Assembly: GCF_001194135.2 (NCBI RefSeq)
Contig: NC_068982.1
Span: 137,761,209-137,825,208, forward strand
From: Octopus bimaculoides
Lineage: Eukaryota
Direction: 5' to 3'
DNA: 64,000 bases
Shown here: positions 1-64,000 of the stretch, piece after piece
Layout: each line of letters opens with the position of its first letter
How positions within the stretch are numbered: the first letter of the stretch is position 1
Program-made: the position numbers and the translations under genes
The notes under the pieces: generated by a model
The model's input: only the letters and a program-made list of their open reading frames with translations
Told to the model about the DNA's origin: nothing
Databases searched by the model: none

Positions 1-86
1 AATATACTGCTTAGTATTAACAATATGGAAGACACACCAGAGGGGATTTTGGATGGGACAGAACAATCTAATAGAAGTGTCACCAG
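1..86 (+). CDS. Adhesion GPCR, partial exon (GAIN subdomain A region): NILLSINNMEDTPEGILDGTEQSNRSVT(R)
   Basis: Open frame from base 1 to donor CAG|GTAATA at 87; phase 2 (AG) joins the single A at 478 to give Arg. Upstream acceptor is outside the window. Confidence 0.7.
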
Positions 87-104
87 GTAATATTCAAATC
101 CCTT

Positions 105-177
<73 letters not shown>

Positions 178-290
178 CAGCAGCAGCAGCAGTGAACAGC
201 ATTAAAAGAAGAAGAAGAAGAAGAAGAAGAAGGAGAGGAAGAAGAAGAAGGAGAAGGAGAAGAAGAAGAAGAAGAAGCCGCCGCCGCCAT
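105..290. repeat. Compound trinucleotide microsatellite (GTA)n-(GCA)n-(GAA/GGA)n-(GCC)n, intronic
   Basis: Read directly from the sequence. Confidence 0.95.
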
Positions 291-477
291 AACAACAGCA
301 GCATAAACAATGAAATTAGTTGCATAAACACTGACAGTAACAATAGCAAAAGTAGAGGAAGCAACAGCGGACATATCAACATTTATTAATTGAAATTAGT
401 GTAATTACACGTGTAGTTAATTAGGAATTTGAAAAATACATTGTTTACTGAAAGTTATTTTCTTGATTTTCTTATAG

Positions 478-649
478 AATGCTGAACATTATAGAAACAA
501 TCCCAGACAAGATTTCACTGGAAGAACAGCAGGTCACAGTTTTATATTCAAATCTTGGCATTGGTGTTATCAGAGTGGAAAAGGACACTTTCAATGGTGC
601 CTCTTTTGGTGTTTTACCTAGAAATCAGGAAACTAAAGCCAAGACATTG
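478..649 (+). CDS. Adhesion GPCR exon, GAIN domain: MLNIIETIPDKISLEEQQVTVLYSNLGIGVIRVEKDTFNGASFGVLPRNQETKAKTL
   Basis: Acceptor ttcttatag|A at 477/478; donor TTG|GTACAA at 650, phase 0 (weak donor, but frame-compatible with next exon). Confidence 0.8.
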
Positions 650-818
650 GTACAATACTTTTTTGTGATTACTTTCTTATAAACAGGTTTATTCTAAACA
701 TTCAGGTTGATAGAATATGAGGGTGAACTGAAAAGTTCATGCATTCACTATGAAGGAATTAATGATAGATTTGTGAAATTTAGCATGCATTAATTTCAGG
801 TTTTCTTATTAATATCTA

Positions 819-1156
819 CCATAAATCCTCGAGTATAGTCTGCCCTTGAGTATAATACACAGGGGATTTTTAGAGGGCTGTACCTCTGAAAAACCTAAAC
901 CTTGTGTATAATATGCACCCCTTCTCTAACTTGAGTCAAGGAGGTCTATATAACGTCCTTGGTTTGTAAACATATATCCGGTAACATCCTTTATTATTAT
1001 TGTATGTATAACATAATGCAAACGTGTAGCTTTTTTGTGCACTTTGTTTGCAGAAAATAAAGAAATAACAGTAATAAAGTCAGTGAAAAATAAATATTAA
1101 GTAAATTGCCTTTACATGTTTATCACTTAGAAAATTTTGCTTAGAAAATATTTTTT
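819..1156 (+). mobile_element. Tc1/mariner-superfamily (Tc2/pogo-like) MITE, truncated by a gap
   Basis: Near-identical to 24310-24733; begins TA|CCATAAATCCTCGAGTATAG. Confidence 0.75.
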
Positions 1157-1468
1157 NNNNNNNNNNNNNNNNNNNNNNNNNNNNNNNNNNNNNNNNNNNN
1201 NNNNNNNNNNNNNNNNNNNNNNNNNNNNNNNNNNNNNNNNNNNNNNNNNNNNNNNNNNNNNNNNNNNNNNNNNNNNNNNNNNNNNNNNNNNNNNNNNNNN
1301 NNNNNNNNNNNNNNNNNNNNNNNNNNNNNNNNNNNNNNNNNNNNNNGGTGGTGGTGGTGGTGGTGGTGGTTTTGGTGGTGGTGGTGGTAGTGGTGGTGGT
1401 GGTGGTGGTAGTCGTAGTAGTAGTAGTAGTTTATTAATTTCGATTTTCCTTTCATTTTCCTTCGTCAG

Positions 1469-1612
1469 ATATACAGCTCCTCACAGCCAGAAGATACAAT
1501 GAAGATCTCCATTTCATTGCCAAGGAGTTTATTTAAACATCTGAAAAACGAAGAACAGTCGTCCGTTTCCAGGATTTCCTTTTTCTTCATTGAGGATGAT
1601 AAACTATACAGG
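1469..1612 (+). CDS. Adhesion GPCR exon, GAIN domain: IYSSSQPEDTMKISISLPRSLFKHLKNEEQSSVSRISFFFIEDDKLYR
   Basis: Polypyrimidine acceptor ttttccttcgtcag|; donor AGG|GTATGG; 'ISLPRSLF' and 'RISFFF..DDKLY' match typical GAIN subdomain B motifs. Confidence 0.88.
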
Positions 1613-1699
1613 GTATGGAACAAACATGGAAATTCTTCTTCAAACTGATTAAAGAATGCTTGAATTCATACTTTTTGATAATTGAGAAAACAATGCTAA

Positions 1700-2225
1700 T
1701 ATAACGCGACTGCATGGTTCTGGGTTCAGTTCCACTGTGTGCTACCTTGGGCAAGTGTCTTCACCTATAGACTCAGGCCAACCAAAGCCTTGTGAGTGGA
1801 TTTGGTGGACGGAAACTGAAAAAAACAAAGGCCATCATGTATGTGTGTGTGTGTGCACGCGTGTGTCTTGTGTGTGTGCGCGCATGCACGTGTGTGTCTT
1901 GTGTGTGTGTTGTATGTGTGTGTGTGTGTGTGTATGTGTGTGCATGTGTGTGTGTTGTGTGTGCGCAGGTTGTGTATGTGTGCATGCACATGTGTGTGTT
2001 ATGTGTGCACAGGTTGTATGTGTGTATGTGTGTATGGGCATGCATGTGTATGTGTATGTGTGTGCATGTGTGAGTGTGCACATGTGTTATATGTGTGCTG
2101 TATGTGTTTTGTTTGTGTGTGTCTTTGTGTCAGTCTTTGTCCCCTGCCACTTCTTGACAAGTGGCATTGAAGCATCTACGCCCCCATAACTTAGTGGTTT
2201 GGCAAAAAACAGAATAAATATCAGG
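1700..2225 (+). mobile_element. tRNA-derived SINE family A with an expanded internal (GT)-rich microsatellite
   Basis: Head 'ggttctgggttcagttccactg...gtgagtggatttggtggacggaaactgaa' and body 'cttgacaa...ataacttag..gtttggcaaaa' shared with many copies in the window. Confidence 0.75.
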
Positions 2226-2244
2226 AAGCCCTGGGATTGATACC

Positions 2245-2580
2245 ATCATCATCATTTAACGTCCATTGTCCATACTGGTATGGATTGCATGGTTTGACCA
2301 GGGCTGGTAAGCTAGAAGGCTACACCAGACTCCAGTCTGATTTGGCATGGTTTTCTACAGCTGGATGCCCTTCCTAATGCCAACCACTCTCAATGCATGC
2401 TTTTACATGCCACCAGTACAGGTGTCATTTACGTGACACCAATATCAGCCACAACTGTGATTTTGCTTGGCTTGATGGGTCTTCTTCTCAAGCATAACAT
2501 AATGCCAAAGGTCTTGGCCATTGCTTCTGTGAGGCCCAACACTCAAAAGCTCAGCCACCTCACCTTCGTGAGGCTCAATG
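2245..2580 (-). mobile_element. RTE-type LINE 3' fragment with (GAT)n tail, including a remnant of the ORF end (VLGLTEAMAK)
   Basis: 'ctacagctggatgcccttcctaatgccaaccac' motif and (CAT)n; revcomp of 2510-2550 encodes VLGLTEAM. Confidence 0.7.
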
Positions 2581-2581
2581 C

Positions 2582-3118
2582 TTGAAAGGAACTCAGCCAT
2601 TTTGTCTCCGTGAAGCCCAACACTCAAAAGGAACTCAGCCACTTTGTCTCTATGAGGCCCAACACTCAAAAGGAACTCAGCCACTTTGTCTCTATGAGGC
2701 CCAACACTCAAAAGGAACTCGGCCACTTTGTCTCTATGAGGCCCAACACTCAAAAGGAACTCAGCCACTTTGCNNNNNNNNNNNNNNNNNNNNNNNNNNN
2801 NNNNNNNNNNNNNNNNNNNNNNNNNNNNNNNNNNNNNNNNNNNNNNNNNNNNNNNNNNNNNNNNNNNNNNNNNNNNNNNNNNNNNNNNNNNNNNNNNNNN
2901 NNNNNNNNNNNNNNNNNNNNNNNNNNNNNNNNNNNNNNNNNNNNNNNNNNNNNNNNNAGCCCAACACTCAAAAGGAACTCAGCCACTTTGTCTCTATGAG
3001 GCCCAACACTCAAAAGGAACTCAGCCACTTTGTCTCTATGAGGCCCAACACTCAAAAGGAACTCGGCCACTTTGTCTCTATGAGGCCCAACACTCAAAAG
3101 GAACTCAGCCACTTTGCC
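2582..3118. repeat. 42-bp minisatellite AGGCCCAACACTCAAAAGGAACTCAGCCACTTTGTCTCTATG spanning an assembly gap
   Basis: About 4 units before and 4 after the N run; near-identical units. Confidence 0.95.
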
Positions 3119-3758
3119 TTTGGTCAAAAATTATTCAAGGTGGTGCTCTGCCTGGCTTTGGACTAATGACTGAAACAAGCAAAAGACAAACGATTGAAGA
3201 TGAAAGGTGTATATATGAAAGTGTGTGTGTGTGTGTGTGTACGTGTGCCATTTATAATGCATCTACAAACTCAGAACAGCACTTGTCCCTCTTTTAAGGG
3301 ACTTGGTGTGTTAGAAACACATCTCACTCAGAAGTGACATCAATAAATCATTTGATACCTGAATGTTGGTCTGTTTTGGACTCCACAGCAACAAATACCC
3401 GAGACATCCTTAGTTAATTCAGGATCTTTGTTCCAATATAAAAATATCAACAAACAAGACATTCACTGATTTATTCAGGAGTTTGCCAGGTTTAAATTCA
3501 ATCAATACATACACTTGAAACAGCCGTAGAGTAGAATAATTATATTTATAACATTTGTGAATTAAATGCAAATGCAGAATAGGTCAAGTTATAATATTTT
3601 GTCATAGGACCCTGTTATAACACATCAAGTCCCTTAAGAGAAATTTCTATGAGACACACATACACATATGCACACATACACAAATGCTCTTGCTTTCCCC
3701 CCATGCTCTCTCTCTCTCTCTCTCTCTTTCTTCCTTTCCCTCTCTCACACTCACATAG

Positions 3759-3863
<105 letters not shown>

Positions 3864-4193
3864 AACACACACATACACACACAAACACAAAAACATATGA
3901 TGTCAGCATTGTTTTAAGATTCATTTTTCCATGCTTGCAAAGGTTAGGCAGGATTCCTTGTGCCTGATTTCCAGTTGCTAACCCTCTCTTGTTTCAAACA
4001 AGGTAGTCTTTCCTTGTGGCTTGACATGTTTATATGACCATGATGCTTTTATGACCATGATGACCACTTATATGACAATGATGCTTTTTCCCTAGCATAT
4101 GAACTCTTCAAAACTATAAAGCTACCATTCCAGATTGTTTCGGAAAATATTCAACTCAGTCGTATTCACTGTGATCCAGATGACATTTTCAGT

Positions 4194-5000
4194 ATGCCTA
4201 AAGCTACAAGGCTTTCCGAAATTGAACAAGAGAAGATTCTTGCTCTGAAAGTGGAAGGAATGAGTAACTGGAAGATTGCCGAGAAGATTCAGCAAAGCAG
4301 AACACTTGTGGACAAGTTTCTGAAGACCCTGATAGCTACTACAAGGGGTTCGTGTTGGTAGACATCCCAAGGTTGCATTGGAAAAGGATGAAAGGGCCAT
4401 TGTCAGAGTTGTGAAGAAGTCATGCTGCTCTTCTGTTTTCAAAATCAAAACATCAGCCTTGATATCCACCGTATGAAGGGTGATTTTGAACCCTGGTTTC
4501 CACCTGTATAAGTGGTTCGGACATCCGTTATTGTCCCCTTCCCACGAAGCTGTTACGTTGAAGTTTGCTAGGCAGCATTAGTGGGATGGTGAATGGACCA
4601 GGGTTCTGTTCTCTGGTGAGAAAAAATGGAATTTGGATATCCCTGACGGTTATATGTATTACTGGACAGGTAAATGTATTGGAGGAGGTCTTATGGTATA
4701 GGGAGCAATAGCTGCCAATGGGAAGCTGCCGCTCATCATCATGGGTGGCCATTTCAATTGCTGTGTGATACATCGATATGTTGGATGGAGCTGACATCGA
4801 CAAAGAAGGAAGAAGGTTGTGTGGAGAAAACTTCATATTTCAAGAGTCCTATAGAGAATGCCTGGAGTTATCTCATGAACGTTGTGTACAGTGAAGGCAA
4901 GCAGTATTCATCTGTTGACGAACTCAAAATAGCAATAAAGAAGGCCAGGGAAGATCTTTTACTTGTCTGCAGCAGAAGGGGATTGAGAGACTGAAATCAC
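4194..5000 (+). mobile_element. Tc3-like (Tc1/mariner) transposase pseudogene
   Basis: MPKATRLSEIEQEKILALKVEG..., [24 protein letters not shown] and SPIENAWSYL..VY...KQYSSVDELK resemble Tc3 transposase; frameshifts and stops present. Confidence 0.85.
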
Positions 5001-5425
5001 ATGTTTTTGAAGTAATTCAGAAAGGTGATGGTCAAACACACTATTGTTGATGTATTGCATGAGAATATCATTGAAATATATCATAATTTCCCCATTTTGC
5101 ATCATTTTTGCAACATTATTCAACTTGGCATTATAGTTTTGTACCCGGGTTTCTGGCTTTGTATGTTCTTTTTAATTATTATCTTATTTGTCTTTGGATT
5201 TCAATAAATTTGAAGACTGCAATGGCTTCTTCAAGTCCATTTCCTATTTAGAGGTGAGTTTCATGAATTTGAGTTGTAAATTTTGCCAGAAAAAAAAAGA
5301 AGCACTGTGTTCTGGCTTTATAGCTTTGAACAGCAGTTTACAATGACACAGACGTTTCATCCTTTAACAATGCCTTAAACTCTTCTATTGGTTAAATTAG
5401 TTTATTTAATGACTTCTCTTTACAG

Positions 5426-5554
5426 GTGATACAAACATCTTCTACCAAAGAATATAGCAAAATTACCAGTCATATTATTTCTGCAAATGTTCTTAACATT
5501 CAGATAACTAACCTTGAAGAACCAGTAAAAATATCATTCAATTTAGTATATCAG
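5426..5554 (+). CDS. Adhesion GPCR exon, GAIN domain: VIQTSSTKEYSKITSHIISANVLNIQITNLEEPVKISFNLVYQ
   Basis: Acceptor ctctttacag|, donor CAG|GTAACA, phase 0-0; 'SHIISA..ITNLEEPVKISF' is the characteristic pre-GPS segment. Confidence 0.9.
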
Positions 5555-5704
5555 GTAACACCTAAATATTATATTTCTCATAGCTGTTGTTTGTGTTGTA
5601 AATGTTGTAGTCACTGTTTCATTTGAAGGCTCTCTCTGATTCCTCCTGAAAAAAATACAAACCACAGCAGCAGCAAAAACATAATTGCATTAATATTTGC
5701 TGTG

Positions 5705-6150
5705 ATTAAGGCAGCGAGCTAGCAGAAATGTTAGCATATCAGGCAAAATGCTTAGTGGTATTTCGTCTGTCTTTACGCTCTGAGTTCCAATACCGCTGAG
5801 GTCAACTTTGCCTTTCTTCCTTTTGGGGGTCGATAAATTAAGTGTAAGTTACGTACTGGGGTTGATTTAATCGACTGGCCCTCTCCCCACAAATTTCGGA
5901 CCTTGTGCCTAGGGTAGAAACGAATATTTCTAAGACTCTTAAGGCAGGGAGCTGGCAGAAATGTTAGAATGCCAGACGAAATGTTTAGCGGTATTTCATC
6001 CGCCTTTATGTTCTGAATTCCAATTCCGCCAAGGTCGACTTTGCCTTTCATCCTTTCAGGGTCGATAAATTAGGTACCAGCTGCATACTGGGCTCGATCT
6101 AATTGACTGGCCCTCTCCCCCAAATTTCAGTCCTTGTGCCTAGAGTAGAC
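5705..6150 (+). mobile_element. Two adjacent copies of tRNA-derived SINE family B
   Basis: 'gagct(a/g)gcagaaatgttag...gagttccaa...aggtc(a/g)actttgcctttc...gtcgataaatta' occurs at about 5715 and 5950; other copies at 17060(-), 26520(-), 40246, 43010(-), 55260. Confidence 0.8.
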
Positions 6151-6335
6151 AACAAAAAAAAGGAAAAAAAAAATATTTGCTGTGATTGTTATTGAGTTTT
6201 GCATTCAGGATCATCCTTGCTCTGGTCCCTGATACATAGGTAATCCCTGTTAAACAAGGTACAATTCACAAATCTAGAGTTCCAGAAACATCATCTTCAC
6301 TTAGTTGAGGGATATACTCCACATTTCCATATATA

Positions 6336-6525
6336 CAAGAGGGTGCTGAAAAGTTCCTGGCTTTGGTTAATTATGATCTTATTCTACATATTCCCCTCTG
6401 AGATTCACACACTTATTGCAGCAGTCCTTCAGTTTTCTAAACCATGTAAAAGAACTTGGAAGGTTGGGCCTCCAACCAGGCCTTTCACAATACCCTTAAA
6501 GCCAGGAATTGCTTAATACCCCTCA
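6336..6525. mobile_element. Mariner-type MITE
   Basis: Imperfect TIRs TA|CAAGAGGGTGCTGAAAAGTTCCTGGCTTT ... AAAGCCAGGAATTGCTTAATACCCCTCA|TA; partial copies near 715 and 7805. Confidence 0.65.
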
Positions 6526-6539
6526 TATGTATATATGTA

Positions 6540-6725
6540 TCATCATCATCATCATCATCGTTTAACGTCCGCTTTCCATGGTAGCATGGGTTGGACGATT
6601 TGACTGAGGACTGGCAAATCAGGTGGCTGCACCAGGCTCCAATTTGATCTGGCAGAGTTTCTACAGCTGGATGCCCTTCCTAATGCCAACCACTCTGAGA
6701 GTGTAGTGGGCGCTTTTGCGTGCCA
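6540..6725 (-). mobile_element. RTE-LINE 3'UTR copy with (GAT)n tail (family C), cut by a gap
   Basis: 'catcatcatcgtttaacgtccgctttccatg.tagcatgggttggacgatttgactgaggactgg' motif. Confidence 0.85.
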
Positions 6726-7427
6726 NNNNNNNNNNNNNNNNNNNNNNNNNNNNNNNNNNNNNNNNNNNNNNNNNNNNNNNNNNNNNNNNNNNNNNNNNNN
6801 NNNNNNNNNNNNNNNNNNNNNNNNNNNNNNNNNNNNNNNNNNNNNNNNNNNNNNNNNNNNNNNNNNNNNNNNNNNNNNNNNNNNNNNNNNNNNNNNNNNN
6901 NNNNNNNNNNNNNNNNNNNNNNNNNNNNNNNNNNNNNNNNNNNNNNNNNNNNNNNNNNNNNNNNNNNNNNNNNNNNNNNNNNNNNNNNNNNNNNNNNNNN
7001 NNNNNNNNNNNNNNNNNNNNNNNNNNNNNNNNNNNNNNNNNNNNNNNNNNNNNNNNNNNNNNNNNNNNNNNNNNNNNNNNNNNNNNNNNNNNNNNNNNNN
7101 NNNNNNNNNNNNNNNNNNNNNNNNNNNNNNNNNNNNNNNNNNNNNNNNNNNNNNNNNNNNNNNNNNNNNNNNNNNNNNNNNNNNNNNNNNNNNNNNNNNN
7201 NNNNNNNNNNNNNNNNNNNNNNNNNNNNNNNNNNNNNNNNNNNNNNNNNNNNNNNNNNNNNNNNNNNNNNTAAAGCCTACATACAGTTTGTGAAATTCCT
7301 TCCTAAAGATTCGTACCATTCTACTCTCCAAGAAGTTTTTTTCTTAATTGTAACTTTTTGAAAAACGTTTTCTCTAAATAAATATATATATATATATGTA
7401 TATATATGTATATATATATATATATGG

Positions 7428-7522
<95 letters not shown>

Positions 7523-7534
7523 GATAGATAGGCA

Positions 7535-7990
7535 CAGGAGTGGCTGTGTGGTAAGTAGCTTGCTTACCAACCACATGGCTCCAGGTTCAGTCCCACTGCA
7601 TAGCGCCTTTGGCAAGTATCTTCTACTATGGCTTTGGGCCACCCAAAGCCTTGAGTGGATTTGGTAGACGGAAACTGAAAGAAGCGCATCATGTGTGTGT
7701 GTATTTGTCCCTTCACCATTGCTTGACAACCAATGTTGGTGTGTTTACATCCCCATAACTTAGCAGTTTGGCAAAAGAGACCAATAGAATAAGTACTAGG
7801 CTTTAATTCCTGGCTTTAAGGGTATTGTGAAAGGCCTGGTTGGAGAGGCCCAACCTTCCAAGTTCTTTTACAGAGCTTAGAAAAAGAGACCAATAGAATA
7901 AGTCCTGGGATCAATTCATTCGACTAAAGGCTAAATGCTCCAGCATGGCTACAGTCAAATGACTGAAACAAATAAAAGAATAAAAGAATA
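7535..7990 (+). mobile_element. tRNA-derived SINE family A
   Basis: Head 'ggagtggctgtgtggtaagtagcttgcttaccaaccacatgg..ggttcagtcccactg' (A/B-box-like) and tail 'cagtcaaatgactgaaacaaataaaagaataaaagaata'. Confidence 0.85.
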
Positions 7991-8207
7991 TAGGATGCAG
8001 TGTAAATTATGAGAATATACATAACTCTATAAATGAGATGGAATGTTCCATTAAACTATCACAGCCTGTGATATGGGATATCTCAATAATAACCAAACAC
8101 AAATGACAATGGTCTGTTCTGATGTTTTCTATGCCAAATAAACCGACATTCTAATTACTAAGCAAGTTGATTAAATTATCAGAATTAAATTTTTTTTTTT
8201 CTTTCAG

Positions 8208-8345
8208 AACCAACAGTGTGCTTATTGGGATGAATCCTCTGGTCAGAAACCACGTTGGTCAACCAATGGCTGTAATACAACCACCAATGGTCCTGGAGAT
8301 AAAGTAGTTTGTTCCTGTAATCACCTTACAAGTTTTACTCTACTG
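8208..8345 (+). CDS. Adhesion GPCR exon, GPS motif: NQQCAYWDESSGQKPRWSTNGCNTTTNGPGDKVVCSCNHLTSFTLL
   Basis: Acceptor (T)10ctttcag|; canonical GPS C-x-Y-W...W-x-x-x-G-C...C-x-C-x-H-L-T-S-F; in-frame donor CTG|GTTGGT at 8346 (a second GT at 8350 is out of frame). Confidence 0.93.
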
Positions 8346-8904
8346 GTTGGTAATATTATGACAAGTCATAAGTACCAGTAATTCAGCAGTTATGTTTATG
8401 TATCAATAATTTTAAAGAGTTGTATATACTAACACACCTACTGGACTTTGTGTTGATTGGTAATATAGGAATATTAATAGGGGTTATTGTATTTTTATTT
8501 TTAAACTTTGGATTGAAATGGGAGTTGCGTTTGTGATATATAATGATTTTTAGATTTATGAGATAAAAATATTTAAAGCTTGATTATAGGGGGATAAGAG
8601 AATTTTACTTTTTTTTAAATAAAATATCAAGAGTTTTAATTTTATTAAGGTTGATAAATGGTAAGACAGCATTGTTCTTGTTGCTATTTCTGTTATTAGT
8701 TTAAATTTAGGATGGTACCTTTTAGATGTATCGAACTACCATTCTCAATGAAATACATAGGAATTCCTCCAGCATTGATATGAATTGGAGGGAGGCAGAA
8801 TCATTTCTCCTGGTTTTGAAATTCATTGTGCTAAAACTATCCGAATAGTTGAAGTAGTTGTATGCTGTCAACTTAATGTGTCAGCCCACTGAAGGGAATA
8901 ATAC

Positions 8905-9783
8905 TGACCTATGATTGGCCCTTTTCTATTGACCAATCTGGGATGGAGGAGTAGCAGTTTTTCATTTTGGCAATTTCATGGCAATATGTTTCTGCAGTAA
9001 TGGTTTTGCTGGGTTTTAAGAAGTTATAGTGGATGAATCCAGCAGTACACCACCAAACAATCACCATAACCTTCTTTTTGAAGAGCTTGGGTTTGGGGAA
9101 GGTTTTCGGTGCTTCATTCTGGTCCAACAAGTGCAAAGAACATTTTTTTTATTATTGTACAGAATCCTCTTTTCATTGCAAGTTATAATGAATCAGTCTG
9201 GATATGGAGAAGAAGCAATGAGTGAATTTCATATCTGCGCATTTTCTGATTTTCATTCAAATCGTGTGATACCCATTTGTTGAGCCGTTTTAGTTTTCTG
9301 ATTGCATGTAAATGGTTTCAGGCAGTTTTCTGGCTAATTTGAAGTTATTTTGCCAGATCTAGAGTGGTTTTATGTGGATCTTTCTCAATGATGGTCTTCG
9401 ATTGACTGTCATCAATGACAGATGGATGTCCAAGGCTCAGGTTTCCACTGTGAAATCGTTTAAACCATTTTTGTGTTGACCACACACTGGTCATTTCCTC
9501 ACCAAACATTTCGTTGATATTGTAAGCAGTTTCATCTGCTCTACATCCTCTTTTGAAGTTGAATAGCAAAATTGCTCGAATATCGCGCTTTGACAACTCC
9601 ATTTCAGATGATTGTAACAACGGTGAAAAAATACCAATAGTAGTTTATTGATGCATTTGGGCAAGTCTATGTCTGTATTATCAAACAATTGCAAAAACAA
9701 TGTTTAAAAAAAATTCAAAACTGCCAAAATCCGGAACAAATTCTTCATGGTTCAAAACATTGCTTACTTTTTACTCAACCTGA
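8905..9783 (-). mobile_element. Mariner (DD34D-type) transposase pseudogene, 3'-truncated
   Basis: MELSKRDIRAILLFNFKRG...WFKRFHSG and LDQNEAPKTFPKPKLFKKKVMVIVWW...ETYC are mariner motifs; 5' end TA|TCAGGTTGAGTAAAAAG. Confidence 0.88.
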
Positions 9784-9995
9784 TATACATTATGACGGCA
9801 GTGAAACTTCATATTAGAGTTGTGCAACACGTAATAGAAGATAACCCAATAATACATTGTTTCTAATACAGTTTACTGTAGTCCTCACCTTCTTCATCAA
9901 TGCTATATCCACTTATGATTTATATAAGTATTGATTGACACAGATGAAATGAAGTGGAGGGGGAGTTAATATGTTGTTGTTTGTGTCTGTTTCAG

Positions 9996-10090
9996 GATGT
10001 CGAGCAGCCCTCATTTGTTTTGTCACACGTTAGCTGTGGAATATCATTAGTCTTGCACATTCTTATAGCAATTTTTTATGGTTGTATCAA
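9996..10090 (+). CDS. Adhesion GPCR exon, TM1: DVEQPSFVLSHVSCGISLVLHILIAIFYGCI(K)
   Basis: Acceptor tgtctgtttcag|, donor AA|GTAAGC, phase 2; 'S..SCGISL' resembles the adhesion-GPCR TM1 consensus (YIGCGIS). Confidence 0.88.
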
Positions 10091-10779
10091 GTAAGCATTT
10101 CAATTTCTATTTTCTTTTAAAAACTGTTTAAATACCAAGAGACAGCATCCATCACTTTGTAGGGTTCTCACAGGCTGGTAAGATCAATGTGGTTGATGTC
10201 TATAGGAAAAAACACGAATGAACGGACAATTTCGAAATGTTGTCACTCTGATGAGGATTGACAGGACAAATATGGTAGTGTAGGTTTTTTGAGTGACTCT
10301 CAGTAAGGATGACATAAAAAAGAGAAAGGGCTAGGGATGAGGGAAGTCTATCATGTGTATTTAGTTTATAGCTTGTTAATTCAGAAAATTACAGACCAAT
10401 AAGGTAGTAACAGTAATGACTCTGTCTCTACTACTACTACTACTCTACCGCTCTCTACTATTTTTATGCATTATAATGGTAAGCAAGTTGTTATAGTGTG
10501 TTGGTGAGTTAAGATTGATGCTATTCACCCAGATCAACTTCTTTTGAGTGTGGTCTACAATATGTGTGTGTGTGTGTAGATAGAGGCAACACCCTCTCAT
10601 AGAAGTGAGCAGTGCTCTATTTTGAAACTGACTTGAGATTTGTAGAATATCAGCATTTGCTTAAAGTTAGTCAGTATCGCCTGACCCTAAACAGCAATCT
10701 AAGTTTTCCTGACACAGTGTTAGCAATGGTCTATACATACATAATACATACATACATACATATATACCTACCTACATAA

Positions 10780-10809
<30 letters not shown>

Positions 10810-10810
<1 letters not shown>

Positions 10811-11010
10811 TGGGGCCCTGGGATATGTAACACACTGCCTAAATACCAATCTTGAGAAATTAGGCTTCTCAAAACCAGAAATGAGAAAGCTAATTCGAAG
10901 ACTACAGATCCAATCCATCACTGGAACTGTAAAAATCTGTAAAACTTTACAAAACTTTGTCATTTAAATATATATGAGCATGTCTAGATATGCAACTATA
11001 TGCATGAAAC
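10810..11010 (+). mobile_element. 3' fragment of an RLE-type (R4/Dong-like) non-LTR retrotransposon next to (TACA)n
   Basis: Encodes GALGYVTHCLNTNLEKLGFSKPEMRKLIRRLQIQSITGTVKICKT; homologous to 32470-32690(-) and 28620-28790(-). Confidence 0.75.
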
Positions 11011-11535
11011 AAAACATAGAAATTTGCATCACCAGTCTGGAACCCCTATCTTGCTTAGGACATTGACTTCCTGGAAACTGTTCAGAGATGTGCAACCATG
11101 CAAATACCTTCCATCCAGTATCTACCATACTCTGTACATCTTGCTTCCCTGGGCATAGATAATTTGAAGCTCTAATGTCTGGCAACACTCACAAAATTAT
11201 TAACCATTGTGCCAACCAACCTCCTTGAGAACTTTTTCGAGCTCTATGTGTCTAACACATGTGGGGCATGTCTACAAAGTCAGAAAACAGCACAGCTCCC
11301 ATGACTTTCGGAAACATTTTTTCACACTCAAAGTTGCTGAAGCATGGAATAAACTGCATCAGTTGTTAGCTGCTTAGACATTGCATCCTTTAAAACTTCC
11401 ATGCTTCCTGAAATTCGCCAACACTACACCTGATAATACAGTTCTATATTTAAGCGATGAGGAATTATGTACACTATTTACATTATTTACATTATTTACA
11501 TTTGACGGATATTTGTCCTCATTTGCATGCTGTTA

Positions 11536-11580
11536 ACACAACATTTCGGCTGATATACCCTCCTGCCTTCATCAGGTGTC
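11536..11580 (-). ncRNA. Minimal type I hammerhead ribozyme motif (Penelope-type)
   Basis: Minus strand gACAC-CTGATGA-A-GGCaggagggtatatcaGCC-GAA-ATGT-T-GTGTt: stem I ACAC/GTGT, stem II GGC/GCC; C>T change in palindromic stem III. Confidence 0.65.
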
Positions 11581-11771
11581 TTGGGGGAAAGTTCTCATTC
11601 CTAAGGTATTTTTCAATGTTATTATTCAGGTTACTGCTTGGAATCGAACTCGGAATCTTGGGGTTTGTAGCCCGCACTCTTAACCACTACACCATATGCC
11701 CATAAGCATAGTAGTTAAGAGTGTGGGCTACTAAGCCCAAGATTCCAAGTTCGATTCCAGGCAGTGACCTA

Positions 11772-11803
<32 letters not shown>

Positions 11804-11809
11804 TAATAA

Positions 11810-12370
11810 TAAAATGTCCTGATGTAGTACCAGGCAGTGGCTCTCGTGGCTTCTGATCTTAATTGATTGGAAGTGTTATCATGTACATTGTTTTGTCTTG
11901 GTATAAAAGATGGGCTACAGCAAATATTCTGCTTAATACCACAGATTTGCTTGTCAGTTGCTTGACCTTAACCAGTTGAGCATGTTTCTTGGTGGCTGAC
12001 GATATGTGCATCTCTGATCATGAGCAGGAGTAGTTGGGGAGCATCATAGCCACGTGTTGAGAGAAATTCTTTGGGGTTTGAATAATTCACCTTTGGAAAC
12101 ATGGGTGTTTTGCTCAACATCCTTAAACAAACCTTATTCAGGGACCTTTTGAGTGAGATGGGCTACTCGACCTGAAGAAAATTCTAACTGGGCCCCACCT
12201 GTGAGGTCATGCGCCATTTATCTTGATATGAGATCACCATGTCACGCACATATGGTTGTGATGCATGTGCCTTGTGTACCCTTATCAGACGGGTAGTCAT
12301 GATGGGTATACTGAGCTTCATATATTTTACCCCAGTGTCACTTTGATGGCATGCCCTGCTCTCTCACTCA
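11810..12370 (-). mobile_element. Dispersed repeat with (TTA)n tail inserted in an (AAT)n tract; class uncertain (LINE 3'UTR or long SINE)
   Basis: Reverse complement of 45125-45470 (cctgaataaggtttgtttaaggatgtt...gagagccactgcctggtact.catc.gg.cattt(tta)n). Confidence 0.7.
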
Positions 12371-12431
12371 ATAATAATAATAATAATAATGATAATCGAA
12401 AAATACCTTAAGAATGAGAACTTTTCCCCAA

Positions 12432-12475
12432 GACACCTGATGAAGGCTGGAGAGTATATCAGCTGAAACGTGTTA
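12432..12475 (+). ncRNA. Minimal type I hammerhead ribozyme motif (Penelope-type), 3-nt deletion at the cleavage site
   Basis: gACAC-CTGATGA-A-GGCTGgagagtatatCAGCT-GAA-ACGT-GTT; core CTGATGA at 12437-12443, GAAA at 12465-12468. Confidence 0.6.
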
Positions 12476-14210
12476 ACAACAAACAAGACAAGGACAAATA
12501 TCAGTCAAATGTAAAATAATGTACTACACTTGATATTTCCCCTTCCATGTGCATGCACACATGTATATCATGACTCATACACTGTTCACTTTCCTGACTT
12601 TTGTACATAATTCTATGTACTGTACATGCACCTTTGATGAGTCATAGTGCACCTGAGGACTATACACAATCATTTCATTATTATTATTATTACATACAAG
12701 CCTTGAATCAAGGTCAGAACCTGGCTCTTTCTCTATTGGCAGGGAATCTTGAAATAGAACTGAATAATGACATACATACAAACATGCATACATACATACA
12801 TACATACATACATATAAACAAAAATACCCTGTTGTTGATGTTGAAATTCCACTGAAGGGGCTTTGGATCTAGGTTAGAAACCAACTCTCTCTATTGGCAA
12901 GAAATCTTGAAATAAAACTGAATACATACTTACATACATACATACATACATTCTCTTCTTGCTCACTTTCCCTCCACTTTTCACTTCACTGTGTCCCTGT
13001 CATTTTTTCTTGCTCCTCCTTAATTCTTTTGACCCTCTGCCTCTACCTCTCTCTCTTCTCTTCCCACATGACCAGTGTTTGGCCAAGCCTGATCTTTCTT
13101 TCTTGGCTGGCCGTTGTGCGTGCAACATCGATATACCTCCCTGTGCCTGTGAAATCTTGTATCCCTGTCATAAGGCTTTATTTCCACACACGCCAGCTTA
13201 ATTTAATTCGTCCTTAGTCAAAAGACACCTGTTGTTATGTCCTGTTATTTTTATTGTTTTTGTGCAACATTGTTCGTTTTTTCCGTCCTTGTTTTTGTAT
13301 ACATTCGCTGCTTTCTTCCAAGGAATCTAATGCTCTTAGCTTAGTTTTTCCTTGGGGCTGGCCAGATTGGAGCAATATCAAGAATAACCAGCCGAAATTG
13401 CAAAGATAATCTGGATCTCGACTGAGGTAAGAAAACTCCGAATGACCTGTCCGTGTTTTTTTTTGTATCGTCTATCTGGATGTTTTGTTTCCCTTTCTTG
13501 TATCACCTAACTGTTTGGATGTTTTGCATTCTTGTCCCATTTTGTATTATTTATATACATACATACATACAAAGGAGAAAGAAAGTGTCTTGGATCAACT
13601 GTTGATTAATCATGCTATCATTCTTCATCATATCAGAGTTGAAATAATCCTTCTGTCAGACCAAGACTTGGTACTTTGTAGCCTCATCCTTCAACATTCT
13701 AAGATTAGACCAAAGTTGCTGACCTTAATGCCCCCATTTGACAACTTGAACCTACAGAAAAGTTTTTGTTGACTGTTCCTTCACTGAGATAAGTGACTTG
13801 ACAGTTACCTGAAGACACAATTACTCACGTGTTTATTTCGTCCCATCATGACTACCACTGGTAAATGCAAATTCCCCACAAAGATAAAAACACACATCAG
13901 AAAAATAAACAAAACTCACAAAAATCAATGGTTAAAAGACTGTGAGCCACAACAAAATCCCCCTCTCAGGGGGCAATAACTACACCATAATTGTATAAAC
14001 TATATTTCCAGAATTGCATGAAGTTTCTTGTTAATTACCAAAAGGCTGCTGAAGAAGACAGGGTGGTTGAAAAAATTTCATCCCAATCCCAATGTCTTTT
14101 ATTCCTTTACAAAATAGAACAGGACTGCTTTTTCATCTCTCAGCCCCTAATCAATATACTGTGTTAGGCCCACTTCTATTTATTATTATATATATATATA
14201 TATATATATA

Positions 14211-14682
14211 TTGTTTGTTGTTGTTGGTTGCCTCTCGTGTTTCTGAGCTTGCAATCCAGTTCACTTTCCTGGATGTTTGAACCGCAGATGGCTCCGCAAT
14301 CCAAGGGTTGCATGAAACATACGGGGACGTTGTAGACAAGGGATAGAAGGGGCTGGTTTGGGAAGGAGAAGGCGCTGCTTTCTCTCCCATCTCTTGAGTT
14401 CAGCTCTTGCGACTCAGGCTTTCTCGAAGTCCACTGAACCCATTTTAATGATGTGTCTCCAGAAGGGTCTATTTGCCGAGATATCTTCCCAGTGTGCGGG
14501 GTCGATGTTGGTGCTTTTTAAGGTTGATTTGAGTTGGTCCTTGTTCTGCCTCAAGGGGGCTCCACGAGGACGTTTTGCTTCAGACAGTTCACCATAGAGA
14601 CAGATCTTAGGAAGGCGGTGTTCATTCATCCGACAGATGTGACCTGACCATCAGAGACGATTTTCAATGATCAAGGCTTCGA
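14211..14682 (-). mobile_element. RTE-clade LINE 3' fragment with (AAC)n tail
   Basis: RLPKICLYGELSEAKRPRGAP...WEDISANRPFWRHIIKMGSVDFEK followed by a frameshifted C2H2-like motif. Confidence 0.85.
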
Positions 14683-15027
14683 TATATACATATAAATTTA
14701 AATCAAGAAAATGATGGAGAAATATTTATCAACAACAATTGACTAACATCGATTATTACTTTTTAATACAAAAACTTCTATTAAAAAGGAGAAAATCGAT
14801 GTTAGTCAATTGTTGTTGCTCAATATTTCTCCATTTTCTGCTGAATTTAAACTTGATTCCTGATAAACTCAAGTTTCTTTTTGTCATTGCCTATATCCTA
14901 TAAGCATAATATGTTTGCATATGTATGCCCAGGGTTAACATAGGTAATTTATACCTGTAGTTAAATGGATATTCTTATCCCTTAGATGGTTATTCCAACT
15001 GCTAACTCTACTAACCATATATATATA

Positions 15028-15990
15028 TGTAGTGAAACTACCTATCGCCATTAGATACAAAACTACTATCGCCATTACATACAATCTTCTCATTTAAATA
15101 TAAATAAATGCGAGCGTAGTAGAGAACCCATTCCTTGTCATCACGTGACTGATTATTATTCGAATCGGCAACTTCTTCGAACCGTTCCCGCCAGAACGCA
15201 AACTGACCAATCACGGCCCCTAATAAGGTCATGTGATAGAGTATATTTCTACCATCTGGTGAGCCAATAGTTTGTTATAAATAGCTTTAACTCAGCGGCC
15301 AAATTTGTCTCGGTCCAGTTTCTCTTTGAGAACTGTTCCGTGTACCACACGACNNNNNNNNNNNNNNNNNNNNNNNNNNNNNNNNNNNNNNNNNNNNNNN
15401 NNNNNNNNNNNNNNNNNNNNNNNNNNNNNNNNNNNNNNNNNNNNNNNNNNNNNNNNNNNNNNNNNNNNNNNNNNNNNNNNNNNNNNNNNNNNNNNNNNNN
15501 NNNNNNNNNNNNNNNNNNNNNNNNNNNNNNNNNNNNNNNNNNNNNNNNNNNNNNNNNNNNNNNNNNNNNNNNNNNNNNNNNNNNNNNNNNNNNNNGTGTA
15601 CCCAAGAACTGGTATAATTGTTCACGTGTTATTGACTCTCTTTTTCTCTGCTGTAATATTTCTCATACACACATGTATCACTCACATACACACTTTTCTT
15701 TGTATGACGGCCTGTCTTTGATTATATTATTATATGTCGCATTCACACTCTCACACAGACATACATCTTTAACGCTACAATAAATATCTCTGTTATTCAT
15801 CTAATACGGTTGTGGTCTTTCATTACTGGTCATCTATGTTATCGTCGCATAACATATCATAACATATCATCATCTTCGATATATATCTATTTTGTGTTCG
15901 ACCGTGTGACGCGTTTAAATAAAAGGAGTCCTCTGTTTTTCCATTCGTCACCATTTCTCCTTTTTGAGTTCGCACGGTCGTTCCCTTACA
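15028..15990 (-). mobile_element. Putative solo LTR (TG...CA), copy A, contains a gap
   Basis: Reverse complement of 50054-51175; termini TGTAAG...ACTACA, flanked by (TA)n. Confidence 0.65.
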
Positions 15991-16027
15991 TATATATATA
16001 TATACATATATATATATACACACGCAC

Positions 16028-16066
<39 letters not shown>

Positions 16067-16129
16067 TACAGAAGGGTATTAAAATATCACTTGCATAACA
16101 GAGATATCTTTCTGAAACCACAATTTGCT

Positions 16130-16750
16130 CACTATAAAAATACACATGGTGGAATCGAAATCGAACCAAATTCGACAACTGGCACCCATGCCAACCTTTC
16201 CTTCATTGGACTCTAAACTCTGCTTGCGAAGAACTGTTGGGTCAAGTGAAATCGAAATCGTAATTCAACCATATTCGATGACTGGCACCTGTGCCAGTGG
16301 AGCACTAATAACACTGTCCGAGCGTGATCATTGCCAGAGCAGCTGTCTGGCTTCCGTGCCAGTGGCCCATAAATAGTACCATTTGAGTGTGATTGTTACC
16401 AGCGTCGCCTTACTGGCACTTGTGATGGTGGCACGTTAGAAAATCATTTGAGCGAGGTCGTTGCCAGTGCCGCTGGACTGGCACATAAAAAACACCATTT
16501 TGAGTGTGGCCGTTGCCAGTACCGTGTGACTGGCCCTCGTACCAGTGGCACGTAAAAGCACCCACTACACTCTCGGAGTGGTTGGCGTTAGGAAGGGCAT
16601 ACAGCTGTAGAAACTCTGCCAGACCAGATTGGAGCCTGGTGCAGCCATCCGGTTCACCAGTCCTCAGTCAAATCGTCCAACCCATGCTAGCATGGAAAGC
16701 GGACATTAAAGAAAGATGATGATGATGATGAGGAGGAGGATGATGATGAT
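16130..16750 (+). mobile_element. RTE-LINE 3'UTR copy (family C) with (GAT)n tail
   Basis: Matches 22200-22828. Confidence 0.85.
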
Positions 16751-17228
16751 GCTATAAACATAACAGAAATAGGCTTACCTTACATTGAATACAAAAGTAA
16801 GTAATGTATATTCCAGGATCAATTGATTTCACTTTCTGTATGTAAAACATACTTTAGCTCATCAGATGGACCTAACACTATGGCATCTATTTCTGAAATA
16901 TTCATCACATTACACATCATTCAAAAATGAACCTAACGTGAACTAGTAATATATAAATTTAAATAAGTATCCTTAATATTATTAATAATAATAATCATAA
17001 TAATAGAGTGGCTAGCAAGTTTAGATCTTTATAGGTTATTAATATTATATTACTTAATTTATTGACCCCGAAAGGATGAAAGGCAAACTTGACCTTGACA
17101 GAATTTGAACTCAGTACGTAAAGAGAGATGAAATACCGCTAAGTATTTTGCCCGGTGTGCTAACATTTCTGCCAGCTCACCACTTTTGTGTGTGTGTGTA
17201 TATTTTCATTTCTTTTTCTGTTATTCAG

Positions 17229-17352
17229 AAAGCTGCGGAGATGTTTGGCATCAAAGATTTTGATAAGCCTGTGCATTTCATTAGCTGTTGTTAATATCAT
17301 CTTCCTCATTGGGATGCAGCCTTATGCCTTAAAAACAACAGCTGCTTGTAAG
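17229..17352 (+). CDS. Adhesion GPCR exon, ICL1-TM2: KLRRCLASKILISLCISLAVVNIIFLIGMQPYALKTTAACK
   Basis: Acceptor tttttctgttattcag|, donor AAG|GTAAGT; 'KLRR...SKILISLC' motif and ECL1 Cys. Confidence 0.93.
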
Positions 17353-17495
17353 GTAAGTGGAAGCATATTTTAGCAAGTAGATATTTTTCTTATATTAAAT
17401 ATCATGTTCAACAGTCTTTTACTTCAAATAGATTTAATCCATCAAAATTCAAAATTGTATCAATAAATGTTAAATTTACATCCTGAATGTTACAT

Positions 17496-17723
17496 TTAAC
17501 CCTGTTGTTACCATATTTCTACTGAGATGCTCCACGTTTCTTTCAATTAATTCTAAATTTAACAAAGAATCTAGTAAAATAACTTAGTTATCATTAAGCT
17601 AGTGTTAGGAACATAATTTGTGACTAAGGTGTGTTGGAAAATTTTAATTCAGAACTTTTGAAAACAAGACATTTGCACTACAGCCAGAGGTGGTTTCAGC
17701 CAGGTTGGCATCAAAAGGGTTAA
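17496..17723. mobile_element. piggyBac-like MITE (TTAA-flanked)
   Basis: TTAA|CCCTGTTGTTACC...GGCATCAAAAGGG|TTAA; three more copies at 52253-52971. Confidence 0.75.
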
Positions 17724-18894
17724 TGTTTGCATTGATCATCCTTGTGTTCTTTCATTTATTGTCAAATGATGACATCCATTTTTATAATTGGAAATACCAT
17801 GTAATAAATGATCCTTTTTTAACTTGTGGAATTGCATTTTGTTTCATGTTCTCCATCTTACCCTCACCTCTATGTAGCCCTTCAACATGTCTCTGTTAGG
17901 TTCCTATTCAACATTCTTTGAAATTTGTTGTATCTCTTTAAACCATTCTATCTAATAGGACAGCAAATATTTATTGTTGTTGTTGTTTCAAATTTTGGTA
18001 CAAAGCCAGAAATTTTCAAAGATTACATTGACTTCACCACTTGACTGGAACTTAAATTTATCAACCCCGGAAGGATGAAATGCAAATTGATTCTTTTCAT
18101 CCCTCCAGGGTTCATAAATAGCATACCAGTCAAATATTGGGGATGATGTAGTTGACTAACCTCTTGCCCCACACCATAGGAAAATATTCAACCAAACTAC
18201 ATCGTTGTTACTTTCCCTCGCTCTCCAGCTTTTTCAAACACATGGAGTTAGACACACGCAAACATACTTCAACTTCCTCCTGCATCAGATATTCCCAATA
18301 TGGAATACCATCTTATGAGGCAACCTAGCATATAAAAAAAATAGACATAGAAGTTTTTAAAAGATGCATCAGCACCGAACAAGCCACACAACTGTGACAT
18401 CATGGAAACCACATCCATATTGGACAAGTCCATGACAAATCCACCACCACCACCACCAGCAACAATAATACACATCTCAACTGAAAAAAAAAAACACAGT
18501 AGACTGATACACAAACACAATATAAACAAAACATCTCCAGTCCAAACATTTTGGTGGTTAGGAATACAAACAAAAGGCTGATGCTCTTTATAGCACATAA
18601 GGAAAATGCTGAAATAGAGGGATAAGTTATCATGACCAGCACTTCTAAAGAGCCACAAAATTTGAAAATAATAAAATTGGACTTGGTGACATACAAAATA
18701 CTGAGGGAGGATTTCCCTGATGTTCTGTGAAGTCCAAATGAAAGGGCCAACTGTAGGCTTCTAAAGGATTTCCCTAAGGAAGCTCAAAAGCCTATGGAGA
18801 CCAAGTCATTTGGTTACTGGTACCACGAAATAGTTAAGTAGTCTGTTTCCTTTTCTCCTCATTATCTTTTAGCCAACACGGTGGCCCCGAGAAT

Positions 18895-19010
18895 GGAATG
18901 TATAAATGCATGTGGATTGGGGTCATTCTGGAAGCAGAGTTGCCTGCTCAATGGCCTCAGATAACTGGGTTTGGATGTGAAAGCCATCAGTGAGACCAAA
19001 ATTTCCAAGG
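18895..19010 (+). mobile_element. Possible APE endonuclease N-terminal remnant of a LINE
   Basis: INACGLGSFWKQSCLLNGLR*LGLDVKAISETK resembles the N-x-x-GL...D-x-x-x-x-x-ET APE motif; short and degenerate. Confidence 0.4.
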
Positions 19011-19597
19011 TTTCATCCATCCTTACATTCTGAGTTTAAATCTGCTGAGATCAATCTTGCCTTCATCTCTTTGGGGCCTTGTACCAAAATTTGAAATTAT
19101 CATTACTATTGTTGTTGTTGTTGTTGTTGTTGTTATCACCATTATAAGTTTAAAAGGATTAACGTAACTCCTCACAAAGGTAATTAGACAATACGAAGAG
19201 CACAATACAATTACAATAGATATTTTATTTGTTTGAACAATATTTTCGACAGCTTGCCTGTTTTTGTCGAGTACAAAATGAAAAGTGAAACATAGAAATT
19301 CAAAATTTTTGAAATTCAAATTCAAAAATTTAAACGAGGGCAACTTGCATTCCCACATTAACGGAATGATATCATCTTTGCTGTACTGAAATATGTGTTC
19401 CCATGTTCTGTGATGAAATTTCAGAAGGTTCTCTTTTAATTTTCGACTTTCTGGATTCAAGACTATAAAATATAAAACTAATACTGATATCAATATAGTT
19501 GACTCCACCTCCACCCCTACCCCTCAAATGCAATATATATATTTGAAGCCAAACATGTCAATGTTAAAAACTTTTATTGTTGTTGTTGTCATTCAAG

Positions 19598-19742
19598 GCA
19601 GTGGCTGCTCTGTTACACTACTCCCTTATAGCAACTGTCATGTGGATGGGTATCAAAGTTTTTCATGCTTATATAGTTTTGGTTACTGAAGGGGAAAGCT
19701 ACGAAAAATATTTTATGATCGTGAGTTCAATTTTGGCCTGGG
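19598..19742 (+). CDS. Adhesion GPCR exon, TM3-ICL2-TM4 start: AVAALLHYSLIATVMWMGIKVFHAYIVLVTEGESYEKYFMIVSSILAW(G)
   Basis: Acceptor attcaag|, donor TGGG|GTAAGT, phase 1; 'AALLHY...WM' TM3 and 'WG' TM4 motifs. Confidence 0.93.
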
Positions 19743-19789
19743 GTAAGTATAATTTCTATCTTCAGTTTTCTATCTTCAGGACACTTTAT

Positions 19790-19832
19790 CTCTCTCTCTC
19801 TCACACACACACACATACACCATCTCTCTCTT

Positions 19833-19897
<65 letters not shown>

Positions 19898-19904
19898 TAC
19901 ACCA

Positions 19905-19946
<42 letters not shown>

Positions 19947-19999
19947 CATCTCTCTCTCACACACATACACCATCTCTCTCTCACACACACACATACACC

Positions 20000-20036
<37 letters not shown>

Positions 20037-20296
20037 CATCTCTCTCTCTCACACACACACACACCATCTCTCTCTCTCACACACACATACACCATCTCTC
20101 TCACACACACATACACACACACCATCCCTCGCTCTCTCTTTCTCTCTCACACACACATATACACCATCTCTCTTTGTCTCTCTCTCACACACACACATAC
20201 ATGCACCATCTCTCTCTCTCACACACACCATCTCTCTCTCACACACACACACACACATACACCATCTCTCTCTCTCTCACATACACACACACACCA

Positions 20297-20329
<33 letters not shown>

Positions 20330-20412
20330 TACACCATCTCTCTCTCTCTCACGCACACACACCATCTCTCTATCTCACACACGCACACACACACACGCAC
20401 ACACACACACAT
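19790..20412. repeat. Compound (TC)n-(AC)n-'CAT' higher-order microsatellite
   Basis: Recurrent unit accatctctctctctcacacacacacat directly after the TM3 exon. Confidence 0.93.
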
Positions 20413-21984
20413 TTCTTTGTGTTTAATATTTGTACTTGAATGTTAGTTGATGGGAAAAAGTTCACTTGAATGATTCAAACCCAGAATATCACTCATTTGT
20501 ATTCATTTCATTGAACCAAAAATGTTGAAGAAAAAGTTAACTTTGATGGGATTTGAACTCGGGACACTAACTAAACATTGTAAACCATGTTCTTTGACAT
20601 TATCTCAGTGAATGTTGCCTAGTAAGAGTTCAATTTATTTTTCTCGATCTTGTTATTCTGTTCTGATGTTGCAGAAAGTATTGACAATCAATCACTGCTG
20701 TAAAATATCTCAGGAAGGTGCTCTATATCACGAATCCCCTTCAGTGGTTCCAAAAGTAGGTGGTACCATCCCCTTGAGGCAGTGGAAAGATCCAGAGACA
20801 GTGGAAAGATCTGGTGGGGTGGGCGCTGGAATAAAATAGGGCAATAAGGGAGTTATGGATGGCATTGCTAGTATCTATTTTTCAATGGTACACTCAAGTT
20901 TAAAAAATAGTGTTTAGTAAAACTAACTTAAAGAACATCATCATCATCGTTTAACGTCCGCTTTCCATGCTAGCATGGGTTGGACGATTTGACTGAGGAC
21001 TGGTGAACCAGATGGCTACACCAGGCTCCAATCTGATTTGGCAGAGTTTCTACAGCTGGATGCCCTTCCTAACGCCAACCACTCTGAGAGTGTAGTGGGT
21101 GCTTTTATGTGCCACCGGTACGAAGGCCAGTCAGGTGGTACTGGCAACGGCCACGCTCAAAATGGTGTATTTTACGTGCCACCTGCACGGGAGCCAGTCC
21201 AGCGGCCCTGGCAGCGACCTTGCTCGAATGTCTTTTCACGTGCCACCGGCACAAATGCCAGTAAGGCGGCAAAATAAATTTTAAAAAAACAAAAGTTCTC
21301 TAATAAAGCTGGTCATAAAATTCACAAGAGAATTTCCCAAAAAGACAAAAAGCATACAACACTGAACATATGACATTTTTTCATCATGTATTTTTTCAAC
21401 ATTTTGAAAATTTATAATTCGTATTCTTTCAGAAAAAATTTTTCAAAAGGCTATCATTTTTTGGTGGTAGGGTTTCCAGATTTTAATTGTGAAAATCAAA
21501 ATGAAATGGATGTATGAAATTTTTTCTCTAACAATGCATACTACAAATGTTTCAAAATGTGGAATATTATAGCATTGAAAATTAATAGTGCAACCTACTT
21601 AGAACCTCCAAACTTAGCTTGCAGTTAGATTAGTTCTCCTTGCCAAGCAGTAAAAGTATATTTCTTGCTTATGTTTGCTTCGTCAAAGATTAATGTTTTG
21701 TTCAAGAGTAATAATTTGTAAGACAACTAGAAACAGATACACAAGAGGAATCAATATTTTGTGTTTGAGCAATAGAAGGGACACCATCGATGGTAGGTTG
21801 TCATTGCAGCTTTATCAGTTTATTGTAAAAGTTATACCTAGCATGTTTAGTGCACACTCTACAATCTTCAGGCAACATCTGGCTGCAATAACAAATCAAT
21901 GAGCACTGTTATCACAGCAGTTAATAAAATGAACACACATGCTTACAATTCCTCAGTTTCAACTCCTCTGTACTGACAATGATA

Positions 21985-22828
21985 AAGATTTGGTTGAGGG
22001 AACCTGTGGAAGAGGTAGACCCAGGAAGACCTGGGATGAGGTGGTGAAGCACAACCTTCGAACATTAGGCCTCACCGAGGCAATGACTTGTGACCGAGAC
22101 CTTTGGAAATATGCTGTGCATGAGAAGATCCAGCAAGCCAAGTGAGACCATAATCCAAGGCCTCTTTCAGGGATGTAGTCAGCCCACTTATACGTACCTT
22201 TCCTTCATTGGACACTAAATTTCGCTTGCGAAGACCTGTTGAGGCAAGTGAAATCGAAATCGAACTAAATTCGACGACTGGCACCCATGCCAACGTCTCC
22301 TTCACTGGACACTAAACTCGGCTTGCAAAGACCCGTTGGGACAAGTGAAAGCGAAATCGTGATGGCACTTGTACCAGTGGAGCGCTAAGAGCACCATCCA
22401 AGCGTGATCGTTGCCAGAGCAGCTGTCTGGCTTCCGTGCCAGTGGCACGTAAATAGCACCATTTGAGCGTGATCGTTACCAGCGTCGCCTTCCTGGCACT
22501 TGTGCCGGTGGCACGTGAAAAGACATTCGAGCAAGGTCGTTGCCAGTGCCGCTGGACTGGCTCCTGTGCAGGTGGCACATAAAATACACCAATTTTGAGC
22601 ATGGTCATTGCCAGTACCGCCTGACTGGCCTTCGTGCCAGTGGCACGTAAAAGCACCCACTACACTCTCGGAGTGGTTGGTGTTAGGAAGGGCATCCAGC
22701 TGTAGAAATTCTGCCAAATCAGATTGGAGCCTGGTGCAGCCATCTGATTTGCCAGTCCTCAGTCAAATCATCCAACCCATGCTAGCATGGAAAGCAGACG
22801 TTAAATGATGATGATGATGATGATGATG
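21985..22828 (+). mobile_element. 5'-truncated RTE LINE: ORF end (EGTCGRGRPRKTWDEVVKHNLRTLGLTEAMTCDRDLWKYAV) plus about 680-nt 3'UTR and (GAT)n tail
   Basis: RTE C-terminal GRPRKTW motif is contiguous with the abundant family C sequence; a second such copy is at 35398-36230(-). Confidence 0.88.
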
Positions 22829-23429
22829 AACATTTGTTGTTGCACACAGAAATTCAATGGCTGTCAAAGGGAAACTGCCTGGAAGTTTCTATTCCCTTTT
22901 TAAAACAGTTGTTGCATTCAGTTGTTGAGACTCTTATTCTGTTCATTATTTAGATTATTTACATCATTTACATTTGATGGATATTTGTCCTCATCTTGTT
23001 TGTTGTTGACACAAATATCTATCAAATGTAAATAATGTAAATAATGTACATAATTCCTCATCTCTTAAATATAGAACTGTCTTATTCTGTTCTTTGTGAT
23101 GAACCAAGAAATATCAAGTATGGCATTGCTTATATGGCAGATATATTCACAAAGTTCAATGAAGTTAACTTGCAACTGCAAGGAAATTAGGTTAAACCTT
23201 ATCAAAGTAAAACCAACAATTCAAATGTAACATAAGCCTCCAGTTTCGGAGCCTCTCTGAATTGGAGAAGGAAAAGTGCACACCAGAAGATGGCATTCAA
23301 GTAGATTGTTCACACCTGGATGAGCTGTACTGAGACATGTCTGATAGGTTTCAGGATACTACTTTTAGTTACATTACCAAGATATCAGCAACGAGGAAAC
23401 AAGAATAGTGGAGGAAGAGCTGGTTTCAC

Positions 23430-24035
23430 TTAAAGTTAAATGACAAGACCTGTTGAGGCAAGTGAAATCGAAATTGAAAATTGAACCAAATTCGTTGACT
23501 GGCACCCATGCCAACCTTCCTTCATTGGGCACTAAACTCAGCTTGCGAAGACCTGTTGGGGCAAGTGAGATCGAAACTGAACCAAATTCGATGACTGGCA
23601 CCCGTGCCAGTGGAGCGCTAACAGCACCATCCGAGCAGGATCACTGCCAGAGCAGTGGTCTTGCTTCTGTGCCAGTGGTACGTAAAAAGCACCATTTGAG
23701 CACGATCTTTTCCAGCTTCGCTTTACTGGCACTTGAGCTGGTGGCATGTGAACAAAACATTGGACTGGCTCCTGTGCAGGTGGCATGTAAAAAACACCAT
23801 TTGAGTATGGCCATTGCCAGTACCACCGGACTGGCCCTCGTGCCGGTGGTATGTAAAAAGCACCCACTACACTCTCGGAGTGGTTGGCGTTAGGAAGGGT
23901 ATCCAGCTGTAGAAACTCTGCCAGATCAGACTGGAGTCTGGTGTAGCCATCTGGTTCACCAGTCCCCAGTCAAATCGTCCAACCCATGCTAGCATGGAAA
24001 GCGGATGTTAAATGATGATGATGATGATGATGATG
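23430..24035 (+). mobile_element. RTE-LINE 3'UTR copy (family C)
   Basis: Same modules and (GAT)n tail; further copies at 20935-21270(-), 27570-27866(-), 40950-41470(-), 41640-41910(+), 43255-43890(-), 55770-56160(-). Confidence 0.85.
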
Positions 24036-24309
24036 ACACTGAGCTGAAGCCAAAGTTTAAAAAATCACATCAAGAATTTTGATTACAAAAACACATTCTT
24101 GACTGCTACCCTGCACTGAAGAACAAAGCCAAAATGTACTCTATTGCTATCCCAACATCATATTTTGTAGAGTAGAGCTTCAGTGCAGACTGAAAATTAT
24201 TAAATGTGATGACCTACGACTACGTTTTAGGACCTTTCAGCCAGATGTTGAGAAGCTAGTATCCCTGCACAATATATATCCATCGCATTAAAAATATGAA
24301 AATAAAGTA

Positions 24310-24733
24310 CCGTAAATCTTCGAGTATAGTCTGCCCTTGAGTATAACACGCAGGGGATTTCTAGGGGACTGTACCTCTGAAAAACCTAAGCCTTGTATAT
24401 AATACACACCCCTTCTCTAACTTGAGTCAAGGAGGTCTATATAACATCCTTGGTTTGTAAACATATATACGGTAGTGTCCTTTATTATTATTGTATATAT
24501 AACATAATGCAAACATGTAGATTTTTGTGCACTTTGTTTGCAGAAAATAAAGAAATAACTGTAATAACGTCAGTGAAAAATAATTATTAAGTAAATTGCC
24601 TTTACATATTTATCACTTAGAAAATTTTGCTTAGAAAATATGTTTCATTTTTATCCTCGTATATAGTACGCATTAGAAAATTTGACCTTTAAATTTTGGG
24701 AAAAAGGTGCGGATTATACTCAAGGATTTACGG
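24310..24733. mobile_element. Complete Tc2/pogo-like MITE with TA target duplication
   Basis: TA|CCGTAAATCTTCGAGTATAGTC...GGATTATACTCAAGGATTTACGG|TA terminal inverted repeats. Confidence 0.85.
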
Positions 24734-25389
24734 TATTTACAAGTGAGATGTAAATTTACTCTTTCATGTTGTAAAAGCAACAAAGCAATGGGTTAAGTTT
24801 ATTTGTGAAATACACTTGTTTTGAATTTGTAGCTGAAAGAGGTTTGTGTTTGCGGTGGTGAGTGTTGGGGAGAGACACTAGGAATGTGGTATGGGTGCCA
24901 AGGGGGTGGCAGTCTGAAAAAATTTGGGAACCACTGCTCTACACCATTATCGATCCTACCATCTTTAAAGATACTTTTGAAACTAGAAATTAAAATTTTG
25001 TTGCTTAAAACAACCCAAACTTAGATTACAGATCTGTTTCACAGTAAAATCCAAGTTTACAAAACCAGGAGCGTTAAATCCTGAGTGAAAAGATGACTGT
25101 CCTGCTACTTCTGTCTCATCTTGTCTCCAGAAGGAACCCAATAGTTACCCGTTATGCACTTTCACCAAATAATAGTCGAGGAGGGTGAATTCCTGTTGTC
25201 ATCCATGTCATTCTGTCTTCTTACCGGTGTCCAGAACTTCCATGATTTTTCACTTTTTGCAGCCCTCTGAAACATATAATTGATAGGATCGAAATAGTAT
25301 ATTAGTCGTAGCTATTTCTAGAAACTAAAGAAGTAAATGGCAAGAAGTGAATTGTGTGTGGTAGGAAATAAAATATTGATTCCTTTTGA

Positions 25390-25790
25390 ACTACTCTTTT
25401 ACTTGTTTCAGTCATTTGAGGGTGGCCATGCTGGAGCACCGCCTTTACTCGAGCAAATTGACCCCAGAACTTATTCTTTGTAAGCCTAGTACTTATTCTA
25501 TCGGTCACTTTTGCCGAACCGCTAAGTTACGGGGACGTAAACACACCAGCATTGGTTGTCAAGCGATGGTGGGGGAGCAAAGACAGACACACAAACACAC
25601 ATACATATATATACATATACATATATATGACGGGCTTCTGTCATGTTTCCGTCTACCAAATCCACTCACAAGGCTTTGGTCGGCCCGAGGCTATAGTAGA
25701 AGACACTTGCCCAAGGTGCCACGCAGTGGGACTGAACCCGGAAACAAGTGGTTGGTAAGCAAGTTACTTACCACACAGCCACTCCTACGC
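25390..25790 (-). mobile_element. tRNA-derived SINE family A
   Basis: Full-length reverse copy; others at 26240-26480(-), 26940-27340(+), 31680-32070(-), 46410-46830(+), 47080-47300(+), 51495-52015(+). Confidence 0.88.
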
Positions 25791-25918
25791 CTATAACTAG
25801 ACAATTTTCTGGACAAAAACATACTAAACTAAATCAATTCACATATCATGTATTTATGATTTCAAATGTTAATTAATATCTAAAGATTCATATTCGTTTC
25901 TGTAAATATTATTGTCAG

Positions 25919-25982
25919 GTCTTCCAGCTCTCATTACTCTGGCAGTTAACTTCACAAACAATTACATCAGAGTTGCACAAGT
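25919..25982 (+). CDS. Adhesion GPCR exon, TM4-ECL2: (G)LPALITLAVNFTNNYIRVAQ(V)
   Basis: Acceptor attgtcag|, donor GT|GTAAGT; completes 'WGLP' and is phase-compatible on both sides (1 and 2). Confidence 0.9.
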
Positions 25983-27976
25983 GTAAGTATTTCGCAGTTT
26001 CGTTTACCTCTTTTTTCTCTGATCTTCAAAATTAATATTTTTCTAGACTCATTTATATTTTGAAAAACTATAAAATAATGGATAAGCTACCATCACGCTA
26101 AAGTCATGACCTTCGCTGTTGATAGTGATCCTACTTCACTAACATTGTTAATGTATTTTTTTGTTTTTTTTGAGAAACATGGGTCTCAAAGATCACATTT
26201 GTCCCTCCTTTCCACTCAATAAGAAATCATAAATATCTCTTTTACTCTTTTACTTGTTTCAGTCATTTGACTGTGGTCATGCTGGAGCACCGCCTTTACA
26301 GTCGAGCAAATCGACCCCCAGGACTTATTCTTTGTAAGCCTAGTACTTTTTCTATCGGTCTCATTTGCCAAACCGCTAGGTTACAGGGACATAAACATAC
26401 CAGCATCGATTGTCAAGCGATGTGGTGAGGGGACAAACACAGACACACAGACATATATACACTCACATACATATGTATATACATATGTACAACTGGCTTC
26501 TTTCAGTTTCTTATTTCTTTATTGCCCACAAGGGGCTAAACACAGAGGGGACAAACAAGGACAGACAAAGGGATTAAGTCGATTAGATTGACCCCAGTGT
26601 GTAACTGGTACTTAATTTATCGACCCTGAAAGGATGAAAGGCAAAGTCGACCTCGGCGGAATTTGAACTCAGAACATAACGGCAGACGAAATACTGCAAA
26701 GCATTTCACCCGGCGTGCTAACGTTTCTGCCAGCTCGCCACCTTGTTTCAGTTTCTGTCTACACTCACAAGGCTTTGGACGGCCCGAGGCTATAGTAGAA
26801 GACACTTGCCCAAGGTGCCATGCAGTGGGACTGAACCTGGAACCATGTCTATTGACAGATAACTTCAAACATGAATACAATCAACATATAAGAATAAAAC
26901 AAAGCATCATACATTTTTCAACTTAATTATTTACATGGGCGTAGGAGTGGCTGTGTAGTAAGTAGCTTGCTTACCAACCACATGGTTCCGGGTTCAGTCA
27001 CACTGCGTGGCATCTTAGGCAAGTGTCTTCTACTATAGCCTCAGGCCGACCAAAGCCTCGTGAGTAGATTTGGAAGCCCGTCGTATATATGTATATATAT
27101 ATGTATGTGTGTGTATATGTTTGTGTGTGTGTCTGTGTTTGTCCCCCCAACATCGCTTGACAACTGATGGTGGTGTGTTTATGTCCCTGTAACTTAGCAG
27201 TTCGGCAAAAGGGAACGGTAGAATAAGTACTAGGCTTACGAAGAATAAGCTCTGGGGTCGATTTGCTCGACTATAAAGGCAGTGCTCCAGCATGGCCACA
27301 GTCAAAAGACTGAAACAAGTAAAAGAGTAAAAGAGTAAAGAGTACGATACAAAAGATTGCATTGATTACTAATTATTATTTTTCTTGTATTTTTACAATA
27401 ATATTAGGAATATTTGACACATAAGCTATTGAAATTTGTTACAACAAACAACTAGCTTCTCTTTTATCATTGCAAGTGTCAATGAGGAAACAGTCATATA
27501 ATTAGGTGACAGCCTCAAAGGCTGATAAGTTACTATTTCATCACTTCTGAGTATTCAAGGCTCTATAGTAATTATCATCATCATCATCATTTAACGTCCG
27601 TTTTCCACACTAGCATGGGTTGGACAATTTGACTGAGGTCTGGTGAACCAGAAGGCTGCACCAGGCTCCAATCTGATCTAGCAGAGTTTCTACAGTTGTA
27701 TGCCCTTCCTAACGCCAACCACTCCAAGAGTGTAGTGGGTGCTTTTACGTGCCACTAGCACAAGGGCCAGTCACACGGTACTGGCAACAGCCACACTCAA
27801 AATGGTGTTTTTTTACATGCCACCTGCACAGGAGCTAGTCCAGCGGCACTGGCAACAACCTTGCTCATGTATGTATGTATGTATGTATGTATGTATGTAT
27901 GTATGTATGTATGTGTGTGTGTGTATGTGTGTGTGTATGTATGCATGCATGTATGTATGTATGCATGTATGTATGT

Positions 27977-28490
27977 AATTGTGAGAGGGAGGCACAAGAC
28001 CGTGATGGATGGAAGAAGATAGTGCATGATGGTTGTTTAAGGTTTGAGAGGGAGAGAGTGAAGTATGAGAGAATTGAGAGGGGGCTTAGAAAGGGGAACC
28101 TGTGGAAAGTGAGAGTGTTGCTTTCTATATGTGTGGTTTGTGGGCGGAGGTGTTTGAGTCATGCAGGCCTGGTGAGCCATCAAAATTCTCATAGAAATCG
28201 ACCCATGATAAACAATGATGTGACTATTAAAATTCATAACAGAACGTGTATAAAATGTGGAAGGGTGTACCTCTCAGTTGGAGATCTAAAAAGACATTTT
28301 AAGGGAGTGCATATGGTGGCACCTGTTTCTCCTGCCAGCCAGCACAGTTGTCTAGTATATAATAAAATGTATAAAAGCTTGGCCGGGCTTAAAAGTCATA
28401 TAAGGGCATCACATGGAAACAATCAGGAATCATTTCAGTAAGTCTTCTTGGCAATGGCTTTTCTTGTGTAACGAGGATGCAAGTGTGACA
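27977..28490 (+). mobile_element. RTE-clade LINE 3' fragment with three C2H2-like motifs, flanked by (TATG)n
   Basis: EREAQDRDGWKKIVHDGCLRFERER...CVVCGRRCLSHAGLVSHQNSH...CIKCGRVYLSVGDLKRHFKGVH...CLVYNKMYKSLAGLKSHIRASH. Confidence 0.75.
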
Positions 28491-28517
28491 TGTATGTATG
28501 TATGTATGTATGTATGT

Positions 28518-29360
28518 CTCTTCTGTATTTAATCATTTAAATTATTCCTCTGAAGAAGGAGCTGGTTTCTAACAAAGATACAAAGCACCATATTTAGCAT
28601 GTAGATAACAAAAGCAATATCGCATTTTAAACCTAAGAAAAGTCTTGCATAATTTTACTGTTCCACTTACAGATTGTATTTGTAATGTGTGAATCAGATA
28701 GTTGATTTCTTTTACTGAAAATCCATGCTTATCCAGACAAACAGTTAGGCATTTACTTACAAATCCAAATGCTTCAATTATTATTGGTATAAATGTGAAT
28801 TTGTGATCCGGATATAAAAGCTGGAGGTTTTGAAGCAGTTGTCCATAGTTATCTTCTTTAATTTTGATTTTCAAGGAGATATTCTCATCAGCAGGACAGC
28901 TAACCTCTTGACTGTACATATTTTCTCTAGGCTCTCCCAAACAATATCTGGCCTGCTATATTTACAGTTGATAGATGTTTTGATGGGAATTTTCCACCAG
29001 TATTCTTTGCAATGGTATTTGTGTATGTATTCAATAACAGGGGGATTCTCTATATTTATTCCAGGACAGTCCTTTTCCAAATGGCATTTTATATTGTTTT
29101 TGAGTCAATGTCATGTCCCATAAGGAAGTAGTACCTTGATGACAATTTTGGGCAGCTGCTAATCATATGTGTGATGCCTTCCACAGAAATGTGACATGAT
29201 CTATATTCACAGTTGCATCATGGAACTCCAAGGGTTTCACTGTCTCTTTTGTTGATTAGGTATTTAACGATTGCAAATGCATAGCCATCAAAGTGGGATG
29301 TAATGTGACAATTATGAGTCCAAGAGAAGCTTCACATCATGTCAATGTTACCATCTTCTT
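28518..29360 (-). mobile_element. RLE-type (R4/Dong-like) non-LTR retrotransposon 3' fragment: CCHC knuckle, PD-(D/E)xK endonuclease, (CATA)n tail
   Basis: ITHMISSCPKLSSRYY; RPDIVW; EVSCPADENI; FIPIIIEAFG...GTVKLCKTFLRF; frameshifted. Confidence 0.85.
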
Positions 29361-29620
29361 TTTTTGTTTGTATGTATGTATGTATGTATGTATGTATGTG
29401 TGTATGTATGTATTCATGTATTCATGTATGTGTGTGTGTATGTATTTCCCTTGTGAAATAATTGATAGATGTCTTAGATAACAATGTACAACCAGTAATG
29501 AAATGTCTTCTTTCATTTTGGATGAAAATCACATCCCCATAATGCCTCTTTGATTTATCAGTTTATTAAGTGAATATTTGGTAAGTTTCCTTTCTTAATT
29601 GATTTTCTATTTCTTTGTAG

Positions 29621-29997
29621 CTGTTGGTTATCCAAGACAACTTTTTACATTACTTTCCTGACACCTGTGGTGATAGTGTGCATCTTCCATATTATCTTCA
29701 GTTTTCTTATACAGAAAATTATGCGAAGACACACCATACAAGAACAGAAAAGAACAGCTTTTCTTAGCTTCATTTGTGTGTTTTTCCTATTGTTCCTGCT
29801 CAGATTCTCATGGTTATTAACATTCTTAGCTTTTGATGAAGCAGCCGAAGTGTTCGACAAGCTCTTCAGTATATTCAACCTCTTACAAAGTCTCCTTATC
29901 TTCTTATTTTACTGTATAAACGAGAAATATATCAGACATCTCATCTGCAAGTGTGCATGGAATCAAGAGGAAGAGAAAACTATGAACAGCAGCCAAA
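29621..29997 (+). CDS. Adhesion GPCR exon, ECL2 (CWL) to TM5-TM7 and helix 8; reads to TGA at 30003-30005 if the donor at 29998 is not used
   Basis: Acceptor ttctttgtag|C TGT TGG TTA (VCWLS); three hydrophobic segments ending 'FSIFNLLQSLLIFLFYCINEKYIR'; perfect donor CAAA|GTAAGT at 29998, phase 1. Confidence 0.92.
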
Positions 29998-30173
29998 GTA
30001 AGTGAAATTAAGTACTTTTTTCATTCTTACCACCACCAAAATCATCATGACACCAAAATTATCATGATGAGGATAATCACAAACATCACATCTAGCGACA
30101 CAACCAGTATCGACACCACCTTAGGGTAGACATCATCATAAATACCAACTCTACTGTGTGTGCATGTGTGCGC

Positions 30174-30211
<38 letters not shown>

Positions 30212-30288
30212 ATATGTATGTGGGTGGGTGTAAAATATACATACACTCATACTTTGAGTTCTATTTCTCCTGTTTGCACCAACATACC

Positions 30289-30320
<32 letters not shown>

Positions 30321-30879
30321 TAATATGTAATTATATGCATATATCCATACATATATGTACATACCTACATCTATATGTATACATACATGCATATATGGGT
30401 ACAGGACATTAAAAAAAACGTTAAACACAATGAGAAACGAGACANNNNNNNNNNNNNNNNNNNNNNNNNNNNNNNNNNNNNNNNNNNNNNNNNNNNNNNN
30501 NNNNNNNNNNNNNNNNNNNNNNNNNNNNNNNNNNNNNNNNNNNNNNNNNNNNNNNNNNNNNNNNNNNNNNNNNNNNNNNNNNNNNNNNNNNNNNNNNNNN
30601 NNNNNNNNNNNNNNNNNNNNNNNNNNNNNNNNNNNNNNNNNNNNNNNNNNNNNNNNNNNNNNNNNNNNNNNNNNNNNNNNNNNNNNNNNNNNNNNNNNNN
30701 NNNNNNNNNNNNNNNNNNNNNNNNNNNNNNNNNNNTATATATATATATAGCAAGATTAAAAGAAGATAGAGATATACAATTAACATATTTTAAATTTGAT
30801 TTATTAAGATTATAATATAATTATGCTATAATATAAAATAAAAAAATAAGAATACAAAAGCAAATATTAGTCCTTCAAG

Positions 30880-31660
30880 TTGTTTTGATTCATACCCAAT
30901 AATGAATTTATGGAAACATTCATATTTATGGGTATGAATCTCATCAGGGCAATATTTGCCAAAAAGAAGCAGACATCTAAGGATTGCTAAATCATAGAAT
31001 TGTGTTTCTCCAAAATGGATAAACATAAAATCTCATTGAATTCATGAAGATTCTTGTAAAGAAAACAATAAGTCAAGGGGCTCTTGGATGACATCTTTTG
31101 AGTGGTTATCTCCCCTGGATTTGACTTTTGGGCAAACAGTTATGTCGGATGGTAAATTGTTTGCATTACATTGTATTATATACTGTGTGTATGTGATGTT
31201 CATATGCTTGTGTGCTGAGGTAGTTCGTCATGGAGAAATATTTCTTCTGTGTGTGGAGTTCATGTGTTATGTATATTCAAATTTCACTTTCAGGAAAGGA
31301 GCTATCCTTGTGGGATTAGCAGCACAGGTGGTGGTTCCTTTTTGAAGTGTTTAAGTGTGAAATATTGCTTGTGTATGCAGGGAGAGAACATTTCATCCCT
31401 AATATTTAGGATATTATCTATTGGCTGTATTATATTTAATTTTTCAGCGATATGTCTTTGTATGAAGCTTCTTCATTTGGTTTACTGTAGGGTTCGAATT
31501 TGCCTGTGCTAAGGTTCATGTTAATATTTAGAAAATTGACTTCTTTAAGGTTGGTACAAATTGTGGTTCTCAGACCTAGTTGGCTAAATACTTTGTATAA
31601 TTTTGTCCTTACTCTATGCATATTATGTCCGTTTTGATTGTGTACCACTCCCAGGCAACC
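30880..31660 (-). mobile_element. Penelope-like element RT C-terminal fragment, degenerate
   Basis: KVFSQLGLRTTICTNLKEVNFLNINMNLSTGKFEPYSKPN resembles the PLE 'N.K.VNFLDVT.NL..G.Y.PY.KPN' motif. Confidence 0.65.
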
Positions 31661-32469
31661 TTCCCTATATAAAGCTATACTCTTTTACTTGTTTCAGTCA
31701 TTTGACTGTGGCCATGCTGGAGCACCGCCATTAGTCGAGCTAATCGACCCCAGGACTTATTCTTTCTAAGCCTAGTACTTATTCTATTGATCTCTTTTAC
31801 TGAACTGCTAAGTTACGGGGACGTAAACACACCAAGTGATGTTGGGGGGGGGGGCGACAAACACAAACACATACACACGCATACATATATATATATACAT
31901 ATATACGATGGGCTGCTTTCAGTGTCTGTCCACCAAATCCATTCACAAGGCTTTGGTCGGCCTGAGGCTATAGTAGAAGACACTTGCCCAAGGTGCCTTG
32001 CAGTGGGACTGAACCCGGAACCATGTGGTCCATAAGCAAGCTACTTACCACGCAGCCACTCGTACGCCTATGTATGTTAGCTTTTTTTTTTTTTTCTTTT
32101 CTAAAGATATCTAAAATATAGAGATCTACAAGATCAGCTATTTCTATGCTCTCATAGCTCCCCATTGCCACATGAAATAATTCATCCCCCTTCTTCTTTA
32201 CCCAATAAGAATTATCATAAAAACGTCATGGCTTCCTTGCCTTCATAATTATATTTATATCAGTGTTTGTTATGATAACGTAAGCCTTACTAAATTTACG
32301 TGCCTTCTGAAGCAAGCTTTTGGAGACTGAGATGTAAAACTCTATATCAAATTGTATAAATTTGTATTTGAGTTTACCTTCTATTTTCTTAAAGTGTTCA
32401 ATAGTGTGTGTGTGTGTGTGTGTGTGAATGTATGCATGTATACATGCAGATTTGTATGTTTTGTTTTAT

Positions 32470-32690
32470 ATATGTATTCTCATGCATATACTTTCACATC
32501 TAGACATGCTCATATAAATTAAAATAATAAACCTCTGGAAAGTTTTACAGATTTTTACACTTCCAGTGATGGATTGGATCTATAGTCTTCGAATCAGTTT
32601 TCTCCTTTCTGGTTTTGAGAAGCCTAATTTCTCAAGATTGGTATTTAGGGGTAGTGTGTTACATATCCTAGTGCCCCAATAATTACAGAT
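32470..32690 (-). mobile_element. 3' fragment of RLE-type LINE (same family as 10810-11010)
   Basis: Reverse complement matches 'aaataccaatcttgagaaattaggcttctcaaaaccagaa...gatccaatccatcactggaa'. Confidence 0.75.
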
Positions 32691-32697
32691 ATAAACA

Positions 32698-32754
<57 letters not shown>

Positions 32755-34245
32755 AAGCAAGTACAAATGTGTATCTCTATGTGCATATATGTATGTGAGG
32801 TCGATGAAAACGATTTACCCACTGCCCCGAAATTGTTGGTTTTGTGCCCAAATTTGAAACCAATATTACTGAAATCTCATAAAGTATCTACTGAGGTTAG
32901 CACAGTTGGTAATATGGATAAATTAGAATACAATAGAGTTAATAATAGGGCAAAAAAAGAGAAATATGTTATTATGTTGGTGTAAACAGGTGAGTTAATG
33001 ACAATATTTCTGTTTTGTTTTACAGGTGAGTTCATAACAATATTTTTGTTTTACATCTTTACTAGGTTTACTGATAGGTTATTAATATTATTGGTTTTTA
33101 GCCAGATATCTGTCATAATCTGGCAGACTTATGATAAAAAGTGTTCCAAGTGTGACCATCCTGTCTTTTTCACTTATTGTAAATCAGTAAATACATTAAA
33201 CATATCTTCATATCAAAGTATCAAACTTTGGTTTGCTACTAAGATAACCATTCTCTTTCTGTCTTCAAGATTAGATACAGGCTGCAAGATACAAAATAAT
33301 AAATACGAAATAACAAATGATAGTGTCATTATCTTTCATCATCTTCTTCCATGCTTCAATCGATTACCATGAGTCATCAATGTCCAAGTCAGTTCTTATT
33401 CAGAGTTAACATCCACTTTGACTGTTTGAGGTACACATCTCACTTAAATACTTTGGATTTTCTATGACAAGATACCCTTCTTAACACCAGCCACTTTATA
33501 AAGGATCTTGGGTACGTTTTATTGCAACACAGGCATTAATAAGATTGTCATCATCATTACTATTTAACGTCCATTGTCCATGCTAGGATGGGTTGGACAG
33601 TTTGACCAGAGCTGGCAAGCTGAGGGGCTGTACCAGACTCCAAGGTCCACAATTAGATTGAAGGTTCCACTGAAAATTACAGTGTCTCCTCTCATTCACC
33701 AGTCACTTCCAAGTGTGTACTGGGGCCATTTTCTCATAGTGCAAGCACTGGTCAGGTTGTCTTGCATCTCATATTATTATACAATTCTCATTGCTCTTTG
33801 ATGTGTTTTTACAATCATGTTGAGAAAGTGAGAAGTTTAAGTGATAACGGAAGAATAATGAGGATGCAGGGACTGAAAGTTACAAGAAAATGAGGATAAG
33901 AACAATGACTTGAAAGCGAGGTGGAGAATGACATGACTGAATGGTTGAAGCTAAGATACAATTATTTATGAGATGGTTAATGATTTACTAACATCTTGAG
34001 AATCCAATAATCAAAGACAGTGTTACTTACTACTAGAACATTAGTGTTGGCTTTGGTAAAGTATGAGGCTCAATCACAAAATCTCAACAAGCATTAGAAA
34101 GTCTAACTGTCAAATCATTTGGTCAGTGTTGCTGTGAATGTTCGTAATTGGTAAAAGTGTAGATTAATAATTATAGCTTTGTGTGTGGATGTGAATGTTG
34201 GTAAATTTTACTATAAATTATAACACTTGAAATTATGAATTTCAG

Positions 34246-34512
34246 ACTTACAAATGCAGGGACAACCAAGGATATCGAAGCAAAGTACATCACCGCAAAG
34301 TACATCACAGCAAAGTACATCACCGCAAAGTACATCATCGCAAAGTACATCATCGCAAAGTACATCACAGCAAAGTACATCACAGCAAAGTACATCACAG
34401 CAAAGTACATTACAGCAAAGTATATCACTGCAAAGTACATCACTGCAAAGTACATCACAGCAAAGTACATCACAGCAAAGTACATCACAGCAAAGAACAC
34501 CTCAGCCAGTTG
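34246..34512 (+). CDS. Putative cytoplasmic-tail exon, Ser/Thr/Gln-rich: LQMQGQPRISK(QSTSQ-like)x14 QRTPQPV
   Basis: Acceptor tgaatttcag|, donor GTTG|GTGAGT; 267 nt symmetric phase 1-1 exon, open in the frame that links 29997 to 37989. Confidence 0.65.
34280..34504 (+). repeat. 15-bp coding minisatellite GCAAAGTACATCACA, 14 copies plus one degenerate copy
   Basis: Units start at 34280 and recur every 15 nt to 34490; variation concentrates in the last 3 nt. Confidence 0.97.
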
Positions 34513-35071
34513 GTGAGTATAAAAGTGAAGTACCAAATTGATTTCTATAAGTCTTCCCTTCAGCACTAGCACTGGTCAGGTTTTCTTGCATCTCATAAAA
34601 TTAGACAGTTCTTACTGCTCTTAAGATGTGTTTTTTCATTCAAGGTAACATGTTGAGAAGTGATGACAGAAGAATAATGAGGATGCAGGGACTGAAAGTT
34701 GTGAGAAAATGAGGATAAGAACAATGACTTGAAAGCGAGGTGGAGAATGACAAGACTGAGTGATTGTCAGTTGTAAGCCAACAGAGATGATTAATGATGT
34801 ATTAACATCTTGGGAAACTGATAATTAAAGTCAAAAGTACTTATAAGAACATCATTCTCAGCTTTCTAATGTAGGAGATTCAATAACAAATCTCAACTGA
34901 AAATGTTTTTAACTGGTTAAAATTGTTAAAGATAATTTCATTTGTTTACAAAATCATTCTCCTGAAGTTCTTGATTTATCATCTTATGAAGATGTCAGAT
35001 GTTCGGTATGAGATATCATCTCTCGTTGGAGTATCTTCTCAGAAGGTCTCAGGTTAGAATATATATTATAG

Positions 35072-35107
<36 letters not shown>

Positions 35108-35397
35108 ACTGAGAATGCATGTGTGTGTGCATGTAAATGTGTGTCTGTTTGTGTGTGTGCATCACTAAAACTCAGGAACTACTCAAACGATTTCATTCAA
35201 ATTTTACACACGCCCTATTTAAGGTCCATGCAGTGTCATGGGCCAAAAAGATTTTCAACTTCTTGCCTAATGTGAGCCTGGAGCAATCTCTTATCTCTTA
35301 CACTATTTCGGTATTACCTGTCAAAAGTGAAACAATAAAATCGCTATTGTAATGTGAGAGAATACTTTCACTGTGATATATTTTTGTATGTATATGT

Positions 35398-36230
35398 ATC
35401 ATCATCATCATCATCGTCGTCATTTAACGTCCGCTTTCCATACTAGCATGGGTTGGACGATTTGACTGAGGACTGGTGAAACCAGATGGCTACACCAGGC
35501 TCCAATCTGATTTGGCAGAGTTTCTACAGCTGGATGCCCTTCCTAACGCTAACCACTCTGAGAGTGTAGTAGGTGCTTTTACATGCCACCGGCACGAAGG
35601 CCAGTCAGGTGGTACCAGCAACGGCCACGCTCAAAATGGTGTATTTTACGTGCCACCTGCACAGGAGCCAGTTCGGCGGCACTGCCAATGATCTCGCTCG
35701 AATGTCTTTACACGTGCCATNNNNNNNNNNNNNNNNNNNNNNNNNNNNNNNNNNNNNNNNNNNNNNNNNNNNNNNNNNNNNNNNNNNNNNNNNNNNNNNN
35801 NNNNNNNNNNNNNNNNNNNNNNNNNNNNNNNNNNNNNNNNNNNNNNNNNNNNNNNNNNNNNNNNNNNNNNNNNNNNNNNNNNNNNNNNNNNNNNNCAATG
35901 AAGGAGACGATGTTGGCATGGGTGCCAGTCGTCGAATTTAGTTCGATTTCGATTTCACTTTCCTCAACAGGTCTTCGCAAGTGGAGTTTAGTGTCCAATG
36001 AAGGAAGGTACGTATGAGTGGGCTGCCTGAGGCCTTGGATTTAGGTCTCACTTGGCTTGTCTGGTCTTCTCACGCACAGCATATTTCCAAAGGTCTCGGT
36101 CAGAAGTCATCGCCTCGGTGAGGCCCAATGTTCGAAGGTCATGCCTCACCACCTCATCCCAGGTCTTCCTGGGCCTACCTCTTCCACAGGTTCCCTCCAA
36201 TGCTAGGGTGTGGCACTTTTTCACACAGCT
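35398..36230 (-). mobile_element. 5'-truncated RTE LINE (ORF end plus 3'UTR), contains a gap
   Basis: LEGTCGRGRPRKTWDEVVRHDLRTLGLTEAMTSDRDLWKYAVREKTRQAK* then family C UTR. Confidence 0.88.
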
Positions 36231-37988
36231 ATCCTCATCCAATGCATGTATATGTATGTTTATATGTCTATGCATACATATCAGATCAGACTGGAGCCTG
36301 GTGCAGCCTTCTGGCTTGCCAGCCCTCAATCAGACCTCCAATCCCTGCCAGCATGGAAAGCGGATATTAAAAGACAATGATGATGATGGGACTTCTACAA
36401 TATAGATCTGTGCTGAGACACAATCATATTCATTGTAATGAAAGTCACTGATTTTTTTAGTCAGATTATATATAATCTATATAGATATCTAGTATTGCAA
36501 GGTCAGACAGTGTAATTTTGTATTATATATATACCCTGTTAACATGATAATGAATCAGATATTATTCATTAACTGTTTTACATTTGTATGTCTGAAATTT
36601 AACCTTATTTTGTCATAGCATCATCTTGTACCCTCACCCAACAGGTTTAAACCTTGTTACCATTTGTGTAAGTAATTCTAATGTTTTTCTTGGGCATGCA
36701 ACCACTTCTCTACAAACTGGGATTATTGACTTCTATAGTCCAATAAGGTCCAGATGTTATTGTGTCCTAGCTTCATTCCAAATGAAACAAAATGTGAAGC
36801 ATTTCTGTATATTTATGATACTATTTAGGTATATTTTATAAAGTATTACGGTGACTTTTTGTAATTAGTTGGTCTTAATTAACATTAGTGACAAATGTAG
36901 TATAACAGAGGTAATGTGAATGGGATTACACATTCCTCGTGATGTTGTTCTTATATTAACAATAACATCACAAAGACAAGTTTCTGTCAGTCAGACCCTT
37001 CTACACAGGTGTAAGTTCCAAGTCCAAATTTACTGGTTACTCGGTTTCTACCCTATCAATGTCAACCACATTGATAAAGGAGATATCAAAGAGGAAGGTA
37101 ACTTTGTTTGATGTATAGATGAGATTTAAATAGAGGTAACCTATATTCTTGAGAATAAGTTCTTTTGTACCATTCCAGATATCTTTGTCACAATATATGG
37201 ATGATCGCTTATATGCAGTTTATGAGATTGAGTGCAAGTGCACAGTGTTTTATGGCACATTACCACTGTCCATTTCACCTGTGTAGATCTAATCATTGTT
37301 CACCTGAAAAGAAACTGCTTTATTAAGGAGGATGAATGACAAGCAAATGTTTTCAAATATTTCAAGAATCAGATGACATTCTGGTGAACTGTAACGTGGG
37401 CGGTTAAAATTAAAGATTACCAGTGGCAACCTTTAACAGAGAGAGAGAGAGACAGACAGAGAGACAGAGACAGAGAGATATATATATAGAGAGAGACAGA
37501 GAGAGACACAGAGAGAGAGCAGGTATATGATGATCCTAAATGAAGTGGTGTGTCATGTGTTTGTGGCTAGATCTTAGATGGACAACCTGGTTGACATTGG
37601 AATTAAGCAGATGATGAGAAGAATATTGGTTAGTAAAGTCTAGAAGTGAGAGGATATAGATATGACTGAAATATAATAAATGAAAGACAAAACTAAATGA
37701 TAAAAATCCTTAACAATTGGTAAATAAATTAGATAATTGCAACATTGTTAGATTAAGTAGGATGTCTTAATATAGAGAGGAGATTTAGGAAGACTAGTTT
37801 GCTCTGTTGTAGACCTAAATATCAAGTTATTACATGGTACCACTGTAGAAAGTATAAAAATGTTGACTGAAATCACAGTGGTCACCAGTTGACCATTAAT
37901 GATAGGAATATCTCACAACATTGAAATATGAATTCCAATAGAGATATAGAAATTTAACTATTAAGTGTAAAACTTGGAAATATTTCAG

Positions 37989-38060
37989 AGAATTCAAGGC
38001 TGACCGAATCGGATCTCCTACAGGTGGCAAAACATTTAGGACCAAACTGGAAGCATGTTG
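37989..38060 (+). CDS. Death domain exon 1: (E)NSRLTESDLLQVAKHLGPNWKHV(G)
   Basis: Acceptor tatttcag|, donor GTTG|GTAAGT; 72 nt, phase 1-1; 'LxxVAxxLGxxWKxVG' matches death-domain helices 1-2. Confidence 0.82.
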
Positions 38061-39628
38061 GTAAGTATAAAATAAGAATACTTAATTGATTTCTATAAGT
38101 TTTACCTACAGTTGAACTTTTGTTTGCTAGAATGACTGTGAACTGGTTCCATTCCTAATTTCCAATTGAAAGATTAACTGTAATGTAATTCTATAAAAGA
38201 TACTGATATTACTGAAATTTCATAAAATATCTACGGAGGTTAGTAATGAAACAACACAATACAGTTGATATTGTCTTTTGGAATTGGGAACTGAAATACA
38301 CCATTGTGTTGGTATAAGCAGGCGAGTTAATGGTAATGTCTTTGTTTTACATTTTTTTCTGAGTTTGTTGATGTTATTGCTGTTTAGCCAGATGTTTATT
38401 GTAATTTGGTTGACATATGATAAAAAGTCTTCTATTTGTGAAATCCCCGACTTGTTTGTGGGAGCATGTTATCAAATGTATCCTTTATAACACGATAGGG
38501 TGTATTTTGAGTGAAGTATGCTTACCTTATTTCTTGCCAGTTTTTATACATCCTCCACACTCAATGCAACATTACACTTTACAAATACACATCATACAAT
38601 CTACTCTTCATCTAGGGATGGAATCCCTTAGTTGCCAGTGGACATAATAGCTTTCAGTGCATTCTTCACTTAATTTTTTTCTCTAACTACAATGCTACAT
38701 GCAAAGTCCTTTCTCTCTGTCAATCTACCTCTGATCCAACTACACCTCTAATGTGTAATGGGTGCACCATACAGAATTCCTGTCAACCCTCCCCTCCCCA
38801 CCACCATCTTTCTTGCATGTCAAATATGGTAACTCTCCAGATGATATAGATACTGATTGACGTAGTGGTTCCTTCAGGACTTAACTGTTTTAGATGTAAA
38901 GTCCAGATGTTGGTACCTCCTATCTTCTTTCCTATTAACTAAAATTCTTTTCATTGCTTGGTTTTCTTTCAGACCTCTCCATTATCAACTTCTCTATAAA
39001 TTGTGGCCTTGATCCAGTGAGTCACGAACCCTAGTTCATGTTTATAGCTAGTGTGTTTTATAATATGCGATGTGTATCTGACAATATTATATTTTGCATT
39101 TTGTGTAGCTGAGATTATTCTGGTATCATATTTGTATTTCATTGGTCCTGCTGCACCCAATATTACCAGTATTGTTTGATAGTCCAATCCCTGCTGTCTA
39201 CATTTTGATACATTATAAATATTAAATAGCCAGAAAAGGAGAGGCATTACACATGCCCTTTTAGGAATTAATCATGTGATGTTATCAGGTGATCATCAGT
39301 ATTTGGAGCAAATGGTGTGACTGTTGGCGATCTATGTTGATTCTTTTGGCTCTGATACACTTTTGCCAACACAAACACTTCTCCTTCCATTTGTTTACCA
39401 GAAATTTTCCCAAAAGTAATTTTCAATTAATCCTTAATTTCTTCTCCACCTTCATCTTTTATTTCAACCTCTGATATTTTTACTAACATCTTTAAAAACA
39501 GAGAACAATGTCTTATACTTTTCGTGTTTCTTAACAATGGTTATTTCTCTACAGATATAGTTTCTTTATTATATTTATGTTACTGTTAATGTTGTTGCAA
39601 TTAGTTCTTGTTTTTGTGTCTTTTGCAG

Positions 39629-39834
39629 GTATCTTTCTGGGCATTGATTTAGTCAGCCTAGAAAATATCAAGCATGATCATGCTAATAACAGTCGAGAAC
39701 AGAGCTTTCAGATGCTAACAACATGGTTTAGAGGCTCCGATTGTAAGACAGATAGAGTTGAAATACTCAGAGAAGCTATTGAAAATGCTGAGTGTTACTA
39801 TGCACTTGAACATCTACCAAAAGACATAAAGTAA
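39629..39834 (+). CDS. Death domain exon 2 (terminal): IFLGIDLVSLENIKHDHANNSREQSFQMLTTWFRGSDCKTDRVEILREAIENAECYYALEHLPKDIK*
   Basis: Strong acceptor tttttgtgtcttttgcag|; 'LG...I....EQ.FQML..W' death-domain signature; TAA at 39832-39834; AATAAA near 39982. Confidence 0.85.
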
Positions 39835-42122
39835 ATTTCTGTGTAAATGCAGATGTTGTTTAGCCCCAGGCCAACCTTGGCTAGACAGAAACCTATGATC
39901 TAATGCATTCCAGCCAGAATCGATTTTCACAGATCATTGCTCATTTTTCTATAAAAAAACTTTATGAATGTATATTTCAAAATAAATCCATAGATTTAAA
40001 ATTTAATAACCATGTTGGAAAATTCTGTAACATAAAAATGATGACACAAGGCATTGGGACAATATATTACTTACTTTTTCCTTCTTTTTTGTTTTGAGTA
40101 GGCAGTACTGTTTGTCTAATGCAATGAAAGAAAAGTTTTTCATGTNNNNNNNNNNNNNNNNNNNNNNNNNNNNNNNNNNNNNNNNNNNNNNNNNNNNNNN
40201 NNNNNNNNNNNNNNNNNNNNNNNNNNNNNNNNNNNNNNNNNNNNNCAAATTCTGCCGAGGTCGACTTTACCTTTCATCCTTTCAGGGTCAATAAAGTAAG
40301 TACCACTTGCGTACTGGGGTCAATCTAATCAACTGCCCCGCTCCCCCAAAATTTCAGGTCTTGTGCCGAGAATAGAAAAGAATATCTACCTTCATTCATA
40401 TTTTTGTTAAAAATTGCATTATGAATTCAGAAAGTAAAAATCTCTTCCTGACAAAAATTTTTCTTTTGAAGAAATTTTTACTTTCTAAATTCATAATGCA
40501 ATTTTTGTTATTGTAAAACATGAATGAAGGTAGATATTGTAACACGTGTAGGTGTTATGAAATTGATTGCTATGTGTTTGTGTTTATGAATTTGTGTTTC
40601 AAGATAACTGATGTGAAATTGTCTGTTGAAACAAATAATGTTATATTTCAGGCAGGTGATTTTTTTTTTGTCAAATAAACACTCACACTACATACTCGTT
40701 CTTCACTCATTTATCATTTTTCTTATTTTAACTAATATCCATTGTCTGCAAATCTTTTTATCACACATCTGTGACCTATTCAATGACCCTTTCTGTCATG
40801 GAAAGGGTCACTGAAGAGATCGCAGATGTGTGACTAAAGATTTGTAGACAATGGACATCAGTTATAATAACAACAGTGATAAATGAGTGAAAATGAATAT
40901 ATAGAGCATGATTTTATTTGGCAAAAAAAATGACCATCCTGAACTATAACAATCATCATCATCATTTAACGTCCACCTTTCATGCTATCATGGGTTGGAC
41001 GATTTGACTGGGGACTGGTGAACCAGATGGCTACACCAGGCTCCAATCTGATCTGGCAGAGTTTCTATAGCTGGATGCCCTTCCTAACGCCAACTACTCT
41101 GAGAGTGTAGTGGGTGCCTTTACGTGCCACCGGCACGAGGGCCTGTCAGGCTGTACTGGCAACGGCCATGCTCAAATTGGTGTATTTTACGGACCACCTG
41201 CACAGGAGCCAGTCCAGTGACACTGGCAACGACCTCGCATGAATGGAAGCCAGACAGCTGCTCTGGCAATGATCACGTTCGGATGGTGCTCTTAGTGCTC
41301 CACTGGCACAGGTGCCAGTCATCGAATTTGGTTCAATCATGATTTCGATTTCACTTGTCCCAACAGGTCTTCACAAGCCGAGTTTAATGTCCAATGAAGG
41401 AGAGGTTTGCATAGGTGCCAGTTGTCGAATTTGGATCGATTTCATTTGCCTCAACAGGTCTTCGCCTGTTTATAATTTTCACCTTTAAAAGTATTTTAAT
41501 ATGCTGGCCAGTTTGATGAAATTTTTTGGAAAAAAAAATATTTATACTCTGTGCAGGCTGTTCCGTTGATCGGATCAACTGGAAGCCTCGACGTCGTAAG
41601 CGACGGAGTGCCAACAACAACATATATATATATACATACTGTGCAGGTAGCACGTAAAATACACCATTTTGAGCGTGGCCGTTGCCAGTACCGCCTGACT
41701 GGCCCTCGTGTCAGTGGCACGTAAAAGCACCCACTACACTCTCAGAGTGGTTGGCATTAGGAAGGGCATCCAGCTGTAGAAACTCTGCCAAATCAGATTG
41801 GAGCGTGGTGTAGCCATCTGATTTCACCAGTCCTCAGTCAAATCGTCCAACCCATGCTAGCATGGAAAGCGGACGTTAAACGATGATGACGATGATGATG
41901 ATGATGATATATATCTATATATTTATATATATACACACATATACATATACAATGGGCGTCCTTCAGTTTCTGAAATTACCAAATCCACTCACAAAGCTTT
42001 GGCCTGCCCAAGGCTATTAGAAGACACTTTCCCAAGATGCTACGCAGTGGGACTGAACCTGGAACCATGTTGTTAGAAAGTAAAGTTCTTACCACACAGC
42101 CACTCTTACATATATATATGTA

Positions 42123-42183
<61 letters not shown>

Positions 42184-42229
42184 GTATATATATATATATA
42201 TAGATATATGTATGTATGTAAATGTGTAT

Positions 42230-42267
<38 letters not shown>

Positions 42268-44199
42268 AGAAAGAGAGAGAAGAGGAAGAGGAGCAGAGAG
42301 TTTATTTGCAATATTTGAAACAATAAAATGTTGAAGGAATAAAAGTAGTGGCAGCAACCATTACTTTTATCGTCCAAATATTAGCTCTCTTTTGTGTGTT
42401 GGTTAATAAATCACAGAGTCAAATTTAATTAAATCTCACCTAATTACTACCTTTGCAAAATGTTCAGGTTATTTCCTAAGTTTTACAATATGCGTGTGTG
42501 TGTCTGTGTGTGTGTATGAGAGAGAGAGATAGTGTGTGTGTGTGTGTGTGTGTGAGTGAGTGAATATGTGTGAGTGTGTGTGTGAGTGTATGTGCGTGTG
42601 TGTGAGTGTGAGAGTGTGCGTGTGTGTGAGTGTGAGCGTGAGTGTGTGTGTGAGTGTGTGTGTGTGAGTGTGTGTGATTGAGTGTGTGTGTGATTGAGTG
42701 TGTGTGTGATTGAGTGTGTGTGTTTGGGTAAGTGAGTGTGTGTGTGTTATTTTGTGTGTGTGTGAGTGAGTGTGTGTGTGTCTGTGTGTGTGTCTGTGTG
42801 TCTGTGTGATTGTGTGTCTGTGTTTAGGTAAGGAACAGGAGTCAAGTGAAAATGTTGCCAGTCCTTGGTCTGCTTTCTTTTGTGTAGTTTTGTCCCTTCT
42901 AGTTTTGAGATCAAATCCTGCTAGCACCTATCTAGTGATTTCCAAATAGACGAATTTATTCAGTTAGCTATGTCACACATCGAAAATATTCCTTTCAAAT
43001 CTTGACACAAGGCTGGCAATTGTGGGGGGAGGCGGTGCAAGTTGATTGCATCAAACCCAGTGCTCAACTGGTACTTATTTTATCAACCCTCAAAGGATGA
43101 AAGACAAAGTCAGCCTTGGTGGAATTTGAACTCAGAACATAAAGTTGGACAAATTGTTACTAAGCAATTTGTGAGGTACACAAACGATTCTGCCAGCTTG
43201 CAGCCATTTTGTCATCCATAATATTGACTCCTTGCTCATTAGAATGAAGTGCATCATCATCATCATCATCATCATCATAGTTTAAACGTCTGCTTTCCAT
43301 GCTGGTATGGGTTGGACGATTTGACTGAGGACTGGTGAACCAGATGGCTGCACTAGGCTCCAATCTGATTTGGCACAGTTTCTACAGTTGGATGCCCTTC
43401 CTAATGCCAACCGAGAGTGTAGTGGGTGCTTTTACGTGCCACCGGCACGAGGGCCAGTGAGGCGGTACTGGCAACAGCCACGCTCAAAATGGTTTTTTTA
43501 TGTGCCACCTGCACAGGAGCCAGTCCAGCGGCACTGGTAACGACCTCACTCGAATATTTTCTAACGTGCCACCGGCACAAGTGCCAGTAAGGCAACGCTG
43601 GTAACGATCATGCTCAAATGGTGCTATTTACATGCCACTAGCACGGAAGCCAGACAGCTGCTCTGGCAATGATCACACTCAGACAGTGCTGTTAGTGCTC
43701 CACTGGCACAGGTGCCAGTCATCGAATATGGTTCAATTACGATTTCGATTTCTCTTGCCCTAACAAGTCCACAAGCAGAGTTTAGCGTCCAATGAAGGAG
43801 AGGTTGGCATGGGTGTCAGTTGTCGAATTTGGTTTGATTTCAATTTCACTTGCCTCAACAGGTCTTCGCAAGCAGAGATTAGTGTCCAAAGGGCCAAATC
43901 ATCATTCTTGTCTGGCCCCAGTCAGCCCGGATTAAGCAATCCTATGATTAAAGGCTTCTCAAAACAGCTTTCACTGCTGGAAAAAATCTTTGTCAAAAAT
44001 TAGGGATTATGGCAAACTTGGAAAATTCAGCAGACTTCAAAAATGGGAATCATTCCTCATAAAGAAATAATATTTTCACACATTGACAACTTAGAACAGA
44101 ATACTTAATTTCAGATAGTGACTTCGACTATGACACACCCTAGTGTATCAATAATATGTCAGGAATATTAATAAGTTTATTATAAGGAAAAACATCATA

Positions 44200-44404
44200 T
44201 TAGGTTGGTGCATAATTATTGCGGGTTTTTTTCCAATAAATTTTATTCAACAAAGACAATTACAACATTTAACAAAAACATCTTTAAATGATTATTCCGA
44301 AGCATATTCACCATCTACTTCAATTTCTGTTTGGTGTTTTGTTTAAATTTTTTGTTGAATAAAATTTATTGAAAAAAAGCCGTAATAATTATGTACCAAC
44401 CTAA
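44200..44404. mobile_element. Mariner-derived MITE
   Basis: TA|TTAGGTTGGTGCATAATTATTGCGG...CCGTAATAATTATGTACCAACCTAA|TA; partial copy at 51350-51490. Confidence 0.88.
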
Positions 44405-45440
44405 TATATTGTGACTCTATGCATATGTGGTTGTGATTTCTTTTTCTAGCCAAAAACTGTGGAGTTAAGTATAAAAAGATTAATAGAAACGATACTTTGA
44501 AATGGAAGAGACATTATTCCCATATATATATTGGCACTACAATTATCATGATGTAGGCTTGAACATTCTGAAACAGTGGCTCTCTACTGGGGTCCGTATG
44601 ACTCAAGTGGATCCATATAAGATTTTGTTGTTAAAGTTTATCTACCATTAATTTTGTTGTCTGGGGAGAGTCCTTTCCTTTTTGTGCCTTATTATTTAAC
44701 ACACTCACCGGTAAGATTTCCACTTATTTTTTTTTTTATTTTTCTAAAATTTTCGTTGCGTCGAACTCAAACTCACATAAAGAATCTTGCAAACCAAATC
44801 CAAAAATGAAATACCATAAATTTGTTATACTTCTACAATTCGCAAAATATTTTAACACTTTTTATACAATTCCTAATAATATTTAATGGCAAAAATACAA
44901 TAAGGTTTTTTTAAAGATCGAATGGCTATGAGTAAAACAAAAATGAAATGGGTCCGTAGATGAAAAATGGCTGAGAACTACTTCTTTGTAACATCAACAG
45001 GTGATGACGAAGTGGAGATAACTCACAAGACTTATGAGAAATTGGAAAACGTCGTTAAAGGGAGACAACAAAAAGAAGGGGGTGACGAGACACGGAAAGT
45101 TTATAGGGAACATGAAAGGTTTGAAATGTTCCTGAATAAGGTTTGTTTAAGGATGTTAAGCAAAACACCCCAAAGAATTCCTCTCAACACATGGCTATAA
45201 TGCTCCCCAACTACTTCTGCTCATGATCAGAAATGCACATATCATCAGCCACCAAGGGACATGCTCAACTGGTTACGGTCAAACAACTGACAAGCAAATC
45301 TCTGGTATTAAACAGAATATTTGCTGTAGCCCATCTTTTATACCAAGACAAAACAATGTACATGATAACACTTCCAATCAATAAAGATGTGAAGCCATGA
45401 GAGCCACTGCCTGGTACTGCATCCGGGCATTTATTATTAC

Positions 45441-45471
<31 letters not shown>

Positions 45472-45519
45472 GATAATATAGGACTGCTATGACTCCTCTG
45501 GATGGAACATGTAAATAAA

Positions 45520-45702
45520 GAAGAAGAGTTCCAGAATTAAATTTGCGGAACAATATTTCGGTATCTCGGTACCTTCAACAGGTTCGAAATTTGATATGTC
45601 AGTCTACTTTATTTTTTTTATAGATATCAAATTTCGAACCTGTTGAAGGTACGCAAGATACCGAAATATTGTTCAGCAAATTTAATTATGGAACTCTTCT
45701 TC
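45520..45702. repeat. Long inverted repeat, about 78-bp arms with a 26-nt spacer; each arm holds a hammerhead-like motif
   Basis: gaagaagagttcca.aattaaatttgc.gaacaatatttcggtatct...ttgatat versus its reverse complement starting at 45624. Confidence 0.92.
45636..45674 (+). ncRNA. Minimal hammerhead-like motif with A6>U core variant (mirror copy at 45548-45585 on -)
   Basis: GAAC-CTGTTGA-A-GGTAcgcaagaTACC-GAA-ATAT-T-GTTC: stem I GAAC/GTTC, stem II GGTA/TACC, palindromic stem III ATAT. Confidence 0.55.
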
Positions 45703-45704
45703 TC

Positions 45705-45743
<39 letters not shown>

Positions 45744-46339
45744 CATCATTATTATTATTTGTGAGAGGGAGTGGTGGGGATTACGGTTTCCAAATATGCA
45801 CTGATACCAATTTTCAAAGTAAAGTCTGAACACAGAATGTGGCCTGACCAGCAATGACTGACTATTGAATAAAGGACATGATATATGGGACTTGTAGAGA
45901 AATGCAAATTTCAAACATTTTTTTGCCAATTATGAAATCAATGTTTCTTCCATCATATTCCAGATATTGGTAGGCAGACATAAATAAATTAAAATTCTAA
46001 TTAGATATCAATAAATTAAAATAAACTGTAATTGCTTCTACGGCTGTTGTATAATTCCATGTTTGCATATTAATTCCATTTAATTATGGAGTTGTTTATC
46101 TCCAAATTTTTTGGATCTTTTTATCCTTTTCATTTTACTTGTTTCAGTCATTAGACTGTGGCCAAGCTGGGGCACTGCCTTGAAGAATTTTTAGTCAAAT
46201 GAATCAACCCCTGTACCTATTTTTTAATTTTTTAAGCTCGGTATCAATCAGTCTCTTTTGCTGAACCACTAAGCTACAGAGATATAAACAGACTAGCATT
46301 GGTTGTCAAGTGGTGGTAGGAGATGAACACACACACAAA

Positions 46340-46387
<48 letters not shown>

Positions 46388-46560
46388 GTAAATAATATAT
46401 AAATGTAGGAGCAGGAGTGGCTGTGTGGTAAGTAGCTTGCTTACCAACCATATGGTTCTGGGTTCAGTCCCACTGTTGAGCAAGTGCATTCTACTATAGT
46501 CTCAGGCCGACCAAAGCCTTGTGAGTGGATTTGGTAGATGGAAACTGAAAGAAACCCATC

Positions 46561-46594
<34 letters not shown>

Positions 46595-47756
46595 GTTTAT
46601 CTGTGTTTGTATGTGTGTGTATGTATGTTTGTGTGTCTGTGTTTGTCCCCCACACCACCATCGCTTGACAACCGATGCTGGTGTGTTTATGTCCCCGTAA
46701 ATTAGTGGTTCAGCAAGAGAGACCGATAGAATAAGTACTGGGCTTACAAAGAATAAGTCCTGGAGTCGATTTGTTTGACTAAAGGCGGTGCTCCAGCATG
46801 GTCACAGTTAGATGACTAAAACAAAAGAATATATATATAAATGCAGAGGAAATCACCAGCGGGGCAAAAAATATGAAATACATAAACAACAAGTAAAAAA
46901 TGGAAAACAGGACAAAAAAAAACACAGAGAAAGGACCCTTCATCAATTGTCGGCTGTCTATCTATTCCTCATTGTGAGCATTCAGCGACAATATGAGTCT
47001 TCAAAGACAGTTGCTCCCATAAATTCTAAAATAAAGTTTAAGATTTTTGTCTGTTACATACATTCGTCCTTTAATGGCTAGTGGCTGTGTGGTAAGTAGC
47101 TTGCTTACCAACCACATGGTTCTGGGTTCAGTCCCACTTCGTGGCACCTTGGGCAAGTGTCTTCTACTATAGCCTCGGGCCGACCAAAGCCTTGTGAGTG
47201 GATTTGGTAGACGGAAACTGAAAGAAGCCCGTCGTATATATATATATACATATATATATATTCAGTCAAATGACTGAAACAAGTAAGAGTAAAAGAGTAT
47301 ATCACCATCACCATCATCATCATTGTCCTTTAATGGCTGTTTCCCATACAAAAATGTATACTTATATCATCATCACCATCACTTGTCTATGCTGGCATGG
47401 GCTGGACAGTTTGACCAACGCTGGCAATGATGATGATGATGATGACCAGCACTGGCATCAGTGGTGGTGGTGGTGGTGGTGGTGGTGATGGTGGTGGTGG
47501 TGGTGGTTGTCGTCGTCGTCGTCGTGGCAGTTCATTTTTGTCTTTGAGACTGTCAACTCAGACATTTGTCTGCCAATATTAAATAAAAAAAAGTGGAAAG
47601 GAAAGAAACAATGAAAAAAAGCACAGAGAAATAAATAAATTTCCTTTGTTAACAGAGTTTGTCATGCGACATAAAGTTGACAACTTCTCTCACCTTATCA
47701 CTAACAGCTCACACACACACACACAGTGGCACACAAAAGCATGTATTCTTGTGTGC

Positions 47757-47788
<32 letters not shown>

Positions 47789-47959
47789 ATTCATAATATA
47801 TATATTCATAATTAGTTTTCGATTTCCAATAATTTCCTCTTCAAATGTAACTTTTATGTGTGTGCATGTGTGTGTGTGTGTCTGCATGTGCACACGTGTG
47901 TCTGCGTGTGCACACGTGTGTGTGTATTTGTGTGTACACATATATATACACACCTAAAC

Positions 47960-47991
<32 letters not shown>

Positions 47992-48025
47992 GTATATACA
48001 TACATGCATACATACATATATATAC

Positions 48026-48068
<43 letters not shown>

Positions 48069-48537
48069 TCGATGAATACATACATGCATCTAACCTTAAG
48101 CGTAATACATACATATATATATAACTCTTTCTGATTTACTTGAAAGCCAGCCACATATTCACAACAATGATGGTTTGCTTCAATGCCCACACTTTCCTGT
48201 TTATAGTCATCATCGTTGCCCTCCAAAAGAAATGTTCTTGTTATTTTGAAGCATTAGGTAAGTCCAAGATTCTTTTAGCTTTTTTCAACCAATTTTCTAC
48301 AGATTTTCATGAAAGAATAAATGGAAGAATACATCTAGTTCTAATATGATTTCAAATTTTTGCATTAGGACAACAATTTTAATGTGATGGGTAAACTGAT
48401 TGTATTGGCCATAGTAGTCATCTGGTGCTTATTTTATCAATCTTGAAATACATATATATATAAATACACACATATACATATATACACACACACACACACA
48501 CACATACACACATATATATATATGTACATACATATAT

Positions 48538-49868
48538 ACAGGGTGTGAAGGGTAAATTGTCGCCAGTTTTTTTTGTTTTTTTTTTCGCACATGCGCTTTG
48601 TTTGTTTTTGATTTTGTCGATAGGCTTGGAGTTGGCCTTCCTCTATTTTCTCAAATAGATGTTTTCTATTTGATTCAAACAGTCCATTCTGTTCGAAACC
48701 TTTGCATCTTGCATCATATCTTTTTAATTTGGCCTTTAATGTTGTCACCTTTTGTGTAGTTTGTTTTCTCCTTTCTTCTAAACCTGTACTGTCCATTCAA
48801 TTTTCTGATTACTACCTTATTCTTGAGCACTCATCTCATTATCCTATTCAATCGCCCCCAGTCCTCTCCATGTCGTTTCTAGCTTCATTCATATTCTCTT
48901 CCTCGAATCTGGTTCTTTCTTTTCATTCAATTTTACATCTTCAGTTTTTCACTTGTAACCTACCATTAGCTACAACATTAGCAGCAGCTATGATTAGCTG
49001 GTTGTTTCATTTGTTGTTTCACTGATGTTTCCTGTCTTAATGAAGCTTAAAACATAATTAACTTTGCCTGTGGCTCTCCTCACCTGTTTTCTGTCCATAA
49101 ATCTTACATTTGGCGGAACTTCATTGTTCCTATCAGTCATTTTACCTTGCAACATTTCTAAAACCTCCTTCTCATCATTCAAGCCTTGTGCAATATTTAC
49201 TGTCACTTGTCCATCTAGATCATCTTCATTAATTACTTAATCAGTATTCTCTGGTACTCTGCGGTTTCCCTCTCTCTCATGTTCCTCATCTCTTACTCCT
49301 TCATTATCGCTTTCTGCTTCTGCTGTTTCGCTCTCCTTCTGCTGTTTTATGTTTCTCTGAATTTCTTCAATCTCTACTTCCGTAATCCAATCATTCCTAT
49401 TGTCAGACATAGGGTCTTCTAATAACCACCCTCTTGACCTAGGGCAGCACTACCTCCTCCAGGCACTTGATATAGGCCTCCGTATTGAGTTTGAAGCCAT
49501 GTTGAGTGTGAAGCCTTGTGGGAAGATGAATGAAGGCATAATGTCGCCATCATTAGTGATCACTCCAAACACCATGATGTTGACTGAATGCTTGATTTTT
49601 ATCACTCTCGGTACATGTCCTCAGATTGGACTGTCCTCAGACTGACACCTAAACACTCAGAAATGTTCATATTGGAGCTTCCGGCATAAATGCCAAGTGG
49701 AGCAGCATGTCATTTCCAAATTTCTGGCAGAGTGAATTGCATCATGGTGCTGTTTTTCTCACAGACGATGCCCAACTGACCCTACTATACTGTGTAGTGG
49801 GCAAAATCAAAAACAGTGTACACACATGAAATAAAAAATATAAAACGGCAACAATTTACCAAGGACCC
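48538..49868 (-). mobile_element. maT/DD37D-like Tc1-mariner remnant (transposase fragment at 49410-49640) with a nested LINE fragment
   Basis: TIR-like ends TA|CAGGGTGTGAAGGGTAAATTGTCGCC and GGCAACAATTTACCAAGGACCCTG|TA; minus strand encodes KIKHSVNIMVFGVITNDGDIMPSFIFPQG and LNTEAYIKCLEEVVLP. Confidence 0.7.
48590..49405 (-). mobile_element. N-terminal ORF fragment of an RLE-type non-LTR retrotransposon
   Basis: DWITEVEIEEIQRNI, VNYVLSFIKTGNISET, KAKLKRYDARCKGFEQNGLFESNRKHLFEKI resemble the pre-RT region of R4-like elements. Confidence 0.6.
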
Positions 49869-49875
49869 TGTATAT

Positions 49876-49917
<42 letters not shown>

Positions 49918-50053
49918 GTATATATATGTATATGTATATATATTCACAATCAAGGTCAATAAATTAAGTACCAGTTGGGTACTGGGGTCGATATAATCGA
50001 CTTAACCCCTCCCCCAAAATTTCAGACCTTGTATCTATAGTAGGAAGGATATA

Positions 50054-51175
50054 TGTAAGAACGACCGTGCGAACTCAAAAGGAGAAATGGTGACGAATGG
50101 AAAAACAGGACTCCTTTTATTTAAAATGCGTCACACGGTCGAACACAAAATATTATATCAAAGATGATATATAAATATGTTATACTACGATAACATAAAT
50201 GGCCAGTAAAGGAAGACGATAAACACAACCGTATGAGATGAATAACAGAATTATTTATTGTGACATTAAAATGTATGTCTGTGTGTAAGTGTGAATGCGA
50301 CATATAAAAACATAATAAAAGACAGGCCGTCGTATAAAGAAAAGAGTGTGTGTGAGTGATACATGTATGTGCATGCGTTATATACAGCAGATAGAAAGAG
50401 TCAGTGACACGTGTGAGCATTTATACCAGTTCTTAGAGTACACGATAGGAAGAGTCTGTATATGAAAGAAGTTGAGGCTGTGTGTGTGGCAGAGCGATCA
50501 CTAGTTGTGATGTTGTGGCTTCCATGCCGGGCCGGGTTCTTGTTATACAGATGTTCGTCGCTGGCTGAACTCTTGTCTGTTTATTTATCGTGGTGAAGCT
50601 GAAACACCTAACAGAATCGAAGAGAGAGAGATGTGCCGCGATTACTGTTTGGTTAATGGTGTACGTAGAAATCATGTTGATGATATTGGCGAATCTTGTA
50701 GTTCATAGTTAAAGTCGCGTTGACTATGTTGGCGAATGCTGGTGGCGATGATGCTGGTGGCGATGATGCTGGTTAATAGTCGTAGACTTGTGTTGCTGAT
50801 GGCGACGTCAGTGGTAGTCGTAGCTGGACGAAGCTGTTGATGTAGTCGCTGGAACTGCTGCTGCTGTGTGGTACACGGAACAGTCTCTAAGAGAAACTGA
50901 ACCGAGACCAATTTGCCAGGTATCTAGCAGGCTATTTAAAGCAAAATAGGGGCTCCAAGAAAGGTTAGAAAAACACTATCACATGACCTTATTAAGGGCT
51001 GCGATTGGTCAGTTTGCGTTCTGGCGGGAACGGTATGAAGCAGTTGCCGCTTCAAATAATAATCAGTCACGTGATGACAGGGAAAGATGTTTTCCACTTC
51101 GCCCGCGCTTGTTTATATTTAACAGCGGGGAAGATGGCTTCTTTGTGTATAATGGCGATAGGTAGTTTCACTACA
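50054..51175 (+). mobile_element. Putative solo LTR, 1122 bp (TGTA...TACA), copy B
   Basis: Inverted TG/CA termini, AT/TA-repeat flanks, no ORF; second copy at 15028-15990(-). Confidence 0.65.
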
Positions 51176-52252
51176 TATATATATATATACATTCGCAATG
51201 CATTGGTTGACCCAGGGCTATTGTAGAAGGCACTTACCCAAGGTACCATGCAATGGAATTGAACCCAGAACCACATGATTACAATGTGTGCTTCTTAATC
51301 TCATAGCCATGCCTACACCAACCACAAGGTATTTTGCTACTCTTATACTATTGGGTTGGTGCATAATTATTGCGACTTTTTTTCAACAAGACATCTTTAA
51401 ATGATGGTCTGGCAATCTGCCAAGCAAATGGGAAGCAGTAATTGAAGTAGATGGTGAATATGCTCCAGAATAATCATTAAAAGATGTCACTAAGCACAGG
51501 ATGGATGTGTGGTAAGAAGCTTGCTTCCCAACTGCATGGTTCCAGGTTCAGTCCCACTGCATGGCACCTTCGGCAAGTGTCTTCTACTATAGCCTCGGGC
51601 CAACCAAAGCTTTGTGAGTGGATTTGGTAGACGGAAACTGAAAGGAGCCTGTTAGCCACTACACATTCTTTTTTTTTTTCTTTCTGTGTTCCTTTCTGTG
51701 GAAGAGCGTAGGCTTGAAACGTTAAAGACTTTTTCACTTCCTGAGCGTTAAACTAATACAGCTGTCTTCGTCTTTTGTTCTTTTATGAATTCTGTGTGTG
51801 TGTGTGTATGTTTCTGTGTCTGTGTTTGTTCCCCCACCATCGCTTGATGACAGATGTTGATGTGCTTACATCCCTGTAACTTAGTGGTTTGGCAAAAGAG
51901 ACCGATAGAATAAGTACTAGGTTTATAAAGAATAAGTCCTTGGATTGATTTGCTCAACTGAAGGCAGTGCTCCAGCATGGCCGCAGCCAAATGACTGCAA
52001 CAAGTAAGAGAATAAAAGCATCAAAGCATTTCACCTGTCACTCTAAGAATTCTTCTAGCTCTCTGCCTCTTTTACAAAATCTAATATCAACTTTAATTTC
52101 TCGTTGTTCTAGGTTGTCCTTCAACTGTGCCTGAGGGTCAATTTTGGCAAGAAGCAAACTGCCATTACTGCTTATGTATCTTCAACAAAAATGTGAATAA
52201 AACCACACGTTTTTGCTCAGAGTAAGAATACTTTTTGTTTAATGACCACTCT

Positions 52253-52971
52253 TTGACCTTTTCCTTACTGTATTTATTTTGAGATGCTCTGTCTTTCTTT
52301 CAATTGATTTTAAATATAACAAAGAATTTAGTAAAATAACTCAGTTATCATTCAGCTAGTGTTAGGAACATACATTGTGACTAAGGTTTGGTGAAAGATT
52401 TTAATTCAAAACTTTTCAAAACAAGACATTTGTACTCAGAGCCAGATCCGGTTCCAACCAAGTTAGTAACAAAAGGGTTAATGTCCACTCTTTAACCTTT
52501 CTGTTATTGCATTTATTTTGAGATGCTCTGTCTTTCTTTCAATTACTTTAAATATAACAAAGAATTTAGTAAAATAACTCAGTTATCATTCAGCTAGCGT
52601 TAGGAACATAAATTGTGACTAAGGTTTGGTGGAAGATTTTAGTTCTAAACTTATGAAAACAAGACATTTGTACTCAGAGACAGAGCCGGTTTCAGCTGGA
52701 TTGGTATTGAAAGGGTTAAGATTGTTTCTCTGTTATATATTTTAACCCTTTTGTTACCATATTTCTTTTGAGATGTTCTGTGTTTCTTTCAATTAATTTT
52801 AAATATAACAAAGAATTTAGTAAAATAACTCAGTTATCATTCAGCTAGTGTTAGGAACATAAATTGTGACTAAGGTTTGGTGGAAGATTTTAATTCAAAA
52901 CTTATGAAAACAAGCCATTTGAACTACAGAGCTAGAGCTGGTTTCAGCCGGGTTGGTAACGAAAGGGTTAA
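52253..52971. mobile_element. Three head-to-tail copies of the piggyBac-like MITE (52253-52481, 52492-52719, 52742-52971)
   Basis: Each about 228 bp, ending AAAGGG|TTAA; copy 3 has TIRs TTAACCCTTTTGTTACC/GGTAACGAAAGGGTTAA. Confidence 0.85.
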
Positions 52972-54029
52972 TTATAATCTGTTCATTTCCCTATTTACCT
53001 GCTGGTAAATGTATCCATGTCTCTCTATTTATCTACCTATCCCTGTGACATTTTACTCGTCTCTTTCTCAATGTATGCCTGTCCATTACTTTGTTTACCT
53101 CTCTACCAGTTTAAATTTAGTCTCACCACTACAACCTTTTATTTACGTGGTCTTTTCTTTCTCTTTCTTCTACTTTCTTCCCTTTGTTGTTTGACAGCTG
53201 TGGTGACCTCAAAGTAAAGAGGATACGCGATTGTTATCCAGCCAGAGTAAAGCCAAAAGCTGCTTATCCAGGTTGCTGTAAATATAAATATATTTGCAAA
53301 GGAGATCCGGAGTTTGACGCAAAGAAACTTATCACGAATAAAATTGTTTTTTAAAACATTTTGATTCAGGCACCATTTGTCTAGGAGAGAGGGGGGGGAG
53401 GGGAGACAGAGGGAGATATACAGACAAAGACAGAGAAAAGGGAGAGAGAGCGAGAGGGAGAGAGAGCGANNNNNNNNNNNNNNNNNNNNNNNNNNNNNNN
53501 NNNNNNNNNNNNNNNNNNNNNNNNNNNNNNNNNNNNNNNNNNNNNNNNNNNNNNNNNNNNNNNNNNNNNNNNNNNNNNNNNNNNNNNNNNNNNNNNNNNN
53601 NNNNNNNNNNNNNNNNNNNNNNNNNNNNNNNNNNNNNNNNNNNNNNNNNNNNNNNNNNNNNNNNNNNNNNNNNNNNNNNNNNNNNNNNNNNNNNNNNNNN
53701 NNNNNNNNNNNNNNNNNNNNNNNNNNNNNNNNNNNNNNNNNNNNNNNNNNNNNNNNNNNNNNNNNNNNNNNNNNNNNNNNNNNNNNNNNNNNNNNNNNNN
53801 NNNNNNNNNNNNNNNNNNNNNNNNNNNNNNNNNNNNNNNNNNGGAAGTATGCCTCTTTCCTGATTTTACTTTTCTGATGAATTCTGTCACAATCTTTCAA
53901 GGGAGAGCAATCTTCAAAGAGGATTTCTTTCTTCTCTCCAAAGAAACTATAAAGTTGATTATATCATTATTATTCTGACTCCTGTCAAGCACCTTTATGA
54001 AAACAAAATAAATAATTATTAATATTATT

Positions 54030-54043
54030 CAGTTGTCTTATTA

Positions 54044-54074
<31 letters not shown>

Positions 54075-54430
54075 TATTATTATTTATTGTCTTTGCACAG
54101 CTTCTAACGCTGCAGATGTACTACGGTGCTAGCTGTTCACTACAAGTGAACTAAGGTAACACCCCTTATTTTTCGAGCACATTCCGGAGTATTCGAGCGG
54201 TTCGAAGCAGTGCTGTTTTCTGCAAGTGCTCCGCCATTATTGCAGCCCCTATTTGTTCCCCGTACTTCTCGAGATTTTTTGCTCACTGTTCCCAGGGCTC
54301 CAGCAATTATTGGTACTACTGCTACCTTTTTCATCAACCACAACTGCTTTCCTTCCCAAGCTAACCTACCATATCTCTCGACTTTTCTTTCTTCTTTATT
54401 GCATACCTTGTTGTCAACTGGGCATGCTAT
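54030..54430 (-). mobile_element. R4/Dong-like LINE 3' end with (TAA)n tail
   Basis: KEERKVERYGRLAWEGKQLWLMKKVAVVPIIAGALGTVSKK is the RLE C-terminal motif; the tail is a TTA/TAA array. Confidence 0.8.
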
Positions 54431-57176
54431 ATAAATGATCCAGTATAGTTTGTTTTCTTTCTCAATTAAGACTATGTCTGCCTTCCTATTCTCTCTCTAT
54501 ATATATATATATCATTGTCATCAACATCATTTAGTGTCTGCTTTCCATGCTGGAATGGGTCAGGCAGTTTGACTGAAACTGGTAAGTTGGAGAGATGTAC
54601 CGGCTTCCAATCTGAATTGGCATGGTTTCTACAACTGGATGTCCTTTCTAATGCCAACCACTCCACAATATTAAAGAGATTAGTCAGTGCTAACTTATAT
54701 CATACTTCAATGTTGATGGGAAGGTTTATAGTGTGTTTAAAAAGCACAATTCACATAATATGTAAACTACTTTCTAAAAGGTTTGTGGAATTCTGTTATG
54801 GGAAATTGAGCCCTAGACATTAGCTAACTCTAACCAGATGACATCAATGTATCCCTTGTTCTTTTTATACCACTGAATGGATTGCCAAACCCTCAGTATA
54901 AGCTCAATGCTTCCTAAAAATTCAAGAACCCCAATTTTGTATACAGATGTATCAACAAACCTGTTCTTCACAATAATATCCTTCATCCTTCATTCTAATT
55001 CAAAACCTTCCCACCAATGTTGAAGTGTTGCATTAGTCGGTACTGACGAATCTCTTTAACATCCTTCTCAGGAATCCTTGTCATCATTGTCATCATCATC
55101 ATCATCATCACCATTATTTAAAATTCATGTTGCATGCTGGTTCAATGGTTTGACAGGCTCTGATGGATCCAAGGACTACACTATGCTCTACTATCTACTT
55201 TAGCATGGTTTCAATGGCTAGATACCCTTCTTAACAAAAACAACTTGTATTGGGTTACATAAGGTGGTGAGCTGGCAGAAACGTTATCCCGCTGGGCGAA
55301 ATGCTTAGAAGTATTTCGTCTGCCGTTACGTTCTAAATTCAAATTCCGCCGAAGTCAACTTTGCCTTTCATCCTTTCGGGGTCGATAAATTAAGTACCAG
55401 TTACATACTGGGGTCGATGTAATTGACTTAATCCCTTTGTCCGTCCTTGTTTGTCCCCTCTATGTTTAGCCCCTTGTGGGCAATAAAGAAATAAGAAACA
55501 ACTTGTATTGGGTACTTTGTTTTTCCATGCCAACAGCACTAGTGAGGTTGCCAGGCAGCTTTCACCACTAAGAAACCTGTGAGTGGTAGCTTTATGCATG
55601 GATAGGAGAGAAGAGCCCAGGGTAGAAAAGCTTTCTTGCTGTGGAAGAGCTGCATGGCATGATCTGAGAAGAGATAAAAATAGTGGTGAGGCTGGTAGAC
55701 TGAAACTTGTGAGTGGATTTGGTAGACGGAAACTGAAAGAAGCCCATCGTATATATGTATATATATATCATCATCATCATCATTATCATTTAACGTCCGC
55801 TTTCCATGTTAGCATGGGTTGGATGATTTGACTGGGGACTGGCAAACCAGATGGCTACACCAGGCTCCAATCTGATCTGGCAGAGTTTCTGCTGCTGGAT
55901 GCCCTTCCTAATGCCAACCACTCTGAGAGTGTAGTGGGTGCTTTTTATGTGTCACTGGCACAAGGGCCAGTCCGGTGGTACTGGCAACGGCCACGCTCAG
56001 ATGGTGTTTTTTACGTGCCACCTGCACAGGAGTCAGTCCAATGTTTTGTTCATATGCCACCGGCACAAGTGCCAGTAAGGTGACACTGGAAATGACCACA
56101 CTCAAATGGTGCTTTTTACGTGCCACAGGCATGGAAGTGAGACTGCTGCTCTGGCAGTGATCCCGATATAATAAGTACTAGGCTTACAAAGAATAAGTCC
56201 TGGGGTCGATTTGCTCGACTAAAGGCGGTGCTCCAGCATGGCCGCAGTCAAATGACTGAAACAAGTAAAAAAAGAAGGTGTTTGGGTAGACCATTTAAAA
56301 AGAAATTAAAAAAAACAATGAAGAAGAAATATAAAAAAAATTACTTTATCGAAATAATATTTTCTGTTACAAATATTTAATTTCAACTGTATTTTTTTCA
56401 CAGTAAGAGAGTTGGTTTTTCTTTTTTGTTTAAATTTTTCAAATTGGTTTTGTAGACGTAATAAAATGAAAATGCTTTCCTTTCATTTGTGATTCCTCCA
56501 CCATTTTCTTACATTTCCTACAAATGGAAAAACAAAATTTCATAAATTTTAATATAACGAATATGTGTCTATGTTTGTGACTGTCAAAATAAACGAACTT
56601 AAAAGGTAAGGTGCATTTAAGACAGCAAAAACAGGTATCAAAATCACACAGTCATTAGTGAAAGGCCAAGGAATTATTATTATTATTATCAATATTCTTT
56701 TATTCTTTTATTATTATTATCAATATTCTTTTAATTCTGTATCTGTCTTGGCATTCACATCCTTTGCAAACTGACCATACATTTTCTTTTCTTTCCATGC
56801 TTTTTCTTTTTTTTATTCATTTCTTGTTTAAATTTTTCTTTTATTATTACTATTATTATTATTATTATTATTATTATTCATCGTTTAACTTCCGCTTTCC
56901 ATGCTAGCATGGGTTGGACAATTTGACTGAGCACTGGTGTAGGACTGAACCCAAAGCTATGTGGTTAGCAAGTGAATTGCTTAACCACCCAGCCATACTT
57001 GTACCCCTAGTGACTCAGCCTTATTATTACAAATGGTGGTAAGTGTACTTACTTTCAAATACTCCAGGGTTTCTGAAATTTGGTCTTCTTTCTGTAACAC
57101 AAAACAAAGAATCATGTTGGCTTTTTTTAACTTTCATTAGATACATATAAATCCCTGTACAAATAAACAGCACTCC

Positions 57177-57535
57177 TACACTTGAATATCACCCTTACAC
57201 TTAAACAGCACCCCTACACTTAAATAGCACTCCTATACTTGAATAGCACCCCTACACTTGAATGGTACCCTTACACTTGAATATCATCCTTACACTTAAA
57301 TAGCACTCTTACACTTAAATAGCATCCCTACACTTAAATAGCACCTCTACACTTAAATAGCACTGCTACACTTAAATAGCACTGCTACATTTAAATGGCA
57401 CTCCTACTCTTAAATAGCACCCTTACACTTAAATAGCACTGCTACACTTAAATGGCACACCTACACTTAAATAGCACTCCTACACTTAAATAGAACTACT
57501 ACAGTTAAAAGCATTGTTACACTTAAATGGCACTG
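57177..57535. repeat. 19-bp minisatellite TACACTTAAATAGCAC(T/C)CC, about 19 copies
   Basis: Read directly from the sequence. Confidence 0.93.
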
Positions 57536-57783
57536 AAAGCAAGGATTATGGCAGCATTCACCAACTTAAACAAGGACACCATCCAGAAGAGTTGCAGGAT
57601 ATTCCAAAATTGTCTGGAGGCCATGGTTGAAGACAATAGCAATTTTATTGAATAAATTTACTTTTTAGTATTTCCAGATATTTTTATGTAATTTTGGTAA
57701 ATATATTTGTTAAAATGAGATGTCAGTGTTATTTTCATTTTTTGCACAATTTAAATGACAATTTATTCAGTGCACCCTGTATG
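57534..57783 (+). mobile_element. maT/DD37D-like transposon 3' end
   Basis: LKARIMAAFTNLNKDTIQKSCRIFQNCLEAMVEDNSNFIE* and terminal CACCCTG|TA. Confidence 0.6.
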
Positions 57784-58513
57784 TCTATATCTATATATAT
57801 NNNNNNNNNNNNNNNNNNNNNNNNNNNNNNNNNNNNNNNNNNNNNNNNNNNNNNNNNNNNNNNNNNNNNNNNNNNNNNNNNNATATATATATATATATAC
57901 ACAGACACACACATACATAAGTGTATGAGTGTGCGTGTGTGTCTGTCAGTTGGGTGACAGTGTGACATATGAACTGCATTTAAACTTAGGAGGACATTCT
58001 ATGTGTAGCAATGAAGACAAGAAGGTTATTATTTATATTTTGTCACTGAAATAAAGATAGAAAGAAAGAAGAAAGAGGAATAACTGTAGACAGGATATCC
58101 ATGAATAGATATGCCCATCTAGGATTACAGACATACATATATAATCATTAGTGTTTTATTGTTTACATTCCACATTTGTTTCGGTTGGATGAAATTGAGT
58201 CAGATTTTCTACGAATGGATGGTCTTCCTGTTGCTAACCCCCACCTGTTTTGAAGAAAGATAAAATTTTCCCTACTCCTCTGAACACATCAAACTGTCTT
58301 GTTCTTCCTTGATGTAGCAGCCTGCCTGGGACCCCAAAGGGAAATTAAAATCCGTATCAAGATCCATATGTTCAAGACACTGAACCACTTTATTCTACTG
58401 TATAACAGTAAAATTTTATTGCTATAGACTGAAGATCTGTTACTTAATAACTGGCGAACAAGGTTACAGGAATATTGCATATAAATAGTGCAGTTGTGTG
58501 TGATCTCCAAGTA

Positions 58514-59806
58514 TTGGATCATTCCATAAATAATATGGTTTTTCTCAATTGCATGAACTAAAAGTCGGATGGGCATGGGATAAAGTACCTGCGTCAACTT
58601 GCAATAAAAACAGGTATTAATTTTACCTTGTACTTATTCTTAGTGCAAGTTTTGAAGAGTACAGTTCGATTTTAACAGTTATTTTTTCAAAGCTATAATA
58701 GAAGTGACAAATGAGCATATTCGGCAAATTTTGCTTTATGAGTTCAATAAAGGCAACAATGCAATGGAAAGTGTGAGGAATATTAATTCAGTATATGGCG
58801 ATTGGGTAGTAAGCATAAGTGAATGTCAACAATCACTCCAGAAATTCCAAGCTGGAAACTACAGCCTAGAAGACGAGCCTCATCCTAGAAGATCTGTAGA
58901 GCTTCGTAAGGATATCCTGCAAACCCTGGTGGAACAAAATCCCATCATAACTGCTGAAGAACTAGCAAAGAATCTTGGATTTGGTCGTTCAACAATTTGT
59001 CGATACCTGCATACCATCAGAAAAGTCAGTAAATTGGGTCAATGGGTTCCTCACAATCTTTTCGAGTCTAATCACATGCAAAGAGTGAACGTGTGCTCTT
59101 CTTTGCTGTTCCATCTAATGAATAAACCTTTTTGGGATTTAATAGTGACTGATGACAAGAAATAGGTTCTCTATAAAAATGTCAAGTGCCGAAGACAGTG
59201 GGTAGGCAAAGGAGAAACACTTGGCACCCCAGGCTAAAGAAGGTCTTCACCCACATAAGGTGTTGTTATCTGTTTGGTGGGAAATGAAAGGTTTAGTCCA
59301 CTTTGAACTTTTAAACCCAAACCAAACGATAACAAAGGAGATCTACTGCAAGCAGTTTGAGGGGCTTAAGCCAAAGCTAGAAGAAAAATAACCATCTTCG
59401 GTTTTAAGACGAAAGGTGTTCTTCCATCAGGATAATGCTCGGCCACATACAGTGAGGATGACATTCCAAAGGCTGGAGCAGTTTGAATGGGAAAACATGC
59501 TCCACCCACCATGTTTGCCAGACATTGCCCCATCTGATTATCGTTTATTCTGCAGTCTTCAAAATTATTTGGACAGAAAAAATATGAATTCTATAGACAA
59601 GGTCAGAACAATACTGGAGGAGTATTTTTTGTCATGGACAAGTGAATTCTGGAAGAGGGCTCTTGCAAGTTTACCAGATAGATGGAAGAGCATTGTAGAA
59701 AATGAAGGAGAGTATATTTTAGATCTAGAAAAAAAGAACATTTTTTATCTTAATTTTGAAAAATAAAAGAAGTATAAAAAAGCTGCATTATTTATGGGAT
59801 GACTGT
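58514..59806 (+). mobile_element. Near full-length mariner element (about 1.3 kb); transposase pseudogene at 58704-59766
   Basis: HIRQILLYEFNKG, LGQWVPHNL, LIVTDDKK, FHQDNARPH, APSDYRLF motifs (DD34D); imperfect TIRs TCATTCCATAAATAAT / ATTATTTATGGGATGA; internal stop at 59163 and frameshifts. Confidence 0.92.
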
Positions 59807-61439
59807 ATATATTGCTGTGTCAGAACACTTCAGTCTCCACTCAGGTTCATTAATCTTCATCAGTTTGGCTCTGTGTGTCACCTTTGTGTTCTATTATAAT
59901 TCCATTCATATCTAGGATGCTTCATATGAATATTACATCAATGTAAATGCTTAACTAGTTCTTAAATTTTGCTGACTCTGGAATGAGGAAATGTGAAGCT
60001 GAACTTGGCATGATTTGAACTCAGAATGAAAAGCAGAAGGTTGGCTTGCATGACTATACAGCAATTCCAAATAACGCCAATGTCCAATGAGTGATCTGTG
60101 CATGTGTGTGCGTGCGTGTGTGTGTGTGTGTGTTTGTGTGTATGTACACGCATGTATGTGTGTGTGCGTGCAAGTATACGTACGTGTGCGTGTCTGCTGA
60201 AAATTCAACTGAATATATGTGTCTTGTATTGAAAGACCAGCTAAAGAGTGAAGAATTCGGGGTGAGAGTGAGTTACTACAAATAATGGGGACATTAAAGA
60301 AATGCTAACTGTTCAATCGGTTCAGAAATAAAATCAACTTCATTTTATGTCCATAACGCCATGTTTGTATAGGTTTGATGGGTCATCTCCATGTTTTTTT
60401 TAATGGAATATTGCATATGAACATCAATGCATATATGGCTGTAGCATTTTGTTTATGACCATCATACAGTGTCAAGACAAAAAGACATTAACACACAGAG
60501 CCATACTCACACATATACATAAAAACATGGTACCCAAAATGCCATTCAAACACTTTCTTCTACAAACATGCTAACTCCTCCAGCTTCAATCAGAAACTGG
60601 TTTATTTCTTTCAGTTACAAATAAGAGAAACACCTTTTACTTACCAACTTAGCTTTATTCAGACTGGATTACAAAATATATCTTACGCCATGTAGAATTT
60701 CACTTTTATGACCACAGCTGATATTAGTATGAACACCAACACCGATACCACTGCAATCAGTACTATAACACCTGTAAGTTATTTAAGACGACGTAAGTAC
60801 TCTTCTCACTTCACTTGGTCTTTACATTTAAATCAAGATCTACTTCGGTGCTATGTAAAAAAGCCTTCAATGACCCTTCTATCAGTTAATATGAAGTAGC
60901 TAAAATGAGACTAGGACAAAGCTCAACAAAACTTAAGCTATCTGATGGCAAAACAGCTTTGGTGACAAGCATTTTGCTTGTATATATTTATACACACACA
61001 CACACACACTTATATATATACATTATGCATCATTGTTTAACGTCTGCCTTCCATGCTAGCATGGGTGGGATGGTTTCACAAGAGCTGACCAAGCAGCAGC
61101 CTGCATCAGATTTCTGTGACTGTTTTGGCCTGATTTTTACAGCTGGATGCCCTTCCTAACACCAACCACTTAGTGGACTGGGTGCTTTTTACGTGGGACA
61201 AGCAGAAGCAAGGTCATTAGTGCTCTTTATATGGCATACACACACGCACACACACATTAATTGCTGCATTAATTCTTGTGGTGCTAATCAATCTTCGCAA
61301 AGCACTGAGAACTGACCAAAAATGTGCCACAGAAGAGATTGAAAATAATGTAAACAAACCATGGCTGCAATCACTAAATTCTGATATATTTCCACATCTA
61401 ACTGACTCAATAGAAATTACTATGGAATATATTCAGCCT

Positions 61440-62590
61440 AAGAACAGTTTGAGGTAAAAAAAACTTTCTAGTTTTTCCAAGTTGTCATTTAACAACAAGC
61501 CGTTCTTTACGAGATTAAAGAAAAAGCCAACTGACCTCATGATAAAAGTTAACGATGATGTTGTTGGGGAGTTCAAGAAATTAGGTGCTGTTAATTACTG
61601 GACAATGGATACTTTCCTATACACAGCCCCTGGGTATGACTTTAAACAGCATCTGATTGTGAGGCTTTGGTCCATGAATTCCAGGGTTTTGAGGAATGTG
61701 GGACCACTTCTTGACCCCTATTATTCTCAAGTATACTTTGATCCAGAGTAGTAATACCTCCAAGCTCAGATCCTCACAGCCTTGTGAATGCCTTGGGAAA
61801 GGAAAAGACTAGGGGAACCAGCCTTGATAGTAACTCAAGGAGTGTGGTCCTTTGGGTGCCCTGTTTGACATACATCTGGCAACAGCAGGACAGATGGAGC
61901 TCTTCAGCCTTGTAAGGCAATTCATCTATGTAAAAACCAACAGCTTGCTGATCACTACATTGGTTTTAGCTCATTGTGGTCAGATTTCCAAGTCTAAAGA
62001 GTAGGATCAGAGTGTACAGATTGACTCTCACTTTAAAACTACAAAGCACAGGCAAGAAGAAAAGCTAAATGCAGTATCAAGGATCTTATTCATAATCTTC
62101 AGACATGAAGAAACTGCCATTATACACAGCTTCTACCATTCTTAAAGAATCCTGAGAAGAAGCTTGCAGAGCATGTGCAAATGAAATTACTAAACACAAG
62201 CAAACCAGGTGGTAAACAAAACTTGGAAGAAACATCAGCTATATTGGATGGCGAATGGCAATAATGAAATATAAGAGCAATAACAAGTTCACACCTCCCC
62301 AATTAAATCTTATGCAAAAAATAACAAAACTTTGCACACCAAGACTTGAGAAAAAGCTGATTACATTCAAGTGTAAACTCAAGAAGCTGATTATGCTAAA
62401 GTTTAAACTCAGGAAGCTGAATGAAAAACTTTGTTATCATAGGAAAATACCTGAACAAGCTACTATAATTCATTTCAGTTAAGAACCGTCAGTCTCAAGA
62501 AGATCCTGAATCATTCTGGTCTAAGATCTGGCATGAAATGAGAGATTTCAATCAGAAATCACTGTGGCTTGATACAGTTAGGAAAGAATA
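61440..62590 (+). mobile_element. Degenerate N-terminal part of an RLE-type LINE ORF
   Basis: Broken ORFs ending EDPESFWSKIWHEMRDFNQKSLWLDTVRKE, which is repeated at the start of the RT fragment at 63385. Confidence 0.5.
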
Positions 62591-63281
62591 TTATATTTCA
62601 TGTTTACTTCCAATCCACAGGTGTTATACCAGGAGAGGAAGAAGAAAAATATTACCATTAGCACTAAAGCCCCGTGTTCTCAGCATATCAGGAACAGCCT
62701 AAATGTAATGTCAACCAGATTCTCATTAAAGCAATTATGAACAACACATGTAGAAGAAGAAGATAAATAAGTAAAAATAGACAACCAATCATATTGCAGC
62801 TTTATAGTGAAGTGTGTTTATAACTCATTGTTAATGGCATCCACCCTAGTTGTTGTTTATTTTTGTTTTTAATCAAAAAAAAAAAAAGGGAGATTTCTTT
62901 TGTAATGAAATGAGCATGTGGTGATCCCAGCACTTTGTCTGGTAAATGAGTAAAGCCTACACTCTTTATAGTTGAGGAAATCATCGATGGTATTTATTCT
63001 TGGGACAAAGTATTTATTCTTACACAAACAACAAGAGGGATTCAGACACACAAACTAGTGAAAGTGGTGAGGAAAATAGCAATTCAGGGGAACAAACATA
63101 GTTGTTGAGAGAGATAGGTCTATTATTGTTATTCCCCTGAATTTTGGGGGGATTCTGTCCATTAGTTTGCTTGCAATCATTACTCTTGAGCTGTGTATGC
63201 AACTTTTTCTTTTCTTTTTTTCTTCTTTTTTTTGGCTCAGGATCTCGGGTGGATGGTAAAGTAAGACACAGGGGCCCAGGC

Positions 63282-64000
<719 letters not shown>

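Follow-up and report, generated by a model that had tools for sequence, protein, structure and literature searches.

Among the described adhesion GPCRs, ADGRA2 and ADGRA3 (GPR124 and GPR125) carry an ectodomain with leucine-rich repeats (LRRs) similar to that of the octopus receptor considered here, and we know of no vertebrate adhesion GPCR with a death-fold domain in its tail. LRRs and a death domain are combined within one autoproteolytic protein in PIDD1, and unusual death-domain combinations are frequent in invertebrate genomes. The octopus gene model Ocbimv22014869m was listed with LRR, GPS, 7tm_2 and Death domains, in the octopus-specific adhesion GPCR group 3, by Ritschard et al. 2019 (PMC6408891), where the architecture takes up one sentence and one table row. 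Its expression shares in the same source are 0.71 for skin and 0.17 for sucker, with a tau of 0.96 (PMC6408891 Table S2). The original prediction had left open whether a seven-helix receptor fused to a death domain was already in databases. The answer is yes, as the architecture has been public in RefSeq, UniProt and the literature since 2015-2019, and the discovery claim is weak for that reason. We found no functional work on the receptor, and the published account does not analyse the tail or its origin, evolution and function.

The window (the whole 64,000-nucleotide stretch of Octopus bimaculoides DNA analysed here) is the 3' part of LOC106882527, comprising its last 13 exons, and the gene begins upstream of it. 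The RefSeq name of the gene is 'GPR126-like', and the sequence is identical to the public records. On the + strand, 13 exons totalling 2019 nt were recovered by a programmatic splice search. Spliced and translated, these reproduce residues 864-1535 and the stop of XP_052821851.1 exactly, which confirmed the predicted open frame of this length. The donor at 29998 and the three downstream exons proposed to follow it were recovered with the same sites and phases. The four tail exons are bounded by AG acceptors and GT donors, with phase 1 at every tail junction, and their joined frame is open and yields the peptide originally quoted. The features of the window were as follows (a slash marks a splice, cleavage or exon boundary):

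1-86, + strand: exon of the GAIN region, XP_052821851.1 from residue 864 (exact spliced match to XP_052821851.1)
478-649, + strand: exon of the GAIN region (splice search)
1469-1612, + strand: exon of the GAIN region (splice search)
5426-5554, + strand: exon of the GAIN region (splice search)
8208-8345, + strand: GPS exon (...CSCNHL/TSFTLL) with the predicted autoproteolysis site and start of the tethered agonist (Pfam GPS)
9996-10090, + strand: TM1 exon (splice search)
17229-17352, + strand: TM2 exon (splice search)
19598-19742, + strand: TM3 exon (splice search)
25919-25982, + strand: TM4 exon (splice search)
29621-29997, + strand: exon for TM5-TM7 and the proximal tail, with the phase-1 donor CAAA/GTAAGT from 29998 (Pfam 7tm_2, conserved donor)
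30445-30735, no strand: assembly gap in intron 10, in a lineage-specific repeat insertion (colinearity with relatives)
34246-34512, + strand: linker exon, 267 nt, phase 1-1 (splice search)
34968-35011, + strand: candidate alternative terminal exon, V-LDLSSYEDVRCSV and stop (homology with the last exon of the O. vulgaris model)
35721-35895, no strand: assembly gap in intron 11, inside or beside a dispersed-repeat copy (colinearity with relatives)
37989-38060, + strand: death-domain exon 1, 72 nt, phase 1-1 (Pfam Death, splice search)
39629-39834, + strand: death-domain exon 2, including the stop codon (Pfam Death, splice search)

Within the linker exon, a 15-nt unit is repeated 14.7 times in tandem (34279-34499) and codes for (QSTSx)n, and an AATAAA lies at 39981, downstream of death-domain exon 2. 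Since both assembly gaps are intronic (introns 10 and 11), no exon or reading frame spans a gap. The same two gaps are kept in the chromosome-scale assembly GCA_001194135.2 and are therefore unresolved in public data. Window positions 29369-30299 and 32405-33608 match the gap-free O. vulgaris L001 at 33440-34347 and 34399-35623, and positions 35103-35399, 36246-36374 and 36377-38222 match the gap-free O. sinensis L002 at 71079-71375, 71472-71581 and 71620-73416. From this colinearity of the flanks, both gaps were placed in O. bimaculoides-specific repeat insertions absent from the relatives.

When the full-length XP_052821851.1 was compared with Pfam, it matched LRR_8 (303 bits), GPS (51.3 bits), 7tm_2 (83.9 bits; cut-off 20.6) and Death (28.8 bits; cut-off 22.6). 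The GPS match covers residues 1043-1086, and the 7tm_2 (PF00002) match begins at residue 1094 and spans model positions 6-250 of 250. The HL/T triad of the GPS site is intact in CSCNHLTSF, and GPS autoproteolysis and tethered-agonist activation are predicted. The GAIN and 7TM region matched the solved structures of ADGRG2 (E 3e-52) and ADGRG6 (E 2e-48); the GAIN of both aligned to the region before TM1, and the solved 7TM domains of ADGRG2, ADGRG6 and ADGRL3 matched the seven-helix domain. The proposed GAIN/GPS seven-helix receptor was thus borne out. In the accompanying Pfam check the GPS, 7tm_2 and Death models matched, and the GAIN model itself gave no match to XP_052821851.1. The ectodomain, with approximately 20 LRRs (LRR_8), is encoded upstream of the window. 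Judged by these domain matches, the LOC106882527 product is an adhesion GPCR of class B2. It is probably made as one membrane protein of 1535 aa, composed of a signal peptide, approximately 20 LRRs, a Cys-rich region, GAIN/GPS, 7tm_2, a flexible (QSTSx)n linker of approximately 90 aa and Death.

The last 92 aa alone scored 31.2 bits on Pfam Death (PF00531), and the 7TM exon alone scored 25 bits on 7tm_2. As both values exceed their cut-offs, the exon join is more than a chance combination. The best solved match of the death domain in phmmer was that of PIDD (2of5_H, E 2.5e-7), with RIPK1 at 7.7e-5 and further matches to the death domains of CRADD, Fas, ankyrin and TNFR1. The AF2 model is all-helical and of moderate confidence (pLDDT 70, pTM 0.61, from an alignment of 5 sequences). 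All 16 of its top 16 Foldseek matches were death domains, and it superimposed on 2of5_H with a TM of 0.73 and an rmsd of 2.7 A. By profile, sequence match to solved domains and predicted fold, the C-terminal stretch of approximately 90 aa is a death domain, as had been suggested, and GPCR topology would place it in the cytoplasm.

The predicted 7TM-to-death-domain join is identical in three independent public models from two pipelines, XP_014788728.1, XP_052821851.1 and A0A0L8FLR8 (the UniProt form of Ocbimv22014869m), and its support comes from gene predictions and comparative gene structure. In O. vulgaris, both the 7TM donor (GTAAGTG) and its phase are retained despite a 24-nt in-frame indel, and model P0001 of that species joins the 7TM exon to a cassette exon from the repeat family that leads to the death domain in O. 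sinensis. A single contiguous stretch with both 7TM and death-domain exons was not found in these relatives, as L001 ends before any death domain and L002 starts past any 7TM exon. It is quite unlikely that the gene model is chimeric, i.e., that a receptor terminating around 30005 or in a short last exon is followed by a separate downstream gene, made of the linker and death-domain exons, for a small soluble protein, and that compatible phases and read-through prediction have produced the fused frame artificially. Such an arrangement would agree with O. sinensis RefSeq, in which the repeat and death-domain tail is a locus of its own (LOC115232413) with 10 of 10 isoforms tail-only (300-363 aa, no 7TM), and with the O. 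vulgaris receptor model, which ends in the short non-death-domain exon EVLLDLSSYEDVTFLR and a stop. It would also agree with the in-frame ATG at 34254 in the linker exon of the window, which could start a soluble linker and death-domain protein from an internal promoter. However, the start codon of the O. sinensis tail-only CDS (L002:10001) is internal to a cassette exon. With a canonical acceptor 25 nt upstream and the loss of 1 nt compared with its sister units, this exon looks like a truncated ORF call and not like a first exon. The array units extend upstream of this start. The splicing of the O. vulgaris 7TM exon into the cassette array and the fusion of both parts in all three O. bimaculoides models also speak against a chimera, as does the acceptor of the O. 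vulgaris-type terminal exon, which reads CCAG in O. vulgaris and CCTG in the window (CAG to CTG).

An unlikely alternative is that the main product is a receptor devoid of the death domain, arising when intron 10 is retained or the 34968-35011 exon is used, with the death-domain isoform being rare or tissue-restricted. Read-through past the 29997 donor does reach a stop at 30003-30005, two codons on, cassette exons are extensively skipped in the O. sinensis tail, and the homologous terminal exon is used by the O. vulgaris model. Against this, the donor AA/GTAAGT is strong and conserved, the sole poly(A) signal after 30005 is approximately 400 nt away, neither alternative is used in any O. bimaculoides model, and the O. 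vulgaris-type exon has lost its acceptor. The fused mRNA is probably the main product.

The closest relatives of the death domain (43-52% identity) were Octopus proteins only. The nearest sequences belong to octopus MIB2-like Ank-RING-DD proteins (such as XP_014768682.2 and XP_014776763.1), in which the domain has the same two-exon coding. In the MIB2-like gene L004, it consists of a 72-nt phase 1-1 exon and a terminal exon, split at W..VG/IFLGI as in the receptor. This common structure suggests that the module was acquired by exon shuffling. When death-domain exon 2 was compared with O. sinensis, 34 of 68 codons were altered, every one of them nonsynonymously and with no synonymous-only changes (dN 0.38, dS 0.08, Fisher p = 0.0014). 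The identity was 75% for the exon versus 92% for the adjacent intron, an approximately threefold higher divergence of the exon. This fast evolution seems to be new and previously unreported. That the fusion is transcribed and the tail is a lineage-specific accident heading for decay, with no signalling role, is very improbable. The TM5-7 exon would fit such decay, with a dN/dS of approximately 1 and an identity equal to that of its introns, a pattern that could reflect relaxed constraint on the receptor. So would the O. sinensis tail, which falls below the Pfam Death cut-off and has a duplicated death-domain exon 1, and the unstable linker, with one species having a 15-nt repeat and the others a multi-unit array. 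Nevertheless, neutral drift predicts a dN/dS of approximately 1 and equal exon and intron divergence, in contrast to the death-domain exon. The reading frame is intact in both O. bimaculoides and O. sinensis, and the fold-core positions LGI, SFQML.TW and EILREA.ENA.C..AL are retained. The replacement of surface residues much faster than neutral, together with the preserved fold core, argues for a functional tail.

Tandem duplication of approximately 3-kb units carrying phase 1-1 exons, together with acquisition of the two-exon module common to the MIB2-like genes, probably gave rise to the tail in the octopus lineage. In the functional tail favoured above, the receptor would act mainly in skin and suckers, where its LRR ectodomain might recognise a surface or microbial ligand. 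Clustering by this ligand, or activation through the GPS/tethered agonist, would then bring the tails together, and these could nucleate homotypic assembly with cytosolic death-domain proteins, in parallel to, or in place of, G-protein coupling. Candidate partners would be MyD88/IRAK-, FADD- or PIDD/RAIDD-like proteins, or the related MIB2-like E3 ligases. The recruitment of adaptors with a death fold and the link to mechanosensing or immunity, both suggested originally, are likewise hypothetical, as is the short isoform ending at 30005. Strong diversifying selection on the surface residues of the death domain fits an interface in a host-pathogen contest or with a fast co-evolving partner. Our tentative and rather doubtful proposal is death-receptor-like signalling by an adhesion GPCR: engagement of the ectodomain in skin or suckers would cluster a fast-evolving, arms-race-shaped death domain, which would seed a Myddosome- or PIDDosome-like signalosome or recruit MIB2-like E3 ligases, giving a GPCR output without G proteins or arrestins. 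Should the fused protein be produced with an active death domain, it would unite seven-helix receptors and death-fold oligomeric platforms, whose signalling logics are normally kept apart, in cephalopod barrier and sensory tissues. It would also illustrate clearly how exon shuffling can give a receptor a new output, and the evolutionary signal of the domain provides a concrete, testable hypothesis on the tail. We consider the interest moderate, not high, because odd death-domain combinations are common and this is one lineage-specific gene known from predictions alone.

A TNFR-type death receptor was ruled out by the seven helices, the LRR ectodomain and the lack of a TNFR_c6 match (Pfam, XP_052821851.1). 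A ZU5-UPA-DD supramodule, as in UNC5, PIDD and ankyrins, was likewise ruled out, given no Pfam ZU5 and a low-complexity linker ahead of the death domain. The octopus receptor has the GAIN/GPS and 7tm_2 core in common with vertebrate ADGRG2 and ADGRG6 (GPR64 and GPR126); vertebrate adhesion GPCRs are not known to have a death fold in the tail, whereas the octopus tail ends in a Pfam-significant one. The octopus MIB2-like proteins are of the soluble E3-ligase type, with ankyrin repeats and a RING finger, and, unlike LOC106882527, have no receptor part. PIDD1 (LRDD; PIDDosome, 2OF5), the best solved match, is cytosolic and has ZU5/UPA and no transmembrane domain, whereas the octopus protein is a membrane receptor. 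TNFR1, Fas, p75NTR, DR6 and UNC5 are membrane receptors with a C-terminal cytoplasmic death domain, as predicted for octopus, and the death domains of TNFR1, Fas and RIPK1 match that of the octopus in sequence and fold. In UNC5, however, ZU5-UPA precedes the death domain, and the death-domain receptors are single-pass proteins with TNFR cysteine-rich or Ig/TSP ectodomains, whereas the octopus protein is a seven-helix GPCR.

The window consisted of animal, AT-rich DNA with nine N gaps and corresponded to CM046602.1 at ~137.76-137.83 Mb. The four tail exons of the original prediction were all present with AG acceptors and GT donors, and their joined frame was open and yielded the peptide that had been quoted:

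29621-29997, + strand, 7TM exon
34246-34512, + strand, linker exon (267 nt)
37989-38060, + strand, death domain (DD) exon 1 (72 nt)
39629-39834, + strand, DD exon 2

With protein matches as anchors, a search for splice boundaries also recovered the proposed total of 13 + strand exons and 2019 nt, the translation of which reproduced XP_052821851.1 exactly from residue 864 to residue 1535 and the stop. Every junction from the 7TM exon on was in phase 1, the linker exon and DD exon 1 being symmetric 1-1 exons. An exhaustive HMMER search with the DD as query retrieved a 1283-aa protein with 100% identity across the DD, and a cluster look-up assigned three records to a single O. bimaculoides gene, LOC106882527:

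XP_014788728.1, named 'G-protein coupled receptor 126-like'
XP_052821851.1, full length, 1535 aa
A0A0L8FLR8 (UniRef), 1183 aa

The 7TM-linker-DD join appeared exactly as predicted in all three records. No paralogous receptor exons were found at 40-64 kb of the window.

The predicted domains were confirmed by Pfam analysis of the full protein, which gave LRRs, a GPS (51.3 bits), a complete 7tm_2 (83.9 bits) and a Death match of 28.8 bits (cut-off 22.6), the DD alone scoring 31.2 bits; neither ZU5/UPA nor TNFR modules were detected in the full protein. The GAIN and 7TM region matched the solved structures of ADGRG2 (3e-52), ADGRG6 (2e-48), ADGRG3 and ADGRL3, and the HL/T triad was kept in the GPS. 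Among solved death domains, the DD sequence matched PIDD (2.5e-7), RIPK1, CRADD, Fas, ankyrin and TNFR1. Its AF2 model was all-helical (pLDDT 70, shallow alignment), and the best 16 Foldseek matches in the PDB were all death domains, with a TM score of 0.73 to the PIDD DD. Judged by sequence and predicted structure, the protein would belong to both the adhesion GPCR and the death domain families in every sequence-testable feature. A local phmmer search, covering death domains close to this one, revealed no second protein with 7tm_2 and Death, and a 7TM was present in none of the 149 other best DD relatives. A separate homologue search returned only the O. vulgaris receptor model (P0001) for the joined tail and nothing for the DD alone; as it also missed the window's own protein, its lack of homologues was not counted as novelty.

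The fusion of the 7TM exon to the linker and DD is probably real, on indirect evidence. In O. bimaculoides, the parts were joined in three models from two pipelines. The phase-1 donor of the 7TM exon (GTAAGTG) was kept in O. vulgaris despite an in-frame indel of 24 nt, and P0001 joined the 7TM donor to a cassette exon (GRELPPR..TTRQSTSPSN) belonging to a tandem array of ~3.1-kb units. Units of this family (93-96% identity) also occurred in O. sinensis, where they led, by way of many cassette exons, to the DD exons. The 24-nt segment itself (KTMNSSQ.., window 29974-29997) was absent in O. vulgaris, with donor and phase retained. Against the fusion, the O. sinensis RefSeq annotation contained tail proteins only (ten isoforms, 300-363 aa), the O. 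vulgaris receptor model ended in a short exon ('EVLLDLSSYEDVTFLR*'), and no 7TM exon and DD exon were found together on one stretch of the O. vulgaris (L001) or O. sinensis (L002) DNA. The 10-kb upstream flank of L002, in which a 7TM exon was sought before the O. sinensis DD locus, held only further repeat units, and the L001 and L002 arrays aligned in many registers (93-96% identity), thus providing no unique anchor.

Two observations weakened the case against the fusion. The O. sinensis start codon (L002:10001) lay inside a cassette exon that had a canonical acceptor 25 nt upstream and lacked 1 nt present in sister units, and further units preceded it; the annotated start resembles a truncated ORF call more than a first exon. 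In addition, the window has CCTG where the terminal exon of O. vulgaris type has its acceptor (CCAG/AA). An ORF piece homologous to that terminal exon ('..EVLDLSSYEDVRCSV*') was located at window 34949-35011 and was present in every unit of the relatives' arrays. This 'LDLSSYEDV' piece was considered as the true end of the receptor and down-weighted, both for the mutated acceptor and because the whole unit was conserved at intron-like levels.

Two of the gaps fell within the tail, at 30445-30735 in intron 10 (before the linker exon) and at 35721-35895 in intron 11 (after it). Both being intronic, the exons and reading frame nowhere crossed a gap. The chromosome-scale assembly GCA_001194135.2 was identical to the window base for base, including the gaps, which therefore remain in public data. 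The flanks of the first gap were colinear with gap-free O. vulgaris DNA (L001 33440-34347 and 34399-35623), ~2.1 kb of O. bimaculoides repeats standing in place of ~50 bp; those of the second were colinear with gap-free O. sinensis DNA (L002 71079-71375, 71472-71581 and 71620-73416). The alignments support contiguity across both gaps and, given this colinearity, exons concealed within either gap appear unlikely.

The nearest relatives of the DD (43-52% identity) were all from Octopus, mostly MIB2-like Ank-RING-DD proteins together with small DD-only proteins. In one such O. bimaculoides MIB2-like gene (L004), the DD was encoded as in the window, by a 72-nt phase 1-1 exon ending in W..VG and a terminal exon starting with IFLGI (L004 34837-34908 and 37445-37636), with intron ends similar to those of window 37989-38060 and 39629-39834. 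This identical structure suggests that a two-exon DD module was shuffled between genes. The O. sinensis DD exon 1 was tandemly duplicated (L002 73205-73276 and 74290-74361), with both copies in every isoform examined (X1, X2, X7, X8 and X10), and the tail carrying both gave no Pfam Death match. The linker was built differently among the species. In O. bimaculoides it was a single exon with a coding tandem repeat (15 nt x 14.7, window 34279-34499), whereas in O. vulgaris (L001 36000-52844) and O. sinensis (L002 1-55000) whole units of ~3.1 kb had been duplicated into a tandem array, with one phase 1-1 cassette exon per unit; the O. sinensis isoforms differed by alternative splicing of these exons.

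Across the DD region, the window was colinear with L002, and the DD exons were compared between window 39629-39834 and 37989-38060 and L002 78465-78668 and 74290-74361. DD exon 2 was 75.2% identical, compared with 92.4% for its upstream intron and 86.5% for the 3' UTR; DD exon 1 was 67% identical, with flanks at 92-95%. Half of the DD exon 2 codons differed (34/68; 34/68 identical), and all 34 differences were nonsynonymous, with 0 synonymous-only changes and 23, 20 and 8 differences at codon positions 1, 2 and 3, respectively. The pairwise Nei-Gojobori estimates for this short exon were dN 0.38 and dS 0.08 (ratio ~4.8; Fisher p 0.0014). The positions kept were fold-core motifs common to paralogous DDs. 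Each lineage had acquired derived changes, the larger number in O. sinensis, the DD of which fell below the Pfam threshold. This strong signal, pairwise and from short exons, argues for diversifying selection on the DD exons. As an explanation of the fast divergence, gene conversion by a paralogous DD was rejected on account of the low dS (0.08). Pairwise dN/dS over short exons was ~0.3 for the GPS and TM1 exons and ~1 for the TM5-7 exon, the identity of which equalled that of its introns. Intron divergence was ~15% around the TM5-7 exon relative to O. vulgaris versus 5-8% around the DD exons relative to O. sinensis (window 29369-30299 against 37500-40145), possibly reflecting paralogy of L001, local constraint or rate heterogeneity.

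Transposon remnants lay in and around the gene, together with a dispersed repeat and an intronic ORF:

58704-59165 (+ strand), 9345-9620 (- strand) and 4044-4358 (+ strand), Mos1-type mariner HTH_48 remnants and a weak Tc3-like HTH match just under the Pfam cut-off
2316-2582, 6608-6703, 16504-16716, 20993-21274, 22599-22805, 23857-24008, 27633-27755 and 35470-35688, dispersed repeat with the recurring ORF fragment '..RLQSDLAEFLQLDALPNANHS..'
27875-28441, + strand, 188-aa ORF in intron 9 with weak C2H2 zinc-finger matches under Pfam cut-offs

One copy of the dispersed repeat adjoined gap 35721-35895, and copies were also observed at the O. vulgaris and O. sinensis loci. The 188-aa ORF probably derives from a mobile element.

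Death domains work via homotypic oligomerisation. From GPCR topology, the DD would be cytoplasmic, ~130 residues past TM7 on a flexible S/T/Q-rich linker. The most economical model, we infer, is a receptor on the skin or sucker surface, the LRR ectodomain of which would bind ligand. Clustering or tethered-agonist activation would bring the DDs together, and the gathered DDs could nucleate a complex with DD proteins of the cytosol, among which the related MIB2-like ligases are possible partners. An interface that pathogens contest, or that co-evolves with its partners, would be consistent with the diversifying selection.

The original prediction had left it undecided whether this architecture was already in databases; it is, and one published sentence also mentions it. 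Ritschard et al. 2019 (PMC6408891) described an octopus-specific expansion of adhesion GPCRs, named group 3, and mentioned in one sentence an adhesion GPCR with a death domain. The sequence in their Table S3 is Ocbimv22014869m, i.e., A0A0L8FLR8, with LRR, GPS (691-734), 7tm_2 (742-970) and Death (1100-1178). According to their Table S2, skin accounts for 0.71 and sucker for 0.17 of Ocbimv22014869m expression, with a tau of 0.96. Literature searches on adhesion GPCRs with death domains and on death domains in octopus or molluscs gave nothing beyond that sentence, and neither functional work on a death-domain adhesion GPCR nor the fast DD divergence was found in the literature. The original observation holds and the structural reading has good support, both being preceded by the public gene models and the one sentence. 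As a receptor, the protein represents a combination, without prior characterisation, of an adhesion GPCR and a death domain receptor.
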